The notes under the pieces: model-generated
What the model was told of the DNA's origin: nothing
Seen by the model: only the letters and a program-made list of their open reading frames with translations
The model's database searches: none
Assembly (NCBI GenBank): GCA_002269645.1
Contig: NIVC01002234.1
Span: forward strand, 45,702-109,701
Direction of reading: 5' to 3'
Source: Macrostomum lignano
Lineage: Eukaryota
Length of the DNA stretch: 64,000 nucleotides
Shown: in pieces, positions 1 to 64,000 of the stretch
Layout of the letters: every line of letters starts with the position of its first letter
How positions within the stretch are numbered: position 1 is the first letter of the stretch
Program-made: the position numbers and the translations under genes

Positions 1-87
1 GAGAGAGAGGAAAGAGGGGAAAGGATGAGAGAGGAGAATACAGATGAGACAGGAGAGAGCAGAGAGCAGAGAGCAGAGAGAGAGAGA

Positions 88-145
<58 letters not shown>

Positions 146-360
146 CAAGCAGAGAGTAATGGGAAGAGATAAGAGAGAAAAGAGGTGAGGAAAGAGATGA
201 GAGGAGAGAGTGGAGAGAGGAGAGGAGAGAGTTGAGAGAAGAGATGAGAAAGGGGAGAGGAGTCGATGAAGGAAGTGTTGAAAGGGTAGAGTAAGGAGTG
301 AGAAGAGAAGAGAAGTAAGAGACAAGAGACGAGAGAGAAAAGAGGAAACAGAAGAGAAGA
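1..360. repeat. (GA)n purine-rich simple repeat
   Basis: Almost exclusively G/A on the + strand, with pure (GA)n runs at about 76-140. Confidence 0.9.
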
Positions 361-739
361 TAGAAATTTCAAAGGATCCAAGGGGCATAGGGAGACAGAG
401 AGGCAGATGCAGAGGCAGAGGCCAGCCAGACTGCCAGAGTTTGCCTGGCATTCTGCGCAGCACCCTAGCCAACAATATCAATGTTTGCCTCAAATCCTAA
501 TTTTACACAAATGTGTACTCTATTTTATGTTTAACTCTTTCGTAACTATTAACAAGTTTTTGTTTGAGTTAGACCTCAGATTTTAGAATACATGCAAAAA
601 TAGTTCCGGGGATTGAAATTCCCCGGGTTCAAAATCCGCGGGTTTCAACAGCTTGTATACAATTAAAAGCAATTCTGCATTCTTTAAATTTAAATAGCTC
701 ATACAATCGTAGTCTTCACTTGGTCCCTACAGTTATTTT

Positions 740-1980
740 CACTCTGATGTCACTCGCTCAACTCGGTAATTGTGATCAACTCGGTAATTTTCACCCAGAT
801 GTCACTCGCTCAACTCGGTAATTGTCACTCTGATGTCACTCGCTCAACTCGGTAATTGTGATCAACTCGGTAATTTTCACTCAGATGTCACTCGCTCAAC
901 TCGGTAATTGTCACTCTGTTGTCACTTGCTCACCCGGTAATTGTCACTCTGATGTCACTCGATCAACTCGGTAATTTTCACTCTGATGTCACTCACTCAA
1001 CTCGGTAATTGTCACTCTGATGTCACTCACTCAACTCGGTAATTGTCACTCTGATGTCACTCACTCAACTCGGTAATTGTCACTCTGATGTCACTCGCTC
1101 AACTCGGTAATTGTCACTCTGATGTCACTCGCTCACTCAGTAATTGTCACTCGCTCAACTCGGTAATTGTCACTGATGTCACTCGCTCACTAAGTAACTG
1201 TCACTCTAATTGTCACTCGCTCACTCAATAATTGTCACTCTGATGTTACTTGCTCACTCAGTAATTGCCACTCTGATGACACTCGCTCAACTCGGTAATT
1301 GTCACTCTGATGTCACTCGCTCACTCAGTAATTGTCACTCGCTCAACTCGGTAATTGTCACTGATGTCACTCGCTCACTAAGTAACTGTCACTCTAATTG
1401 TCACTCGCTCACTCAATAATTGTCACTCTGATGTTACTTGCTCACTCAGTAATTGCCACTCTGATGACACTCGCTCAACTCGGTAATTTTCACTCTGATG
1501 TCACTCGCTCACTCAGTAATTGCCACTCTGATGACACTCGCTCAACTCGGTAATTTTCACTCTGATGTCACTCGCTCACTCAGTAATTGTCACTCTGATT
1601 TCCCTCGTTTACTAAGTAATTGCCACTAGCTGATGTCACTCGCTCACTCAGTAATTGTCACTCTGGTGTCACTCGCTCAACTCGGTAATTTTCACTCTGA
1701 TGTCACTCGCTCACTCAGTAATTGTCACTCTGATTTCCCTCGTTTACTAAGTAATTGCCACTAGCTGATGTCACTCGCTCACTCAGTAATTGTCACTCTG
1801 GTGTCACTCGCTCAACTCGGTAATTTTCACTCTGATGTCACTCGCTCAACTCGGTAATTTTCACTCTGATGACACTCGCTCAACTCGGTAATTGTCACTC
1901 TAATGTCACTCGATCAACTCGGTAATCTTCACTCTGATGTCACTTGTTCACTCGGTAATTGTCACTCTGATGTCACTCTG
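740..1980. repeat. 34-bp minisatellite (CACTCTGATGTCACTCGCTCAACTCGGTAATTGT)
   Basis: Unit recurs at 979, 1013 and 1047 (34-bp spacing), with truncated variants. Confidence 0.92.
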
Positions 1981-2427
1981 TTTTCACACGCTTGCGATAA
2001 AAGTGTAAAGTGAAAAATAAGATAATAGTTGGCAAAACTTGACGTAAAAAAAACTTAAAATGTATTTTCTGGATATAAAACGCATGGATACATTGAAACA
2101 AGATTATTCTTTTTTACGAGAAAGATAGACGTAAGCTACACAGCAAGGCAAGCTACAAAAGTACAGTCTCATCACGAAACTAATAGCTCAAATCGATGCA
2201 CTTTTCAAGCGCATTTTCTGGGGTAAAAAAGCACTGAAGTGGACTTGACAATTGCACACTCAACACTGAGTTTTGGTCGGGCCGTCTAGAATATGATTTG
2301 GCGGCTAAAGTAATGTTTGATGCATGGCTGAAGGCAACACTATTGAGTTACATAGGACTTTAGGAGGACAAATTAATTTCTCTCATGGTTTTGCGTATTC
2401 ATCTTTGACCGCTAATATAAGACTTTC

Positions 2428-3055
2428 AACAGCCCAATACAGCCCCAATACAGCCACAATACAGCCCCAATACAGCCACAATACAGTCACAATACAGCCA
2501 AATACAGCCACAATACAGCCACAATACAGCCCCAATACAGCCACAATTCAGACCCAATACAGCCAAAAAACAGCCAAATACAGCTCAATACAGCCACAAT
2601 ACAGCCACAATACAGACCCAATACAGCCACAATAAAGCCCCAATACAGCCACAATACAGACCCAAAACAGCCAAAAAACAGCCAAATACAGCCCAATACA
2701 GCCACAATACAGCCACAATACAGACCCAATACAGCCAAAATAAAGCCACAATACAGCCCCAATACAGCCCCAATACGGCCTCATGCAGCCACAATACAGC
2801 CACAATACAGCCCCAATACAGCCACAATACAGCCACAATACGGCCACAATACAGCCCCAATACAGCCACAATACAGACCCAATACAGCCAAAAAACAGCC
2901 AAATACAGCCCAATACAGCCACAATACAGCCACAATACAGCCAAAAACAGCCCCAATACAGCCACAATACAGCCCCAATACAGCCCCAATACAGCCCCAA
3001 TACAGCCACAATACAGCCCCAATACAGCCACAATACAGCCAAATACAGCCACAAT
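2428..3055. repeat. 10-11-bp minisatellite (AATACAGCCAC / AATACAGCCCC)
   Basis: Direct tandem units. The overlapping ORFs on both strands are repeat translations. Confidence 0.92.
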
Positions 3056-3096
3056 GCCCCCTATCTTAAAAAAGAACACTTTGCACTTTTTCAGTC

Positions 3097-5547
3097 TCAA
3101 CTGTGCAGCGCCAGCATGGCCTCTTCCGCAGACTTCAAGCGTCGCTTGTCCGCGGCTTTCTCGGCCTCCAGCAATCTGTCAACGCTGTCAAAGTTGGCGA
3201 CTTTCGACAGCTCGTCTCGAATTCGTCCGGCAAGATTTTCGAGCTTGGCCGATTTAGCAGCTAGAAACTTCGGCGTTGTTGATTGAACTGCCTCGATCTC
3301 GTCTTCGGCCAGAAAGTCGGCCGGATTGAAGCGGCCGGTTCCGCCGGCGTCCGACAGCTCGCGGAGGTGCCGCAGGCGGACTGCGCGGAGCTCGAGCTCA
3401 CGTCGAATGCTTTGCCGAGCCTGAGTCAGATCGATCAGCTGATTCAGTGACTCCGTGGAAACCGCCAGCTTGGACTCCAGCTGCTCCAGGCGGTGCTTCC
3501 GGTGAAGCAGATCCACCGAGGGCTGACTGTCGACTGCCGATAATGTCGACTGTCTTGCATCCACGTCGTCGTCAAGAACAGCGTTGGTAGGGGCGATTCT
3601 CTCAGCATCGGTGCACAGATCTGCGGCGAAGCTGAGCAGCAGCCGGGCGAGCTGCGGGTTGCAGGGCGAAGGGTTCGAGTAGGTTGAGGAAAGAGGGAGA
3701 GACAGAAGGAGAGAGAAGGGGGAGGGAGAGAGGGAGAGAAGGAGAGAGAGAGAGGGAGAGAAGGAGAGAGAGAAGGAGAAGAGGGGAGAGAGAGAAGGGG
3801 AGAGAGAGGAGAGAGGGAAAAAAAGAGGAGAGAAGGGGAGAAGTGGAGAAGGAGAGAGGGAGAGAGGGAGAGAGGGAGGGAGGGAGAGAGGGAGGGAGGG
3901 AGAGAGGGAGAGAGGGAGAGAGGGAGAGAGGGAGAGAAGGAGAGAGAGAAGGAGAGAATGGGAGAGAGAGGAGAGAGGGAGAAAAGGAAAGGAGAGAAGG
4001 GGAGAAGTGGAGAAGGAGAGAGAAAGAGAGGGAAGAGGGAGAAAGGGAGAGAGAGAGTGGGGACAGAGGAAGTCAGAGATAGTGAGAGGGTGAGGAGCAT
4101 GGGATGTAGAAATGAGAGGAGAAGGAGAAATTCCGGTGAGAGAGTCGGGTGTCAGAAGAACTGAGGTCTCAAATTCGAGTGTGGGAGATGTGGGAATATG
4201 AGAGAGGGGAGAAGAGAGATGGGAGAGGAGAGATTGGAGATAGAAGAAGGGAGATCGAAGATAGAAGAAGGGAGATCGAAGATAGAAGAAGGGAGATGAT
4301 TGAGAGATGGGAGATGAGAGTGGGGACACGAGAGAAGGGAAAGAGAGGGGGGAGGCGGGAGACTAGAGAGGGTAGATGAGTGATGAGTGATATGGGGAGA
4401 GAAGAGAGGGGAGATGAGAAATCCAAGAGCCATCCGAGTGATGAAACCGTATCTTAATTACCTCGTATTCGTCCAGAATTTTCCTGAGCCGCCGACATTC
4501 CAACGACACTCGCCTGTTGTCACCCGACAGGAAGTCGGACAGGCGGGTCTCAACTCTCGCCAGCATTCGCGTATTGTCGACTTCGTCAGTCTCGGACTCG
4601 GCAGCATCAGCTGCATCTTCATCGCAGACGGTGGCGTCCCGGCCTCGCTCCTCCAGCTTGTCCGCCCGGCGGCCCAGACAGTCGGCGCAGTCGATCAGCA
4701 AACGTCGGCCTCGCCAACTGAATGCCGCCTTGGCTTTGGCCGCCGCCTCCATCAAGTCGTTGACAGTCCGGCGAGCTCGGGCAGCCGAGTCTCGAACCAG
4801 ACGCCGGTCGCGATCGATCTCTGACGACTCGTCGTCAACGTCGAGCTCCCCGTCGGCCGAGTCTTCGCCGCCGACGCTGCTGCCGCCGGTCGAGGGCCGA
4901 TTTCTGTCCAGCCTGGCGGCGCACTTCGCCACGAGTTCGAGTCGCGCCCGACAAGCCCGAAGTTTGTCGAAGATCGCTGCCCGTTCGGCGGCCAGTTGCA
5001 GCTGCCGCCGCCGGTCGAGCGACCTCGCCTCGGTCAGGCAGGCCGAGACGGCAGCCTGGCGAGCCCGCAGCTGGCGCAGCTGGCGTGGCCGAAGGTGCTC
5101 GGGAACGTCCAGCTGACTGTTGGCCGACAGACTGTGGAACTGGGCGTAGAGCGACTCCAATTGAGATTCGATCTCGCCAGTGTCGTCCTCTTGGCGATCG
5201 GACTCTTCATCGCCAGACTGAGCAGCCGCTGCTGTGTAATCGGCCTCGACACAGATGAGCTGCCGCAGCCAGCAGCTGGCCTGGCTCGCTGCCAGCTTGT
5301 AGCTGCACAGGTCCTCCGCTTCATCAGCAGCCTCCGGCTCTGTAGCATCGATCGACTCCATCGTTGTCATCTCGATCTCGGTCGCGTCAACACCTGTCGC
5401 GGTAGCTGCTGACGCAACGTCAGATGACGTCATTAGACAGCCGTTGTCGTAAGCGAAGCGACAGTCGCAGGAGGATCTGCGCCTCTGCAAGCGCTCGCAG
5501 CTGTCAGCCTCCGGGGTCCTGGCCGATTGACTTCTTCGAGTCAGCAT
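3097..5547 (-). CDS. Uncharacterised acidic alpha-helical/coiled-coil protein, 2 exons (~546 aa)
   Basis: Exon 1 is 5547-4462 (ATG; donor GAG|GTAATT). Exon 2 is 3651-3097 (acceptor CCGCAG|CTC after a long pyrimidine tract; TGA). The phase-0 join is in frame and the codons are GC-rich. The sequence is L/A/E/R-rich with a heptad-like pattern. Family not recognised; a further downstream exon cannot be excluded. Confidence 0.7.
3685..4420. repeat. Polypurine (GA-rich) tract filling the intron of the 5547-3097 gene
   Basis: About 730 nt nearly all G/A on +, i.e. polypyrimidine on the transcribed strand. Confidence 0.88.
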
Positions 5548-6385
5548 TTGTCTTTGAAGAGCTGGACTTTTTACTAGCTAAGAAGCGTCTGTCTCCGCTT
5601 GCAGCTGTGCCCGACCTGAGCGTCAGCGGCTATTTTGCATGGCTAATTTGCTAGATAGAGAGAGAAAAAACCTGTCTGCAACTCTCGCGCCCTGCAATTT
5701 CTGTCTGCACACGAGTTCCACTTTGCTCGGGGGTTTTTTAGCCAAGCAGACTGCAGAGTAGCCGTAGGCGTGCAAAGCGTACAACAACTATGGGGCTAAG
5801 CTAGCTTGCGTCTTATTAACGTCTGTTATACCCACACGGCGCGCGTACTAATGCGCCCTTGAAAACACCAAAACGCAGTACGGCATTCTCTTACCTCCCT
5901 GTCTCTCACCCAACCCGCCTCAGCCTAGCTCAAAGTCCAAAGTGGAAAGTAGAGAGAGAGAGAGAGGAGAGAGGACAAGAGGGGGGTTGGTTGGCTGTGC
6001 AATCTGCTTAGCCGTGCACTGAGTGTGGCAATAATAGTTGAAAAATGCATTCGCAATATTATTGTTGTATTATTTACGCGCAATAGAGTCTCTGCTGTCA
6101 GGCATAAGGGGATCTCAGCCTAGCAATTTCAAGTGCGTTACATTATTTATCAGAATCAAAATTCAAAAGGCAGGGACTGTTCATCACCTTGACTCTTAGT
6201 AGAATTTTTTCATCCCCATTGTCCGCATAAAAGTACACACGAGAACAGCAGGCGTACCTGACTACTAACAAGCTGAGCACAGACAACTGAAGCCTGGGTG
6301 CACTTTAGCTTAGGAATATTATAATTATTTATATGAATTATAAATTCACTTACAAGGACTCCAGTAATATATCCAGTAGTATATA

Positions 6386-8340
6386 GTGACTCAAAATCAC
6401 CCCCAAAGTGACTCAAAATCACCCCCAAAGTAACTCAAAATCACCACCAAAACGACTCAAAATCAGCCCCAATGTGACTCAAAATCAGCCCCAAAGTGAC
6501 TCAAAATCACCACCAAAACGACTCAAAATCAGCCCCAATGTGACTCAAAATCACCCCCAAAGTGACTCAAAATCACCCCCAAAGTAACTCAAAATCACCA
6601 CCAAAACGACTCAAAATCAGCCCCAATGTGACTCAAAATCAGCCCCAAAGTGACTCAAAATCACCACCAAAACGACTCAAAATCAGCCCCAATGTGACTC
6701 AAAATCACCCCCAAAGTGACTCAAAATCACTCCCAAAGTGACTCAAAATCACCCCCAAAGTGACTCAAAATCACCCCCAAAGTAACTCAAAATCACCACC
6801 AAAACGACTCAAAATCAGCCCCAATGTGACTCAAAATCAGCCCCAAAGTGACTCAAAATCACCACCAAAACGACTCAAAATCAGCCCCAATGTGACTCAA
6901 AATCACCCCCAAAGTGACTCAAAATCACTCCCAAAGTGACTCAAAATCACCCCCAAAGTGACTCAAAATCACCCCCAAAGTGACTCAAAATCACCCCCAA
7001 AGTAACTCAAAATCACCACCAAAGTGACTCAAAATCACCCCCAAAGTAACTCAAAATCACCACCAAAACGACTCAAAATCACCCCCAAAGTGACTCAAAA
7101 TCACCCCCAAAGTAACTCAAAATCACCACCAAAGTGACTCAAAATCACCCCAAAGTGACTCAAAATCACCACCAAAACGACTCAAAATCACCCCCAATGT
7201 GACTCAAAATCACCCCCAAAGTGACTCAAAATCACTCCCAAAGTGACTCAAAATCACCCCCAAAGTGACTCAAAATCACCCCCAAAGTAACTCAAAATCA
7301 CCACCAAAACGACTCAAAATCAGCCCCAATGTGACTCAAAATCAGCCCCAAAGTGACTCAAAATCACTCCCAAAGTGACTCAAAATCACTCCCAAAGTGA
7401 CTCAAAATCACCCCCAAAGTGACTCAAAATCACCCCCAAAGTGACTCAAAATCACCCCCAAAGTAACTCAAAATCACCACCAAAACGACTCAAAATCACC
7501 CCCAAAGTGACTCAAAATCACCCCCAAAGTAACTCAAAATCACCCCCAAAGTGACTCAAAATCACTCCCAAAGTGACTCAAAATCACTCCCAAAGTGACT
7601 CAAAATCAGCCCCAAAGTGACTCAAAATCACCCCCAAAGTGACTCAAAATCACCCCCAAAGTAACTCAAAATCACTCCCAAAGTGACTCAAAATCACTCC
7701 CAAAGTGACTCAAAATCACCCCCAAAGTGACTCAAAATCACTCCCAAAGTGACTCAAAATCACCCCCAAAGTAACTCAAAATCACTCCCAAAGTGACTCA
7801 AAATCACTCCCAAAGTGACTCAAAATCACCCCCAAAGTGACTCAAAATCACCCCAAAGTGACTCAAAATCACTCCCAAAGTGACTCAAAATCACTCCCAA
7901 AGTGACTCAAAATCACCCCCAAAGTAACTCAAAATCACCCCCAAAGTGACTCAAAATCACCACCAAAGTGACTCAAAATCACTCCCAAAGTGACTCAAAA
8001 TCACCCCAAAGTGACTCAAAATCACTCCCAAAGTGACTCAAAATCACCCCCAAAGTGACTCAAAATCACCCCAAAGTGACTCAAAATCACTCCCAAAGTG
8101 ACTCAAAATCACCCCCAAAGTGACTCAAAATCACCCCAAAGTGACTCAAAATCACCCCCAAAGTGACTCAAAATCACCCCCAAAGTGACTCAAAATCACT
8201 CCCAAAGTGACTCAAAATCACCCCCAAAGTAACTCAAAATCACCCCCAAAGTAACTCAAAATCACCCCCAAAGTGACTCAAAATCACCCCCAAAGTAACT
8301 CAAAATCACCCCCAAAGTGACTCAAAATCACCCCCAAACT
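6386..8340. repeat. 22-bp minisatellite (GTGACTCAAAATCACCCCCAAA), ~89 units
   Basis: Unit starts at 6386 and 6408. It decays into degenerate copies at about 8340-8450. Confidence 0.95.
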
Positions 8341-8867
8341 GACTCGATTCACCAGCCAAAGCAACTCTAAATCACCCTCTAAAACGACTCAAACTCATTT
8401 AAAAATGACTCAAAAAGCGCCACAAAAATGACTCAAATCACCCCAAAGTGACAAAAAATCATAAAAGATATCAATAGAGCGTTGCTAATGACTCCAAAAT
8501 GAATAATATTTCTGGTTACCTAGGGACTAAAAATGTTTATATGGCGAAAGAGTTGGCAAACTTTGTCAGTTAGACTTTATAATGCAAACACGCTTAAAAT
8601 TATCAATGGAAAGGTGCAACGCCAATCCAATGGGTCTACATTCTTATCTCGCAAAGCTGATAACAATTTTTTTTTTAATTCAAAGGTCAAATAGAAATTT
8701 AACGATTCCTACCAAGAGGTGCCATAACTATCAATATTAGCATTAAAGGTGCCAAAATAAAATTGTTTGCTACATGTATATACGATCAATGGCCTTCGAT
8801 AACACTAGCGACGTAAATTATGCTTAGCACAAAATTTCGTTAATTTACAGTCAATTGCATGCTTTGT

Positions 8868-10057
8868 AATCAATTGGCACTAAATTATAGGAATCAATTG
8901 GCACTAAATTATAGGAATTAATTGGCGCTAAATTATAGGAATCAATTGGCGCTAAATTATAGGAATCAATTGGCGCTAAATTATAGTGATCTGTTGGCGC
9001 TAAATTATAGGAATCAATTGGCGCTAAATTATAGTAATCAATTGGCGCTAAATTATAATAATCTATTGGCGCTAAATTATAGTAATCAATTGGTGCTAAA
9101 TTATAGTGATCTATTGGCGCTAAATTATAGTGATCTATTGGCGCTAAATTATAGTAATCAATTGGCGCTAAATTATAGTGATCTATTGGCGCTAAATTAT
9201 AGTAATCAACTGGCGCTTAATTATAGTAATCAATTGGCGCTAAATTATAGGAATCAATTGGCGCTAAATTATAGGAATTAATTGGCACTAAATTATAGGA
9301 ATCAATTGACGCTAAATTATAGGAATCAATTGGCGCTAAATTATAGGAATTAATTGGCACTAAATTATAGGAATCAATTGGCACTAAATTATAGGAATTA
9401 ATTGGCACTAAATTATAGGAATCAATTGGCACTAAATTATAGGAATCAATTGGCACTAAATTATAGGAATCAATTGGCACTAAATTATAGGAATTAATTG
9501 GCGCTAAATTATAGGAATCAATTGGCGCTAAATTATAGGAATCAATTGGCGCTAAATTATAGTGATCTGTTGGCGCTAAATTATAGGAATCAATTGGCGC
9601 TAAATTATAGTAATCAATTGGCGCTAAATTATAATAATCTATTGGCGCTAAATTATAGTAATCAATTGGTGCTAAATTATAGTGATCTATTGGCGCTAAA
9701 TTATAGTGATCTATTGGCGCTAAATTATAGTAATCAATTGGCGCTAAATTATAGTGATCTATTGGCGCTAAATTATAGTAATCAACTGGCGCTTAATTAT
9801 AGTAATCAATTGGCGCTAAATTATAGGAATCAATTGGCGCTAAATTATAGGAATTAATTGGCACTAAATTATAGGAATCAATTGACGCTAAATTATAGGA
9901 ATCAATTGGCGCTAAATTATAGGAATTAATTGGCACTAAATTATAGGAATCAATTGACGCTAAATTATAGGAATCAATTGGCGCTAAATTATAGCAATCA
10001 ATTGGCGCTAAATTATAGTAATCAACTGGCGCTTAATTATAGTAATCAATTGGCGCT
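8868..10057. repeat. 24-bp minisatellite (AATTGGCGCTAAATTATAGGAATC) with a 576-bp internal duplication
   Basis: 24-bp period. The identical 119-aa ORFs at 8922 and 9498 show a 576-bp (24-unit) block duplication. Confidence 0.95.
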
Positions 10058-10551
10058 GTTATAAAAATACAAATAAATCTCAAGTTTTCTAAGCTTGTAT
10101 TTTCCACAAAAAGATAATAAATTGAATTAAAGACACGTCAATGATAGTTTTGTCACTATCTAAGTCAGCTTTATTAAAACTAATTCAATTGTACTTTTAT
10201 TTGAAACACCGTTTTCTGTTAAAAAGCAACTATAATAAAAGAGCTATAAAAATGGGAAGATTAAGGAAGCGTGTTTTTAGTTGTCGATGTGCTTGAAGGA
10301 TAGAGAAAAATCAAAAAACATATTTGTTATAATAATATCTAGTTCAAACGTACAGGGAATTAACAAAAGCTATCGGTTTTACTTAAATAAAATTTTCTAT
10401 TTTAATATCTATAGTTACTAAGGCAGCTTTTTGTAATTAAAAGAAAAATGAAATTATAAAAATGTTTCGTTAAAATGGATTGTTACTAAACAATGGAAGT
10501 TCGGTACAGGCAGTCAGGGTTTCTCGGTAATCCCTAGTCGAAAAGAAGCAT

Positions 10552-12685
10552 TTAGTTTGCCGAATAGACCGTCTTCTGGTTGTGCGTGGCTCGCTCCTAA
10601 AATTTAAGTTTTTTAGCTTTTGATTTTTTCTGAAGTATAAATAGAAATAGATTGTCATGTTTTTTACTAGGCTACTGAAAATAGGTTTGAGTAGTATGAT
10701 ACGAACCTCGCCCTCCATGTTGTACAGCGAGGTGACGATGTTGGCACCGACGCCCCAGCTGGTCTCGCCGGCCTCGAGGTCGCCGCTGCCGCTGCCCAGA
10801 GGCCTGTGGCCACGGGCCCAGATCTGGGGAATTTTTATTCGACGGCGCATTGTAATTCCCTCCGGAATTTGAATGAAGTAATTTCCCTCCTGGAGAGTAG
10901 CTTTAGATATTGGGTGATTGGGTGATCCTACAGGGATTGGGTGATTCCCCTAGATAGACTGGCTAGCTAATTTCCCTACAATGGTTGGGTAATTCCCCTA
11001 GAGGGGTTGGCTAATTCCCCCAGAGGGGCTGGGTGATTCCTCTAGATGGACTTGGGTAATTCCTCTAGATGGACTTAGGTAATTCCTCTAGATGGACTTG
11101 CGTAATTCCTCTAGATGGACTTGGGTAATTCCTCTAGATGGACATGGGTAATTCCTTTAGATGGACTTGCGTAATTCCTTTAGATGGACTTGCGTAATTT
11201 GCGTAATTCCTCTAGATGGACTTGGGTAATTCCTTTAGATGGACTTGCGTAATTCCTTTAGATGGACTTGCGTAATTTGCGTAATTCCTCTAGATGGACT
11301 TGGGTAATTCCTCTAGATGGACTTGGGTAATTCCTCTAGATGGACTTGGGTAATTCCTCTAGATGGACTTGGGTAATTCCTCTAGATGGACTTGCGTAAT
11401 TCCTCTAGATGGACTTGGGTAATTCCTCTAGATGGACTTGCGTAATTCCTCTAGATGGACTTGGGTAATTCCTCTAGATGGACTTGCGTAATTCCCCCAG
11501 AGGGGCTGTGTAATTCCACTAGATAGACTGGGTAATTTCCCTTGATAGATGGGGAAGAACCTCTACAGAGTGTGCTCTACACTGAAGTGAGTAATTCCAC
11601 TATAATGACATGGAAGAAGCTGAACAAAAGTTTGCTCATGTTTCACGAGCTACTTGTGTTTCAAAGATCTACGAGTACTCTGAATTTTGCCTCCCACCTT
11701 AACGGTCTTTCGCTGTCCATCGTCCAGCACAGTGCCCATTGGCACGGTGTAGCGCACCGTCTGCCGGTTATTGTCAATGTTGCGAGACAGTTTCCAACCG
11801 CCAATGTCCTCCTTCTGCGAAATTAATTAAACAGAAATAATTGTCTTTGATTTGGTTGTCTGGTGGAGCTAGGCGAAGGTAGGGTGAATAGAGCTAAGAT
11901 TAAATTTGATTGGCTGGTTGGGCTATGTGGAGGTGGGGTGGGTTAGAGCTAAGATTGAATTTGATTGGCTGGTTGGGCTAGGCGGAGATGGGGTGCGTTA
12001 AAGCTAAGATTGAATTTGATTGGCTGGTTGGGCTAGGCGGAGGTGGGGTGGGTTAGAGCTAAGATAGAATTTGATTAGCTGGTTGGGCTAGGCGGAGGTG
12101 GGGTGGGTTAGGTTGGAGCAAGCAAAAGTTAGAGCCAGCAATAAAATTTCACTACCTTCTTTCCGGTGTTCTCAAGCAGCACGAATTTGCCATCAGGCGA
12201 GCACTCCTGAATGCTCACGTTGCCCTTGGCTGTGCGCTGATAAGTTGTTTTCGCCGACATTTCGCCTTTGACGAGATTCACTATAAATTAATCATATTTT
12301 ATCAAATATTCATCAATAGAAAAGTTTTGAGTCTTAAGAAAACTTTAAAACACAAAGTCACTTACTTTGTTGAGCAGCTGAAACGGGTAACATGATAATA
12401 TTAGTATGAGTAATTTTTTAATTAATTTCAATTAAACTGTGTAATTAAAGTTTGTTTGAACTATCAATACACAAAAAATTTCTTTCTTACCCGCCGGTGA
12501 CGGCAGCTGTTGCTGCTCAACAGACACCGAAGTCTTTTCCACCGTGGATGATCTCTGGGTGATGGTTTCCTGAGCCCGCTGGTTTATGCTGGCAGGAAAA
12601 GGAGAGAAAATTAAAGGTCTGCACCAAAGGTTTGTTGACAGTTTTTAATAAAGGAACAAGCGCTCATACACACGCTCACAACAGT

Positions 12686-12725
<40 letters not shown>

Positions 12726-15700
12726 CAACTAACTCACCGGACTTCCTCGCCCTCCAACAGCTTCCTATAGGCGTGAATCTCCAGCTCCAAGCTGAGCTTG
12801 GCATCCATGAGCACCTGCAGCTCCCGCATGTACTCCTCCAGGGTGGCATTGGAGCTGGCCAGGTCGGCCCGCAGCTGACTCTTCGTCATCTCGCACTCCC
12901 GCTCAGCCTCCTCCATCTCCCGGCGCAGCTCCTCGAGTTCGCGTTCGAGCTGCGCGTTGCGAGCCTCGAGCTCGGGGATCCGGTTCCGGGCGTCGGTCAT
13001 CTGGCCCTTTATACGCTTGCTCTCCTCGCGCAGGTGGGCCAGCTCGAGGTTGTCCCTTGTGTTCGTGGTTCGAGCCTCCTGCACTTTCACGCTGTACTGG
13101 GCCTCGATCTCCGAGCGCATGGAGTCCAGCTTGACCTCGTACTCGCGCTGGATGTCGTGCAGAGCCTGCGACATCTCGTTGCGCCAGAACTCGCGATTCT
13201 CATTGGTTGTATCTCGGTAAGCCAGGATGGCCAGCTCCTTGAGCTCCTGCGGGGTGTTCGAGTTATAGGATTTTAAGCTTGTAAAATTTTGAGGCTGTAA
13301 AACATCCAATTCGAGCCTATGAAACTTGACTAGAGGACGTTCCTTGACTAGAGAAAGTACACTATATGCATTGGATTACTCCATTGTATTCTGATTGGCT
13401 GTCATCTGTCCGGAGTGAGGTGGGTGCTAAACTAGCAAATGTACATCGGTGAACAATGTAGTTACTACGTTACCATTAGCAAATGCTAACTAGGCTGAAA
13501 AAATAAACCTGGAGTTTGGAACTTTAAAAAAGCCAGCATGCCCTGCACATGCAGTCTCTTTCTACACTTACGGATTCGTGGACCTGCTTGAGGAAGTCCA
13601 ACTCCTCGCGAAGAGACTGGGCGGCGTTCTCGGCGTTGATGTGGTTCAGCGTCTCAGTGTCAAGGTCCTGCGGATGTGACGAGTATTTCATAAGATTTTG
13701 TATTGATAATCCATAAATAATCACGCAATAAAAGGACTCACTGTTCTCAGTCGGGACACATCGTCGCGAAGTCGCTTGGTCTCTCGTTGGTCTCGAGCTC
13801 GCTCCTCGTCGAAGGCGGCCACCCGACGGCGCAGCAGCGAGATTTCGCCATCGTAGTCGGCCATCTGCTGGTTGAGCTTGTCGATGGTCTCCCTGTCCAC
13901 CTGGTGCATCCGGTTCGCCTCGTCTAAGCTTCAATTTTGAGCGATGATTGGAAAGAATGTCCCTGATTGGCCCGTGAATTTTTCTGAGGCAATGAGCGCG
14001 GAGCTCTCTGATTGGCTGTTGGAGCTTTTTGAGGTGATAGGCGAATTCCAGCTCTCTTATTGGTCAGGTAGCTTTTGGGGTGGTGGGTGGATTCCAGCTC
14101 TCTTATTGGTCAGGGAGCTTTTGGGGTGGTGGGTGGATTCCAGCTCTCTTATTGGTCAGGGAGCTTTTGGGGTGGTGGGTTGATTCCAGCTCTCTTACGA
14201 GCGTATTCGCCAGGGAGCTTTTGGGGTGGTGGGTGGATTCTATAGCTTTCTTATTGGTCAGGGAGCTTTTGGGGTGGTGGGTGAATTCCAGCTCTCTTAT
14301 TAGTCAGGGAGCTTATGGGGTGGTGGGTGGATTCCAGCTCTCTTATTGGTCAGGGAGCTTTTGGGGTGGTGGGTGGATTCTAGCTCTCATTAGCCAGGGA
14401 GCTTTTGGGGTAGTGGTTTTGGGTAAAAGAGTCCAGCTACGTATGATCTAGCGCATGATAAGCTGCTTAACATAAAATTAAGCATCTTTAAGAGCAACTC
14501 ACAGAACTTGCAGCTCGTTCAGCTGGTCCTCCAGTGAGCTGATTCGCACCTCAGCCTCTGCCTTGTGCTTCTCGGCATCCTCGAGCAGTTTGCGCAGCTG
14601 CTGAAGCTCAGTCTCATAGGTGAGCTTAATCTTCTCAGTCTCTTTGCCCCATCGGTCTTTAAGCTGTTGAAGCTCGTTAGAAAGCTTCTTGTTTTGGGCC
14701 TCCAAAAATCTTACCTTGATAAAATATTGAAATGATAAAACTGGGGTATATTCGGCGATAACTGTGACTTTTTCAGAATCTTGAAGGAATTTTTAAAAGC
14801 CCGTAAAAATAAAGTCATCCTGTTAGACACGAAGTCCCTCTGTTAGACACGAAGTCATCCTGTTAGACACAAATTCATCCTGTTAGATAGAAAGTCACCC
14901 AGTTAGACACGAAATCCCTCTGTTAGACAGGAAGTCACCCTGTTAGACAGGAAGTCACCCTGTTAGACAGGAAGTCACCCTGTTAGACAAGAAGTCACCC
15001 TGTTAGACAGGAAGTCACCCTGTTAGACAAGAAGTCAACCCTGTTAGACAAGAAGTCAACCCTGTTAGACAAGAAGTCAACCCTGTTAGACAGGAAGTCA
15101 CCCTGTTAGACAAGAAGTCAACCCTGTTAGACAAGAAGTCAACCCTGTTAGACAAGAAGTCAACCCTGTTAGACAAGAAGTCAACCCTGTTAGACAGGAA
15201 GTCACCCTGTTAGACAAGAAGTCAATCCTGTTAGACAAGAAGTCAACCCTGTTAGACAAGAAGTCAACCCTGTTAGACAGGAAGTCACCCTGTTAGACAA
15301 GAAGTCAACCCTGTTAGACAAGAAGTCAACCCTGTTAGACAAGAAGTCAACCCTGTTAGACAAGAAGTCAACCCTGTTAGACAGGAAGTCACCCTGTTAG
15401 ACAAGAAGTCAATCCTGTTAGACAAGAAGTCAACCCTGTTAGACAAGAAGTCAACCCTGTTAGACAGGAAGTCACCCTGTTAGACAGGAAGTCACCCTGT
15501 TAGACAAGAAGTCACCCTGTTAGACAGGAAGTCACCCTGTTAGACAAGAAGTCAACCCTGTTAGACAAGAAGTCAACCCTGTTAGACAAGAAGTCAACCC
15601 TGTTAGACAGGAAGTCACCCTGTTAGACAAGAAGTCAACCCTGTTAGACAAGAAGTCAACCCTGTTAGACAGGAAGTCACCCTGTTAGACAAGAAGTCAA

Positions 15701-18700
15701 TCCTGTTAGACAAGAAGTTAATCCTGTTAGACAAGAAGTCAACCCTGTTAGACAGGAAGTCACCCTGTTAGACAGGAAGTCACCCTGTTAGACAAGAAGT
15801 CACCCTGTTAGACAGGAAGTCACCCTGTTAGACAAGAAGTCAACCCTGTTAGACAAGAAGTCAACCCTGTTAGACAAGAAGTCAACCCTGTTAGACAGGA
15901 AGTCACCCTGTTAGACAAGAAGTCAACCCTGTTAGACAGGAAGTCACCCTGTTAGACAAGAAGTCAACCCTGTTAGACAAGAAGTCAACCCTGTTAGACA
16001 AGAAGTCAACCCTGTTAGACAGGAAGTCACCCTGTTAGACAAGAAGTCAATCCTGTTAGACAAGAAGTCAACCCTGTTAGACAAGAAGTCAACCCTGTTA
16101 GACAGGAAGTCACCCTGTTAGACAGGAAGTCACCCTGTTAGACAAGAAGTCACCCTGTTAGACAGGAAGTCACCCTGTTAGACAAGAAGTCAACCCTGTT
16201 AGACAGGAAGTCACCCTGTTAGACAAGAAGTCAATCCTGTTAGACAAGAAGTCAACCCTGTTAGACAAGAAGTCAACCCTGTTAGACAGGAAGTCACCCT
16301 GTTAGACAAGAAGTCAATCCTGTTAGACAAGAAGTTAATCCTGTTAGACAAGAAGTCAACCCTGTTAGACAGGAAGTCACCCTGTTAGACAAGAAGTCAA
16401 TCCTGTTAGACAAGAAGTTAATCCTGTTAGAAAAGAAGTCAACCCTGTTAGACAAGAAGTCACCCTGTTAGACAAGAAGTCAATCCTGTTAGACAAGAAG
16501 TTAATCCTGTTAGACACGAAGTCAACCCTGTTAGACAGGAAGTCACCCTGTTAGACAAGAAGTCAATCCTGTTAGACAAGAAGTTAATCCTGTTAGACAA
16601 GAAGTCAACCCTGTTAGACAAGAAGTCACCCTGTTAGACAAGAAGTCAATCCTGTTAGACAAGAAGTTAATCCTGTTAGACAAGAAGTCAACCCTGTTAG
16701 ACAGGAAGTCACCCTGTTAGACAAGAAGTCAACCCTGTTAGACAAGAAGTTAATCCTGTTAGACAAGAAGTCACCCTGTTAGACAAGAAGTCAATCCTGT
16801 TAGACAAGAAGTTAATCCTGTTAGACAAGAAGTCAACCCTGTTAGACAGGAAGTCACCCTGTTAGACAAGAAGTCAACCCTGTTAGACAAGAAGTTAATC
16901 CTGTTAGACAAGAAGTCAACCCTGTTAGACAAGAAGTCAATCCTGTTAGACAAGAAGTTAATCCTGTTAGACAAGAAGTCAACCCTGTTAGACAAGAAGT
17001 CAATCCTGTTAGACAAGAAGTCAACCCTGTTAGACAGGAAGTCAACCCTGTTAGACAGTAAGTCACCCTGTTAGACAAGAAGTCAACCCTGTTAGACAAG
17101 AAGTCAACCCTGTTAGACAGGAAGTCACCCTGTTAGACAAGAAGTCAATCCTGTTAGACAAGAAGTCAACCCTGTTAGACAGGAAGTCACCCTGTTAGAC
17201 AAGAAGTCAATCCTGTTAGACAAGAAGTCAATCCTGTTAGACAAGAAGTCAACCCTGTTAGACAGGAAGTCACCCTGTTAGACAAGAAGTCAATCCTGTT
17301 AGACAAGAAGTTAATCCTGTTAGACAAGAAGTTAATCCTGTTAGACAAGAAGTCAACCCTGTTAGACAGGAAGTCACCCTGTTAGACAAGAAGTCAATCC
17401 TGTTAGACAAGAAGTTAATCCTGTTAGACAGGAAGTCAACCCTGTTAGACAGTAAGTCACCCTGTTAGACAAGAAGTCAACCCTGTTAGACAGGAAGTCA
17501 CCCTGTTAGACAAGAAGTCAATCCTGTTAGACAAGAAGTCAACCCTGTTAGACAGGAAGTCACCCTGTTAGACAAGAAGTCAATCCTGTTAGACAAGAAG
17601 TTAATCCTGTTAGACAAGAAGTCAACCCTGTTAGACAGGAAGTCACCCTGTTAGACAAGAAGTCAACCCTGTTAGACAGGAAGTCAACCCTGTTAGACAG
17701 TAAGTCACCCTGTTAGACAAGAAGTCAACCCTGTTAGACAAGAAGTCAACCCTGTTAGACAGGAAGTCACCCTGTTAGACAAGAAGTCAATCCTGTTAGA
17801 CAAGAAGTCAACCCTGTTAGACAGGAAGTCACCCTGTTAGACAAGAAGTCAATCCTGTTAGACAAGAAGTTAATCCTGTTAGACAAGAAGTCAACCCTGT
17901 TAGACAGGAAGTCACCCTGTTAGACAAGAAGTCAATCCTGTTAGACAAGAAGTTAATCCTGTTAGACAAGAAGTTAATCCTGTTAGACAAGAAGTCAACC
18001 CTGTTAGACAGGAAGTCACCCTGTTAGACAAGAAGTCAATCCTGTTAGACAAGAAGTTAATCCTGTTAGACAAGAAGTCAACCCTGTTAGACAAGAAGTC
18101 AATCCTGTTAGACAAGAAGTTAATCCTGTTAGACAAGAAGTCACCCTGTTAGACAAGAAGTCAATCCTGTTAGACAAGAAGTTAATCCTGTTAGACAAGA
18201 AGTCAACCCTGTTAGACAAGAAGTTAATCCTGTTAGACAAGAAGTCAACCCTGTTAGACAAGAAGTCAATCCTGTTAGACAAGAAGTTAATCCTGTTAGA
18301 CAAGAAGTCAACCCTGTTAGACAAGAAGTCAATCCTGTTAGACAAGAAGTTAATCCTGTTAGACAAGAAGTCAACCCTGTTAGACAAGAAGTTAATCCTG
18401 TTAGACAAGAAGTCAACCCTGTTAGACAAGAAGTTAACCCTGTTAGACAAGAAGTCAATCCTGTTAGACAAGAAGTCAACCCTGTTAGACAAGAAGTCAA
18501 CCCTGTTAGACAAGAAGTCAATCCTGTTAGACAAGAAGTTAATCCTGTTAGACAAGAAGTCAACCCTGTTAGACAAGAAGTCAATCCTGTTAGACAAGAA
18601 GTTAATCCTGTTAGACAAGAAGTCAACCCTGTTAGACAAGAAGTTAATCCTGTTAGACAAGAAGTCAACCCTGTTAGACAAGAAGTTAACCCTGTTAGAC

Positions 18701-20831
18701 AAGAAGTCAATCCTGTTAGACAAGAAGTCAACCCTGTTAGACAAGAAGTCAATCCTGTTAGACAAGAAGTCGCCCTAGCCATAGGCGCACACGAAGCTAT
18801 TAGGTTAATTTATTCCGTAAGTCAACAACCCCAGGTAACGCAAAAATTGTCAAGGACCTGCATTATCATGTATTTACAAAGTGATTTAGTATGCAGAAAA
18901 TCTCAATTTACAGCCAATTTAACCCCGAGGTCCGGCGCCCGGCAACTCAATCGGAACAAGTGGCGCAGCACACGCGGTTGCAGCCGGTCAAAAAACTAAG
19001 AGCAGACAGGCAGACAGATATTCGGAGGCAGAACATTAGCTAAACTAAATATTGCTTCAGCAGCATGGGAGGGTAAACCAAGCACAGCAGTGAGACTAAA
19101 CAGAAAGAAGGAACTCTATGAAGACCCGGTGGGACTGCAAAAAAAGTCATCCAAAGGTATATTAGGTCTTCAATATTTTCTAGTTCTTTCAAGCACAGAG
19201 CCAAACGTCTGAGAGAGAGGGCATCAGCTTTGAGTCGAGTTTGTTTAACCAGCTGCTCGAGCCACTACAGCAAAACAAATACCACAAATACGAGTGTAGA
19301 GAGTCCAGCTCGGTTCCAGCACGCCAAAGAAGCAATTAAAATTGAACTCTAGGGAATTAAAACCCCAGTCTGATTGAAGTATACATAGAGAAACAACGTT
19401 GACTTTGAAAGCAAATCTCTGTGTAAACACGAATTTAAGAATGGTGTAGAATCTCGAATACTGGCCAGAAACTTAATAAAAGACAATTGACTTTTCACTC
19501 TGATTATTTAGCATCAATTATTATGGAAAAGTCACCGGGGTTATCAAGAATAGCTGCTTTAAGCCATGGCAGCTAGCAGTATGGTTGTTTTTTCAAGAAA
19601 TTGATAAATAATCAGGCCGAAAATAACGTTCGTCTCGGATGTCTTGGTGGTTGTCACCTTTAGATAGGGTGTCTAGAGATGCGCTCTAGATAGGATGTCT
19701 AGAGATGCACTATAGATAGGGTGTCTAGAGATGCACTATAGATAGGGTGTCTAGAGATGCGCTCTAGATAGGATGTCTAGAGATGCACTATAGATAGGGT
19801 GTCTAGAGATGCGCTGTAGATAGGGTGTCTAGAGATGCACTATAGATAGGGTGTCTAGAGATGCGCTCTAGATAGGGTGTCTAGAGATGCACTGTAGATA
19901 GGGTGTCTAGGGATGCGCTATAGATAGGGTGTCTAGAGATGCGCTATAGATTGGGTGTCTAGAGATGCGCTATAGATTGGGTGTCTAGAGATGCGCTATA
20001 GATAGGGTGTCTAGAGATGCGCTGTAGATAGGGTGTCTAGAGATGCGCTGTAGTAGTGTCTAGAGATGTGGTTATAGCTTAGTGGTTAGAGCGTCGGACT
20101 CACGACGGAAGGGTCGGGGGTTCGATCCCTGACCCAACCGGAATAATTGTGTCCTTGAGCAAGACACAGCTCTGCATTGCTTCAGTTCACCCAGCTGTAA
20201 AATGGGTGCCAGCATTAGCCTTCAGATGCGCCGCGCAATAGCTGCGGCTGAGCTGTCGGTTGCACATCTGCCCATTGGGGCAGGTGTAATCAATTATTAT
20301 TATTATTAATTTAGAGTCTTTAGAGTCTACATGTAAAGGTGTCCTAGAAGGGTATCTATAGATCTGCTAGGGTAATCTAGAGGTGTGCTGGGGTCTGTAT
20401 CAGTTTCAACATCTTCAGAGGCGTGCTCAAGTTCCTATAGAAGCATCAAGAAGCGCACCGGCCATCATGCCTACCTTCTCAATATAACCGGCCAACCGTT
20501 CGTTCAACTCCTGCATGTCTCTCTTCTCCTTCTCCCGTCCAGTCAGCATGCTGGACACGTCGGCAGCCACCGCGGCGCCGCTGCGACCTCCGCCGCCGCC
20601 AGAGAAGCTTCGACTAATGTTGACGCTGCGCATCGTCGAGGAGGCATCAAGAAGGTCTCGAGCCGCTGCAACGCCCGGCAAAGTCCTGTTGATCACCACA
20701 GTTTTGGGCGAAGCGATCGGACCGCGGAAGCCCAAAGAGCTCCCGCCGCTGGCGCCCGAAGTTTGCACGTTGTAGCGAGTGGTCTTCACGGTTGTCATGC
20801 TCTGGGCGTTGTTTGACGATGAAGTGCTCAT
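10552..20831 (-). CDS. Cytoplasmic intermediate filament protein (protostome type: long coil 1b plus lamin tail domain)
   Basis: Exons read by eye with GT-AG and consistent phases: 20831-20475, 14714-14503, 13928-13742, 13667-13572, 13246-12738, 12588-12491, [12377-12366 micro-exon], 12280-12156, 11814-11698, 10823-10707, 10596-10552. Rod motifs are ELNERLAGYIEKVRFLEAQN and LSLELEIHAYRKLLEGEE. LTD motifs are GNVSIQECSPDGKFVLLEN, DIGGWKL and WGVG. It ends TVYSAN* with no CaaX or obvious NLS, so it is not a lamin. The exon 3 acceptor (AAG at 13929-13931) is the least certain junction. Confidence 0.92.
11036..11510. repeat. 23-bp intronic minisatellite (GTAATTCCTCTAGATGGACTTGG)
   Basis: Tandem units in the IF intron, with degenerate flanks from about 10900. 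Confidence 0.9.
11876..12110. repeat. 55-bp intronic tandem repeat (~4 copies)
   Basis: GCTAAGAT recurs at 11893, 11948, 12003 and 12058. Confidence 0.88.
12690..12733. repeat. (AACT)n microsatellite adjacent to the IF exon 5 donor
   Basis: About 10 tandem AACT units. Confidence 0.85.
14045..14410. repeat. 46-bp intronic tandem repeat (GATTCCAGCTCTCTTATTGGTCAGGGAGCTTTTGGGGTGGTGGGTG)
   Basis: About 8 imperfect copies in IF intron 2. Confidence 0.88.
14812..18771. repeat. 20/21-bp minisatellite (CTGTTAGACAAGAAGTCAACC and variants), ~4 kb
   Basis: Continuous array in IF intron 1. The ORFs LTGLTSC/SNRVDFL are repeat translations. Confidence 0.96.
19661..20067. repeat. 26-bp minisatellite (TAGATAGGGTGTCTAGAGATGCGCTA)
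   Basis: Period of 26 (19687, 19713). It abuts the 5' end of a SINE. Confidence 0.9.
20068..20310 (+). mobile_element. tRNA-derived CORE-type SINE, copy 1 (internal deletion)
   Basis: A box TAGCTTAGTGG, B box GGTTCGATCCC, core TGTGTCCTTGAGCAAGACAC...CTGTAAAATGGG, and an (ATT)n tail. Homologous to the copies at 40364, 43112 and 47482. Confidence 0.85.
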
Positions 20832-21147
20832 GGTTCAACTAGAGTAATTTGGATTGGAAAACCCTGCCACCAGTTAACACTGCAGCTTCAATAGTTAGCT
20901 AATTCGTTAACCACAACGTCAAAGCGTCTCCTCTGGTCGAAAATTTAAGCATAATTTTTCTGTTTGCTATTTGGCTACCGGTGTAAATATTGCATGTTTA
21001 GACTGGCTGCCTGGGAGGGGGCGGTTGGTATGGTAATTTGCACTTCACTCCTATTGGCTGGCGAGGGCAGCGAGAGGTCCTTGCTCTTCCAAGAGACAGA
21101 CGACTGAGCGATAAGTTAATTAAAATCGCATAAAAATTAATGATTTA

Positions 21148-22262
21148 GTGGCGATTGTCAGGGTGGTGTATGGGCGATTGTCAGGGTGGTGTATGGGCGA
21201 TTGTCAGGGTGGTGTATGGGCGATTGTCAGGGTGGTGTATGGGCGATTGTCAGGGTGGTGTATGGGCGATTGTCAGGGTGGTTTATGGGCGATTGTCAGG
21301 GTGGTGTATGGGCGATTGTCAGGGTGGTGTATGGGCGATTGTCAGGGTGGTGTATGGGCGATTGTCAGGGTGGTTTATGGGCGATTGTCAGGGTAATTTA
21401 TGGGCGATTGTCAGGATGGTGTATGGGCGATTGTCAGGGTGGTGTATGGGCGATTGTCAGGGTGGTTTATGGGCGATTGTCAGGGTGGTGTATGGGCGAT
21501 TGTCAGGGTGGTTTATGGGCGATTGTCAGGGTGGTGTATGGGCGATTGTCAGGGTGGTTTATGGGCGATTGTCAGGGTAATTTATGGGCGATTGTCAGGG
21601 TGGTTTATGGGCGATTGTCAGGGTGGTTTATGGGCGATTGTCAGGGTGGTGTATGGGCGATTGTCAGGGTGGTGTATGGGCGATTGTCAGGGTGGTGTAT
21701 GGGCGATTGTCAGGGTGGTGTATGGGCGATTGTCAGGGTGGTGTATGGGCGATTGTCAGGGTAGTTTATGGGCGATTGTCAGGATGGTTTAGGGGCGATT
21801 GTCAGGGTGGTTTATGGGCGATTGTCAGGATGGTTTAGGGGCGATTGTCAGGGTGGTTTATGGGCGATTCTCAGGATGGTTTAGGGGCGATTCTCAGGAT
21901 GGTTTATGGGCGATTGTCAGGGTGGTTTATGGGCGATTGTCAGGATGGTTTAGGGGCGATTGTCAGGGTGGTATATAGGCGACCATTGGGGTGGTTTGGG
22001 GGCGATTTTCGGAGTGATTTAGGGGTGATCTCAGAATGATTGAGAGGCGATTCTCACGGTGACTTAGGGGTGATTCAGGGGCGATTCTCAGGGGGATTTG
22101 GATGCGATTCTCAGGGTGATTTAGGGGCGATTCTCAGGGTGATTTAGGAGCGATTCTTAGGGTGATTTAGGTGCGATTCTCAGGGTCATTTAGGGGCGAT
22201 TCTCAGGGTGAGTTGGATGCGATTCTGAGGGTGATTTAGGGGCGATTATCAGGGTGATTTAG
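21148..22262. repeat. 23-bp G-rich minisatellite (GGCGATTGTCAGGGTGGTGTATG) grading into TTAGGGGCGATTCTCAGGGTGA
   Basis: Tandem units starting about 320 bp upstream of the IF ATG, with progressive unit drift after about 21780. Confidence 0.93.
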
Positions 22263-22676
22263 GGGCATATTTTAGTTTCTTAGGGCTGTTATAGCAGCGA
22301 TATAAAATGGGCCGCAAGTGATTTTTCCAGCAGTTTAATGAGTGATTCTGAAGCTTTTTAGTTTCCTAGTTAGAAAATCTGAAAATGAACCATCAGCAGG
22401 CTAGAGACGATACACTCTATTCAAAGCCGGAAATTCGCTTGCATAACATTAACAGCGATGAGGGTAAGTGCATTAATTCGTTGTCAATGAAACGTACTTC
22501 CCTTAAGCCAGGCGCGTCTCACAATGTATAAATTACAGTGTAGTAAAATGCACAGAATACTTCAAACGCAGTGCCTCGCCTTTACATGTGCCGGACTGCC
22601 TGAACCTTCACATCGTGCCTAAATTGTTTTTAAGTTGTGGGCTAGCAAAAGTGAGTAGGAATTCTTAGGTTAATTC

Positions 22677-23778
22677 ATAGGGTGGTTTAGGCTAATAATT
22701 AGGATGGTTTAGGGTAATAATTAGGGTGGTTTAGGGTAATGATTAGGGTTGGTTTAGGGTAATGATTAGGGTTGGTTTAGGGTAATAATTAGGGTGGTTT
22801 AGGGTAATAATTAGGGTGGTTTAGGGTAATGATTAGGGTTGGTTTAGGGTAATAATTAGGGTGGTTTAGGGTAATAATTAGGGTGGTTTAGGGTAATTGT
22901 TAGGGTGGTTTAGGGTAATGATTAGGGTGGTTTAGGGTAATTGTTAGGGTGGTTTAGGGTAATAATTAGGGTGGTTTAGGGTAATAATTAGGGTGGTTTA
23001 GGGTAATAATTAGGGTGGTTTAGGGTAATAATTAGGGTGGTTTAGGGTAATAATTAGGGTGGTTTAGGGTAATAATTAGGGTGGTTTAGGGTAATTGTTA
23101 GGGTGGTTTAGGGTAATAATTAGGGTGGTTTAGGGTAATAATTAGGGTGGTTTAGGGTAATAATTAGGGTGGTTTAGGGTAATAATTAGGGTGGTTTAGG
23201 GTAATAATTAGGGTGGTTTAGGGTAATAATTAGGGTGGTTTAGGGTAATAATTAGGGTGGTTTAGGCTAATAATAAGGGTGGTTTTGGCTAATAATTAGG
23301 GTGGTTTAGGCTAATAATTAGGGTGGTTTAGGGTAATAATTAGGGTGGTTTAGGGTAATAATTAGGGTGGTTTAGGGTAATAATTAGGGTTGGTTTAGGG
23401 TAATAATTAGGGTGGTTTAGGGTAATAATTAGGGTGGTTTAGGGTAATAATTAGGGTGGTTTAGGCTAATAATAAGGGTGGTTTTGGCTAATAATTAGGG
23501 TGGTTTAGGCTAATAATTAGGGTGGTTTAGGCTAATAATTAGGGTGGTTTAGGGTAATTGTTAGGGTGGTTTAGGCTAATAATTAGGGTGGTTTAGGCTA
23601 ATAATTAGGGTGGTTTAGGCTAATAATTAGGGTGGTTTAGGGTAATAATTAGGGTGGTTTAGGGTAATTGTTAGGGTGGTTTAGGGTAATAGTTAGGGTG
23701 GTTTAGGGTAATAATTAGGGTGGTTTAGGGTAATAATTAGGGTGGTTTAGGCTAATAATTAGGGTGGTTTAGGGTAAT
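22677..23778. repeat. 22-bp telomere-like minisatellite (TTAGGGTGGTTTAGGGTAATAA)
   Basis: Two TTAGGG hexamers per 22-bp unit, about 50 units. Confidence 0.93.
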
Positions 23779-25202
23779 TCTAAGAGAGTTTAGGGCGATT
23801 CTTTAAGAGAATTTAGGGCGATTTTAAACAGTTTAAGGCCATCCTTGCAATTTTGATAAATTAACGTTGGTTTGTAATAAAAAAGCAGTTTAAAATAACA
23901 AAGAAATAGGACACGAAAAAGCCAATCAAAACATATATCTAGCTTAATACTAATTGACACTCACGTCAAACTGTTTCATATTTGGGGGGGGGAGGGGTCA
24001 GCATTTATTATAATTGTGTCACAGTATAAATAATAATTTTTAGTAATATTAAATAATTTTTATTATAATTATAAAAAAGATGTTTTGCAACGCCATTCAA
24101 GCGTGCAGATTGAACAGGCTGATTTTAGTAAGCGAAAAAGCTTCGTACATGTCACATGTATATAATATAGAAAATCATATATATAAATAATATATACTAA
24201 TCAGACACATGCAACAGAGAGCCATAGCAAGCAGGTAACTAATAATAATTCATAATTATCGAACAAAAAAGCGAACACAGAATCAAGTCAGGGAGTTGAT
24301 GGGCAGGTTGATAACAAAACTAGAACTAATCAAGGGCATTGTGAATTCTTGCCTGCTTACGAGTATATCCGGGACACAAGATATCAAAATATTTGTAATG
24401 GACAATTATTTTGTAACTAATGATTGACAATTGCAAATAGCCAGCTAAAATAGCAGATCCAAAAACAAAACAAGACTGTCATATTGGCCTAAATTGTTTC
24501 ATGATTTTTTAAAATCAAAACTTGAAAATATTGAACCAACTTGCTACTAATAGTAGCTCTATAGGTTTAATACACAGATACTATAACATAACTTAATGTG
24601 TTTTTAGCAAAAATTCGCTCATCTACTCTTTTTATTCAGTAGCAAATTCGCGTTTTTTGCCTTTATCTTATTAAAAAAAATACTTAAGTTTACAAAATAT
24701 TTAGCTGTTGTTATATTTAAATTTAAGTGACAATGCGCTGACAAGCTACTGAAAAGAGTAGACGCTCTGCTTCTACACCTTTAGTCATTCTAGTATCTGT
24801 GTCATAAAATAGTAAATTATTTTGAACGATTTTAAAAACAAAAACAAAAATAACTGGGATCAGAAGCTGTTATTTATTGTTTGTAGATTTTCTAGATTAT
24901 ATTAATTCATGGCAGGTAACAGCACTACTAACATCTTTAATACATAATGCATATTGTTAATATTAATAGTACATACTCCGCTGGATAACTGAAAAGACAC
25001 GCACGCAGAGAGACACACACAAAAAACCGAAGCAAAAAAGTTGTTTTGCAGATTAGTTTTGGAGGGTTTGAGTTCAATAAATATAGATTTATAAATATTA
25101 GCAGTTTTATTTTTAAAAAAACAGTGCTTTGCAATCATATAATATACAACCACCCGAACCCTTGCACTGATGCGAGATTCCTCTTCATTCAAGACCGCCA
25201 GC

Positions 25203-27430
<2,228 letters not shown>

Positions 27431-30076
27431 TTAATTAGTTGTTTAAATTAAACTAATAATTTTTTTTAATTGCCTTGTCTGAATATGCTAGTGAAAAACA
27501 TGCAATAAATTTAATTTTATTTATGAAAAAGCTGAGGTTACTTAAAAGTTCAAGATTGAGACCAATTCAAGAATAATAATAAGCCAAATTTTAAAAAGTG
27601 TAACAAGGTTATTATGCCTAATGTTATTTTATTTATTATTATATAGATTAATCATTTAGATAAAGACTGAAGCCTTTGGTGATAGCTGTTTTGATAATAA
27701 ACAAAAAATTCTTTTGTTACTGTTTATTATTATTTATTAATAAAACTCAAAGGCTTTAGTTTTTTATCTTAAGCACTATGATCCTTTTGCTAAAATTTTC
27801 AGCTAATATTTTGATTAACTTTTTAGTTAACTAATTTCTATGCCTAAAGTCATTTTAGCATTTTTATGCCTTATTTTTTATTTATAATAAATAATAAATA
27901 TAATACAGCTAAAATAGCCAAAACCTTTGCAACAATGCTTAAAAAGTCAGTCTTAGGCCTAAACTGCATGTGGGGCAATAGAAAACATTTTCCTATTTTT
28001 GCACTTGAAATAATACTATTAACTTTTACTCTAGTAGTAAATATAATTTAGCATATTATATTTGTTTTTTAACTAGGAGCAACAAAGTTAATATGTTAAA
28101 AAAGCAAAAAATAATGAAAACTTGTCAAAATTTCAAATATAGCTTAATATAATAAAATATAAGTTAATTACTGAAAAAAAATTATTGTTGACTTCAAACT
28201 TTGACATTTTATGCTAGAACTTAGATAATTTTTTTTAATATTTAAAATATAAAAAATACCTTTTTGTAAGTGTCACAGTTTTTTGCAATTATTTTTAAGA
28301 ATATAATAGTTTGGTATTATCTTTAAAATTGCAATTAAAGCCAAAAAAATTATAATTTTTTCTTAATAACTGAATAACTAGCATTTATGCTTTTTGAATA
28401 CATATAGAAAAGTCATAGGATCCTAATTGAAATTTTTACAATTAGCAATGTCTATATTTAGTTATTTAAGATCATTTTAAATACATGCTTATGTTAAATT
28501 ATGCCAAATTTATGCCAGAACAAAATGTATATACTATATGTCAAACCAATTGTATACCCTTTAAAAATGTTGGCATGAATAATATCTTAAAGGGTATTAT
28601 GATTCTATATCATCCTAAGGCCACTGTCAATGTGTCCAATGTGTACTAGAGTTTTTTGGGCAAAAATTTAGGCATATACCAAGTATGCCAAAATAGGAAA
28701 TATGACTGTTATGCATACACATGCCAAAAATTTCAAATTATGAGATCTTACTTTTGCATTGCAATAATAAAAGACCCTTTTGTTGTTATAGTGACAATGA
28801 CATTTATATGTACATTATAACAAAATAAATGTTGTCTATTATTTCTTAATAAGAATATGCAATTATACAAAGTTCTATTACTTAAATTCCTTGAAATAGT
28901 ACTATCATATTCAATTAACTTTTTTGCACTTTAACTGTCTTTTAACACATTAACTGCCTACTTTTTTAATTTGAAATGTTCTACTTTTGTTATCCTATAG
29001 AAACTGATAGATACATAGTGTTCCATTGTAGCTATAGTTACGGCTATGGGATCCTATGGCAAATATGGTAAAATAGGTGCCTATGGCAGTTATAGATACG
29101 CCTATGGTAGCTAGCTGCTTTTATGGCTACGACTACAGAAATATGGTAGTTGTTGTCACATTCTGTAGATTCTCATAGCCATAGTTATTTATATTGAAAA
29201 ATTGAAAAAATATTAGAAACAAGTAGAGTAAAACAAAGATACTTTTAGTAAATCGTATTATCAACTTAGAAACTTTTAAAATATACCTAAAAAAGTACAA
29301 TAAAACACTAGCAAATTTTAATTTTTTAGTGTTTAAACAAAAGTGTCAACAAGGGCAATTGGGTGATTCTTTTATTTTCTGATTTTATTTGTAGTTGTTT
29401 AAGCACTAGGTTATCTTCTTGATTCAAAATATTTTGTTTTCTATACTTTTGTTAAAACTATGGCTATGGGAACTACGGGAATATGGTAATATTGGGGTCC
29501 TTACAGCTACAGAATATGGAGAATTGGAATAAGCCATAGTTTTGCTTATGGCTATGGCTACAGTACATAGACCCTCCTTACAGCAAAACACTAGATACTT
29601 ACAAAAAAGATACAAATATAACTTTTGAAGATTCAAGCATGCCAAATATATATGCTAGTAAATTATAAAGGGCTAATGTATGCCAGAAAATTTTAGTAAA
29701 TAGTATAGGACAACTTCCTGACTATGACCTTTAGGCAGTCAAATTAAAAGATAGGCCTTAAAAAATATTAAAATAAAACATACAATGCAAATGCATTACA
29801 ATAATAAAAAAGCATAAATAATTCAAGCTACTCTTTTATTATACTACTTTATATGATCAACTAGGCCTAGTAGTAATAATAGTAATATCTACTAAGTAGT
29901 AAGTAGTAGGGCCCCCTAGTAATAGCCAAATCTATAAAGAATTAATTTATAAAAAAATATTTGGTATTTTATCAAAAATATGAAATTGAAAGGGTCTATT
30001 GTTATTGATGCCATGCAGTAAAAATTAGCAAAAATTACAGCTATCTTATATTAGTTATAATCATATTCATACATGC

Positions 30077-30235
30077 GCAACCTTGGGAATCACCTGGCTG
30101 TTTCTAATGGCAACAGACATATGTAAGTTGCTATTGACTAAGATTTAAGAGCAGTCACGTGATTACTATTCCGTCCAATAGCAACTTACATGTGTGTGTT
30201 TCCAATAGAAACAGCCCAATGAATCCCTAGGTTGC
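30077..30235. mobile_element. Foldback/MITE-like element, ~60-bp imperfect inverted repeats
   Basis: 30077-30136 (GCAACCTTGGGAATCACCTGGCTGTTTCTAATGGCAACAGACATATGTAAGTTGCTATTG) pairs with 30176-30235 across a 39-bp spacer. Confidence 0.65.
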
Positions 30236-30484
30236 ATCCAAGCATGGTTATAATTCTTTTAAGAAAGTTGATCAACCTTTAAATAGTGGTTAACACTATT
30301 GCTAACTATCAATACTTTAATTAAAATATTACTTTTAAGCAGCTATTATTGTTATAGTAATTTGTAATCATATCAAAAAGCATAATTAGTTATTTTTTAA
30401 ACAACACAAAAAACAAATAGGCCTACTATCTAAATTACATACCAAAGTTGCTATGCAAATAATAAGAGACTACTAAATTTGAAA

Positions 30485-31084
30485 GATTTTGCCTTTGACA
30501 CCTTTGATGACCTGAGGCGTTGCCGTGGACTTGCTTGGGCAACCTTCAACTCTATGAGGACCATCCTGCACTCTGCAGCCCTGCCAGACTACCAGCGCTT
30601 GGCATTCTTCCAGCCCCAGGCGGTGATTGAGACTGTCCTGCTCTACAACGCTGAAACATGTACGCTGACAGAGATGCTTGAGCAACAGGTTGAAGCGGCG
30701 CACACCAGCTTGCTGCGGGCCAACTTCAAGATCAGCGGTGGCGAGCATGTCGTCACCAACGCGGCGCTATACACCCAAGCTCGCCTGGCCTACCCCAACA
30801 ATCTGCTTTGCCACTGGCAGCTCCAGCTGGCAGGCCACTTCATCCATGCTGAGGCATACTGCCCCGAGCTGGCGCAGGAGACGCTGCTGCTTGCGCTCTC
30901 GGCGCCCTTCTGGCAGGGGCAGGCACGCACTTGGCGGTATCTGGACTGCCTGCTGGCCAATGCTGGCGCCCCCAACCAGGCTGGTGGACCAGCCTTTCTC
31001 CACTCCTGTGCTCTGAGGCGCGACCTGTGACGCCCAAGGCCAACATCGACCCTGGGGCGTAGCTTGTTGTTGTTGTTGTTGTTG
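30485..31084 (+). mobile_element. 5'-truncated RTE-like non-LTR retrotransposon
   Basis: The translation resembles the post-RT region of RTE-clade LINEs (VLLYNAETCTLT, QLQLAGH, RYLDCL). It has a (GTT)n tail at 31063-31084, and the flanking TAAATTTGAAA is duplicated (30474-30484 and 31085-31095), consistent with a TSD. Confidence 0.82.
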
Positions 31085-32179
31085 TAAATTTGAAAAATAA
31101 TACAGGCCCCTTCTAAAGAAATTTGTTATTACTGTTAGAAATGTTTATACAATGGTAAATTCTAGTGGTTCTTGTCACCGAATTTAGCTAGCTTAGGCTT
31201 AACAAAATGACTCTAAAATAGCTGTTTTATGGTGACCATAAAAACAATCGAACAGCATATTATAGGTCCGCTGTTACATAGTTTGGCAGATGTATTTAAC
31301 TCAAAATCCCAATGTTATGCGATCAGGCGCCTAAAAAATCCTTGGCTCTTAGCTATTCCTTATTCTTGTCCGACCTGACAGTCTGAAACGCACTAGGTGT
31401 GCGCCGCGGCACCGCCTCGCTAGGGCCTAGGGCAGCCGGCCGGCACTGCCGTACTGCCGCACTGGTCTAGTTACCTAGCTAGTTATATTATTATATATGC
31501 ATGTGCACGCATATACATAATAAAATTATTTTAGATGTTTAAAACATGTAGAATACGCGCAAATAATTTCATCTATACCTCTCTGGTCACTACTACACCC
31601 AGTCTCGCTCCACGATTTGTGAGCAAAGTTGTTTGATTTCGAGGAACTTGAAATCTCTGCCTCTATTTTCCATAACTTGAAAAGGTGCGCACGATCTTTT
31701 GTAGCAGTATAGCAAATTGAATTTATTAGCAAGACACAAAATTATTAGGGGTCTACTTAAACAAATAAAAAACTTTTTTAATCTTAATATAAAACTTCTT
31801 TTAAAGCTTCAGTAGTCTTTTTAGCAAAGACTTTGGTTTTCTTGTGACTCATTTTGATAAAAAAACTTATTTGGCATGCAGTTTCGGAATGCGTTGGTAA
31901 TCAGGCGAAACTATATTTGGAATTTTGATTGCAAAAACTATCATTATATAATTGTCCTTATATAATTATATAATGATAGTTTTATATGATATATAAATTA
32001 TAATGTATATAATATAATATATATGTCCTGAGTAAAGGCAGAGATCGATGCCTGGCAAAACAGCTATGACCCCAGAGGGCCATGGTCACCGCTCTAATGT
32101 CCCTGCGGTTGAGTCCAAGCCTTGCGGAGGGCGGGGGAAGGACAGCCGCGTGGGATTGCCTGCAGTCGGGGGTTTTAGC

Positions 32180-32266
32180 CACCTCTCCCTAGCCTATCAC
32201 GCCCAGACAAATGGCCGATGTGAACGCCTGAAGCAGATCAGAGCTATGTTGTGGCGGCTCTGCTAA
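32180..32266 (+). mobile_element. Relic of an LTR-retrotransposon (Ty3/gypsy-like) integrase core
   Basis: AYHAQTNGRCER matches the YHPQxNGxxER motif that carries the integrase catalytic E. Only this short stretch is recognisable. Confidence 0.5.
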
Positions 32267-32872
32267 AGAAACAAAATAATGGACGAGCAAAATATTTTAC
32301 CCATTTGTGTTAAAAAGGTGCGAAATATTAGAATTTATTCAAGCATACATGTATGGTATTTTTAAGTTTTGAAGAGTTATAGTCCAGAGGGCAAGTCAAA
32401 GGGGCGTACATGAATTCGAATAGAGGAATGCAGCCTCTCAGAGCAAAAATCCAGAGTGTGCCTCCAATCCTAAAACACCTGCATGAAGTTGTTGGTTTGC
32501 GCGGTTCCTAGCCAATTGTATGTTTAGGTTTAGCTTGAGAGCATTAATGCGCATACAGGCCTCTTAAATATGGTAAATTTAAAACGAGTCAATTTGACTT
32601 TGAACAGTACAAGTAGCTCTTATATTATAGCGTATCATACTGTAACGCGTGGTACTGAACAGCAGAGTTCTTAACTCCAATGGTCCTTATAGTTTTTTGA
32701 CATTAGCTAAGTCCACAGAGCAAATAAATTGACACACGAAACCCTCAACGACAGGTGCATGGCCTTGGGAAACGAGATTTCAGTCTGCTGATGAATCGGT
32801 AAGTCTTTTCTGCGCGAAAAAAACGACTTTAATGTTAGAGTCAAACAATTTCCCGGAAATCTGCTTCTGTTT

Positions 32873-33737
32873 TTAAACATCTAGGACCGAGTTCCAAAAA
32901 TCGTTGCCAATCCACCAGCCGACATTGCCAAGCTGACTGGATGAGCAGGCATCGTTCGAACTGTCTCTGTCGTACGTTGAAAATGGAAAGCCTTTAACCG
33001 AAGCCAATAGATCGACAGTTGATCCATTGTTCAGTAGCATAGCGGTGTAGTTCAGAGCGTACCGTTTGGTAGGGGACGAAATTGAGAAGTGGGAATAAAT
33101 CAGCACTTGCTTCACAGTTTCGCTTATTTCAATTCTGAGATTCTTTCCATGTGAATAAGTTAGCGAGTGCAGAGCTGACAGGCCTGAAAGGTAATGTGAA
33201 GGATTGTTGCATATCAACTGCATTGTCCTGGTTTTCCAGTACCACCGATGCTTTTTCGGATTTTTCGGTTCTTTTGTATGTCGCTCGTATATTCTGTATG
33301 TTATTCAATACTGATAAAATTTGTATCGCAAATTGCTACCAACCACAAATCCTACACACAAGATCCAATGAACAGATTTTTTGTTAAAAGTCAATGCAGA
33401 AAGTCAGTTTATTAGTTATTTCCGTCTTTAGCTGTACTTTCCGTCATGGTGGTCTGTCTTTGTGCCTGTCTTATTGCATCTTGGTTGCCTGTACAAGTAT
33501 TAGCTAGTATTTCAAAATGTCGTGGTAGCTGTCCTTGTCTTAACTCTTACCAATCCAGTAGTCTGAACTGCAGTTGCCGAAGCCCGTCTCGTACGCAGTC
33601 CAATTCCTAGCAAAGCTGAGACTGCCACTCGCCCTGCGCTGCGCCAGTACATAGTTTCGTCCATCGATTGACACTTGGCAGAGAGTGCGGCCTTTGGTTT
33701 TTCGGGAAATTGAAACGTCAATGGAGACGACGAGCAA
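32873..33737 (-). CDS. Fibrinogen-related domain (FReD) exons, divergent and possibly disrupted
   Basis: The exon ending at 33551 (LCQVSIDGRNYVLAQRRASGSLSFARNWTAYETGFGNCSSDYWI G|GTAAG) joins in phase 1 to exon 33183-32873 (CAG|GC LSALHSLT...LRIEI...FSTYDRD...C...GWW). The in-frame TAG at 33740-33738 leaves the 5' boundary unresolved. Confidence 0.72.
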
Positions 33738-34331
33738 CTATCTTTTTTGTATTGTTGTAACCACAGTCTGGGCGCAGAAAGGCCATATTTCATTTTTTCG
33801 ATTCAAGTTTAAGCTCTGAAGAGAAGCTGAGATATCAAGGCTGACGGGGGGTATGGCTAAGATATCAAGGCTGAGAGATCAGAAGCTGCATTTAGTCTAT
33901 TCCATTCTTTGTGGGCGCTGATTGCTAGTTTTGCGCTAAACTCCGTTACCATGAGCATCATACACCGCTTCCTTATTCCCCCTTCGCCCACCTGAATACT
34001 TGCGCAACATCCTCTCTGTTTTCACTGAATGGCACGCGTGAAATCCCACGCACGTCCCGCGCGATTCTGCCCCACCTCATGCCCCTCCAAATCTTCATTT
34101 CCGGCACCCACCTCAGGCGTAATTTATTGTTTTCCGACAATTAATTTACATTCGCTCCTAATTTCCAATGCCAGACTCTCGCCCCCTGACTCACTGCATG
34201 CTGACCTGAATGCGTCCAACCTTCTCCAAATACTCAGTTTGTTTCATTTCCCCATAATAATAATAGTTACGCCCCACGCCAGCCACAGAAGTGGCCAAAA
34301 GGGGGGAGCGTCAAATCGCGCGTTTCAGAGC

Positions 34332-34445
34332 TAGGTCTCTAATGTGCTTCACACCGGCCGCCTGGCTGGGTGCTCGCGCATCTTCAAAAAGGCTGTCGAC
34401 GTAGCGGGCTGATCGTCCCTGGCCACGCCTGCGCGGTCCCTGCGT
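34332..34445 (-). mobile_element. Short RTE-like LINE 3' ORF fragment
   Basis: The minus strand reads GPRRRGQGRSARYVDSLFEDARAPSQAAG, which aligns by eye with PFWQGQARTWRYLDCLLANAGAPNQAGG in the 30485 element. Confidence 0.55.
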
Positions 34446-34624
34446 GTTTCATAAAAATATTCATATTTCCCCATGCGTCATATCTACTTTTAGCCTCAGG
34501 TACATGACGCCAGATAGTCGGGGACGAATCTGAATCTGAGTTTGCTATAAAAACTACCGTGAGGGATGGTGTTGAACACGTCTGGACACCCTATACAAAC
34601 AATTAGGGGTTTGTGACTAAAATC

Positions 34625-35042
34625 TCGATCCCCATCCTGATCCCCATCCTGATCCAATTCTGATCTTCACCCTTATCCCCATCCTGATCCCTCTCTGATC
34701 CCCATCCTGATCCCCATCCTGATCCAATTCTGATCTTCACCCTTATCCCCATCCTGATCCCTCTCTGATTCTCATCCTGATCCCATCACCTATTATAGCT
34801 GATCTCCATACTGATCCACATCCTAATCGACCATCCTGATCGCCATCCTGATCTCCAATCTGATCCCCATCCTGATCCTCACCCTGATCCAAATCCTGAT
34901 CCCCATCCTGATACTCATCCTGATACTTATCCTGATCCTGATCCTGATCCTGATCCCCATCCTGATACTTATCCTGATCTCCATCCTGATCTCCATCCTG
35001 ATCCTCATCCTGATCTTCCTCCTGATCCCCATTCTGATCACA
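34625..35042 (+). repeat. (ATCCTGATCCCC)n 12-bp satellite, copy A
   Basis: Degenerate 6/12-bp period; same family as 35925 and 38326. Confidence 0.85.
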
Positions 35043-35258
35043 TCTATTGCATTATTCTCATCGCTCCCTGATTGTCATCGTTCACTCCTCCCTGATTCAC
35101 AAAACTTGGTCATCAGTCACACAGATTTGTGTCCTCCACAATATTGTTAAATACGATAACTTAATCGACCATAATTTTGCCAATAAACCTATAGTAAAAT
35201 ATCATAACATAGTAAAATATCATATCAAGCTGGATTATTGAATGCATAACAGTCTTAC

Positions 35259-35577
35259 CAGGTATAATTTTTCGGTACAGAGTGGAGCCATTCTTCAGAA
35301 CACAGTCAGTATAATTAGACAAAAGGCAAAGCCGATGTCTATCAGAGAAACTAAACGACTTGCAATCCACTCTACGAGAGCACAGCATCACGCAGTGCCC
35401 TACGGACTCAATGTTAAAATACGACCTATTGTCGCTCAGACAAAACCTTGGTGATTGAACCGGTTCAAAGCGAAGCCTATTGCCTGCTGTACCATTCGTG
35501 CAGCTGTCTTCAGACTGGCACTGGGACACACCGAGCGTCAAAGCTGTCACAAATACGAAGCAGGCAAGGCGAGTCAT
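35259..35577 (-). CDS. Signal peptide plus PAN/apple-like domain exon (probable first exon of the FReD gene)
   Basis: GCC ATG start and a hydrophobic leader (MTRLACFVFVTALTLGVSQC). The Cys pattern FC..SVGHCVMLCSRRVDCKSFSF....CLL is typical of PAN domains. Phase-1 donor CCT G|GTAAG at 35259. Confidence 0.72.
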
Positions 35578-35924
35578 GGCTGCCGGAATGTTTAAAAAAT
35601 TATTGTGACAACGGAGCTAAAGTTGGCTTGATCGAGCAGAGTTATAAAGATAAGCAGAGGAGTCTTTATTGGCTCCCAGTCGTGACAAATCGGAGAGTTC
35701 ATGGCCTGAGTTTTCTGTCCACGAAGCTACATTTGAGAAGCAAACTAGCTCGTATTTCAGTTTCAGTTTCAGGCAGTTTCAGGCTAGGATGGTTTAGGAT
35801 TTAAAAATGGAATCGAATTAAGCTACAGCTGCTAGCTAGGGATTTACTGTTACTAGAAGGGATATAACTGATCACTTGCTACTGAACTTGCTAGATTTGG
35901 ATGGACAGAAGAGTTGAGATCGGT

Positions 35925-36120
35925 ATGGGGATCAGGTAAGGAATCAAGGTACGTACATGTAAGGGATCATTATGGAGATTAGGATGGGGATTGGGATGGG
36001 GATCAGGATGGGGATTGGGATGGGGATCAGGATGGAGATCAGTATGGGGAGCAGGATGGGGATTAGGATAGGGATCAGGGTAAGGGATCAGGATAGGTAT
36101 CGGGGTTCGGATCAGGCTAG
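35925..36120 (-). repeat. (ATCCTGATCCCC)n satellite, inverted copy B
   Basis: GGGGATCAGGAT units on +. Confidence 0.8.
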
Positions 36121-36759
36121 ATGCATGTAGAGGCCACGGGATGGAGATCAGATTTGGCCAGCCAAATCTCTTGGTGATTCTTGGTAGGGAATCGTCCAGG
36201 GAAACAAAAAATAAATGAATTTTTTATGAACCATTGTACCCGGATGGGCGTATACTCCTGGATAAAAACTTTTTGGCGAAATTTGATATTGCTTTGACAT
36301 CTTTGTTAGAATAGGGTAACTCTCCACAAGCCTGCATCCGATCAGGGACTCTGCATCCTGCATATTCATATTGCACATGTGTCCCAGTACGGTGGATGGT
36401 TTAGGATAAGACTAGCAATCCTACCCCTCGTTGGGGAGGCAGCAAATAAAGAATAAAAATTGAATAAACTACATGTCTAGCATTTGACTTTGTACAGCAG
36501 CCATTGTTAGTCTCCCAAGGAAGTTTATGTTTGAAGCAAAATGCATCAGTTCTGATCTAGCCTAAGATATCAGCATCCCCTTTGAACTTTGGCATCAAAG
36601 CCTCCCTTTTAAACCATGGCTTAGCCCTAACTCTCCCTTTGATACCTGGCCTACCAAAAACTCCCAATTGACCTTTGGCATCTGAGCGATTGCCCACATT
36701 AACATTGACATCTCAGCAATTCCCCTTGTATCTCATAGTATTCAAGCAATACCCTATGA

Positions 36760-37560
36760 GCCTTGACATATCAGCAATACCCCATAAGCCTTGACATCTC
36801 AGAAATACCCTATGAGCCTTGACATATCAGCAATACCCCATGAGCCTTGACATATCAGCAATACCCCATTCCCCATGAGCCTTGACATATCAGCAATACC
36901 CAATGAGCCTTGACAGCTCAGCAATACCCAATGAGCCTTGACATATCAGCAATACCCCATGAGCCTTGACATATCAGCAATACCCCATACCCCATGAGCC
37001 TTGACATATCAGCAATACCCCATACCCCATGAGCCTTGACATATCAGCAATACCCAATGAGCCTTGACAGCTCAGAAATACCCAAATGAGCCTTGACAGC
37101 TCAGCAATACCCAATGAGCCTTGATAGCTCAGCAATACCCAATGAGCCTTGACAGCTCAGCAATACCCAATGAGCCTTGACAGCTCAGCAATACCCAATG
37201 AGCCTTGACAGCTCAGCAATACCCAATGAGCCTTGACATATCAGCAATACCCCATGAGCCTTGACATATCAGCAATACCCAATACCCCATGAGCCTTGAC
37301 ATATCAGCAATACCCAATGAGCCTTGACATATCAGCAATACCCCATGAGCCTTGACATATCAGCAATACCCCATTCCCCATGAGCCTTGACATATCAGCA
37401 ATACCCAATGAGCCTTGACAGCTCAGCAATACCCAATGAGCCTTGACAGCTCAGCAATACCCAATGAGCCTTGACAGCTCAGCAATACCCAATGAGCCTT
37501 GACAGCTCAGCAATACCCAATGAGCCTTGACAGCTCAGCAATACCCAATGAGCCTTGACA
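36760..37560. repeat. 28-bp minisatellite (ATGAGCCTTGACATATCAGCAATACCCC)
   Basis: Tandem units, with a degenerate left flank from about 36560. Confidence 0.92.
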
Positions 37561-37908
37561 TCTTAGAATTTCTACGAATGAACTTGAGCCACAGCACTTG
37601 CCACAGATATAATTTATGAGTACTCTAAGCTTTCTCAAAACCTTCACAGAACATCGCCGAAAATGCGCAGAGCATTGCGGAGTAAAAGAGTCGCACAAGA
37701 GGCAGTTATAAAGCAATGAATTTCTTAGTCAGTAAGTATCATTGTCTATTAAATTAACCTACATCGTTACCTATACAAAAAAAATTACGCAATCCTTGAG
37801 TTTTACCTTCTATTAGTGGTTTTTTAGAACACAATGAAAGACGTTTTTAACGAGAATATTGACTGTTGAAACTTCACTGGTGGAAAGCACGACAATAGGT
37901 GTTCTCAC

Positions 37909-37957
37909 CAAGGACTTCTAGACTAACTAGTCTAGACTTCTAGTCTAGAAGTCCTTG
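37909..37957. mobile_element. 49-bp miniature TIR element with an 8-bp TSD (hAT-like)
   Basis: Perfect 17-bp TIRs (CAAGGACTTCTAGACTA at 37909-37925; TAGTCTAGAAGTCCTTG at 37941-37957). GTTCTCAC flanks both sides (37901-37908, 37958-37965). Confidence 0.75.
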
Positions 37958-38325
37958 GTTCTCACACATTAAATAGAGAAAGTTGGAGCAGTTTTGTTTA
38001 CTAGAGACTCTTTTGCATATTTACCCATCGAAAGTAATGACAGGTAAAAGTTGCTGCTGGGTTCTTTGAGGAGGTTGAGCGTGATAGCTAGCTTTCATAT
38101 TGCACCTGACTTTTCTCCCAAGAGTCAGCAGCTAGCTTACGGAGTGATTTATTTTCAAAAAAAATCTGGCAGGGTATGACTTTGCACCTTTTTTCATAAG
38201 ATTATAACCCATTGTCTATGCAGTTGTTTGATTTCCCAAATTCACGCAAATGACAGGGCTATCGGTCTATCTTGCATGGCCCAAGAAGCCGCTCAAGAAG
38301 CCTGTAAGGGAATGGGATCCTGATC

Positions 38326-39050
38326 TTAACCCTGATCCAAATCGTGATCCCCATCCTGATCCCCATCCTTATTCCCATCCTGATCCTCACCTGATCCCCA
38401 TCCTTATCCCCATCCGGATCTTCACCCTGATCCCAATCCTGGTCCCCATCCTGATCCCCATCCTGATCCCCATCCTGATCCCCATCCCGATCTCCATCCT
38501 GGTCCCCATCCTGATCCCCATCCCGATCTCCATCCTGGTCCCCATCCTGGTCCCCATCCGGATCCATCCTGATCCCCATCCTGATCGCCATCCTGATCCC
38601 CATCCTGATCCCATCCTGATCCCCATCCTGATCCCCATCCTGATCCCCATCCTGATCCCCATCCTGATCCCCATCCTGATCTCCATCCTGATTCCCATTC
38701 TGATCTCCATCCTGATCCCCATCCTGATCTCCATCCTGATTCCCATTCTGATTCCTACGCTGATCCCCATCCTGATCCCCATCCTGATCCCCATCCCGAT
38801 CTCCATCCTGGTCCCCATCCTGATCCCCATCCTAATCCCCATCCGGATCCCCATCCTGATCCCCATCCTGATCCCCATCCTGATCCCCATCCTGATCCCC
38901 ATCTTGATCCCCATCCTGATCCCCATCCTGATCCCCATCCTGATCCCCATCCTGATCCCCATCCTGATCCCCATCCTGATCCCCATCCTGATCCCCATCC
39001 TGATTCCCATTCTGATTCCTACGCTGATCCCCATACCTCCATTCTGATCC
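38326..39050 (+). repeat. (ATCCTGATCCCC)n 12-bp satellite, copy C
   Basis: Long homogeneous run. The IPIL/GIRM ORFs are repeat translations. Confidence 0.93.
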
Positions 39051-39172
39051 TGGCCCTTAACTGTTACCTTATTCCGGATTCCTGGTTTGTCAACGAAGAC
39101 TTAGATTTGTACCAACAGATTAAGAAGTATTTTAGTTTGTTAGTTACTTTGAATAAGGCGCACAATAAATAT

Positions 39173-39459
39173 TATACTCAACAACATCAAAAAGTCGCCA
39201 TCTTTGAGAGTGCGCAGGAAATCCCAGCTCATTATTGACTTTTGAGTGACGCAACTTGCGCCACGCAAAGTTGGGCTGGGTGAGGAGGGATTGGGAAGAG
39301 CGGAGGGCGAGTATTGGATGGATTGAAGCTCGTGCCCGGCTTTCATTGTTTTTTCAAGCATTATTTAACATCAAAGTCGTTGGCCAGGTGATAGACACTG
39401 GTCGAAAGACACTGCTCACTGGGGCAAAGGGTGGCGACTTTTCAATGTTGCTGAGTATA
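39173..39459. mobile_element. ~285-bp MITE with ~28-bp TIRs (Tc1/mariner-like, TA ends)
   Basis: TATACTCAACAACATCAAAAAGTCGCCA (39173-39200) versus the reverse complement of 39432-39459 gives 3 mismatches in 28. Confidence 0.65.
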
Positions 39460-40363
39460 TTTTAATCGCTTTTTATCAAAGATTTGTCTACGGACAGTAA
39501 AATTATTTTTATATAAAACTCATACGAGCTATATCTATGTTTTAGTTACAGCTTTGAGCATTTCCAGTGCAGAGAAACTTCATATCGCAACCCTATGTAC
39601 ATTAGATGAATAAGAGTGTAAGTGTACGCAGTGGGCGGTGTACACTTATCTTCACGGCAGCAGGGCGTGCTTCAGGTGCAATGTTCGTTTAAATACTTTC
39701 GTCTGGCCTTGACGATGCATGAAATTTCCTGGAAATTTCGTCAGTTATTTTATTCTAGAATTTTCTGCGATGCAACCACTCTAAAGATAGGAACAGTATA
39801 AATAGGCGGTAAATTCTTGCACAGCAAAGCTTGTACCAGAGTTTGTCTTCTCCAAGTGACAATGCTACAAATTCTGGGTAAGTTGGACACTATTTTAACT
39901 GTCTGGATAATATTTGGTCAATTTAGGTAAATTACGACATCAGGTCCAAAGCAATTTATATGGCTTATTTCAAACAGTTGAGTCTGATGTTGATTATTAT
40001 TGCAAATTCTCTCGTGAACGCTTATAGGAAAATATCTAAATTAAATTTGTTTAAGGTTTGAAATGTCACATGTTGAAGCATGTTGCATCAAGGTTACTTT
40101 CGCATCTCCGGTCACCTTCTGCCTATGATCATTGAACACGCACTGAGTGGTCTGAGCCGCCAAATCTTGAGATTCTCAGAGGGGATGGTTAGATCAAGGT
40201 TAGAGTTAGAGTGAGGCGACGTTGAACTCAAGCGCTGTTGATGGTCGTAGAATTTGAGCAGATTTTCAGAGCATACAGACGTCATCAATGCTTAGTTAGG
40301 CCTTTTAATTTGCTTGAACAAATCTTGCTTGCTTTGTAGCGTTTCTTCCTTTGTTGGTTTGTA

Positions 40364-40660
40364 GGGGGTTGCAGCCTAGTGGTGAGAGCGTCGGACGCAC
40401 GACTGGAAGGTCGTGGGTTCGATTCCTTATCCCACTGGAACAATTTGTGTCCTTGAGCAGGACACTTATCCCCATCCCCGATCCCCATCCTTTCCCCCAG
40501 ATCACTCAGCTGTAAAATGGGTGCCAGCATTAGCTGGGGTAATTGAGGGTGTGTGTGGCGACCTCCCAGTCCTTGGACTGAGCTGGACTGAGCTCGGTTG
40601 AGCTGTCTGTTGCACATCTGCCTAAATGGGGCAGGTGTAATCAATTATTTTTTTATTTAT
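40364..40660 (+). mobile_element. tRNA-derived CORE-type SINE, copy 2
   Basis: A box CAGCCTAGTGG, B box GGTTCGATTCC, core GTGTCCTTGAGCAGGACACTT...CTGTAAAATGGG, and 3' end GGGGCAGGTGTAATCAATTATT. Confidence 0.85.
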
Positions 40661-41559
40661 TGCATATTTAAACCCCCATGTAAGTCATGTTAACTTTTTA
40701 AAACCTAAAGATACTTTTCTATATGTTAGATGCAACACATTTACGTATTATAAATTTAGGTAACGCGAATGCTACACCACCATTCTAAAGATTCGCTAGT
40801 ATTTAATAAAAAACCCAACCCCACCCCGATCGATTTCAGGGTGATCGTCTTACCGGCCTAGGCGCGCACCAGCTGCGCCACCACCGTCCTTTCACCTTGA
40901 TCACAATATTTATCCTCCAGACTATGGAGCATATAAAACACTGAACGCTTACAATAACGCTTACATCCGAGCTGTCACGGATGATCACATAATAAAAGAC
41001 GAGTATGAAACCTCGCACTGCACTCATCTGACAGCTTAAATTGAGTGCTGACCGCCAAAACTCTATTGCGCCAAAACCTCTATTGAGCCATGCGCACTCA
41101 GTCTAGAGCTTTTCAAATTTCAAACTTCGAAAGTTCATAAAATTGAAATAGTTAAGGATATCTAAGCCAGGTTTGAAGCTAAAATTGATGGCTGAAATCT
41201 AAAAACTTTTGGGCTACCAGACCAATAAAAGGGGACTACTATAGGTGTGCCATGGCAGTTTGGCAGTTGGCGGTCTGATTTGCTTAGTCGTCATCAAATA
41301 GTCGGACCATCTTTCGATTTATTGGTGTTCGATTAATGCAAATCAAACCTCTAGGTTCAAAACGAACCTAAAAACCAATAATTGTCTACACTTTGCCATG
41401 GCAAAGTTTGAAAACCCTTTTGTTGCAGGAACCACGGTTGATCCGTGGTTTGGTGGGGACGCTTCATGGGTCGTCGACGGCTGGCGGGATATTTCTCCAC
41501 TAAGTTTCATTTTGATTTATGCTTTCAACTGATAGTTATTTGTTGCTTGTATTCAGTAG

Positions 41560-42160
41560 CAGTATAGAATTTCTGAACCGTCTACAACAGGAATTCGGCG
41601 CCAGCTGCGAAAGAGCGGAACTACAGCGGTGCGATGGCTTTCCTGGCAACAACGTGGCGAATTATCTCTTCAGGCTTGGCAACGGTCGCCAGCGCCTCAG
41701 CGTCTGGCACATCTGGCAAGCCGACAGCGTTCTGAAAATTGAAGGCGAGCGTCTCATGGTTCGTCTGTCTCCATTGCAACCGGTTGACGACGAGGCCGAT
41801 CAGCCGCAACTGGTGTACTCGGTACTGCTGTCTCTGCGCACCAAATCCGAGGCGAAAGCAGCTCAGACGGTCATGGCGACGGAGGCGGCAGACCTGGGCA
41901 AGGACTGCAACGACTTCTACTGGTTCTCGACGAGTCTCAACGAGCATCTGAGGCGTAGCTGCAACGAGTGGACGACGGAGACGACAAGTTTTTTGCACGT
42001 CCGGCAGGTGGTCCGCGACGTTCACGTGTTTGAGCAGCATCGAGACGGACCTGGTGGTGGCGACGACAAAGACGACAAGCTTCTCTGCGAGTTGGAGAAC
42101 TTTTCACTGGTACTGGCGACAACAGATCCCGCCGAACAGCAGCTTTTACCAGACAAATAG
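41560..42160 (+). CDS. Probable coding exon of an unidentified gene
   Basis: About 200 open codons with the GC-rich codon style of the genuine exons here, in an AT-rich setting. No recognisable family. Candidate neighbouring exons at about 41429-41503 and 42262-42506 could not be joined cleanly. Confidence 0.4.
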
Positions 42161-43111
42161 AATTTTGGTGTTCGTATTTGCCCTGATTAGACACGAAAAT
42201 ACTGACACCCATCTGTCTCTACATTACTATAAATGTATTCGCTTGTTAATCGAAGCTTTAGGGGTCGCTGTTGAAAATTCTAGTGTAGACTTTGAATTAA
42301 TAGCATCTTTCCGACAATTTTTGGCTTCAGCAGAGGCTAGACTAGGGCCGGGATGTTTTCCAAATGGAGATTCAGAGATGGAGCACCTCTGCAAGCACTT
42401 AAACTTCAAGGATGCAGATCGAATATTCCCTCGCCGTCTGTTTAGATACGCAGAAATTTGCACTTTTCTTCACTTTCTCGAAAGAATTCAATCGTATCAA
42501 CTGTAATATTAATAATAGAATTTCATCATCGACCCCAAGATATTTACGCTGGTAGTTGGTTCGAGTGAAAGTGTACCTTTACGAGTATGTGGACATCAAC
42601 AATTAACAAGTTACGAGTATTTCTGTTTAACTTTTGTCCCTTTGCTAAAACGATACAATCGATTTATTTATTTGTTAAACTGTTCCCTGCTGCTATTTGT
42701 TAAAATTATTGGCAGGTGTTCTTCGGCTACCGCACTTGCATAAATTTTCTACTATAAGGTCTCTACTATTACGTATAAGTTATAAGTTATACTAATAACT
42801 GTGCTGCATAGCATTGTCAATAAATGGAAAACATTTTATAATAGCATAAAGCATTACAGATTCTTGTGCGTCGACGTATTGTATATATTTTCAATAGGCA
42901 ATCGTTATCTACTTAGAATTATAGAGTTAAAAGTTTCTTTAACGCCTTTGATTACTGCTTACAGCTTGTTAAAACCTCGATGTTGAAATACAACTATATA
43001 TATATTCAGCATAATTTAACTTGCATAAATTGAAGACGCAACCGCTTAAAAAGCCTTTTATTTTTAAGTATTTTGCAGTTTCTTATTATTGCAGCAGCTT
43101 GTATCAAGTAG

Positions 43112-43416
43112 TAATTATAATAATAATTGATTACACCTGCCCCATTTGGGCAGATGTGCAACCGACAGCTCAGCCGCAGCTATTGAGCCGCGCATCTGAA
43201 GGCTGCGTACGGCTGTTCAGTCCAAGGACTGGGGGGTCGCCACACAGCCTCAATTACCCCAGCTAATGCTGGCACCCATTTTACAGCTGGGTGAACTGAA
43301 GCAATGCAGAGTTAAGTGTCTTGCTCAAGGACACAAATTGTTCCAGTGGGGTCGATAATCGAACCCCCGACCTTCAAGTCGTGAATCCGACGCTTTAACC
43401 ACTATACTACAACCCC
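43112..43416 (-). mobile_element. tRNA-derived CORE-type SINE, copy 3 (most complete)
   Basis: Minus strand: GGGGTTGTAGTATAGTGGTTAAAGCGTCGG...GGTTCGATT...TGTGTCCTTGAGCAAGACACTTAACTCTGCATTGCTTCAGTTCACCCAGCTGTAAAATGGG...GGGGCAGGTGTAATCAATTATTATT. Confidence 0.88.
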
Positions 43417-45796
43417 TACTAGGCTACAACCCCTATACCACAACCCCTACTAGGCTACAACCCCTACTAGGCTACAACCCTACTAGGCTACAACCCCTAC
43501 TAGGCTACAACCCCTACTAGGCTACAACCCCTACTAGGCTACAACCCCTATACCACAACCCCTACTAGGCTACAACCCCTACTAGGCTACAACCCTACTA
43601 GGCTACAACCCCTACTAGGCTACAACCCCTACTAGGCTACAACCCCTACTAGGCTACAACCCCTACTAGGCTACAACCCCTACTAGGCTACAACCCCTAC
43701 TAGGCTACAACCCCTACTAGGCTACAACCCCTACTAGGCTACAACCCCTACTAGGCTACAACCCCTACTAGGCTACAACCCCTACTAGGCTACAACCCCT
43801 ACTAGGCTACAACCCCTACTAGGCTACAACCCCTACTAGGCTACAACCCCTACTAGGCTACAACCCCTACTAGGCTACAACCCCTACTAGGCTACAACCC
43901 CTACTAGGCTACAACCCCTACTAGGCTACAACCCCTACTAGGCTACAACCCCTACTAGGCTACAACCCCTACTGGCTACAACCCCTACTAGGCTACAACC
44001 CCTACTAGGCTACAACCCCTACTAGGCTACAACCCCTACTAGGCTACAACCCCTACTAGGCTACAACCCCTACTGGGCTACAACCCCTACTAGGCTACAA
44101 CCCCTACTAGGCTACAACCCCTACTAGGCTACAACCCCTACTAGGCTACAACCCCTACTGGCTACAACCCCTACTAGGCTACAACCCCTACTAGGCTACA
44201 ACCCCTACTAGGCTACAACCCCTACTAGGCTACAACCCCTACTAGGCTACAACCCCTACTGGGCTACAACCCCTACTAGGCTACAACCCCTACTAGGCTA
44301 CAACCCCTACTAGGCTACAACCCCTACTAGGCTACAACCCCTACTAGGCTACAACCCCTACTGGGCTACAACCCCTACTAGGCTACAACCCCTACTAGGC
44401 TACAACCCCTACTAGGCTACAACCCCTACTAGGCTACAACCCCTACTAGGCTACAACCCCTACTGGCTACAACCCCTACTAGGCTACAACCCCTACTAGG
44501 CTACAACCCCTACTAGGCTACAACCCCTACTGGCTACAACCCCTACTAGGCTACAACCCCTACTAGGCTACAACCCCTACTAGGCTACAACCCCTACTAG
44601 GCTACAACCCCTACTAGGCTACAACCCCTACTAGGCTACAACCCCTACTAGGCTACAACCCCTACTAGGCTACAACCCCTACTAGGCTACAACCCCTACT
44701 AGGCTACAACCCCTACTAGGCTACAACCCCTACTAGGCTACAACCCCTACTAGGCTACAACCCCTACTAGGCTACAACCCCTACTAGGCTACAACCCCTA
44801 CTAGGCTACAACCCCTACTGGCTACAACCCCTACTAGGCTACAACCCCTACTAGGCTACAACCCCTACTAGGCTACAACCCCTACTAGGCTACAACCCCT
44901 ACTGGGCTACAACCCCTACTAGGCTACAACCCCTACTAGGCTACAACCCCTACTAGGCTACAACCCCTACTAGGCTACAACCCCTACTAGGCTACAACCC
45001 CTACTGGGCTACAACCCCTACTAGGCTACAACCCCTACTAGGCTACAACCCCTACTAGGCTACAACCCCTACTAGGCTACAACCCCTACTAGGCTACAAC
45101 CCCTACTGGCTACAACCCCTACTAGGCTACAACCCCTACTAGGCTACAACCCCTACTAGGCTACAACCCCTACTAGGCTACAACCCCTACTAGGCTACAA
45201 CCCCTACTAGGCTACAACCCCTACTAGGCTACAACCCCTACTAGGCTACAACCCCTACTAGGCTACAACCCCTACTGGGCTACAACCCCTACTAGGCTAC
45301 AACCCCTACTAGGCTACAACCCCTACTAGGCTACAACCCCTACTAGGCTACAACCCCTACTAGGCTACAACCCCTACTAGGCTACAACCCCTACTAGGCT
45401 ACAACCCCTACTAGGCTACAACCCCTACTAGGCTACAACCCCTACTGGCTACAACCCCTACTAGGCTACAACCCCTACTAGGCTACAACCCCTACTAGGC
45501 TACAACCCCTACTGGCTACAACCCCTACTAGGCTACAACCCCTACTAGGCTACAACCCCTACTAGGCTACAACCCCTACTAGGCTACAACCCCTACTAGG
45601 CTACAACCCCTACTAGGCTACAACCCCTACTGGCTACAACCCCTACTAGGCTACAACCCCTACTAGGCTACAACCCCTACTAGGCTACAACCCTACTGGC
45701 TACAACCCCTACTAGGCTACAACCCCTACTAGGCTACAACCCCTACTAGGCTACAACCCCTACTAGGCTACAACCCCTACTAGGCTACAACCCCTA
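43417..45796. repeat. 17-bp minisatellite (CAACCCCTACTAGGCTA), ~140 units
   Basis: Very homogeneous and contiguous with the 5' end of SINE copy 3. Confidence 0.96.
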
Positions 45797-46779
45797 GTCT
45801 AGTAGGGCAAAGCAACTGTCCAGTAAGCAGTTTGGCAAAACAGCCGGAGAAATGTTTTAAACAAGCAGCAAGCAGTGAGCAGTTTTAAAATTGCTTTAAG
45901 CTTAACTCTTCGATACATTTAGATGCATAAAAATCAAAATTATTTATAAATTTGCACAATTAGTACACAGTTAGGACTTTTTATTAGCTATAGAACTTAA
46001 TGCGTAGCGAGATGCTACTAAAAGTAGAACATAGCTGTTTTACTCGCTGATTTATTTATCTCGCAATATCTCGTGCTACTGTTAAGCAAGTTAAGCAGCT
46101 AACAGAATAAATTTTTGGCTATTACACTATAGAAATAGGACCAGTGTACCACGAGTCCTAGCCACGAAAATATTGTTTAGAAATAAACTGCAAATACTAA
46201 GTCCCTCATTATCAGTGTAAATTTTTGTAAAAATCTGAGTCAACAGTCTTACACGCTAGGAAAGCATGACTTGCTTTGAGTACTTCTTACAAGATAGCTA
46301 CTGGTTTTCGTGAGTGTTCTTATGCTTATCAGTAAAGAAGTTATTCTAGGAATAGCACTTCCGAACAGTGGTCAGTTTGAGCTCACTGTTCAAGAACTGT
46401 AGATACCAGCTCAAGCAGCAGAAACTTGAGAAACGCGATACACTACTTTGTTCACTCGTGGTCTCGACGTTTGCTTCAATTTTCGCCTGGGAATTTTCTT
46501 AGGTCAATACTTTCTGGTGCAATATGTCAGGAGAGCAGAATCATGGGGTCAGAGCAGTTCTGCCGTAATAACGCGTCTGACTTTTGCGACTCGATCACTG
46601 GTTTGATTCCGCTCGCGGCCACCTTCATTTAGGCTTTTGTACATGACGATTTGGCTGGTGGGTTGTCGTGCGATTCACAGCGATGAGGGCCAACCCCGAG
46701 GCACAGAGAGTGTACATGCCTGATGATTAGGAAGCCAGGGCCGCTGTACACTCTGTGGGAGCGTGTATACGAGCGTACG

Positions 46780-47120
46780 AGTGCGTAAACCAAAGCGCCC
46801 AGTGCCAGATCGACAGGCTGGTCGAGGTGGCATCGAGCGTCGGTCTAGTTGTCAACATGCTGAAGACCGAGGTGCTGACTGTGCCGGCCGACATCCCAGC
46901 GGACCTGACGTGCCGCGGCGCAGACGGGCAGACGACCAAGCTCGCACGCTGCCAGCGGTTAACCTACCTCGGCGGTCTGGTGCCCCACGTGGACCTCCGG
47001 TGGCGCAGAGGAGTTGCCTGGGTGGCCTTTCGTTCGATCCGAGCCGTCCTCCAGTCCGAAGCGCTGCCCGACCGCCAAAGGTCTCGGCTGGGGCAGGCGG
47101 TGGCCGAAACGTCACCTTGC
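46780..47120 (+). mobile_element. RTE-like LINE reverse-transcriptase C-terminal fragment
   Basis: VGLVVNMLKTEVL...LTYLGG...RRGVAWVAFRSIRAVLQSEALPD overlaps and aligns with RCRGLAWATFNSMRTILHSAALPD of the 30485 element. Confidence 0.78.
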
Positions 47121-47481
47121 TGGGCGCGCTTAGGAGTCAGTGGAATGAGCAGAATTGCCTTACCGCTAATCATGGAACAATTTTGCAGAAGGCGTTGCAC
47201 CAGAGTGCCCACAGCCGTTCTGCAATAATAGGACAGAATCATGCTAACATTCAACTTGCATCATTCAGTAGCCAAGTACCATTCCAAGTAGCCTCTGTAC
47301 TTAACACTTGGTTATGAACCGACTGTTTTGTGATATTGTGTTTTATATGTATTAGTGAAAACTTGGCAAAATCTAAATGTGTCGGGTCCCTGCTGGAGAT
47401 GTAGAAAAATATCTATTCTGCACAGTTGTCATGTATCCATTCAAATCTTTCATTTTTGTTCATTTATCCTCATTTATCCTA

Positions 47482-47581
47482 GATTACACCTGCTCTAACT
47501 GGCAGATGTGCAACCGACAGCTCAACCGCAGCTATTGCGCGGCGCACCTGAAAGCTGCGTACGGCTATTCAGTCCAAGGAC
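47482..47581 (-). mobile_element. CORE-type SINE, 3' fragment (copy 4)
   Basis: GATTACACCTGC...GCAGATGTGCAACCGACAGCTCAACCGCAGCTATTG...CAGTCCAAGGAC matches 43130-43230. Confidence 0.8.
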
Positions 47582-49134
47582 ATGTTGCTAAATATAATAA
47601 ATGTTCAAGGATTTCAAGGGAAGGCTATGTATCATTGTAGTTTCTCTGTATGTAAAACTGTGATTGTCCCTTAGCATTCTGCCAGTGAGCAATGGGACCA
47701 GTCACCAATGCACAATATGCAAAACAATTGAGAAGCAGATTATTTGCTCACTGCATTACTGACTTGGAAAAGCTATACTTTGTGAGACCACGCGGTAACT
47801 TGATAGTTGCGATGGGAGAGACTGCACGGTTTCTGGATGAATTAGTAGTGTGGGTGTAGGTTGGGTGTAGAGAACATGGATGTAGTGATAAGCAGATGAA
47901 GAGTTCAGGCATCTATACATGTACAAGTATAGCGAGATGAATGGGCATTTTCACCGGCCAGAATAATGCGTGCCTGTGTGTGCGTCATTAGTGGACAATT
48001 ACGGCCGTCTAAATATAACTTGACGTTTTCACATTTGCTATACGAGCGTACTTGATAAATAAAACCATGTATTAATGCCAGAATGTGACCACTTGCACTG
48101 GTTAGCTATGCAAAGCGGCAAGAAGTTTTTATGTCACTAAATTCCATAAATGCGCGAATGCATGCACGCTAAGCCCGATATATTTCTTGTGTACAGTTAC
48201 AGTAACTTAGAAATTTCACGGTCCATGCGTCACACGCTGCATGGTAAAGATTTATTATGATATAATAAACTAAGCTAAAGATGGCACAAAGTCCAGTAAG
48301 ATCGGGGGCATTGTACACGTGGTTGGCCTTATAGGGTGAATCCAGCCAATCTGTAATACAAGTTAGTTCGCACGTTGCACACAGCGAGACAGCACACGGG
48401 GTGTGGTGGTGGCAGCACGAGAGTAGTGATTGTGGGGTGGCGTTCCCAGTTTGCCAACTGGTTTTTGATTTCGACTGTTTTTGCTTGTATTCGCCAGGCT
48501 GCCAACGCAACGTAACTATTTCATGCAATTTCCCACCTCTCTCCCTCCAGGTTTGGCAATCTCTTCGGCTGCGACTTGCGCGCACGCAGAGCGGAGACGG
48601 AGTCAGAGGAGAGGGTGAGAGTAAGGGGGAGAGAGGGGCGTTGAGTCACAATCGCGGCAAATAAATTTGGCCAAGCTCCGTTCCTAGGAGTCAGTGTGTG
48701 CGCGAGTGACTCCTCTCTCCAGTACGTATTTTAAGCCACAATCGTTATCGTTCGCTCTGATTTCTTCAATACATTGATCCGTGGTACTGCGACGGCTGCC
48801 TGCAGTCCCGCTAGCCAACACAAGCATACTGTGTGTCGCTGGGCCTGCACACACACACACACGCAGACGGATTATTGAAAGGCCGAGACAGTCAGCCAGA
48901 CAGAAAGGGAAGAAAGAGAACGAATCGGTTTAAGTCGCTGCTGCAGCTCGACCGTCTACCCACCCCTACCCCTACCCCGGTTGGCTCAGCGATCCGCTGG
49001 CCCAAGTCTACAGAGTCTAGTTATTAATCCCATTGCATTGAGCAACCTCTCTTATTATCCGCGCTTCGCTTCGACTGACTTCGACTCGACTCGAGAAGAT
49101 TTGACTTCTCCGACCGACCGACTGACCGAGAAAA

Positions 49135-50391
49135 ATGCTACATTCGAGCTATTTGCACTACGCCCAGTTGGCCGCGGCCCTCTTCGTGGTCGCCATGCTC
49201 GCTGTGCTGCTCACGGCCTACATCCTCGCCATCATTTGGGCTAGGGTGTACTTCTACCGGCGAGTTAACTTCAGTCCAGACATGCTGGAGGCTGGACTTC
49301 CAGGCGTTTCAATCATCAAACCGCTCGTTGGGATCGATCGGAATGTGTACGCAAATCTGGAGACCTTCTTCACGCTGCAGTACCCCAAATATGAGCTGCT
49401 GTTCTGCCTGGAGTCCGACTCCGACTCCGCCCGAATGGTGATAGAGACTCTCATGGAGAAGTACCCGGCTGTAGAGGCTCGACTGCTGTGCTCACCAATC
49501 TTGTGCGGCGTGAATCCGAAGATCAACAACATGATGCAAGGCTACCAGACTGCGAAGCATCAGCTGGTGCTTATCTCCGATAGCGGTGTCAAAATGCGAC
49601 CAGAGGCCCTCGCAGACATGGTTTGGTGCATCAACCAGAAGGACGTCGGCCTGGTGCATCAGATGCCATTTGTAGATCAACGACCGGGCTTCCGCAGTCT
49701 TGTACATTCCGCCTACTTTGGCTGCTCGCACGCCAAGTCCTATATTAGCGCCAACTGTTTAGGCATCACCTGCTGCACCGGGATGTCCTGCTTATTCCGC
49801 AGGCAGGTTGTGGACGAGCTTCCCGGCGGCCTGGCCTACTTCGGGCGCTACTTGGCCGAGGATTTCTTCTTAGCGCAGCACATCCAGTCAAGAGGCTACC
49901 GAGTGTCCGTGTCGCACTATCCGGCTCTACAGGATGGCACAGGCGAGGTGAGACTCCTGCAACGAAGATTGATTCGCTGGGCCCAGCTCCGCACCGCCAT
50001 GGTGCCGCACATCGTTCTACTGGAGCTCATCGCCGAGTGCTTAGCGGCCGGCCTGCTAGGCGCGTGGGCTCTGCCGTTCCTCTTCCCCAGCTTGAATCCC
50101 TGCGCCTGCTTCCTGATTCACTGCCTGACGTGGCTCCTAGCCGACTACGCCATGCTGCGCAGCTGCATGGACACCGCTGGCGTTGACGAGAAGCCGCAAT
50201 TCGGCCGCGTTGAATTCGTTTGCGCCTGGCTGCTCTGCGTCGGCATGACGCCGTTGAATCTGCTGGTCTCGCTTAGTCGCTCCGAGATTGTCTGGCGAAA
50301 TCGGCGCTTCCGGCTGAGCTGGGGCGGCGCCACCCACGAAGTGTCGTCGCAGCAGAAGTTGACTAACGCTAGCAGTAAACCGACGCTTTGA
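49135..50391 (+). CDS. UGCG: Ceramide glucosyltransferase (glucosylceramide synthase, GT21), intronless, 418 aa
   Basis: N-terminal TM segment, then GVSIIKPL, NPKINN, ISDSG, GLVHQMPF, TGMSCLFR, LAEDFF, an RxxRW motif (RLIRW), C-terminal hydrophobic segments and IVWR. Confidence 0.95.
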   Translation: MLHSSYLHYAQLAAALFVVAMLAVLLTAYILAIIWARVYFYRRVNFSPDMLEAGLPGVSIIKPLVGIDRNVYANLETFFTLQYPKYELLFCLESDSDSARMVIETLMEKYPAVEARLLCSPILCGVNPKINNMMQGYQTAKHQLVLISDSGVKMRPEALADMVWCINQKDVGLVHQMPFVDQRPGFRSLVHSAYFGCSHAKSYISANCLGITCCTGMSCLFRRQVVDELPGGLAYFGRYLAEDFFLAQHIQSRGYRVSVSHYPALQDGTGEVRLLQRRLIRWAQLRTAMVPHIVLLELIAECLAAGLLGAWALPFLFPSLNPCACFLIHCLTWLLADYAMLRSCMDTAGVDEKPQFGRVEFVCAWLLCVGMTPLNLLVSLSRSEIVWRNRRFRLSWGGATHEVSSQQKLTNASSKPTL

Positions 50392-52019
50392 TGATAGCTG
50401 CAAGTAAGCTATATTTTCCAAGGGAAAAGCAGGACACAGTAGCAGCACTCTTGGTCTCCCGGTGTTGAAATCGATTCAAACACTCCTTGAACCCCTAGCT
50501 GATGCGCATGACAATGTGGCATTTTGTTCTTCATTATTTCGTAGTTTGACCGTCTTAAATTGTTTTTTTTAAATCTTAATAGCCTTTATTCGGATAGGTT
50601 AGAATTGAATAACCAAGCAGATATACGAGCTAACTTTGGCTCAGTGCCAGTCAAATTTGGCCTCCACTGCGGCTGTGTCAGCACAATCTGTCCTCTCATT
50701 CATTCTATTTCAAAGCAGACTATTCACCAGTTTCCTCTAGCTAGACGTAAAATCCTTTGACGCGTCTTTTCTTCTATTAGCTGCTATTTTTATACGCTCG
50801 TTAAATCTGAAAGACCCCCATCTTGCCGGTTTGTTTAAAATTGTTGCGTAGCTCGTATCATAAATGTCATTTTTACCTACGAGTTCGCGTACCACCTGTC
50901 TCTTATGAACTGGCAGGGTAAGCCGGTATGCGCTGCATGTATACACTTTATTTGCACAATTAATTGTATTGCGCGACGCCCGCAGCTGCGTATATCTGCT
51001 CGAATTGCCCCCATGTTTCCTTCCAAAGTATTTCCTTCCAACATAGTCAGATTCAGTAATCTTCAGTACTTTATTACTGCTGCACCTGGTTTTAATTTGC
51101 ACGCCCTCTTGTAGCCCTTTGTTCTTGATTTGACATGCATTCTCCGAACTCAAGTGCTTGCCTGCTAATTGCCCTGACTTGTCTAGTCGCTGCAACAATA
51201 AAACTTATTAATGTATGCCCCAGCCAAAAGCTGGAAATCAGGTAGGCTTGTTCCTTTGCTTCCGTTTGCTTTATTTAAAGGAGCCTTATTAAACCTGTAA
51301 TTCGGACTTTTGAATGCTAAGAAACGGGCCTAGCTCAAAGAGAGTAAAAGAGACACAGAGAGATCTGGAACTCTGCTCGGGACCGTTCCGTTTGATTTGA
51401 ACACCGCTGTGCAAGCAGGGCTAGAGCTGGATTGGCATGAGTTCTTCGAAACAAGCGCTGCTGTAAGTCGCCCTAGCTGTCTCGTGTCTCCTGTCCAAAT
51501 ACCCCCATAGCTATCAGTTCAGCTCTTGTTTAACCAAGTGCGCACTTGAAGTATTTGGAAGGAAACTTTGCATTCGCTGCATATAAAAGCCTCTCGATTA
51601 GGTCTGTTTTGGGTAGTTCAATTCTGTGTGTGTGGGTGGGTGTGCAAATGCCTGAATTGGAATTCGCAGCGGATGAGAAAAAGTGAATATGGCTCATTTT
51701 TTTGGCAACGTTTTGTTCTGAATGCATACGCTCGTAAACGCAGTTATGTGCGCGAACCTGCGTTTAACTGGATTTTATCGCGCTACCAGGTACAGACAGT
51801 GAAATTCCGGGCGGAGGCAGCGCATTTGCAGTTCAAATATCACGTGTTTGCATTGTGGCAGCTAATTTAACAGGAATTATTCTGTAAAATTCAGGGTAGC
51901 TGCAGCAGCTGGGACATACTTGAAGTGTATTAATAAAGTACGTCGTACATGTAGTGCAGCTCTGCAAGATTGAAGGGAAAAATAGACGAGGGGTAGTAGA
52001 ATAGAACAGCAAATTAGGG

Positions 52020-53200
52020 TAGTGAAGCAGCAGATCAGGGTAGTAGAATAGTAGATAAAGGTAGTAGAACAGTCGATTAAGGTAGTAGAACTGTAGATCA
52101 GAGTAGTAGAACAGTAGATCAGGGTAGTAGAACAGCAGATCAGAGTAGTAGAACAGTAGATCAGGGTAGTAGAACAGCAGATCAGAGTAGTAGAACAGTA
52201 GATCAGGGTAGTAGAACTGTAGATCAGGGTAGTAGAACAGTAGATCAGGGTAGTAGAATAGTAGATCAGGGCAGTAGAACTGTAGATCAGAGTAGTAGAA
52301 CAGTAGATCAGAGTAGTAGAACAGTAGATCAGGGCATTAGAACAGTAGATCAGGGCAGTAGAACTGTAGATCAGAGTAGTAGAACAGTAGATCAGAGTAG
52401 TAGAACAGTAGATCAGGGCATTAGAACAGTAGATCAGGGTAGTAGAACAGCAGATCAGAGTAGTAGAACAGTAGATCAGGGTAGTAGAACTGTAGATCAG
52501 GGTAGTAGAACAGTAGATCAGGGTAGTAGAACAGTAGATCAGGGTAGTAGAACAGCAGATCAGAGTAGTAGAACAGTAGATCAGGGTAGTAGAACTGTAG
52601 ATCAGGGTAGTAGAACAGTAGATCAGGGTAGTAGAACTGTAGATCAGGGCAGTAGAACAGTGGATCAGGGCAGTAGAACTGTAGATCAGAGTAGTAGAAC
52701 AGTAGATCAGGGTAGTAGAACTGTAGATCAGGGTAGTAGAACAGTAGATCAGGGTAGTAGAACTGTAGATCAGGGCAGTAGAACAGTGGATCAGGGCAGT
52801 AGAACTGTAGATCAGAGTAGTAGAACAGTAGATCAGGGCAGTAGAACTGTAGATCAGAGTAGTAGAACAGTAGATCAGAGTAGTAGAACAGTAGATCAGG
52901 GCAGTAGAACAGTAGATCAGGGCAGTAGAACAGTAGATCAGGGCAATAGAACTGTAGATCAGAGTAGTAGAACAGTAGATCAGAGTAGTAGAACAGTAGA
53001 TCAGGGCATTAGAACAGTAGATCAGGGCAGTAGAACTGTAGATCAGAGTAGTAGAACTGTAGATCAGGGTAGTAGAACAGCAGATCAGGGTAGTAGAACA
53101 ATAGACTAGTGTAGTAGAACAGCAGATTTGGGTAGTAGAACAGCAGATTTGGGTAGTAGAACAGCAGATTTTGGTAGTAGAACAGCAGATTTGGGTAGTA
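52020..53200. repeat. 21-bp minisatellite (AGTAGAACAGTAGATCAGGGT)
   Basis: Lies between the 3' ends of two convergent genes. The SRTVDQG ORF is a repeat translation. Confidence 0.93.
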
Positions 53201-53455
53201 GAGCAATACAGAGCACAAAAAACGATTAAATCACTGATGACTCATAGACCCAAAGACCAATTAAAGTGATGAAACTTTATCGACCTTCATTACAAGCTTT
53301 GAAATCGACTTTTATTTCGGAAATTTTATTTAACCAACAAATCCGCTTGAGTGCATATTTGTGTCACAATTGAAAATTGAATCAGAAGCATTAAATTCAT
53401 AATCAAATCAGTATTCTAGTGTAAAAAGTACAAACTGCAACTTCAATGGTGAGCA

Positions 53456-56400
53456 TCAGGTGCTTGGCTTTCCGCTGCCACTGAAGAAGCTCAGCTGAAA
53501 TACGAGAGGGCGGTTGTTGCAGTAGCAAAGTACGTTAACTGGAGCTCAGAGTGCTGCCTCACTCACCACTGTGTCGCTCAGTGCGTTGAAGCTCGATCGC
53601 CGCGATGGGGAAGTCTCTTCCAGGACCCGTTCCTAGAATTGCATTGTTTACGATATGATAAATAAGAAAACTATTAGTAGATGACAAAATATACCTGATA
53701 AGAGCGTTGAGCGATTGAGCAATTATTATTATTAATAATACTAGCGATCGATGGGGCGTAGCAGGGAGGAAGCAAAGGGGGACCGCGGCCCCCAAAAAGC
53801 TAGTAGGAACATTGGCGCCACTTTGCCCCCCCCCTGGTGCTGGTGCCCCTGATGCTGGCGCCCCTGGTGCTAAAGCCCCTGGTGCTAAAGCCCCTGGTGC
53901 TAAAGCCCCTGGTGCTAAAGCCCCTGGTGCTAAAGCCTTTGGTGCTAAAGCCCCTGGTGCTAAAGCCTCTGGTGCTAAAGCCCCTGGTGCTAAAGCCTCT
54001 GGTGCTAAAGCCCCTGGTGCTAAAGCCCCTGGTGCTAAAGCCTTTGGTGCTAAAGCCCCTGGTGCTAAAGCCCCTGGTGCTAAAGCCTTTGGTGCTAAAG
54101 CCCCTGGTGCTAAAGCCCCTGGTGCTAAAGCCCCTGGTGCTAAAGCCCCTGGTGCTAAAGCCCCTGGTGCTAAAGCCCCTGGTACTAAAGCCCCTGGTGC
54201 TAAAGCCCCTGGTGCTAAAGCCCCTGGTGCTAAAGCCCCTGGTACAAAAGCCCCTGGTGCTAAAGCTCTCAAAATCCTGTCTTGGCCCCTGTTGCCGTCC
54301 TAACAAAACGATTCACAATGGCAAAATATTAAGAGATTTTTTATCCATTACTATTAGTAGACTTAAAGCGAAACTGACTCCGATATTATTAAAAATTGGA
54401 ATTGTCGTCTCAGTAACTTGTGAGTTACACGGTAAACGCATCAGTACAATCTATTCAGTGTGTTGTAAACTATCATTAATCATTAATAATTAATAAAATA
54501 AAAATTACTGGATAATCGCTGGAAGTTGAAACGTTGTCTTTAGCGGCTAAGATTTTAGACGGAGTGCAGACTCTGAGAGAAAAACTTCTTTAAGACCAAA
54601 AAGCATTGAAACGACTGACTCAAATTTGCACTTTTTACCAACTGAGGTCCAACAAAATAAAACGCCTCTGCCTTTTCGGCTTTTGCAAATTTAGCTAATC
54701 TAATTAATGTCCTTTCCTCGGCAAGACCATCAAAGAGTCGAGGTTCCTTTCATGCCGCCAGACAAATCTTATCTAGAAGTGTACAGTTAGGCTTTTTTAA
54801 TTAGATTGACCTCGAACTAAGGAGCAGGATTTTCTTATGCCGCAAAAAGTCAAATAAAGTATTTGTTTTGCCAAATATTTTGGTCTGGGCTTAGGAAACA
54901 GAATGTTTTTGCAGACTGTGGCTAACTTTTAATTCGATTGAAAATCATTAGGATTCAGAAATATGAGTACATGTACGAGTTTATCAAGCTGTCACTTGTC
55001 AATTAAAATCAGTTTTAATCGATTTGTAAACTTTTTTTCTCATTTTTATGGCTCGTAAAACTAAAATTCTTTAAAACAAAGCAAACAACGGGTGTCTACT
55101 CCACGACAGGGTGTCTACTCTAAGACCAGGGTGTCTACTCTAAGACCAGGGTGTCTACTCCAAGACCAGGGTGTCTACTCCAAGACCAGGGTGTCTACTC
55201 TAAGACCAGGGTGTCTACTCCAAGACCAGGGTGTCTACTCTAAGACCAGGGTGTCTACTCCAAGACCAGGGTGTCTACTCCAAGGCAGATATAACTACTT
55301 CAAGACTTGAGGTGTCTGCTTGAAGAAAAATGCATTGACTTAAAAGACAAATATATGTAATCTACGAAAGGTACAGCACACCTTTATCGAGAGTGTTTTA
55401 CGCTACAGGAATTCATTAGAACCAATGAATTGGTTCATCAGCACCCTGTGATGATGCTTCCAGACAGTTGATAGAATGCCACTTTAAACACTGGCCTAAT
55501 CGTCACAAAAGAAAAACCCTGCAACGCCTCACCGTCAGCGGATTTTGGCCGGACGGCCGTCTACTGGACGGCTTTGAGCCGGGCGGCGTCGGTGTCGGGA
55601 TTCGGCAATAGTCAGCCGCTGTCAGGTTTGACGCCATCAAGGCGTGCGCGCTGCCGCCAGTAGCACCGCTGCTGCCCATGCCGGCGCTGCCCATGACATT
55701 CGCGGCGCTGTTCGCTGCAACGCTATGCCGTCTGGTCTGCTGCAGGGCTGTTGGCAGCGACAGAGTGAAACTTCGGTTGGCATCCTCCTGGGGAAACGGA
55801 TTTTTTGGTGGCAAGGGCAGGCGATGAACTCCAATTTGGGAGGGACTCAGTTGTTCAAAAGTTGTTCAACAGTGCAAGCGAGCGCGAGAGAAAAAAAGAG
55901 AAATGGGCTGGAAACAATGCGCGACAAACGACGGCTTAATTTCATCCAGTCAGCCTAAATCCTGTCTGTCAGTATCTAAAGTTGCTGTCTAAAAAAACAA
56001 TCAAAATCGCTCTTTTTTGAAGAGAAACCGAGGAATTGCAACGGACGTTTTCGTTACCTGTTAGCCTATCAGCTTACTCATAAGCTTTGCAACATTGCAA
56101 AATTGAGATTTAAAAAATGCAATACTTAGTCTGAGTCACTCTTAAAGACTTGCGCAAACAATTTGTTACATTGAACGTACACAAGAGGAAATGTTCAAGG
56201 CGATTGGGATGCGTGTACTTCTGTGTCAAAGCGGTCTTTTTCGTGCTTTTAGCTGCTTGTTTTAAAGCGATTGTCATGCTTCAATCCAAGGTTCGGAATC
56301 AGAATTTGAAACCTAACCAGAGCTTGGACGATCCAAAGAAGAAGTGCCACGCGAGACAATGGTTACAGTTACAAACATTTAGCAAAATGCAGCTGAATGC

Positions 56401-59400
56401 GGTGCGAGCAATGCGTTTGTTAATTTTTAGGCGGCCTACATCGTATGACGGAGACTGATGCTGCGAATTGTGAGTCAGAGAACTGACTCCTGTGTGCCAG
56501 TTGTGATGCACCTGGTGAAATTGGTGGTTCTGATGGGGTACAGGAGACAAATACAGAGCCGTATGCGTGTTGATCGGTGGTGCTGGAGCTGCTTCTGAGG
56601 ATATCGTCGAGAACTCGCCGCCGCCACTACCGCTGGCTCCGCCGATGATGACAGGCACGGAGAGCGAGTGCTGCGGCGGCAGGAAGCAGCGGCGCCGACG
56701 TCTGTTGCTGCTGCTGCCGCTGCTGGACATTGACGACTGTTGTTGGTGGTGCGGCGACATCGGCGCCGATGTGGTCGACAGCGGAGAGGCCGGACTCGGC
56801 GGAGCAAGGGAGTTGGCGGTCGAATGGGCACTTCGGGGCGGCGGTTGCTAAAAAAATCAATGCGCATGGCGTGGGTGGCGAAATATGGGCCGGGACAGAA
56901 GCTATTTAGCAATAACATGATTATATTTAGCGAATTTTCCTTGCTAAACTAAACGAAATAATGTTAGAAGGCATCACAAAGACAAAACCCCCCGTCAACA
57001 GACACTGCTGCTGAAAGACAAACATTGGCTCGCTAATTAAATGTGTACAGATTCTTATTTAATTAAAGCCAGCCGTGAATAAATCAAGCAGCCGGAGACT
57101 CAGTAAACTGAGATCCGTCACGAAAAGCCAATTTTGGTCAAACGGATGCGAAAAAAAATTGCAAAGTAAATTCTAGCTGACTTAGCAAATTCTCCAATTT
57201 CAAATTTCGCACGTCGCCTCACCCACACAATTGCTGCTCTAAGGACCGTTGCCATTGACAACCCGGGCACGCATTTGATTAAAAGGGATGGAGGTAGAAG
57301 TCAGTCTACAACAGGTGGGAGACTGAATTCAGTTTAATTCAAGGCACACAAAAGAGCAAGAACTGGGCTGGCTACGCGAGTTATGGGGGCAACTTACGGC
57401 TCAGTTGTTTAGTCACGGCCGGGGCCCAATCGAAAAATATTGATTTCGGGCCTCATGCATTCAAATTCTGGGCGTCTTTTTTGTATTGGCATTAAAAAAC
57501 TCAACAATTACCGTGTGATAGAGGGCCTAGGCTACGGTAAAACAATGAGAATCTCATCGAGTCCTCAGCTTACCATGACGTTGTTTTGCGTGGAAATCAC
57601 AGAGACAAAAAACTGGCATCGCTAAATGAGCAACAGAGAAAATGAAACAATGGGCCTCCATCTGGCTCCACAATTGCAAGCTGGTTCGAATAGAGAAAAT
57701 AAAACGGAAAAGCCTTTCAGCTAAGTAAAAAATAATTTCCTTTGTTCTCTTTAAGACGAGACAATATAGAAGACGTTATAATCATACATTTTTTTAATCA
57801 AGCCAGTATTTTAACTTCTAACAAAAATCTGAAAAAAATTTTTCTAAGAGTAGCCTTGGGTGCTTGATTCTTCGAAATTAATTGTAATTCTACGAGTATT
57901 AATGGGGTCGTGCTATAAAGCTGTCGTAGCGTAAGTTGAATCGTACGTCGGAACTTTTACACTGCGGAGATAGGGGCTAAGAACGATCTTATCTTACAAT
58001 GGCTTTGTACTCGTAGAACGGGGCCAGTACTAACTTTAGTCACTTGATGCTTTGAAGTAAAAAAAGTATTAAAAAACTATTGAAGATTCGTATTTTCCTT
58101 TGTAGCTCAGTTAGTTTTTAATGGGCTTTGGACTAATTAAGGCGATATTCGACTCCAGTAAGCAGTCATGCCCCTGAGCACGCAAACGCACACAGGTACG
58201 TCAGGCAGACACACACTCACACATGGCATGCACACCCCACCCACTGTGCCTCGGTGTCTGGCGCAGAATCGCAAGACAGGCCCAATATCTGGGTACTTAT
58301 TTAGGATGGAACCTGTAGCTTTAATTGGATACGAGCGATTTCTTTAGCAGAAGATGCCAGAGCCTTATACAGTCGCATACGATAGGCCAGAACTTACCGC
58401 GGAGAGGCCCGCCGCGCCGCTGATGTCAATGACGGAGCCCTTCCTGGGACTGGTGCGCAAATTGAACGACGGACTGCTGCCAGTCTTGCTGATGCGTCGC
58501 ACAAATTCCTGACCTGCGTGGTGATGAGACGATAGGGCGGCTCGAATGAATTCTTCAATCTGAAACATAATGCGCGCAGGCGAATGTATCGCGGGTAGGG
58601 ATCACAAAGCAGGATTTAGAGGCGGTCGAAGCCGGGTCTTATTAGATCAAATCTACGGGACAAAGGAGCTCACGTTTCAAGCACGTAGAATTTTTGTAAT
58701 AATGCAGCTAGCTAATTGAACACATCCGTTTGGAACGTGTCTCAGTGTCTGATTTCATTAATATTGAGATTTTGTCCATCTTGTCCACGATAGACTAACC
58801 TACGGCTTATTCCCGAACTTTGAAATGTCTTAAACTAGCTTGAATCGTGGCACTTCAAAATACGAGCGCAGGTCCTTCGATTATTCTTTTATGGTCGTCT
58901 TGTCATAATACGAGTATCTTGATTATTCACTTGCATCGACTTCAGACCCATTTAATCTGAGTTCTTTATTCTACGCATGGCTATGATTCCCTCCTTTTGT
59001 ATTTAACTGTCCAGACGTAAAGCTTTTGGCTACTTTTGATCGATTTTGTCGTTCCATTAATGAGTGCATGCGTCCCTAGTTCTGATCCCATTGGTTCATT
59101 GCATTGGCAGTGACATGGGCTCAGAGTCCTTGCTGTGGATTTAGCCAATGAGTTTTAGTCGGCAGGGAGGTACATATGAACGAGGTGCCCATCGGAAATA
59201 GAAGACTGCTTGCATCATTTGCCAGTTTCAACTAGTTTATCAGGAAGTTGCAAAGATCTGCAAATCTGCTTGGAGAGATTCAGTGAATAGGGAACAAAAC
59301 TCGTAGCAATGAGGCCTGCTCTGATAGTGGTACTGCTTGCCATGTGCGCTCTCTGTTTCGAGATTGGATCGGCTCGTGGTGCGGCTTCTACTGCTTCACT

Positions 59401-62400
59401 CGATGACAGCGAGACGGCCCATTCAAAGAGGTTTGTCCAACCCGGAACCTACGACTGGAAGAAGCGCTTTGTCCAACCCGGAACCTACGACTGGAAGAAG
59501 CGCTTTGTCCAACCTGGAACCTACGACTGGAAGAAGCGCTTTGTCCAACCCGGAACCTACGACTGGAAGAAGCGCTTTGTCCAACCCGGAACCTACGACT
59601 GGAAGAAGCGCTTTGTCCAACCTGGAACCTACGACTGGAAGAAGCGCTTTGTCCAACCTGGAACCTACGACTGGAAGAAGCGCTTTGTCCAACCTGGAAC
59701 CTACGACTGGAAGAAGCGCTTTGTCCAACCTGGAACCTACGACTGGAAGAAGCGCAACGAAGAATGAATAGAGAACAACAATAGCCCGAGCTACAAAGAT
59801 ACATTTTGAAGTAACCACTCACTGGCCAGTTCCCTATTTTCCTAATAGTTGTTAATGTCGTGCAAGCCTGTAAATTGCATGCGAGCCACTCTGTTGGCTG
59901 AATAATCTAATTAAACTCAGCATCCGTAGTCGATCCAAACTTCTGCAAATCAACTGTTGAGTGCGCATATAAACTTTATTATTGGTGTTGCAGTCAATCA
60001 TCGCCGAAATCATTTTCTAAGCTGCTATTGTACCGCTTAGAGTAATTAGTAGGCTAACCTTAAATGTTAATCGTACAAGGTAATGTAGTAGATTGGATTC
60101 AAGCAGAGAGAGCCACAAGAGAAGAGCGGCTCTGTAACGCTCCATAAAAAGTCCGATGCCAAGCATTGATTTTTCTAGTGAAGACCTTCTCCTACAGCTC
60201 TCAACAGGCTGGGGGGAGGCTGGATACGGAGGCCATTCAATCGACTCAAGTAGCCCCGCATCGTGTTGCCACTTTTTGTCTTCAACTCAGCCTTTGCAGC
60301 CATAAGCGACTCTATCAGACATGGAGTGGCTGCGGCTCCGGCAAATCGCTTGCCTTCTACTTCTCTACCGTTGGTTGCATTCTTAACCTAACGATTTCTC
60401 ACTTCTTTGACAGGTGTTTTTGAGCCTATAAATCCACCTGATCGAAGTTCAGAATGTTGAACGCGTGCTAAACGATGACGGATTAGTTCGGGAGTATTAT
60501 TGAGTATAAAGGAGTTTGTTCGCCATGATACTGTGCACTGTAATGATGTTAATAATTAATTTCTCCGAGTACTAATTTCTCCGCCTATGACAAACTATGG
60601 AAATGCCTAATGTCACTTAAACTCCTATGCTGGTTACGAATTTGACTTGGACCTTTGGGCAATTAGGATTTTGTCAATCTAACCCGGCTATGATGAATTG
60701 TCCTGACTAACAAGGGAACAACTTTAAGGCCTCAGAGCAACTTGAACGCGAACAAATTTGATGAAGTAAGCTAAAATGCGCGGGCACCCTTGCGACACAA
60801 TCTAAATTGGCTATCCAGGCGTGGTCTGGAAGGACACGGACTAATACATGCAGTTAATCTATTCTAACAAAGCACACAGAGACAGCTCCTCTACTCAAAA
60901 GACATTTTGGCCTGTAATTGACAGCTTCGACCTGCATGCAATGCTTACAGTAACTCTTTCTAGTTAAGCACAAAAGGAGTCTGAGTTTTGTCTGGCATTA
61001 CTTTGACTCAGTAGGTTGAGCACTAAAGAAGGGAATGGGGTATGAGCACAAAGCGAAAAATATTTTCAGTCTGAAGGTCTCGATAAGGCCAGCGGCACGA
61101 ACACGCACACAAAGGGGCATGCACAGTAAGCTGACGGCTACACAGCAATGCGGTAACACTACTATAAGTACGACTTATATGCATGAGAGAGTTCATTTTG
61201 CCTTTTAATGAAACAGAACAAAAGTATACAACAATTAGAAACTATTTGGCTTACTTTACCACTTTCTTTAGATTCCGTCTTTACCAATAACACAGCCTAG
61301 ACTTAGAACATAGATTTTTGCAGATTTTCCATTTTAGATAGATTTTAGTTTGTCCTTAAACTTACGACTAGCATTGGCCATCGTGACATATACATTATTA
61401 CTACTGAACAATGCATTTGGGAGTTCTAGCTACTAGCACAATGACTTCGTGTCCGCTCGACCTCCTGCTTCACCGCTACATTGACTTGTCTCTACCAGAG
61501 TATTCGAAGGAAAAGCGATTCTCACAACAGCAAAACAAACAAACAAACAATAAAAATCTATAAAAAGTTCAGGACCAGAGCTGGCCGACACCCCAGAAGA
61601 TGGAGATGCGGCGTCATTGCCAAGACGGCTGGGACTGGCGCTGCCGTGGCTGGTGCGCCTGATAACTGTCACGCTGTCGCAAGAAGTCTGCCTGGTGAGC
61701 GACACGCGCCTGGTTGCCGAGTCTCTGTATCGCGATATGGCATTAGAAATGTGCGACGTCTTGCTGGCCTCCAATAGCCGAGAGATTGCCTCAACCCGCT
61801 TGTTCGGCGGGACGCTGGACAAGTCTGGGGTGTAAAAATTTTTGGATAGCAAAGAAACATTCGCAGCGTGTTGGATTTTTTTTACTGAGCAGCGGCGGCT
61901 TTGCGGTTTCCGTCTTCGACGCAGCAATCGGCAGTCATTAATTGAGCCACATTTAGAAAAATATGGAATATGGAATATTCTCTATTCACGATAGTTTAGA
62001 TGCCTCGCTAAACATACCGCATCATCAAGTAATTTTTGACTGTTTTACAGTTTTCAACTAAACATCGAAAGTAATAAAATTTTTATCTGTTTTTAACAGA
62101 CCCGTAAAGTGCATTTTCGCTCAAAACCTGTTTCAAAACTGTTCTCTAAGACACCAAGTTACCCGTCTTTCTACGAAGTCATCATTTGGTCGTAAATATA
62201 TTCAATCGACAATAATAAAATAAGATTTCATTCTCATAAACTAATGCTGTTCGTTCTCGACTTCAGCACTATGGCCACGAATGCTCCCGCCCAAGTTTGT
62301 TCTTCCATAACTGACGAAGAGTTTTATAGAAAAGTCCTCTCTCATTCATGAATAAACGATTGATACCTCGTTATTATCCAACGCACCCCACATTCCCCTT

Positions 62401-64000
62401 CTCTCTCTCTCCCCCCATCAGCTTCATCTGACTGTCAATATTGCCCTCCCGCCCAGCCCAGCCTCGAGCTACATAGCCAGCACAAGATGCTTATCAAATT
62501 TCATCGGCTGAATGACTGCAAGCAACCTACAGGCATTTCTCCTTGCAATAAGGCGTCTCCTAAAAAGAAGATGGAAGGCTAAACGAATCTGTCACGTATT
62601 ATTTACTCGCTAAAGTGGCTTAAACTGCATTTTCTGAAGCGCGAAGCGATGTAGTAGCAATTAGCTAACAAATGCATAGTCAGAAAGGCAGCTGCAGTTA
62701 AATATGTCCATGGACAGAGGAACAGCCAGTCAGGCAGTCAGGCAGTCAGGCAGTCAGTCAGTCATGAGTAACCATGAACTGGAGCTGAGCCTCTGGTAGC
62801 TATGGGTGGCGATTGGCCAAAGCTGGTGATGAAATAAAGAATATGCAAGCAAGTGCAAGTCCAGACCTACAGAGTAAGCAGGTTTCTACACAGAGTGTCT
62901 CCAAGAGTCCAGACAACACGGTCGCTTTGACAACCTCGAAATTACAAATTATAAAATAGAAATTGTTGGTCACTTTCACCTGCTCGACGCTTAAAACTTC
63001 GTAAGCTTGAGATTCATAAACCCCCTGCTCAGACAAATGTGCGACATTAGCAACAGATAAAGCTGAGTCATCCAAAAAAGTTGTATTATTTTTGCTTAAA
63101 AACAAAACGTAACATGGTCTGCGATATCACAAAGCACTAAGAACCTCCCTCGTGCGCGCCAGACAGCAAAACAAAGAATCCTCAATATACCTCGTAGAAC
63201 AAGCCGATCGCAGTTGGTTTCTCTATGATAATGTTTTCTATACTGCGAACTATTACGAACTTGGAACGGAGCGGATGCGCAAGGCAGGAAACGCAATCCA
63301 TTGAAAGCGCGCTCTCCACTAAAAAAGGACCATTTTTGGGCATAGCAGAGCTGGCGCATCTATCTATATAAGCATCTTGATAATAATAGATAACTGAAAA
63401 AGGCACAAAAGAATAATTAATATGTGTTCCGGTTCCGGCGCGACAATAAAGTGGTTGGACAGTACGATGGCATCATGGAATAGTTTTGCCAAGAGACTCT
63501 GCATCACAATCAACTCTTCAGCTTTATAACGGTAACATCTGCACACACAAGCGCACCAATACTGCAGTACGCAGACACGCCACTCGCACACACCCGAGTG
63601 TACAGGGTGTACAGGGGTCCTGACATTCCAATCGTCAGGCATGTACACTTCTGTGCCTGGGTTGGGCCCTGATGGGGTCGTGTGGCGCGAGAGCCTGACG
63701 CCTTCATCGCTGAGCTGCTCCACTGAGCTGAACTTACCCGGACTGGACTTCACACTGGCCGCTGCCTCGTTGATTTTCTTCATCTTCTCCTTCCGCTGCA
63801 GACCGGAGGAGCTGCGCCGCCTGTGCTGGAACTTGTCGTCGTCGTCGTCGTCGTTGCCGTCATTGTGGTGGACGTTCCTGTCGTGAGCGCCGGCGCAGCG
63901 GCAACTGCCGGCTATGGACATCAGGCTGAACTCTTGGTCGATGCTGGGCTGCTGCATCGTGATGAGCGGCGGCCTGCTGGGTCGCTGGACGAATGTTGAG
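53456..64000 (-). CDS. 3' portion of an unidentified multi-exon gene (Ser/Pro-rich, low-complexity C-terminal region), 5'-incomplete
   Basis: Phase-consistent exons: >=64000-63594, 61824-~61592 (donor uncertain), 58559-58398, 56847-56512 (or 56488), 55787-55533, 53632-53567, 53494-53456 (LSFFSGSGKPST*). Strong GTAAGT/GTGAGG/GTGAGT donors, and AATAAA on - at about 53311-53330. The frame is open to the window edge. Confidence 0.68.
53855..54266. repeat. 15-bp minisatellite (GCCCCTGGTGCTAAA)
   Basis: Intronic in the minus-strand gene. The PGAKA/KPLVL ORFs are repeat translations. Confidence 0.92.
55090..55285. repeat. 20-bp minisatellite (GGGTGTCTACTCCAAGACCA)
   Basis: About 9-10 units (55109, 55129, 55149...). 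Confidence 0.9.
59309..59767 (+). CDS. Neuropeptide precursor: signal peptide plus 9 x FVQPGTYDW flanked by KR/KKR
   Basis: GCA ATG A start, hydrophobic leader MRPALIVVLLAMCALCFEIGSA, acidic spacer, nine 36-nt units separated by basic convertase sites, and C-terminal NEE*. Confidence 0.92.
   Translation: MRPALIVVLLAMCALCFEIGSARGAASTASLDDSETAHSKRFVQPGTYDWKKRFVQPGTYDWKKRFVQPGTYDWKKRFVQPGTYDWKKRFVQPGTYDWKKRFVQPGTYDWKKRFVQPGTYDWKKRFVQPGTYDWKKRFVQPGTYDWKKRNEE

What the first reader, a model, noticed from the sequence alone, without database searches (positions are those of the whole stretch)
43112..45796. A 2.4-kb minisatellite born from the A-box end of a SINE
Seen: on the minus strand the unit is TAGGGGTTGTAGCCTAG. 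This is nearly the 5' head of the SINE family (copy 2 begins GTAGGGGGTTGCAGCCTAGTGG), and the array runs seamlessly into copy 3. Each of the ~140 units carries TAGCCTAGTAG, one base from the A box TAGCCTAGTGG, upstream of a single B box. Inference: this is direct evidence that a SINE 5' terminus seeded a satellite (e.g. repeated RT template jumps or slippage). The array might also provide multiple Pol III start or TFIIIC sites.
Basis: partly seen in the sequence, partly recalled or inferred. Interest (0 to 1): 0.75.

Follow-up and report, generated by a model that had tools for sequence, protein, structure and literature searches.

The report
SINE-head minisatellite in a flatworm
A 2.4-kb run of 141 copies of a 17-base unit in the flatworm Macrostomum lignano was copied from the first 16-17 bases of the neighbouring SINE retrotransposon, a clean but ordinary example of a mobile element seeding a minisatellite.

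Summary
Window 43419-45796 (minus strand) carries 141 head-to-tail units of TAGGGGTTGTAGCCTAG. The array runs in register into the tRNA-like head of a roughly 307-bp SINE (43418-43112).

Outside the array, only one site in 61.6 kb lies within 3 edits of the unit. That site is the head of an independent SINE copy (40362-40379), which matches the unit at 15 of 16 bases.

The window is from Macrostomum lignano assembly Mlig_3_7. A second, 96-98% identical copy of the locus in that assembly has the same SINE and the same array boundaries, but only about 38 units and different unit variants. The array is therefore real, predates the duplication of the locus, and keeps changing in length.

The best explanation is an in-place tandem duplication of the SINE's first 16-17 bases, then growth by slippage and unequal exchange. 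A 20-unit block duplicated inside the array supports unequal exchange. Whether reverse-transcriptase template switching made the first duplication cannot be decided from this data.

I found no support for a Pol III or TFIIIC role. The units lack a B box and change a conserved A-box G.

SINE- and Alu-derived satellites are already described, and 35% of this window is minisatellite. I rate it a new member of a known kind, of modest interest.

The parts
43419..45796 (-). Minisatellite of 141 units, period 17, consensus TAGGGGTTGTAGCCTAG. The unit corresponds to TA plus tRNA-like positions 1-15 of the SINE head.
   Evidence: TRF. Unit census and variant map. 127 matches against 0.01 expected.
43112..43418 (-). 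Resident SINE copy 3, full length: tRNA-like head, CORE-like central domain, 3' tail region and an (ATT)n end.
   Evidence: Sequence. BLAST against the other copies. Four-way alignment.
43347..43416 (-). tRNA-related head of copy 3. Model position 1 falls on the GGGG that also starts the repeated unit.
   Evidence: Rfam tRNA RF00005, 23.2 bits, E = 0.12. This is below the gathering score of 29. ARAGORN finds no tRNA.
43399..43409 (-). A-box-like 11-mer TAGTATAGTGG of the resident head. The array units carry TAGCCTAGTAG instead.
   Evidence: Coordinates. Comparison with the A-box consensus TRGCNNAGTGG is from textbook knowledge.
43355..43365 (-). The only B-box-like site, GGTTCGATTAT. It is imperfect at its last two bases.
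   Evidence: Coordinates. The B-box consensus GGTTCGANNCC is from textbook knowledge.
43268..43335 (-). Conserved central domain: TGTGTCCTTGAGCAAGACAC ... CAGCTGTAAAATGGGTGCCAGC.
   Evidence: Invariant among the window copies. The 20-mer is shared with 81 SINE-like metagenome contigs.
45799..45807 (+). CTAGTAGGG, an inverted copy of the inter-unit junction, 2 nt beyond the distal end of the array. Its meaning is unknown.
   Evidence: Sequence. Conserved in the second locus copy.
40360..40659 (+). SINE copy 2, an independent insertion with no array. Its head TAGGGGGTTGCAGCCTAG is the only non-array match to the unit.
20062..20308 (+). SINE copy 1, abutted 5' by an unrelated 26-bp array (19661-20068). 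It serves as a control.
47482..47581 (-). 5'-truncated SINE fragment, tail region only.

Best explanation
**What it is.** A tRNA-derived SINE with a CORE-like central domain inserted, on the minus strand, in the intergenic stretch between a small gene (about 41.5-42.5 kb) and the ceramide glucosyltransferase gene (49.1 kb) of Macrostomum lignano.

**What happened.** Steps 1-3 are inferred; step 4 is shown.
1. The first 16-17 bases of the element were duplicated in tandem where they lay. These bases are the 5' arm of the acceptor stem plus the first half of the D arm, which is most of box A.
2. That short duplication grew into a minisatellite by replication slippage and unequal exchange between misaligned units.
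3. The abundant unit kept the ancestral GCCTAG. The single resident head drifted to GTATAG.
4. The array has kept expanding, contracting and homogenising independently in the two copies of the locus in the assembly.

**Function.** It is non-coding. I see no evidence that it does anything beyond being an unstable repeat.

**Shown.** Homology of the unit to SINE heads, the in-register junction, the presence and different length of the array in two locus copies, and a block duplication inside the array.

**Inferred.** The order of events and the DNA-level mechanisms.
For: - **Array:** period 17, 141 units.
- **Unit matches SINE heads:** 15/16 against the head of independent SINE copy 2 and 16/18 against the resident head. 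No shuffled unit reached either score in 500 trials.
- **Specificity:** the copy 2 head is the only site within 3 edits of the unit in the remaining 61.6 kb on both strands. Expected: 0.01 sites at 2 edits or fewer.
- **Register:** the last unit continues in register into the SINE. The weak Rfam tRNA match starts exactly at the GGGG.
- **One-sided:** there is no unit-like sequence 3' of the SINE.
- **Second locus copy:** L002 (contig NIVC01001021.1, 96-98% identical flanks) has the same SINE and identical distal and proximal boundaries. It has about 38 units, 11 of them a private TTCTAG variant.
- **Growth by blocks:** a 20-unit pattern (units 38-57) recurs at units 76-95, and a 7-unit block is doubled next to the SINE.
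- **Local copying from the head:** two 14-nt units, TAGGGGTTGTGGTA, resemble the resident head's own first 14 nt (TAGGGGTTGTAGTA followed by TAG).
- **Ancestral state:** the other heads read GCCTAG or GCTTAG at the positions where the resident head has GTATAG.
Against: - Only three full SINE copies were available, so the family consensus head is poorly defined. Whether the TA before the GGGG belongs to the element is also unsettled.
- Target-site duplications could not be recognised for any copy. The best candidate around array plus SINE (TACTAGAC / TACTTGATAC) is no better than shuffles. The array is therefore not formally shown to lie inside the insertion boundaries.
- The dominant unit differs from the resident head at two adjacent bases. 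That needs either later mutation of the head or another template.
- The rest of the genome could not be searched for the 17-mer.
Confidence: 0.8

Rival explanations
1. Retrotransposition-coupled birth. During target-primed reverse transcription, the enzyme reached the 5' end of the SINE RNA and switched back to an internal position of the same or another SINE RNA. The element would then have been inserted already carrying two or more head repeats, and DNA-level processes only enlarged the array later.
For: - The repeats sit exactly at the 5' terminus of the element and start at its first bases.
- The unit carries GCCTAG, as in other family members, rather than the resident head's GTATAG. Copying from another SINE RNA would explain that.
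- TAG occurs at both ends of the copied segment, which offers microhomology for a switch. The 14-nt variants have exactly the TAG-to-TAG spacing.
Against: - DNA slippage between the same short direct repeats predicts the same geometry.
- None of the other SINE copies available shows even a two-unit head duplication. These are two in the window and 81 related elements in metagenome contigs.
- The 38 versus 141 unit difference shows that DNA-level change is sufficient and ongoing.
- 141 consecutive jumps in one event is not credible.
Confidence: 0.12
2. Chance or recombinational juxtaposition. A satellite with a tRNA- or SINE-like unit already existed, and the SINE inserted at, or recombined with, its edge.
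For: - SINE copy 1 did insert into an older, unrelated 26-bp array, with array-like sequence on both sides.
- 35% of the window is minisatellite, so such landings are likely.
Against: - The junction is in register to the base.
- No unit-like sequence follows the SINE's 3' end.
- The 17-mer is absent from the rest of the window, from 42 kb of other M. lignano sequence and from 226 kb of metagenome contigs.
- Even then, the pre-existing satellite would itself have to be SINE-head derived.
Confidence: 0.05
3. The array is a functional platform: a battery of A boxes that recruits TFIIIC or Pol III, or gives alternative start sites for the SINE.
For: Each unit carries TAGCCTAGTAG, one mismatch from the A-box consensus. 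The array lies directly upstream of a tRNA-like promoter.
Against: - From established knowledge of type 2 Pol III promoters, stable TFIIIC binding depends on box B, which the units lack.
- The mismatch removes one of the two conserved Gs that end box A.
- The resident B-box-like site is imperfect.
- Unit number differs almost four-fold between the two locus copies, and variants accumulate freely. That looks neutral.
- No expression data could be examined.
Confidence: 0.03

Closest known systems
SINE-derived satellites (sSat) of squamate reptiles (Vassetzky et al. 2023, PMC10702118)
   Same: - Tandem arrays whose unit is a portion of a tRNA-related SINE.
- A longer terminal unit continues into the rest of the SINE up to its terminus.
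- Arrays vary in length between orthologous loci and become more homogeneous as they grow.
   Different: - Here the unit is only 17 bp, and it is the extreme 5' terminus of the head.
- Only one locus is known so far, in an intergenic, gene-rich region of a flatworm. No multi-locus satellite family has been shown.
Alu-derived minisatellites and 5' partial-Alu duplications in human (Jurka and Gentles 2006; Ahmed and Liang 2012, PMC3389668)
   Same: - Minisatellites initiated inside a SINE between short direct repeats and then expanded locally.
- 23% of human minisatellites and satellites are TE-derived.
- One class has a partial element repeated at the 5' end of a full element.
   Different: - Human examples mostly have 2-3 units, against 141 here.
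- Those come from a 7SL-derived SINE, this one from a tRNA-derived SINE.
- The direct repeat available here is only TAG/TGG.
tRNA-related tandem families of amphibians (PolIII/TAN, OAX, Rana/polIII), as summarised in PMC10702118
   Same: Tandem repeats that contain tRNA-like sequence.
   Different: - Those units are 200-360 bp and include whole tRNA-like promoters.
- No parent SINE has been identified for them.
- Here the parent SINE is attached, and the unit is a fragment without box B.
5' monomer arrays of mouse L1 and the VNTR of SVA (from general knowledge)
   Same: Tandem repeats located at or near the 5' part of a non-LTR retroelement.
   Different: - Those repeats are a family-wide feature, are carried through retrotransposition, and in L1 act as the promoter.
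- Here only one of three full copies has the array, and nothing indicates that it is mobilised or functional.

Membership tests
TE-derived (SINE-derived) minisatellite | Head-to-tail tandem array of a short unit | tested here: met
   TRF gives period 17, 141.7 copies, 97% matches. Unit census.
TE-derived (SINE-derived) minisatellite | Unit homologous to a defined part of an interspersed element family | tested here: met
   15/16 identity to the head of independent copy 2. No shuffled unit reached this score in 500 trials. It is the only hit within 3 edits in 61.6 kb.
TE-derived (SINE-derived) minisatellite | Array physically continuous, in register, with the rest of the parent element | tested here: met
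   Junction sequence in the window and in the second locus copy.
Satellite family in the strict sense (many loci, concerted evolution between loci) | The same unit arrayed at multiple genomic loci | tested here: inconclusive
   The unit is absent from the rest of the window, from 42 kb of other M. lignano loci and from 81 metagenome contigs. The genome itself could not be searched.
tRNA-derived SINE with a conserved central domain (CORE-SINE type) | tRNA-related head with A and B boxes | tested here: inconclusive
   Rfam tRNA scores 23.2 bits, below the gathering score of 29. ARAGORN finds nothing. A-box-like and B-box-like sites are present but imperfect.
tRNA-derived SINE with a conserved central domain (CORE-SINE type) | Conserved central domain shared across distant taxa | tested here: met
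   The 20-mer TGTGTCCTTGAGCARGACAC and the following ...CACCCAG..GTAAA.TGGGTACC motif recur behind tRNA-like heads in 81 metagenome contigs. Naming it CORE rests on my memory of the MIR consensus, not on a test.
tRNA-derived SINE with a conserved central domain (CORE-SINE type) | Dispersed copies, including 5'-truncated ones, with a simple-repeat tail | tested here: met
   Three full copies and one 100-bp 3' fragment, with (ATT)n-like ends.
tRNA-derived SINE with a conserved central domain (CORE-SINE type) | Target-site duplications and an identifiable partner LINE | tested here: inconclusive
   No flank pair scored above shuffles. The partner LINE was not identified.
Functional Pol III / TFIIIC site array | A B box (the TFIIIC anchoring element) in each unit, or within about 30-60 bp of its A box | tested here: not met
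   The units contain no GGTTCGANNCC-like sequence. The single B-box-like site is at 43355-43365.
Family-borne 5' repeat of a retroelement (L1 monomers, SVA VNTR type) | The repeat is present in most or many copies of the family | tested here: not met
   Copies 1 and 2 have single heads. The sample is only three copies.

The most novel reading that the evidence does not exclude
SINE 5' ends may be recurrent seeds of minisatellites in M. lignano. Tandem and simple repeats make up 15% of this genome (PMC5730564). The cause could be reverse-transcriptase template switching at the RNA 5' end, or a genome-specific process that amplifies G-run segments. The second idea rests on GGGT-type motifs, which are over-represented in the window's array units. 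If either is right, this locus would be the visible first step of a general route from retroelement termini to the species' very heavy minisatellite load.
Probability: 0.07. Interest if true: 0.6.

Novelty: new member of a known kind. Interest (0 to 1): 0.3.

Why it matters
The parent sequence of a minisatellite is rarely still attached and legible. Here three things can be read directly from the sequence: the seed (the first 16-17 nt of a SINE), the boundaries, and two independently evolved versions of the array (38 and 141 units). That makes the locus a convenient natural case for studying how minisatellites start and grow in a genome that is unusually prone to them. It could also serve as a hypervariable marker in M. 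lignano lines. It does not change what is known in principle, because SINE- and Alu-derived tandem repeats are already documented.

Tried and rejected
**Searches that found nothing useful**
- ARAGORN and Rfam at gathering threshold found no RNA gene in the window.
- Two tandem units searched in the viral contig collection gave no hit.

**Attempts to collect more M. lignano SINE copies**
- Two paralogous glucosyltransferase loci (42 kb) contained no SINE.
- A LINE reverse-transcriptase ORF and an intermediate-filament ORF used as protein queries returned only short metagenome or other-species contigs, and no M. lignano loci.
- One contiguous ORF (4363-5547) is not an annotated product.
I did not attempt it by other means.

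**Tests on the locus that were negative or inconclusive**
- The target-site duplication search was inconclusive for all three copies.
- The array strands show no hairpin excess when folded as DNA (z = -0.5 and +1.3). A G-quadruplex-aware fold with RNA parameters did not select a quadruplex. I make no structural claim.

**An idea I rejected**
- I considered that the 26-bp array next to SINE copy 1 is also head-derived. An apparent match came only from including array bases in the comparison. A clean test gives p = 0.18-0.95.

Full report
**What is there.** Tandem Repeats Finder reports a single array at 43407-45796 with period 17, 141.7 copies and 97% matches. Read on the minus strand and cut at every TAGGGG, it consists of 141 units over 43419-45796 (2,378 bp):
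- 120 canonical TAGGGGTTGTAGCCTAG
- 10 lacking the T of CCTAG
- 6 with CCCAG
- 3 with GGG instead of GGGG
- 2 fourteen-base units, TAGGGGTTGTGGTA

The 17-mer (2 mismatches or fewer) occurs 127 times against 0.01 expected from shuffles. The last unit is followed, in register, by TAGGGGTTGTAGTATAGTGGTTAAAGCGTCGG..., the start of a roughly 307-bp SINE that ends at 43112 in an (ATT)n-like tail. Two refinements apply. First, 43112-43418 is the SINE, not the array. Second, the resident head differs from the unit at two adjacent bases (GTATAG versus GCCTAG).

**Source and context.** The single-exon ORF at 49135-50391 is a ceramide glucosyltransferase. It is 99% identical to a Macrostomum lignano protein. 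The exact protein is encoded on contig NIVC01002234.1 of assembly GCA_002269645.1 (Mlig_3_7), and the retrieved locus is identical to window 39135-60391. The window is extremely rich in minisatellites: 35 TRF arrays cover 22.3 kb (35%), and 20 of them are 300 bp or longer. This fits the published description of the genome, in which simple and tandem repeats make up 15% and the DV1 assembly holds 180 Mb of blocks at least 95% identical (PMC5730564). An array as such is ordinary here. What is unusual is that its origin can be read.

**The SINE.** BLAST of copy 3 against the window finds two more full copies, at 20062-20308 (+) and 40360-40659 (+), and a 100-bp 5'-truncated fragment at 47482-47581 (-). 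The four-way alignment shows four parts:
- a tRNA-related head
- an invariant central block (TGTGTCCTTGAGCAAGACAC ... CAGCTGTAAAATGGGTGCCAGCATTAGC)
- a variable body with copy-specific deletions
- a conserved 3' region ending in GGTGTAATCAATTATTATT

Rfam's tRNA model matches 43347-43416 at 23.2 bits (E = 0.12), below its threshold of 29. Model position 1 falls on the GGGG. ARAGORN and Rfam at gathering threshold find nothing.

The 20-mer of the central block occurs in 81 metagenome contigs. Most show a tRNA-like head followed by the same domain. It is therefore one of the widely shared SINE central domains. From memory it resembles the CORE domain of MIR-type elements, which is a lead and not a test.

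**Is the unit derived from the SINE head?**
- Aligned against the first 60 nt of each copy, the unit matches copy 2 at 15 of 16 bases (GGGGTTGTAGCCTAGT versus GGGGTTGCAGCCTAGT).
- It matches the resident head at 16 of 18. No shuffled unit reached either score in 500 trials. The reverse complement scores at background.
- With the array and resident head masked, a fuzzy search of both strands of the remaining 61.6 kb finds exactly one site within three edits of the unit. That site is the head of copy 2, at 40362-40379, two edits away. Shuffled units give 0.01 such sites at two edits or fewer.
- The junction is in register, and no unit-like sequence lies 3' of the SINE.

Together these make homology with the head, and origin at this element, the only economical reading.

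The unit's GCCTAG agrees with copies 2 (GCCTAG) and 1 (GCTTAG). The resident GTATAG is therefore probably a later change of the single head, while the multi-copy unit preserved the older state. This is inference.

**A second copy of the locus.** The 99%-identical protein P0001 lies on contig NIVC01001021.1 (L002). Its flanks align to the window at 96-98% identity on both sides of the array. L002 shares these features with the window:
- the same SINE (97% identical), with the same GTATAG head
- the same distal flank (...TTTGCCCTACTAGAC|TAGGGG)
- the same proximal junction

Its array, however, is only 643 bp (37.7 copies). It holds 15 canonical units and 11 with a private TTCTAG change, plus several GGGATTG and AGATAGGG forms that are absent from the window. 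The window's CCAG and 14-nt variants are in turn absent from L002.

So the array is not an assembly artefact, and it arose before the two copies diverged. They may be extra-chromosome or whole-genome duplicates, or alleles. Since then the array has changed nearly four-fold in length, with independent homogenisation.

Within the window's array, the 20-unit pattern AAABAAAAADAAAAADAAAA occurs twice (units 38-57 and 76-95). A 7-unit block containing the 14-nt variant is doubled next to the SINE. This is the signature of unequal exchange of multi-unit blocks, in addition to single-unit slippage.

**Controls.**
- SINE copy 1 is also abutted at its 5' end by an array (19661-20068, 26-bp unit). That unit is not similar to any SINE head (p = 0.18-0.95). 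Degenerate copies of it continue on the 3' side of the SINE (score 40 against a shuffle maximum of 32). Copy 1 therefore inserted into an older array. Adjacency alone is not evidence of derivation.
- Copy 2 has a single head.
- None of the 81 related SINE copies in metagenome contigs has a tandem array at its head. Short-read contigs would tend to break at such arrays, so this is a weak control.
- Two further M. lignano loci (42 kb) contain neither the SINE nor the 15-mer core of the unit.

**Mechanism.** The copied segment is bounded by TAG at its start and TAG/TGG at its end. The two 14-nt units have exactly the TAG-to-TAG spacing of the resident head. Both replication slippage between short direct repeats and template switching by reverse transcriptase at the RNA 5' end predict this geometry. 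Slippage is the model proposed for Alu-derived minisatellites. Nothing in the sequence separates the two for the first duplication.

Target-site duplications would show whether the array lies inside the insertion. They are not recognisable for any copy. For the bulk of the growth, the two-copy comparison and the block duplications show DNA-level processes at work. The array strands have no unusual hairpin potential.

My estimates:

| Explanation | Probability |
|---|---|
| In-place duplication plus DNA-level expansion | about 0.8 |
| Retrotransposition-coupled first step | about 0.12 |
| Juxtaposition with a pre-existing satellite | about 0.05 |
| Functional Pol III/TFIIIC array | about 0.03 |

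**Function.** Each unit does carry TAGCCTAGTAG. This is one mismatch from TRGCNNAGTGG, but the mismatch removes one of the two conserved terminal Gs. No unit has a B box. The only B-box-like site (43355-43365, GGTTCGATTAT) is imperfect, and only the last few units lie within a normal A-B spacing of it. The promoter rules come from textbook knowledge of type 2 Pol III promoters. The free accumulation of variants and the four-fold length difference between locus copies look neutral. No expression or binding data could be examined.

**Comparison with what is known.**
- SINE-derived satellites with a terminal unit that continues into the parent SINE are described in 56 squamate genomes (PMC10702118).
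- Alu-derived minisatellites, and partial Alu repeats at the 5' end of full Alus, are described in human. There 23% of minisatellites and satellites are TE-derived (PMC3389668).
- Tandem and palindromic SINE arrangements are reported in bivalves (PMC11481361).

This locus is a further example with three particular features: a very short unit taken from the extreme 5' end, a high copy number, and a flatworm host. I classify it as a new member of a known kind, with modest interest.

**Limits.** All three large protein searches and several look-ups went on trying to obtain more M. lignano sequence, with little yield. The family consensus head, the genome-wide distribution of the 17-mer and the frequency of head duplications remain untested. 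These are the decisive next steps.

Noticed in passing
window 1-64000: 35% of the window (22.3 kb in 35 TRF arrays, 20 of them at least 300 bp, units mostly 11-36 bp) is minisatellite. The unit consensus sequences are enriched for G-runs: GGGT in 13 of 22 units (6.0 expected) and AGGGT in 7 of 22 (1.7 expected). Most are strongly G/C-skewed. Some arrays are related to each other, so the counts are not independent.
   Followed up: partly
window 40468-40500 (inside SINE copy 2); arrays 34627-35039, 35963-36116, 38331-39034: SINE copy 2 carries CCCCATCCCCGATCCCCATCCTTTCCCCC in place of about 18 nt of its central domain. This includes an exact copy (40480-40491) of the 12-mer GATCCCCATCCT, the unit of three nearby arrays. 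It is the only occurrence of that 12-mer outside those arrays. It could be a conversion patch from the array, or a second link between a SINE and a minisatellite.
   Followed up: partly
window 45799-45807 (also L002, about 6646-6654): Two bases beyond the distal end of the 17-mer array lies CTAGTAGGG, an inverted copy of the inter-unit junction. It is conserved in the second locus copy. By my arithmetic the chance of a 9-mer like this at that spot is about 2e-4 to 2e-3. It may be a trace of the initiating event or of the target site. It remains unexplained.
   Followed up: partly
window 19661-20394: SINE copy 1 (20062-20308) sits inside a 26-bp-unit array. There are 15.8 well-kept copies on its 5' side and only degenerate units on its 3' side (20340-20394). 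This suggests the array expanded on one side only after the insertion.
   Followed up: partly
L002 (NIVC01001021.1) versus window 39135-60391: The whole 21-kb block is present twice in the assembly at 94-98% identity. Other arrays also differ in length between the copies, for example the 15-bp array at window 53831-54266 and the 21-bp array at 52002-53202. All minisatellites of the block therefore appear unstable.
   Followed up: partly
window 59309-59767 (+): An ORF of 152 aa with a signal-peptide-like start and nine tandem copies of RFVQPGTYDWKKR between dibasic sites. It looks like a neuropeptide precursor built on a 36-bp DNA repeat (TRF 59432-59755).
   Followed up: no
window 25206-27424 (-), 49135-50391 (+), 12734-20831 (-): - A three-exon RhoA-like GTPase gene, 92-98% identical to human RhoA over exons 1-2 (69% over exon 3).
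- A single-exon ceramide glucosyltransferase gene.
- An intermediate-filament rod-domain gene whose introns hold several of the large arrays and SINE copy 1.
   Followed up: partly
window 30479-31030 (+), 46755-47317 (+): Degraded LINE reverse-transcriptase C-terminal fragments. Their closest database relatives (50-65% identity) are short contigs in JGI and ENA metagenomes rather than annotated M. lignano proteins. The partner LINE of the SINE was not identified.
   Followed up: partly
L047, L080, L084 (metagenome contigs MOXH01...): These contigs carry SINE copies whose tRNA-like head (…AGTGGTAGAGCGTCGGACTGCTGAACTAAGGGTCGTGGGTTCGAGCCCCACTGGAGG) and central domain resemble the M. lignano family much more closely than the other 78 hits do. 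Their source organism is unknown.
   Followed up: no

Follow-up and report, generated by a model that had tools for sequence, protein, structure and literature searches.

Described peptide precursors and the M. lignano locus

The planarian precursors Smed-ppp-1 and Smed-ppp-2 contain 5 to 8 peptides of 11 to 12 residues, with KR or KRR sites and no Gly (Collins et al. 2010, PMC2953531). Furthermore, non-amidated, KR-flanked peptides of ppp-1, ppp-2, and spp-16 were seen by mass spectrometry (MS) and were reduced upon pc2 RNAi (PMC2953531). The LWDY and AWDF peptides of Acoelomorpha and the ASWLDF peptide of a nemertean come from precursors with very even copy spacing, and MS has confirmed the processed products (Thiel et al. 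2018, PMC6188537; Thiel et al. 2021 preprint). Two cestode peptides, npp-29 and npp-37, are named here according to Koziol et al. 2016, as given for Taenia crassiceps (PMC11196405). In Macrostomum lignano, the nervous system expresses the PC2 homolog (RNA815_2403.2), whose knockdown by RNAi is lethal (PMC4490696), and pc2+/7b2+ neurons are present in a single-nucleus atlas (PMC11398382).

The window analyzed here is a 64,000-nucleotide stretch of M. lignano DNA (contig NIVC01002234.1, positions 45,702 to 109,701 of the forward strand). Its multicopy precursor gene had the following features (positions are those of the window).

59309 to 59767, + strand: complete, single-exon precursor coding sequence, 152 amino acids plus stop (open reading frame list)
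59309 to 59374, + strand: predicted signal peptide, MRPALIVVLLAMCALCFEIGSA (hydropathy profile; probable cleavage after G-S-A)
59375 to 59431, + strand: acidic spacer, RGAASTASLDDSETAHS, and then the first KR cleavage site (translation)
59432 to 59755, + strand: nine units of 36 nt, each consisting of FVQPGTYDW and a KKR linker (Tandem Repeats Finder and unit-by-unit listing)
59756 to 59767, + strand: C-terminal tail NEE and TGA stop (translation)
59910 to 59915, + strand: ATTAAA, a candidate polyadenylation signal 143 nt past the stop, with a predicted poly(A) site near 59930 (pattern scan)

An in-frame TAG lay seven codons upstream, and the ATG was the first to follow that stop; its context was GCAATGA, with a purine at −3. 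A pattern scan found no AATAAA within 530 nt downstream of the open reading frame, and tRNA and Rfam scans of the window were empty. The N terminus ran from MR through a 15-residue hydrophobic core to the small residues G-S-A; the signal peptide was predicted from hydropathy and inspection by eye. The 9-residue Kyte-Doolittle mean peaked at 3.3, in keeping with the signal peptide that an earlier note on this DNA had placed ahead of the array. Without it, the precursor measured 130 amino acids; the intact protein would be about 14 kDa.

Tandem Repeats Finder reported the array with a period of 36, 9.0 copies, and 98% matches, and all nine units encoded FVQPGTYDWKKR. The sole variable nucleotide among them was position 3 of the Pro codon, CCC or CCT; from unit 1 to unit 9 it read C,C,T,C,C,T,T,T,T, in full agreement with the earlier note on both the units and their codons. 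HSKR preceded the first copy, KKR followed nine of nine copies, and translation placed no Gly before the basic residues in any window unit; a non-amidated peptide is therefore predicted, and the claimed anatomy of a secreted multicopy precursor without an amidation signal holds. The net charge of FVQPGTYDW, from its sequence, was −1, and the calculated [M+H]+ values were 1112.505 for FVQPGTYDW, 1043.447 for FSAPGTYDW, 1058.458 for FAQAGTYDW, and about 1068.479 for FSAPQAFDW. A form with an extra N-terminal Arg would have a value of 1268.606, and Tyr sulfation would add 79.957.

The window array is young and homogenized, and it does not stand out in near-identity from the neighboring non-coding arrays, which had 92 to 97% matches. 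Copy number (8 to 9) and the silent-site pattern shift by unequal exchange, as in the surrounding minisatellites. Several minisatellites near the precursor were also wholly stop-free and yielded long mechanical open reading frames, so in this window an open frame across repeats cannot count as evidence of coding.

Deposited gene models and transcription

The window precursor corresponds to GenBank locus BOX15_Mlig017890g1, deposited as a truncated "hypothetical protein" of four units. The GenBank models of the family were BOX15_Mlig017890g1/g3, Mlig030851g1, and Mlig001773g8, and the annotation carrying them was built from RNA-seq transcripts only. Because the locus models stem from a purely transcript-derived annotation, the precursor gene of M. 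lignano is, on this indirect evidence, real and transcribed; the earlier note had staked the gene on a transcript over the open reading frame, and that stake is indirectly secured.

The deposited transcripts contained four units only, and the correct nine-copy structure is given by the window DNA, from which it was read. In the older assembly, two of the four near-identical gene copies were frameshifted. The window open reading frame was identical base for base to one sequence, L003 (positions 3001 to 3458), except for one C missing in L003. The missing base came from a run of CCC, and the transcript model in GenBank left out 179 nt (five units minus one base), restoring the frame; the single-C loss and the frame-restoring skip together indicate an assembly error rather than a pseudogene. 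The public models of the family are wrong, with four or five units skipped and two copies frameshifted by assembly errors. In addition, some fragments of the family were misleadingly named, e.g., "Coat protein."

Paralogs and evidence for selection

An old paralog, L002 (Mlig001773.g8), encoded eight copies of FSAPGTYDW. Its signal sequence, MRLLGTLGTVLVLIGLAAA, with a peak 9-residue Kyte-Doolittle mean of 3.06, was equivalent to that of the window gene but barely alignable with it. Its spacer was not conserved either, yet also ended in KR directly ahead of the first peptide copy, and its C-terminal tail, SME, was analogous to NEE in the window. There was no DNA similarity between the flanks of the two genes. 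The window and L002 units differed at 11 of 36 nucleotides, 7 of them in codons 1 to 3, with only one silent difference in the PGTYDW codons; PGTYDW and the basic linkers were kept, whereas the signal peptide and spacer were not.

The units within L002 differed at four variable sites (five changes) in the 27-nt core, all of them synonymous, and the linkers differed only in K versus R. With an expected synonymous fraction of 0.22, such silent-only variation has a p of about 5e-4 to 2e-3. In the window array, by comparison, 16 of the 81 possible single-base changes in the 27-nt core were synonymous, and the lone silent site (p of about 0.2) was therefore not significant. The earlier argument for selection on the peptide, which had been drawn from silent-only variation in the window, is thus statistically weak on the window alone and is carried by L002. 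The paralog shows protein-level constraint on the peptide core and the cleavage sites. A further sequence, L001, was 95 to 99% identical to the window gene, non-coding DNA included; at this level the two are alleles or recent duplicates, and comparing them was discarded as uninformative on selection.

The window gene and L002 had KR before the first copy and KKR or KKK after the last, and in L001 basic sites likewise surrounded every copy. A truncated fragment, P0003, started with KR-F and had [KR]KR between its copies. Because basic sites flank the first and last copies, the layout is the one expected of excised peptides rather than a structural repeat. An older M. lignano annotation contained a third subtype, FSAPQAFDW, in at least five copies with [KR]KR linkers. 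The family motif was F-x-x-[PA]-x-x-[YF]-D-W, always between basic sites; in fuller form, the mature peptide read F-[VSA]-[QA]-[PA]-[GQH]-[TA]-[YF]-D-W.

Searches for relatives

No similar protein was found outside M. lignano among about 15 billion proteins, and the depth of conservation thus rests on paralogs in one genome. The profile search took in 1.84 billion representative proteins; the non-M. lignano matches listed (P0008 to P0028) were rejected as low-complexity repeat proteins, Q/G/Y-rich among others, without repeat-flanking basic sites. The one apparent relative from a metagenome scan with the family profile was a bacterial lipoprotein-like open reading frame with one chance GTYDWKK and was likewise rejected. 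Two Pfam families, EZH2_WD-Binding (38 bits) and NOPS (34 bits), passed whole-protein cutoffs with no single stretch passing; both were rejected because the scores were sums of nine 9-residue chance matches.

The mature-peptide motif was shared with none of 51 Schmidtea mediterranea prohormones and their Schistosoma relatives, no similar peptide was found among 30 cestode npp families of one species, and a literature search found no paper for the peptide strings and gene identifiers. The novelty proposed in the earlier note is accordingly divided: the peptide is without a match in the named families compared, and the gene itself is not new, having already been deposited in GenBank as a hypothetical protein.

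Proposed processing and alternative explanations

The locus is probably a preprohormone-type gene of a lineage-private family, whose product would be cleaved by PC2 and trimmed to non-amidated nonapeptides acting as signals of peptidergic neurons. The signal peptide would send the 152-amino-acid protein down the secretory pathway. Cleavage after HSKR and after each KKR would follow in secretory granules, through a prohormone convertase, and a carboxypeptidase E-type enzyme would then remove the basic residues. Nine identical non-amidated FVQPGTYDW nonapeptides and the acidic spacer peptide would then be released, and the peptides may act as extracellular signals through a putative receptor, most likely after release from peptidergic neurons.

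The strongest alternative, though an unlikely one, is an exocrine product: the same precursor chemistry would serve gland-cell peptides (prostate or seminal fluid, cement, pharyngeal, or epidermal) rather than neuronal ones. Such a peptide would leave the body or pass into the mating partner and work as a pheromone, allohormone, or defensive peptide, a role that is equally unlikely. Sequence by itself cannot tell the cargo of neuronal dense-core granules from that of gland cells, and the family is lineage-private and fast evolving outside its core, as is common for reproductive and exocrine products. In addition, prostate and cement glands are well developed in M. lignano and form separate cell families in the single-nucleus atlas (PMC11398382). 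However, where dibasic or tribasic sites bound short, evenly spaced peptides, the products in animals are overwhelmingly neuronal or endocrine; the nearest architectural matches in flatworms, ppp-1, ppp-2, and spp-16, are PC2-dependent prohormones; and a small peptide of negative net charge does not resemble cationic antimicrobial peptides.

An uncleaved secreted repeat protein, in which the 12-residue unit is a structural or adhesive module and the basic triplets are part of the material, is very improbable. The decapeptide repeats of mussel foot proteins provide a parallel, Pro, Gly, Thr, Tyr, and Lys all occur in the unit, M. lignano secretes adhesives, and the many expanding minisatellites of the window could give rise to repeat proteins. 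The secreted protein would nevertheless be tiny, KR stands right before unit 1 in a spacer that is unconserved apart from it, and the last unit is again followed by a basic triplet. Across paralogs, furthermore, this triplet is restricted to K and R while peptide positions 2 and 3 are free, which is the pattern of excised peptides.

Least probable of all is that no functional gene exists and that a 36-bp minisatellite fell by chance in frame with an ATG and a hydrophobic stretch under pervasive transcription: the many stop-free arrays nearby, the nearly uninformative variable site of the window array, and the frameshifts in half of the near-identical copies are compatible with it, but a unique signal and spacer lie upstream, L002 encodes the PGTYDW core with other codons, signal peptide, and flanks and varies only silently among its units, the FSAPQAFDW subtype exists, and the L003 frameshift looks like an assembly error.

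Within the preferred reading of a preprohormone-type gene, a more specific proposal is tentative, and we hold it slightly more doubtful than not: a signaling system born in Macrostomorpha, consisting of the ligand subtypes FVQPGTYDW, FSAPGTYDW, and FSAPQAFDW and a dedicated, possibly flatworm-specific receptor, with no bilaterian counterpart. If true, it would offer a tractable case of a peptide-receptor pair arising de novo and expanding in a transgenic, regenerating worm, where minisatellite-like slippage would tune the copy number.

As a transgenic model, M. lignano serves research on regeneration, stem cells, and sexual conflict; its neuropeptidome has so far been poorly described. If the peptides are confirmed, its signaling repertoire would gain an uncharacterized peptide family with three subtypes. 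The family now has concrete masses and gene identifiers for peptidomics, in situ hybridization, RNAi, and receptor deorphanization. The general view of neuropeptide function is unchanged, lineage-specific multicopy precursors being routine in every newly surveyed invertebrate clade.

Comparison with known peptide systems

Several well-known peptides share individual elements with the window peptide. To our knowledge, neither precursor layout nor amidation state is held in common with FVQPGTYDW by AKH/RPCH (F-S-P-G-W-amide), by the CCK/sulfakinin-like peptides, which have a Tyr-Asp context with possible Tyr sulfation, or by Aplysia FCAP, whose peptides end in free Trp. The Wamide/MIP-type peptides (Smed csp-1 and npp-5, e.g., SAWRDMPWamide) and RGWamide/APGWamide are multicopy with a C-terminal Trp, and the latter two also contain a Pro/Arg-Gly ... 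Trp element; they differ in having Gly before the basic site and being amidated, with W-x6-W spacing in the MIPs, whereas in the window units KKR is not preceded by Gly and each peptide has one Trp.

The cestode peptides npp-29 (MLYW) and npp-37 (WTDF) are short and aromatic, carry no amide, and lie between KR sites, and npp-29, like the window peptide, has a free Trp at its C terminus. Both, however, are single-copy tetrapeptides whose similarity amounts to at most one or two residues. Smed-spp-15, spp-16, and cestode npp-26 (FDPI[QM][FY] and YFDPI[RL]F) are likewise multicopy flatworm peptides, short and aromatic. Some of those from spp-16 and npp-26 lack an amide, like the window peptide; those of spp-15 are amidated. 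These three differ by their F-D-P-I core and by having no C-terminal Trp.

LWDY, AWDF, and ASWLDF resemble the window peptide in being lineage-restricted, multicopy, and built of Trp, Asp, and aromatic residues, with no amide in the name; they differ in the reversed order, Trp-Asp-aromatic versus aromatic-Asp-Trp, and belong to other phyla. They are the same kind of molecule only, with no evidence of homology.

In precursor layout, Smed-ppp-1 and ppp-2 are alike, with a signal peptide, a short spacer, evenly spaced peptides between basic sites, and no amidation. Their peptides, x-Y-[YF]-D-[PK]-I-G-x-x-L-L, are unrelated to F-x-x-P-G-T-Y-D-W, in which the pedal peptide/orcokinin core (aromatic-D-x-I-G ... 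L-L in its planarian form, 11 to 15 residues) is absent, with no D-x-I-G element. Set beside these systems, the product of the window gene is most likely a neuropeptide specific to its lineage, of a general kind that is well known.

Structure, copies and transcription of the peptide gene

The ORF list gave one uninterrupted reading frame of 152 aa, with the following layout.

Features of the window gene
59309-59767, +: complete ORF
N-terminus, +: MRPALIVVLLAMCALCFEIGSA, hydrophobic, signal-type
spacer, +: RGAASTASLDDSETAHS-KR, acidic, with a dibasic site at its end
59432-59755, +: repeat part, nine units of FVQPGTYDW-KKR
C-terminal end, +: NEE and stop codon

Tandem Repeats Finder reported the array with a period of 36, 9.0 copies and 98% matches, and a unit-by-unit listing showed variation at one nucleotide only, the wobble base of the Pro codon, which reads C,C,T,C,C,T,T,T,T over units 1 to 9; every detail of the layout given in the earlier note was thus reproduced. 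The ATG (context GCAATGA) is the first downstream of an in-frame TAG seven codons 5', and ATTAAA lies 143 nt 3' of the stop codon. At 59090-59180, 130 to 220 nt 5' of the ATG, the raw pattern matches are inverted CCAAT boxes at 59090 and 59103, a CCAAT box at 59145 and a TACATATG element at 59171; this cluster may be the core promoter. Two Pfam matches to the ORF, EZH2_WD-Binding (38 bits; cut-off, 25) and NOPS (34; cut-off, 27), exceed their whole-protein cut-offs only as sums of nine tiny repeat matches in which no single domain passes, and were rejected.

Only two proteins emerged from a search of 5.8 billion protein clusters, each a "hypothetical" protein of Macrostomum lignano, a free-living flatworm. 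The only match of a metagenome scan was a chance bacterial sequence. Four M. lignano GenBank loci were compared with the window.

Related loci
L003:3001-3458: locus of the window gene; 179-nt gap in model, one C lost in CCC run
L004:818-1289: window-gene copy; two indels, 145-aa model
L001:10001-10423: window-gene copy; model with repeat units omitted
L002:10001-10402: paralogue; model with repeat units omitted

The L003 ORF (NIVC01001021.1, BOX15_Mlig017890g1, PAA73271.1) equals the window ORF at every base, Pro-codon order included, except for one C absent from the CCC run of unit 4, so the window is the L003 locus in a corrected assembly, and GenBank already lists its gene, in truncated form, as a hypothetical protein. 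Window positions 48371-64000 align collinearly with L001 (Mlig017890.g3) and are 95-99% identical to it, in non-coding DNA as well; the L001 gene carries eight units and opens with FAQAGTYDW. L004 (Mlig030851.g1) is another near-identical copy. This genome is known for such duplications, with 180 Mb in blocks at least 95% identical (PMC5730564).

The deposited family proteins measure 92, 92, 145 and 85 aa. The models of 92, 92 and 85 aa omit 144, 179 and 144 nt, respectively four units, five units less the absent base, and again four units; such gaps are what results when a repeat-collapsed short-read transcript is mapped, and they are not real introns. The 145-aa model is garbled by the two L004 indels. 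All four GenBank models of the family in GCA_002269645.1 are wrong, the true genomic ORFs having 8-9 units. In addition, the L004 product is already tagged "faint" EZH2_WD-Binding, and summed repeat scores are a trap for automatic annotation.

The annotation of GCA_002269645.1 was built from RNA-seq-derived transcripts only (StringTie/TACO assemblies and mapped de novo transcripts), which were split wherever a trans-splice or poly(A) site occurred. That models exist for the locus of the window and for its copies thus implies that the gene is transcribed, and the 179-nt gap in L003, which restores the reading frame, implies an intact frame in the RNA. The transcript on which the earlier note had made the gene depend is supplied, indirectly, by these models. 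The window gene is real and transcribed and belongs to a secreted multi-copy peptide precursor family.

Proposed processing and function

Prohormones are matured by signal peptide removal, convertase cuts at basic sites and carboxypeptidase trimming. For the window gene, the processing steps, cell type and signalling role are inferred. The signal peptide would be removed, a PC2-type convertase would cleave after KR and KKR, and a carboxypeptidase E-type enzyme would trim the basic residues; because no Gly precedes the basic site, no amidation would follow. The predicted products are nine free-acid FVQPGTYDW peptides (calculated [M+H]+, 1112.505), an acidic spacer peptide and the tripeptide NEE, and processing to non-amidated nonapeptides is very probable. 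The nervous system of M. lignano expresses a PC2 homologue whose knockdown by RNAi kills juveniles (PMC4490696), and the single-nucleus atlas contains pc2+/7b2+ peptidergic neurons (PMC11398382). The peptides most likely act as neuropeptides; the same precursor chemistry operating in a gland cell, with a pheromone, seminal-fluid or defensive peptide as product, is a distinctly less probable alternative.

Selection and copy turnover

The earlier note took silent-only variation as a sign of selection, a claim that stands through the paralogue L002 but is weak on the window array alone. In the 27-nt core of the window unit, 16 of 81 single-base changes are synonymous, so one silent site gives p ~0.2. 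The neighbouring non-coding arrays are 92-97% homogeneous and several lack any stop codon, so high identity and an open frame cannot set this array apart.

L002 (NIVC01004175.1, Mlig001773.g8) has a genomic ORF with eight FSAPGTYDW-[KR]K[RK] copies, an SME tail, and a signal peptide and spacer barely alignable with those of the window gene; no DNA similarity was detectable between the flanks of the two genes. Its 27-nt core has four variable sites among units, and all five changes are synonymous against an expected fraction of 0.22 (p ~5e-4 to 2e-3). Window and L002 units differ at 11 of 36 nt, 7 of them in codons 1-3, with one silent difference in the PGTYDW codons. This old paralogue provides the decisive evidence for selection on the peptide. 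In both genes the series of copies starts right behind a KR and closes with a basic triplet, a layout that can be understood only if every copy is destined for excision. An uncleaved structural repeat protein is improbable, given the KR ahead of copy 1 and linkers that vary (as in L002) only between K and R; a meaningless minisatellite ORF, contradicted by the paralogues, is more improbable still.

When 1.84 billion representative proteins, a stand-in for ~15 billion, were searched by HMMER profile without a word index, a third subtype emerged: P0003 (UniProt A0A1I8HD77, from an older M. lignano annotation), which has FSAPQAFDW-[KR]KR in five or more copies. The other matches inspected were low-complexity repeat proteins without basic sites flanking the repeats. 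P0003 and its sister entry P0029 are FSAPQAFDW paralogue fragments auto-named "Coat protein" and "Phosphofurin acidic cluster sorting protein 2", names for which their sequences hold no support. The resulting family motif is F-[VSA]-[QA]-[PA]-[GQH]-[TA]-[YF]-D-W between basic sites. So far, this small family of secreted precursors with multiple peptide copies is private to M. lignano.

Units are homogenised within genes, with V-Q throughout the window and S-A throughout L002. The window order (C,C,T)(C,C,T),T,T,T suggests a duplicated 108-bp three-unit block; L001 has a diverged first unit, then T,T,T,T,T,C,T, one unit fewer. The copy numbers (9 versus 8) and Pro-codon patterns suggest that unequal exchange is still going on, whether between copies or inside them.

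The surrounding DNA is extraordinarily dense in minisatellites, with >15 arrays in 1-55300 (units of 11-55 bp, up to 191 copies), several of them fully stop-free and giving long mechanical ORFs that are not genes.

Features of the surrounding DNA
14812-18771, 43407-45796, 6385-8461, 52002-53202, 38331-39034: minisatellite examples
12734-13309, -: exon-sized ORF, intermediate-filament rod domain PF00038 (E 5e-22)
26331-26810, -: exon-sized ORF, Ras/Rho-family GTPase domain PF00071 (E 5e-27)
49135-50391, +: intronless 418-aa ORF, Glyco_transf_21 (E 6e-46)

The two exon-sized ORFs are parts of neighbouring multi-exon genes. The Glyco_transf_21 ORF, likely a ceramide glucosyltransferase, is found ~9-10 kb 5' of the peptide gene, with conserved synteny in L001.

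Comparison with known peptide families

Motif searches found YDW, FDW, DW[KR][KR] and PGT in comparable context in none of 51 prohormones of the planarian S. mediterranea or their Schistosoma relatives, and none of the 30 npp families of one cestode (Koziol 2016 numbering) contains a similar peptide, the nearest in style being npp-29 MLYW, npp-37 WTDF and npp-26 YFDPI[RL]F. The family's peptide strings and gene IDs had no match in the literature searched. The peptide has neither the D-x-I-G core of the pedal-peptide family nor the two Wamide/MIP features, Gly-directed amidation and W-x6-W. Judged against these 51 prohormones and 30 npp families, the family-level novelty proposed earlier appears likely but not certain; the gene itself was already deposited as a hypothetical protein.

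The gene is useful for flatworm neurobiology and for annotation correction; specialists, who meet lineage-specific precursors in every clade surveyed, will not find it surprising. In kind, its nearest analogues are the acoelomorph LWDY and AWDF and the nemertean ASWLDF, lineage-restricted multi-copy peptides built around Trp-Asp-aromatic, with MS confirmation and names that carry no amide ending (PMC6188537; 2021 preprint); their residue order is reversed and there is no sign of homology. The S. mediterranea precursors ppp-1, ppp-2 and spp-16 are identical in build, and their non-amidated KR-flanked peptides were seen by mass spectrometry and were lower after pc2 RNAi (PMC2953531). The window gene adds to this well-known kind of peptide precursor and founds no new one.
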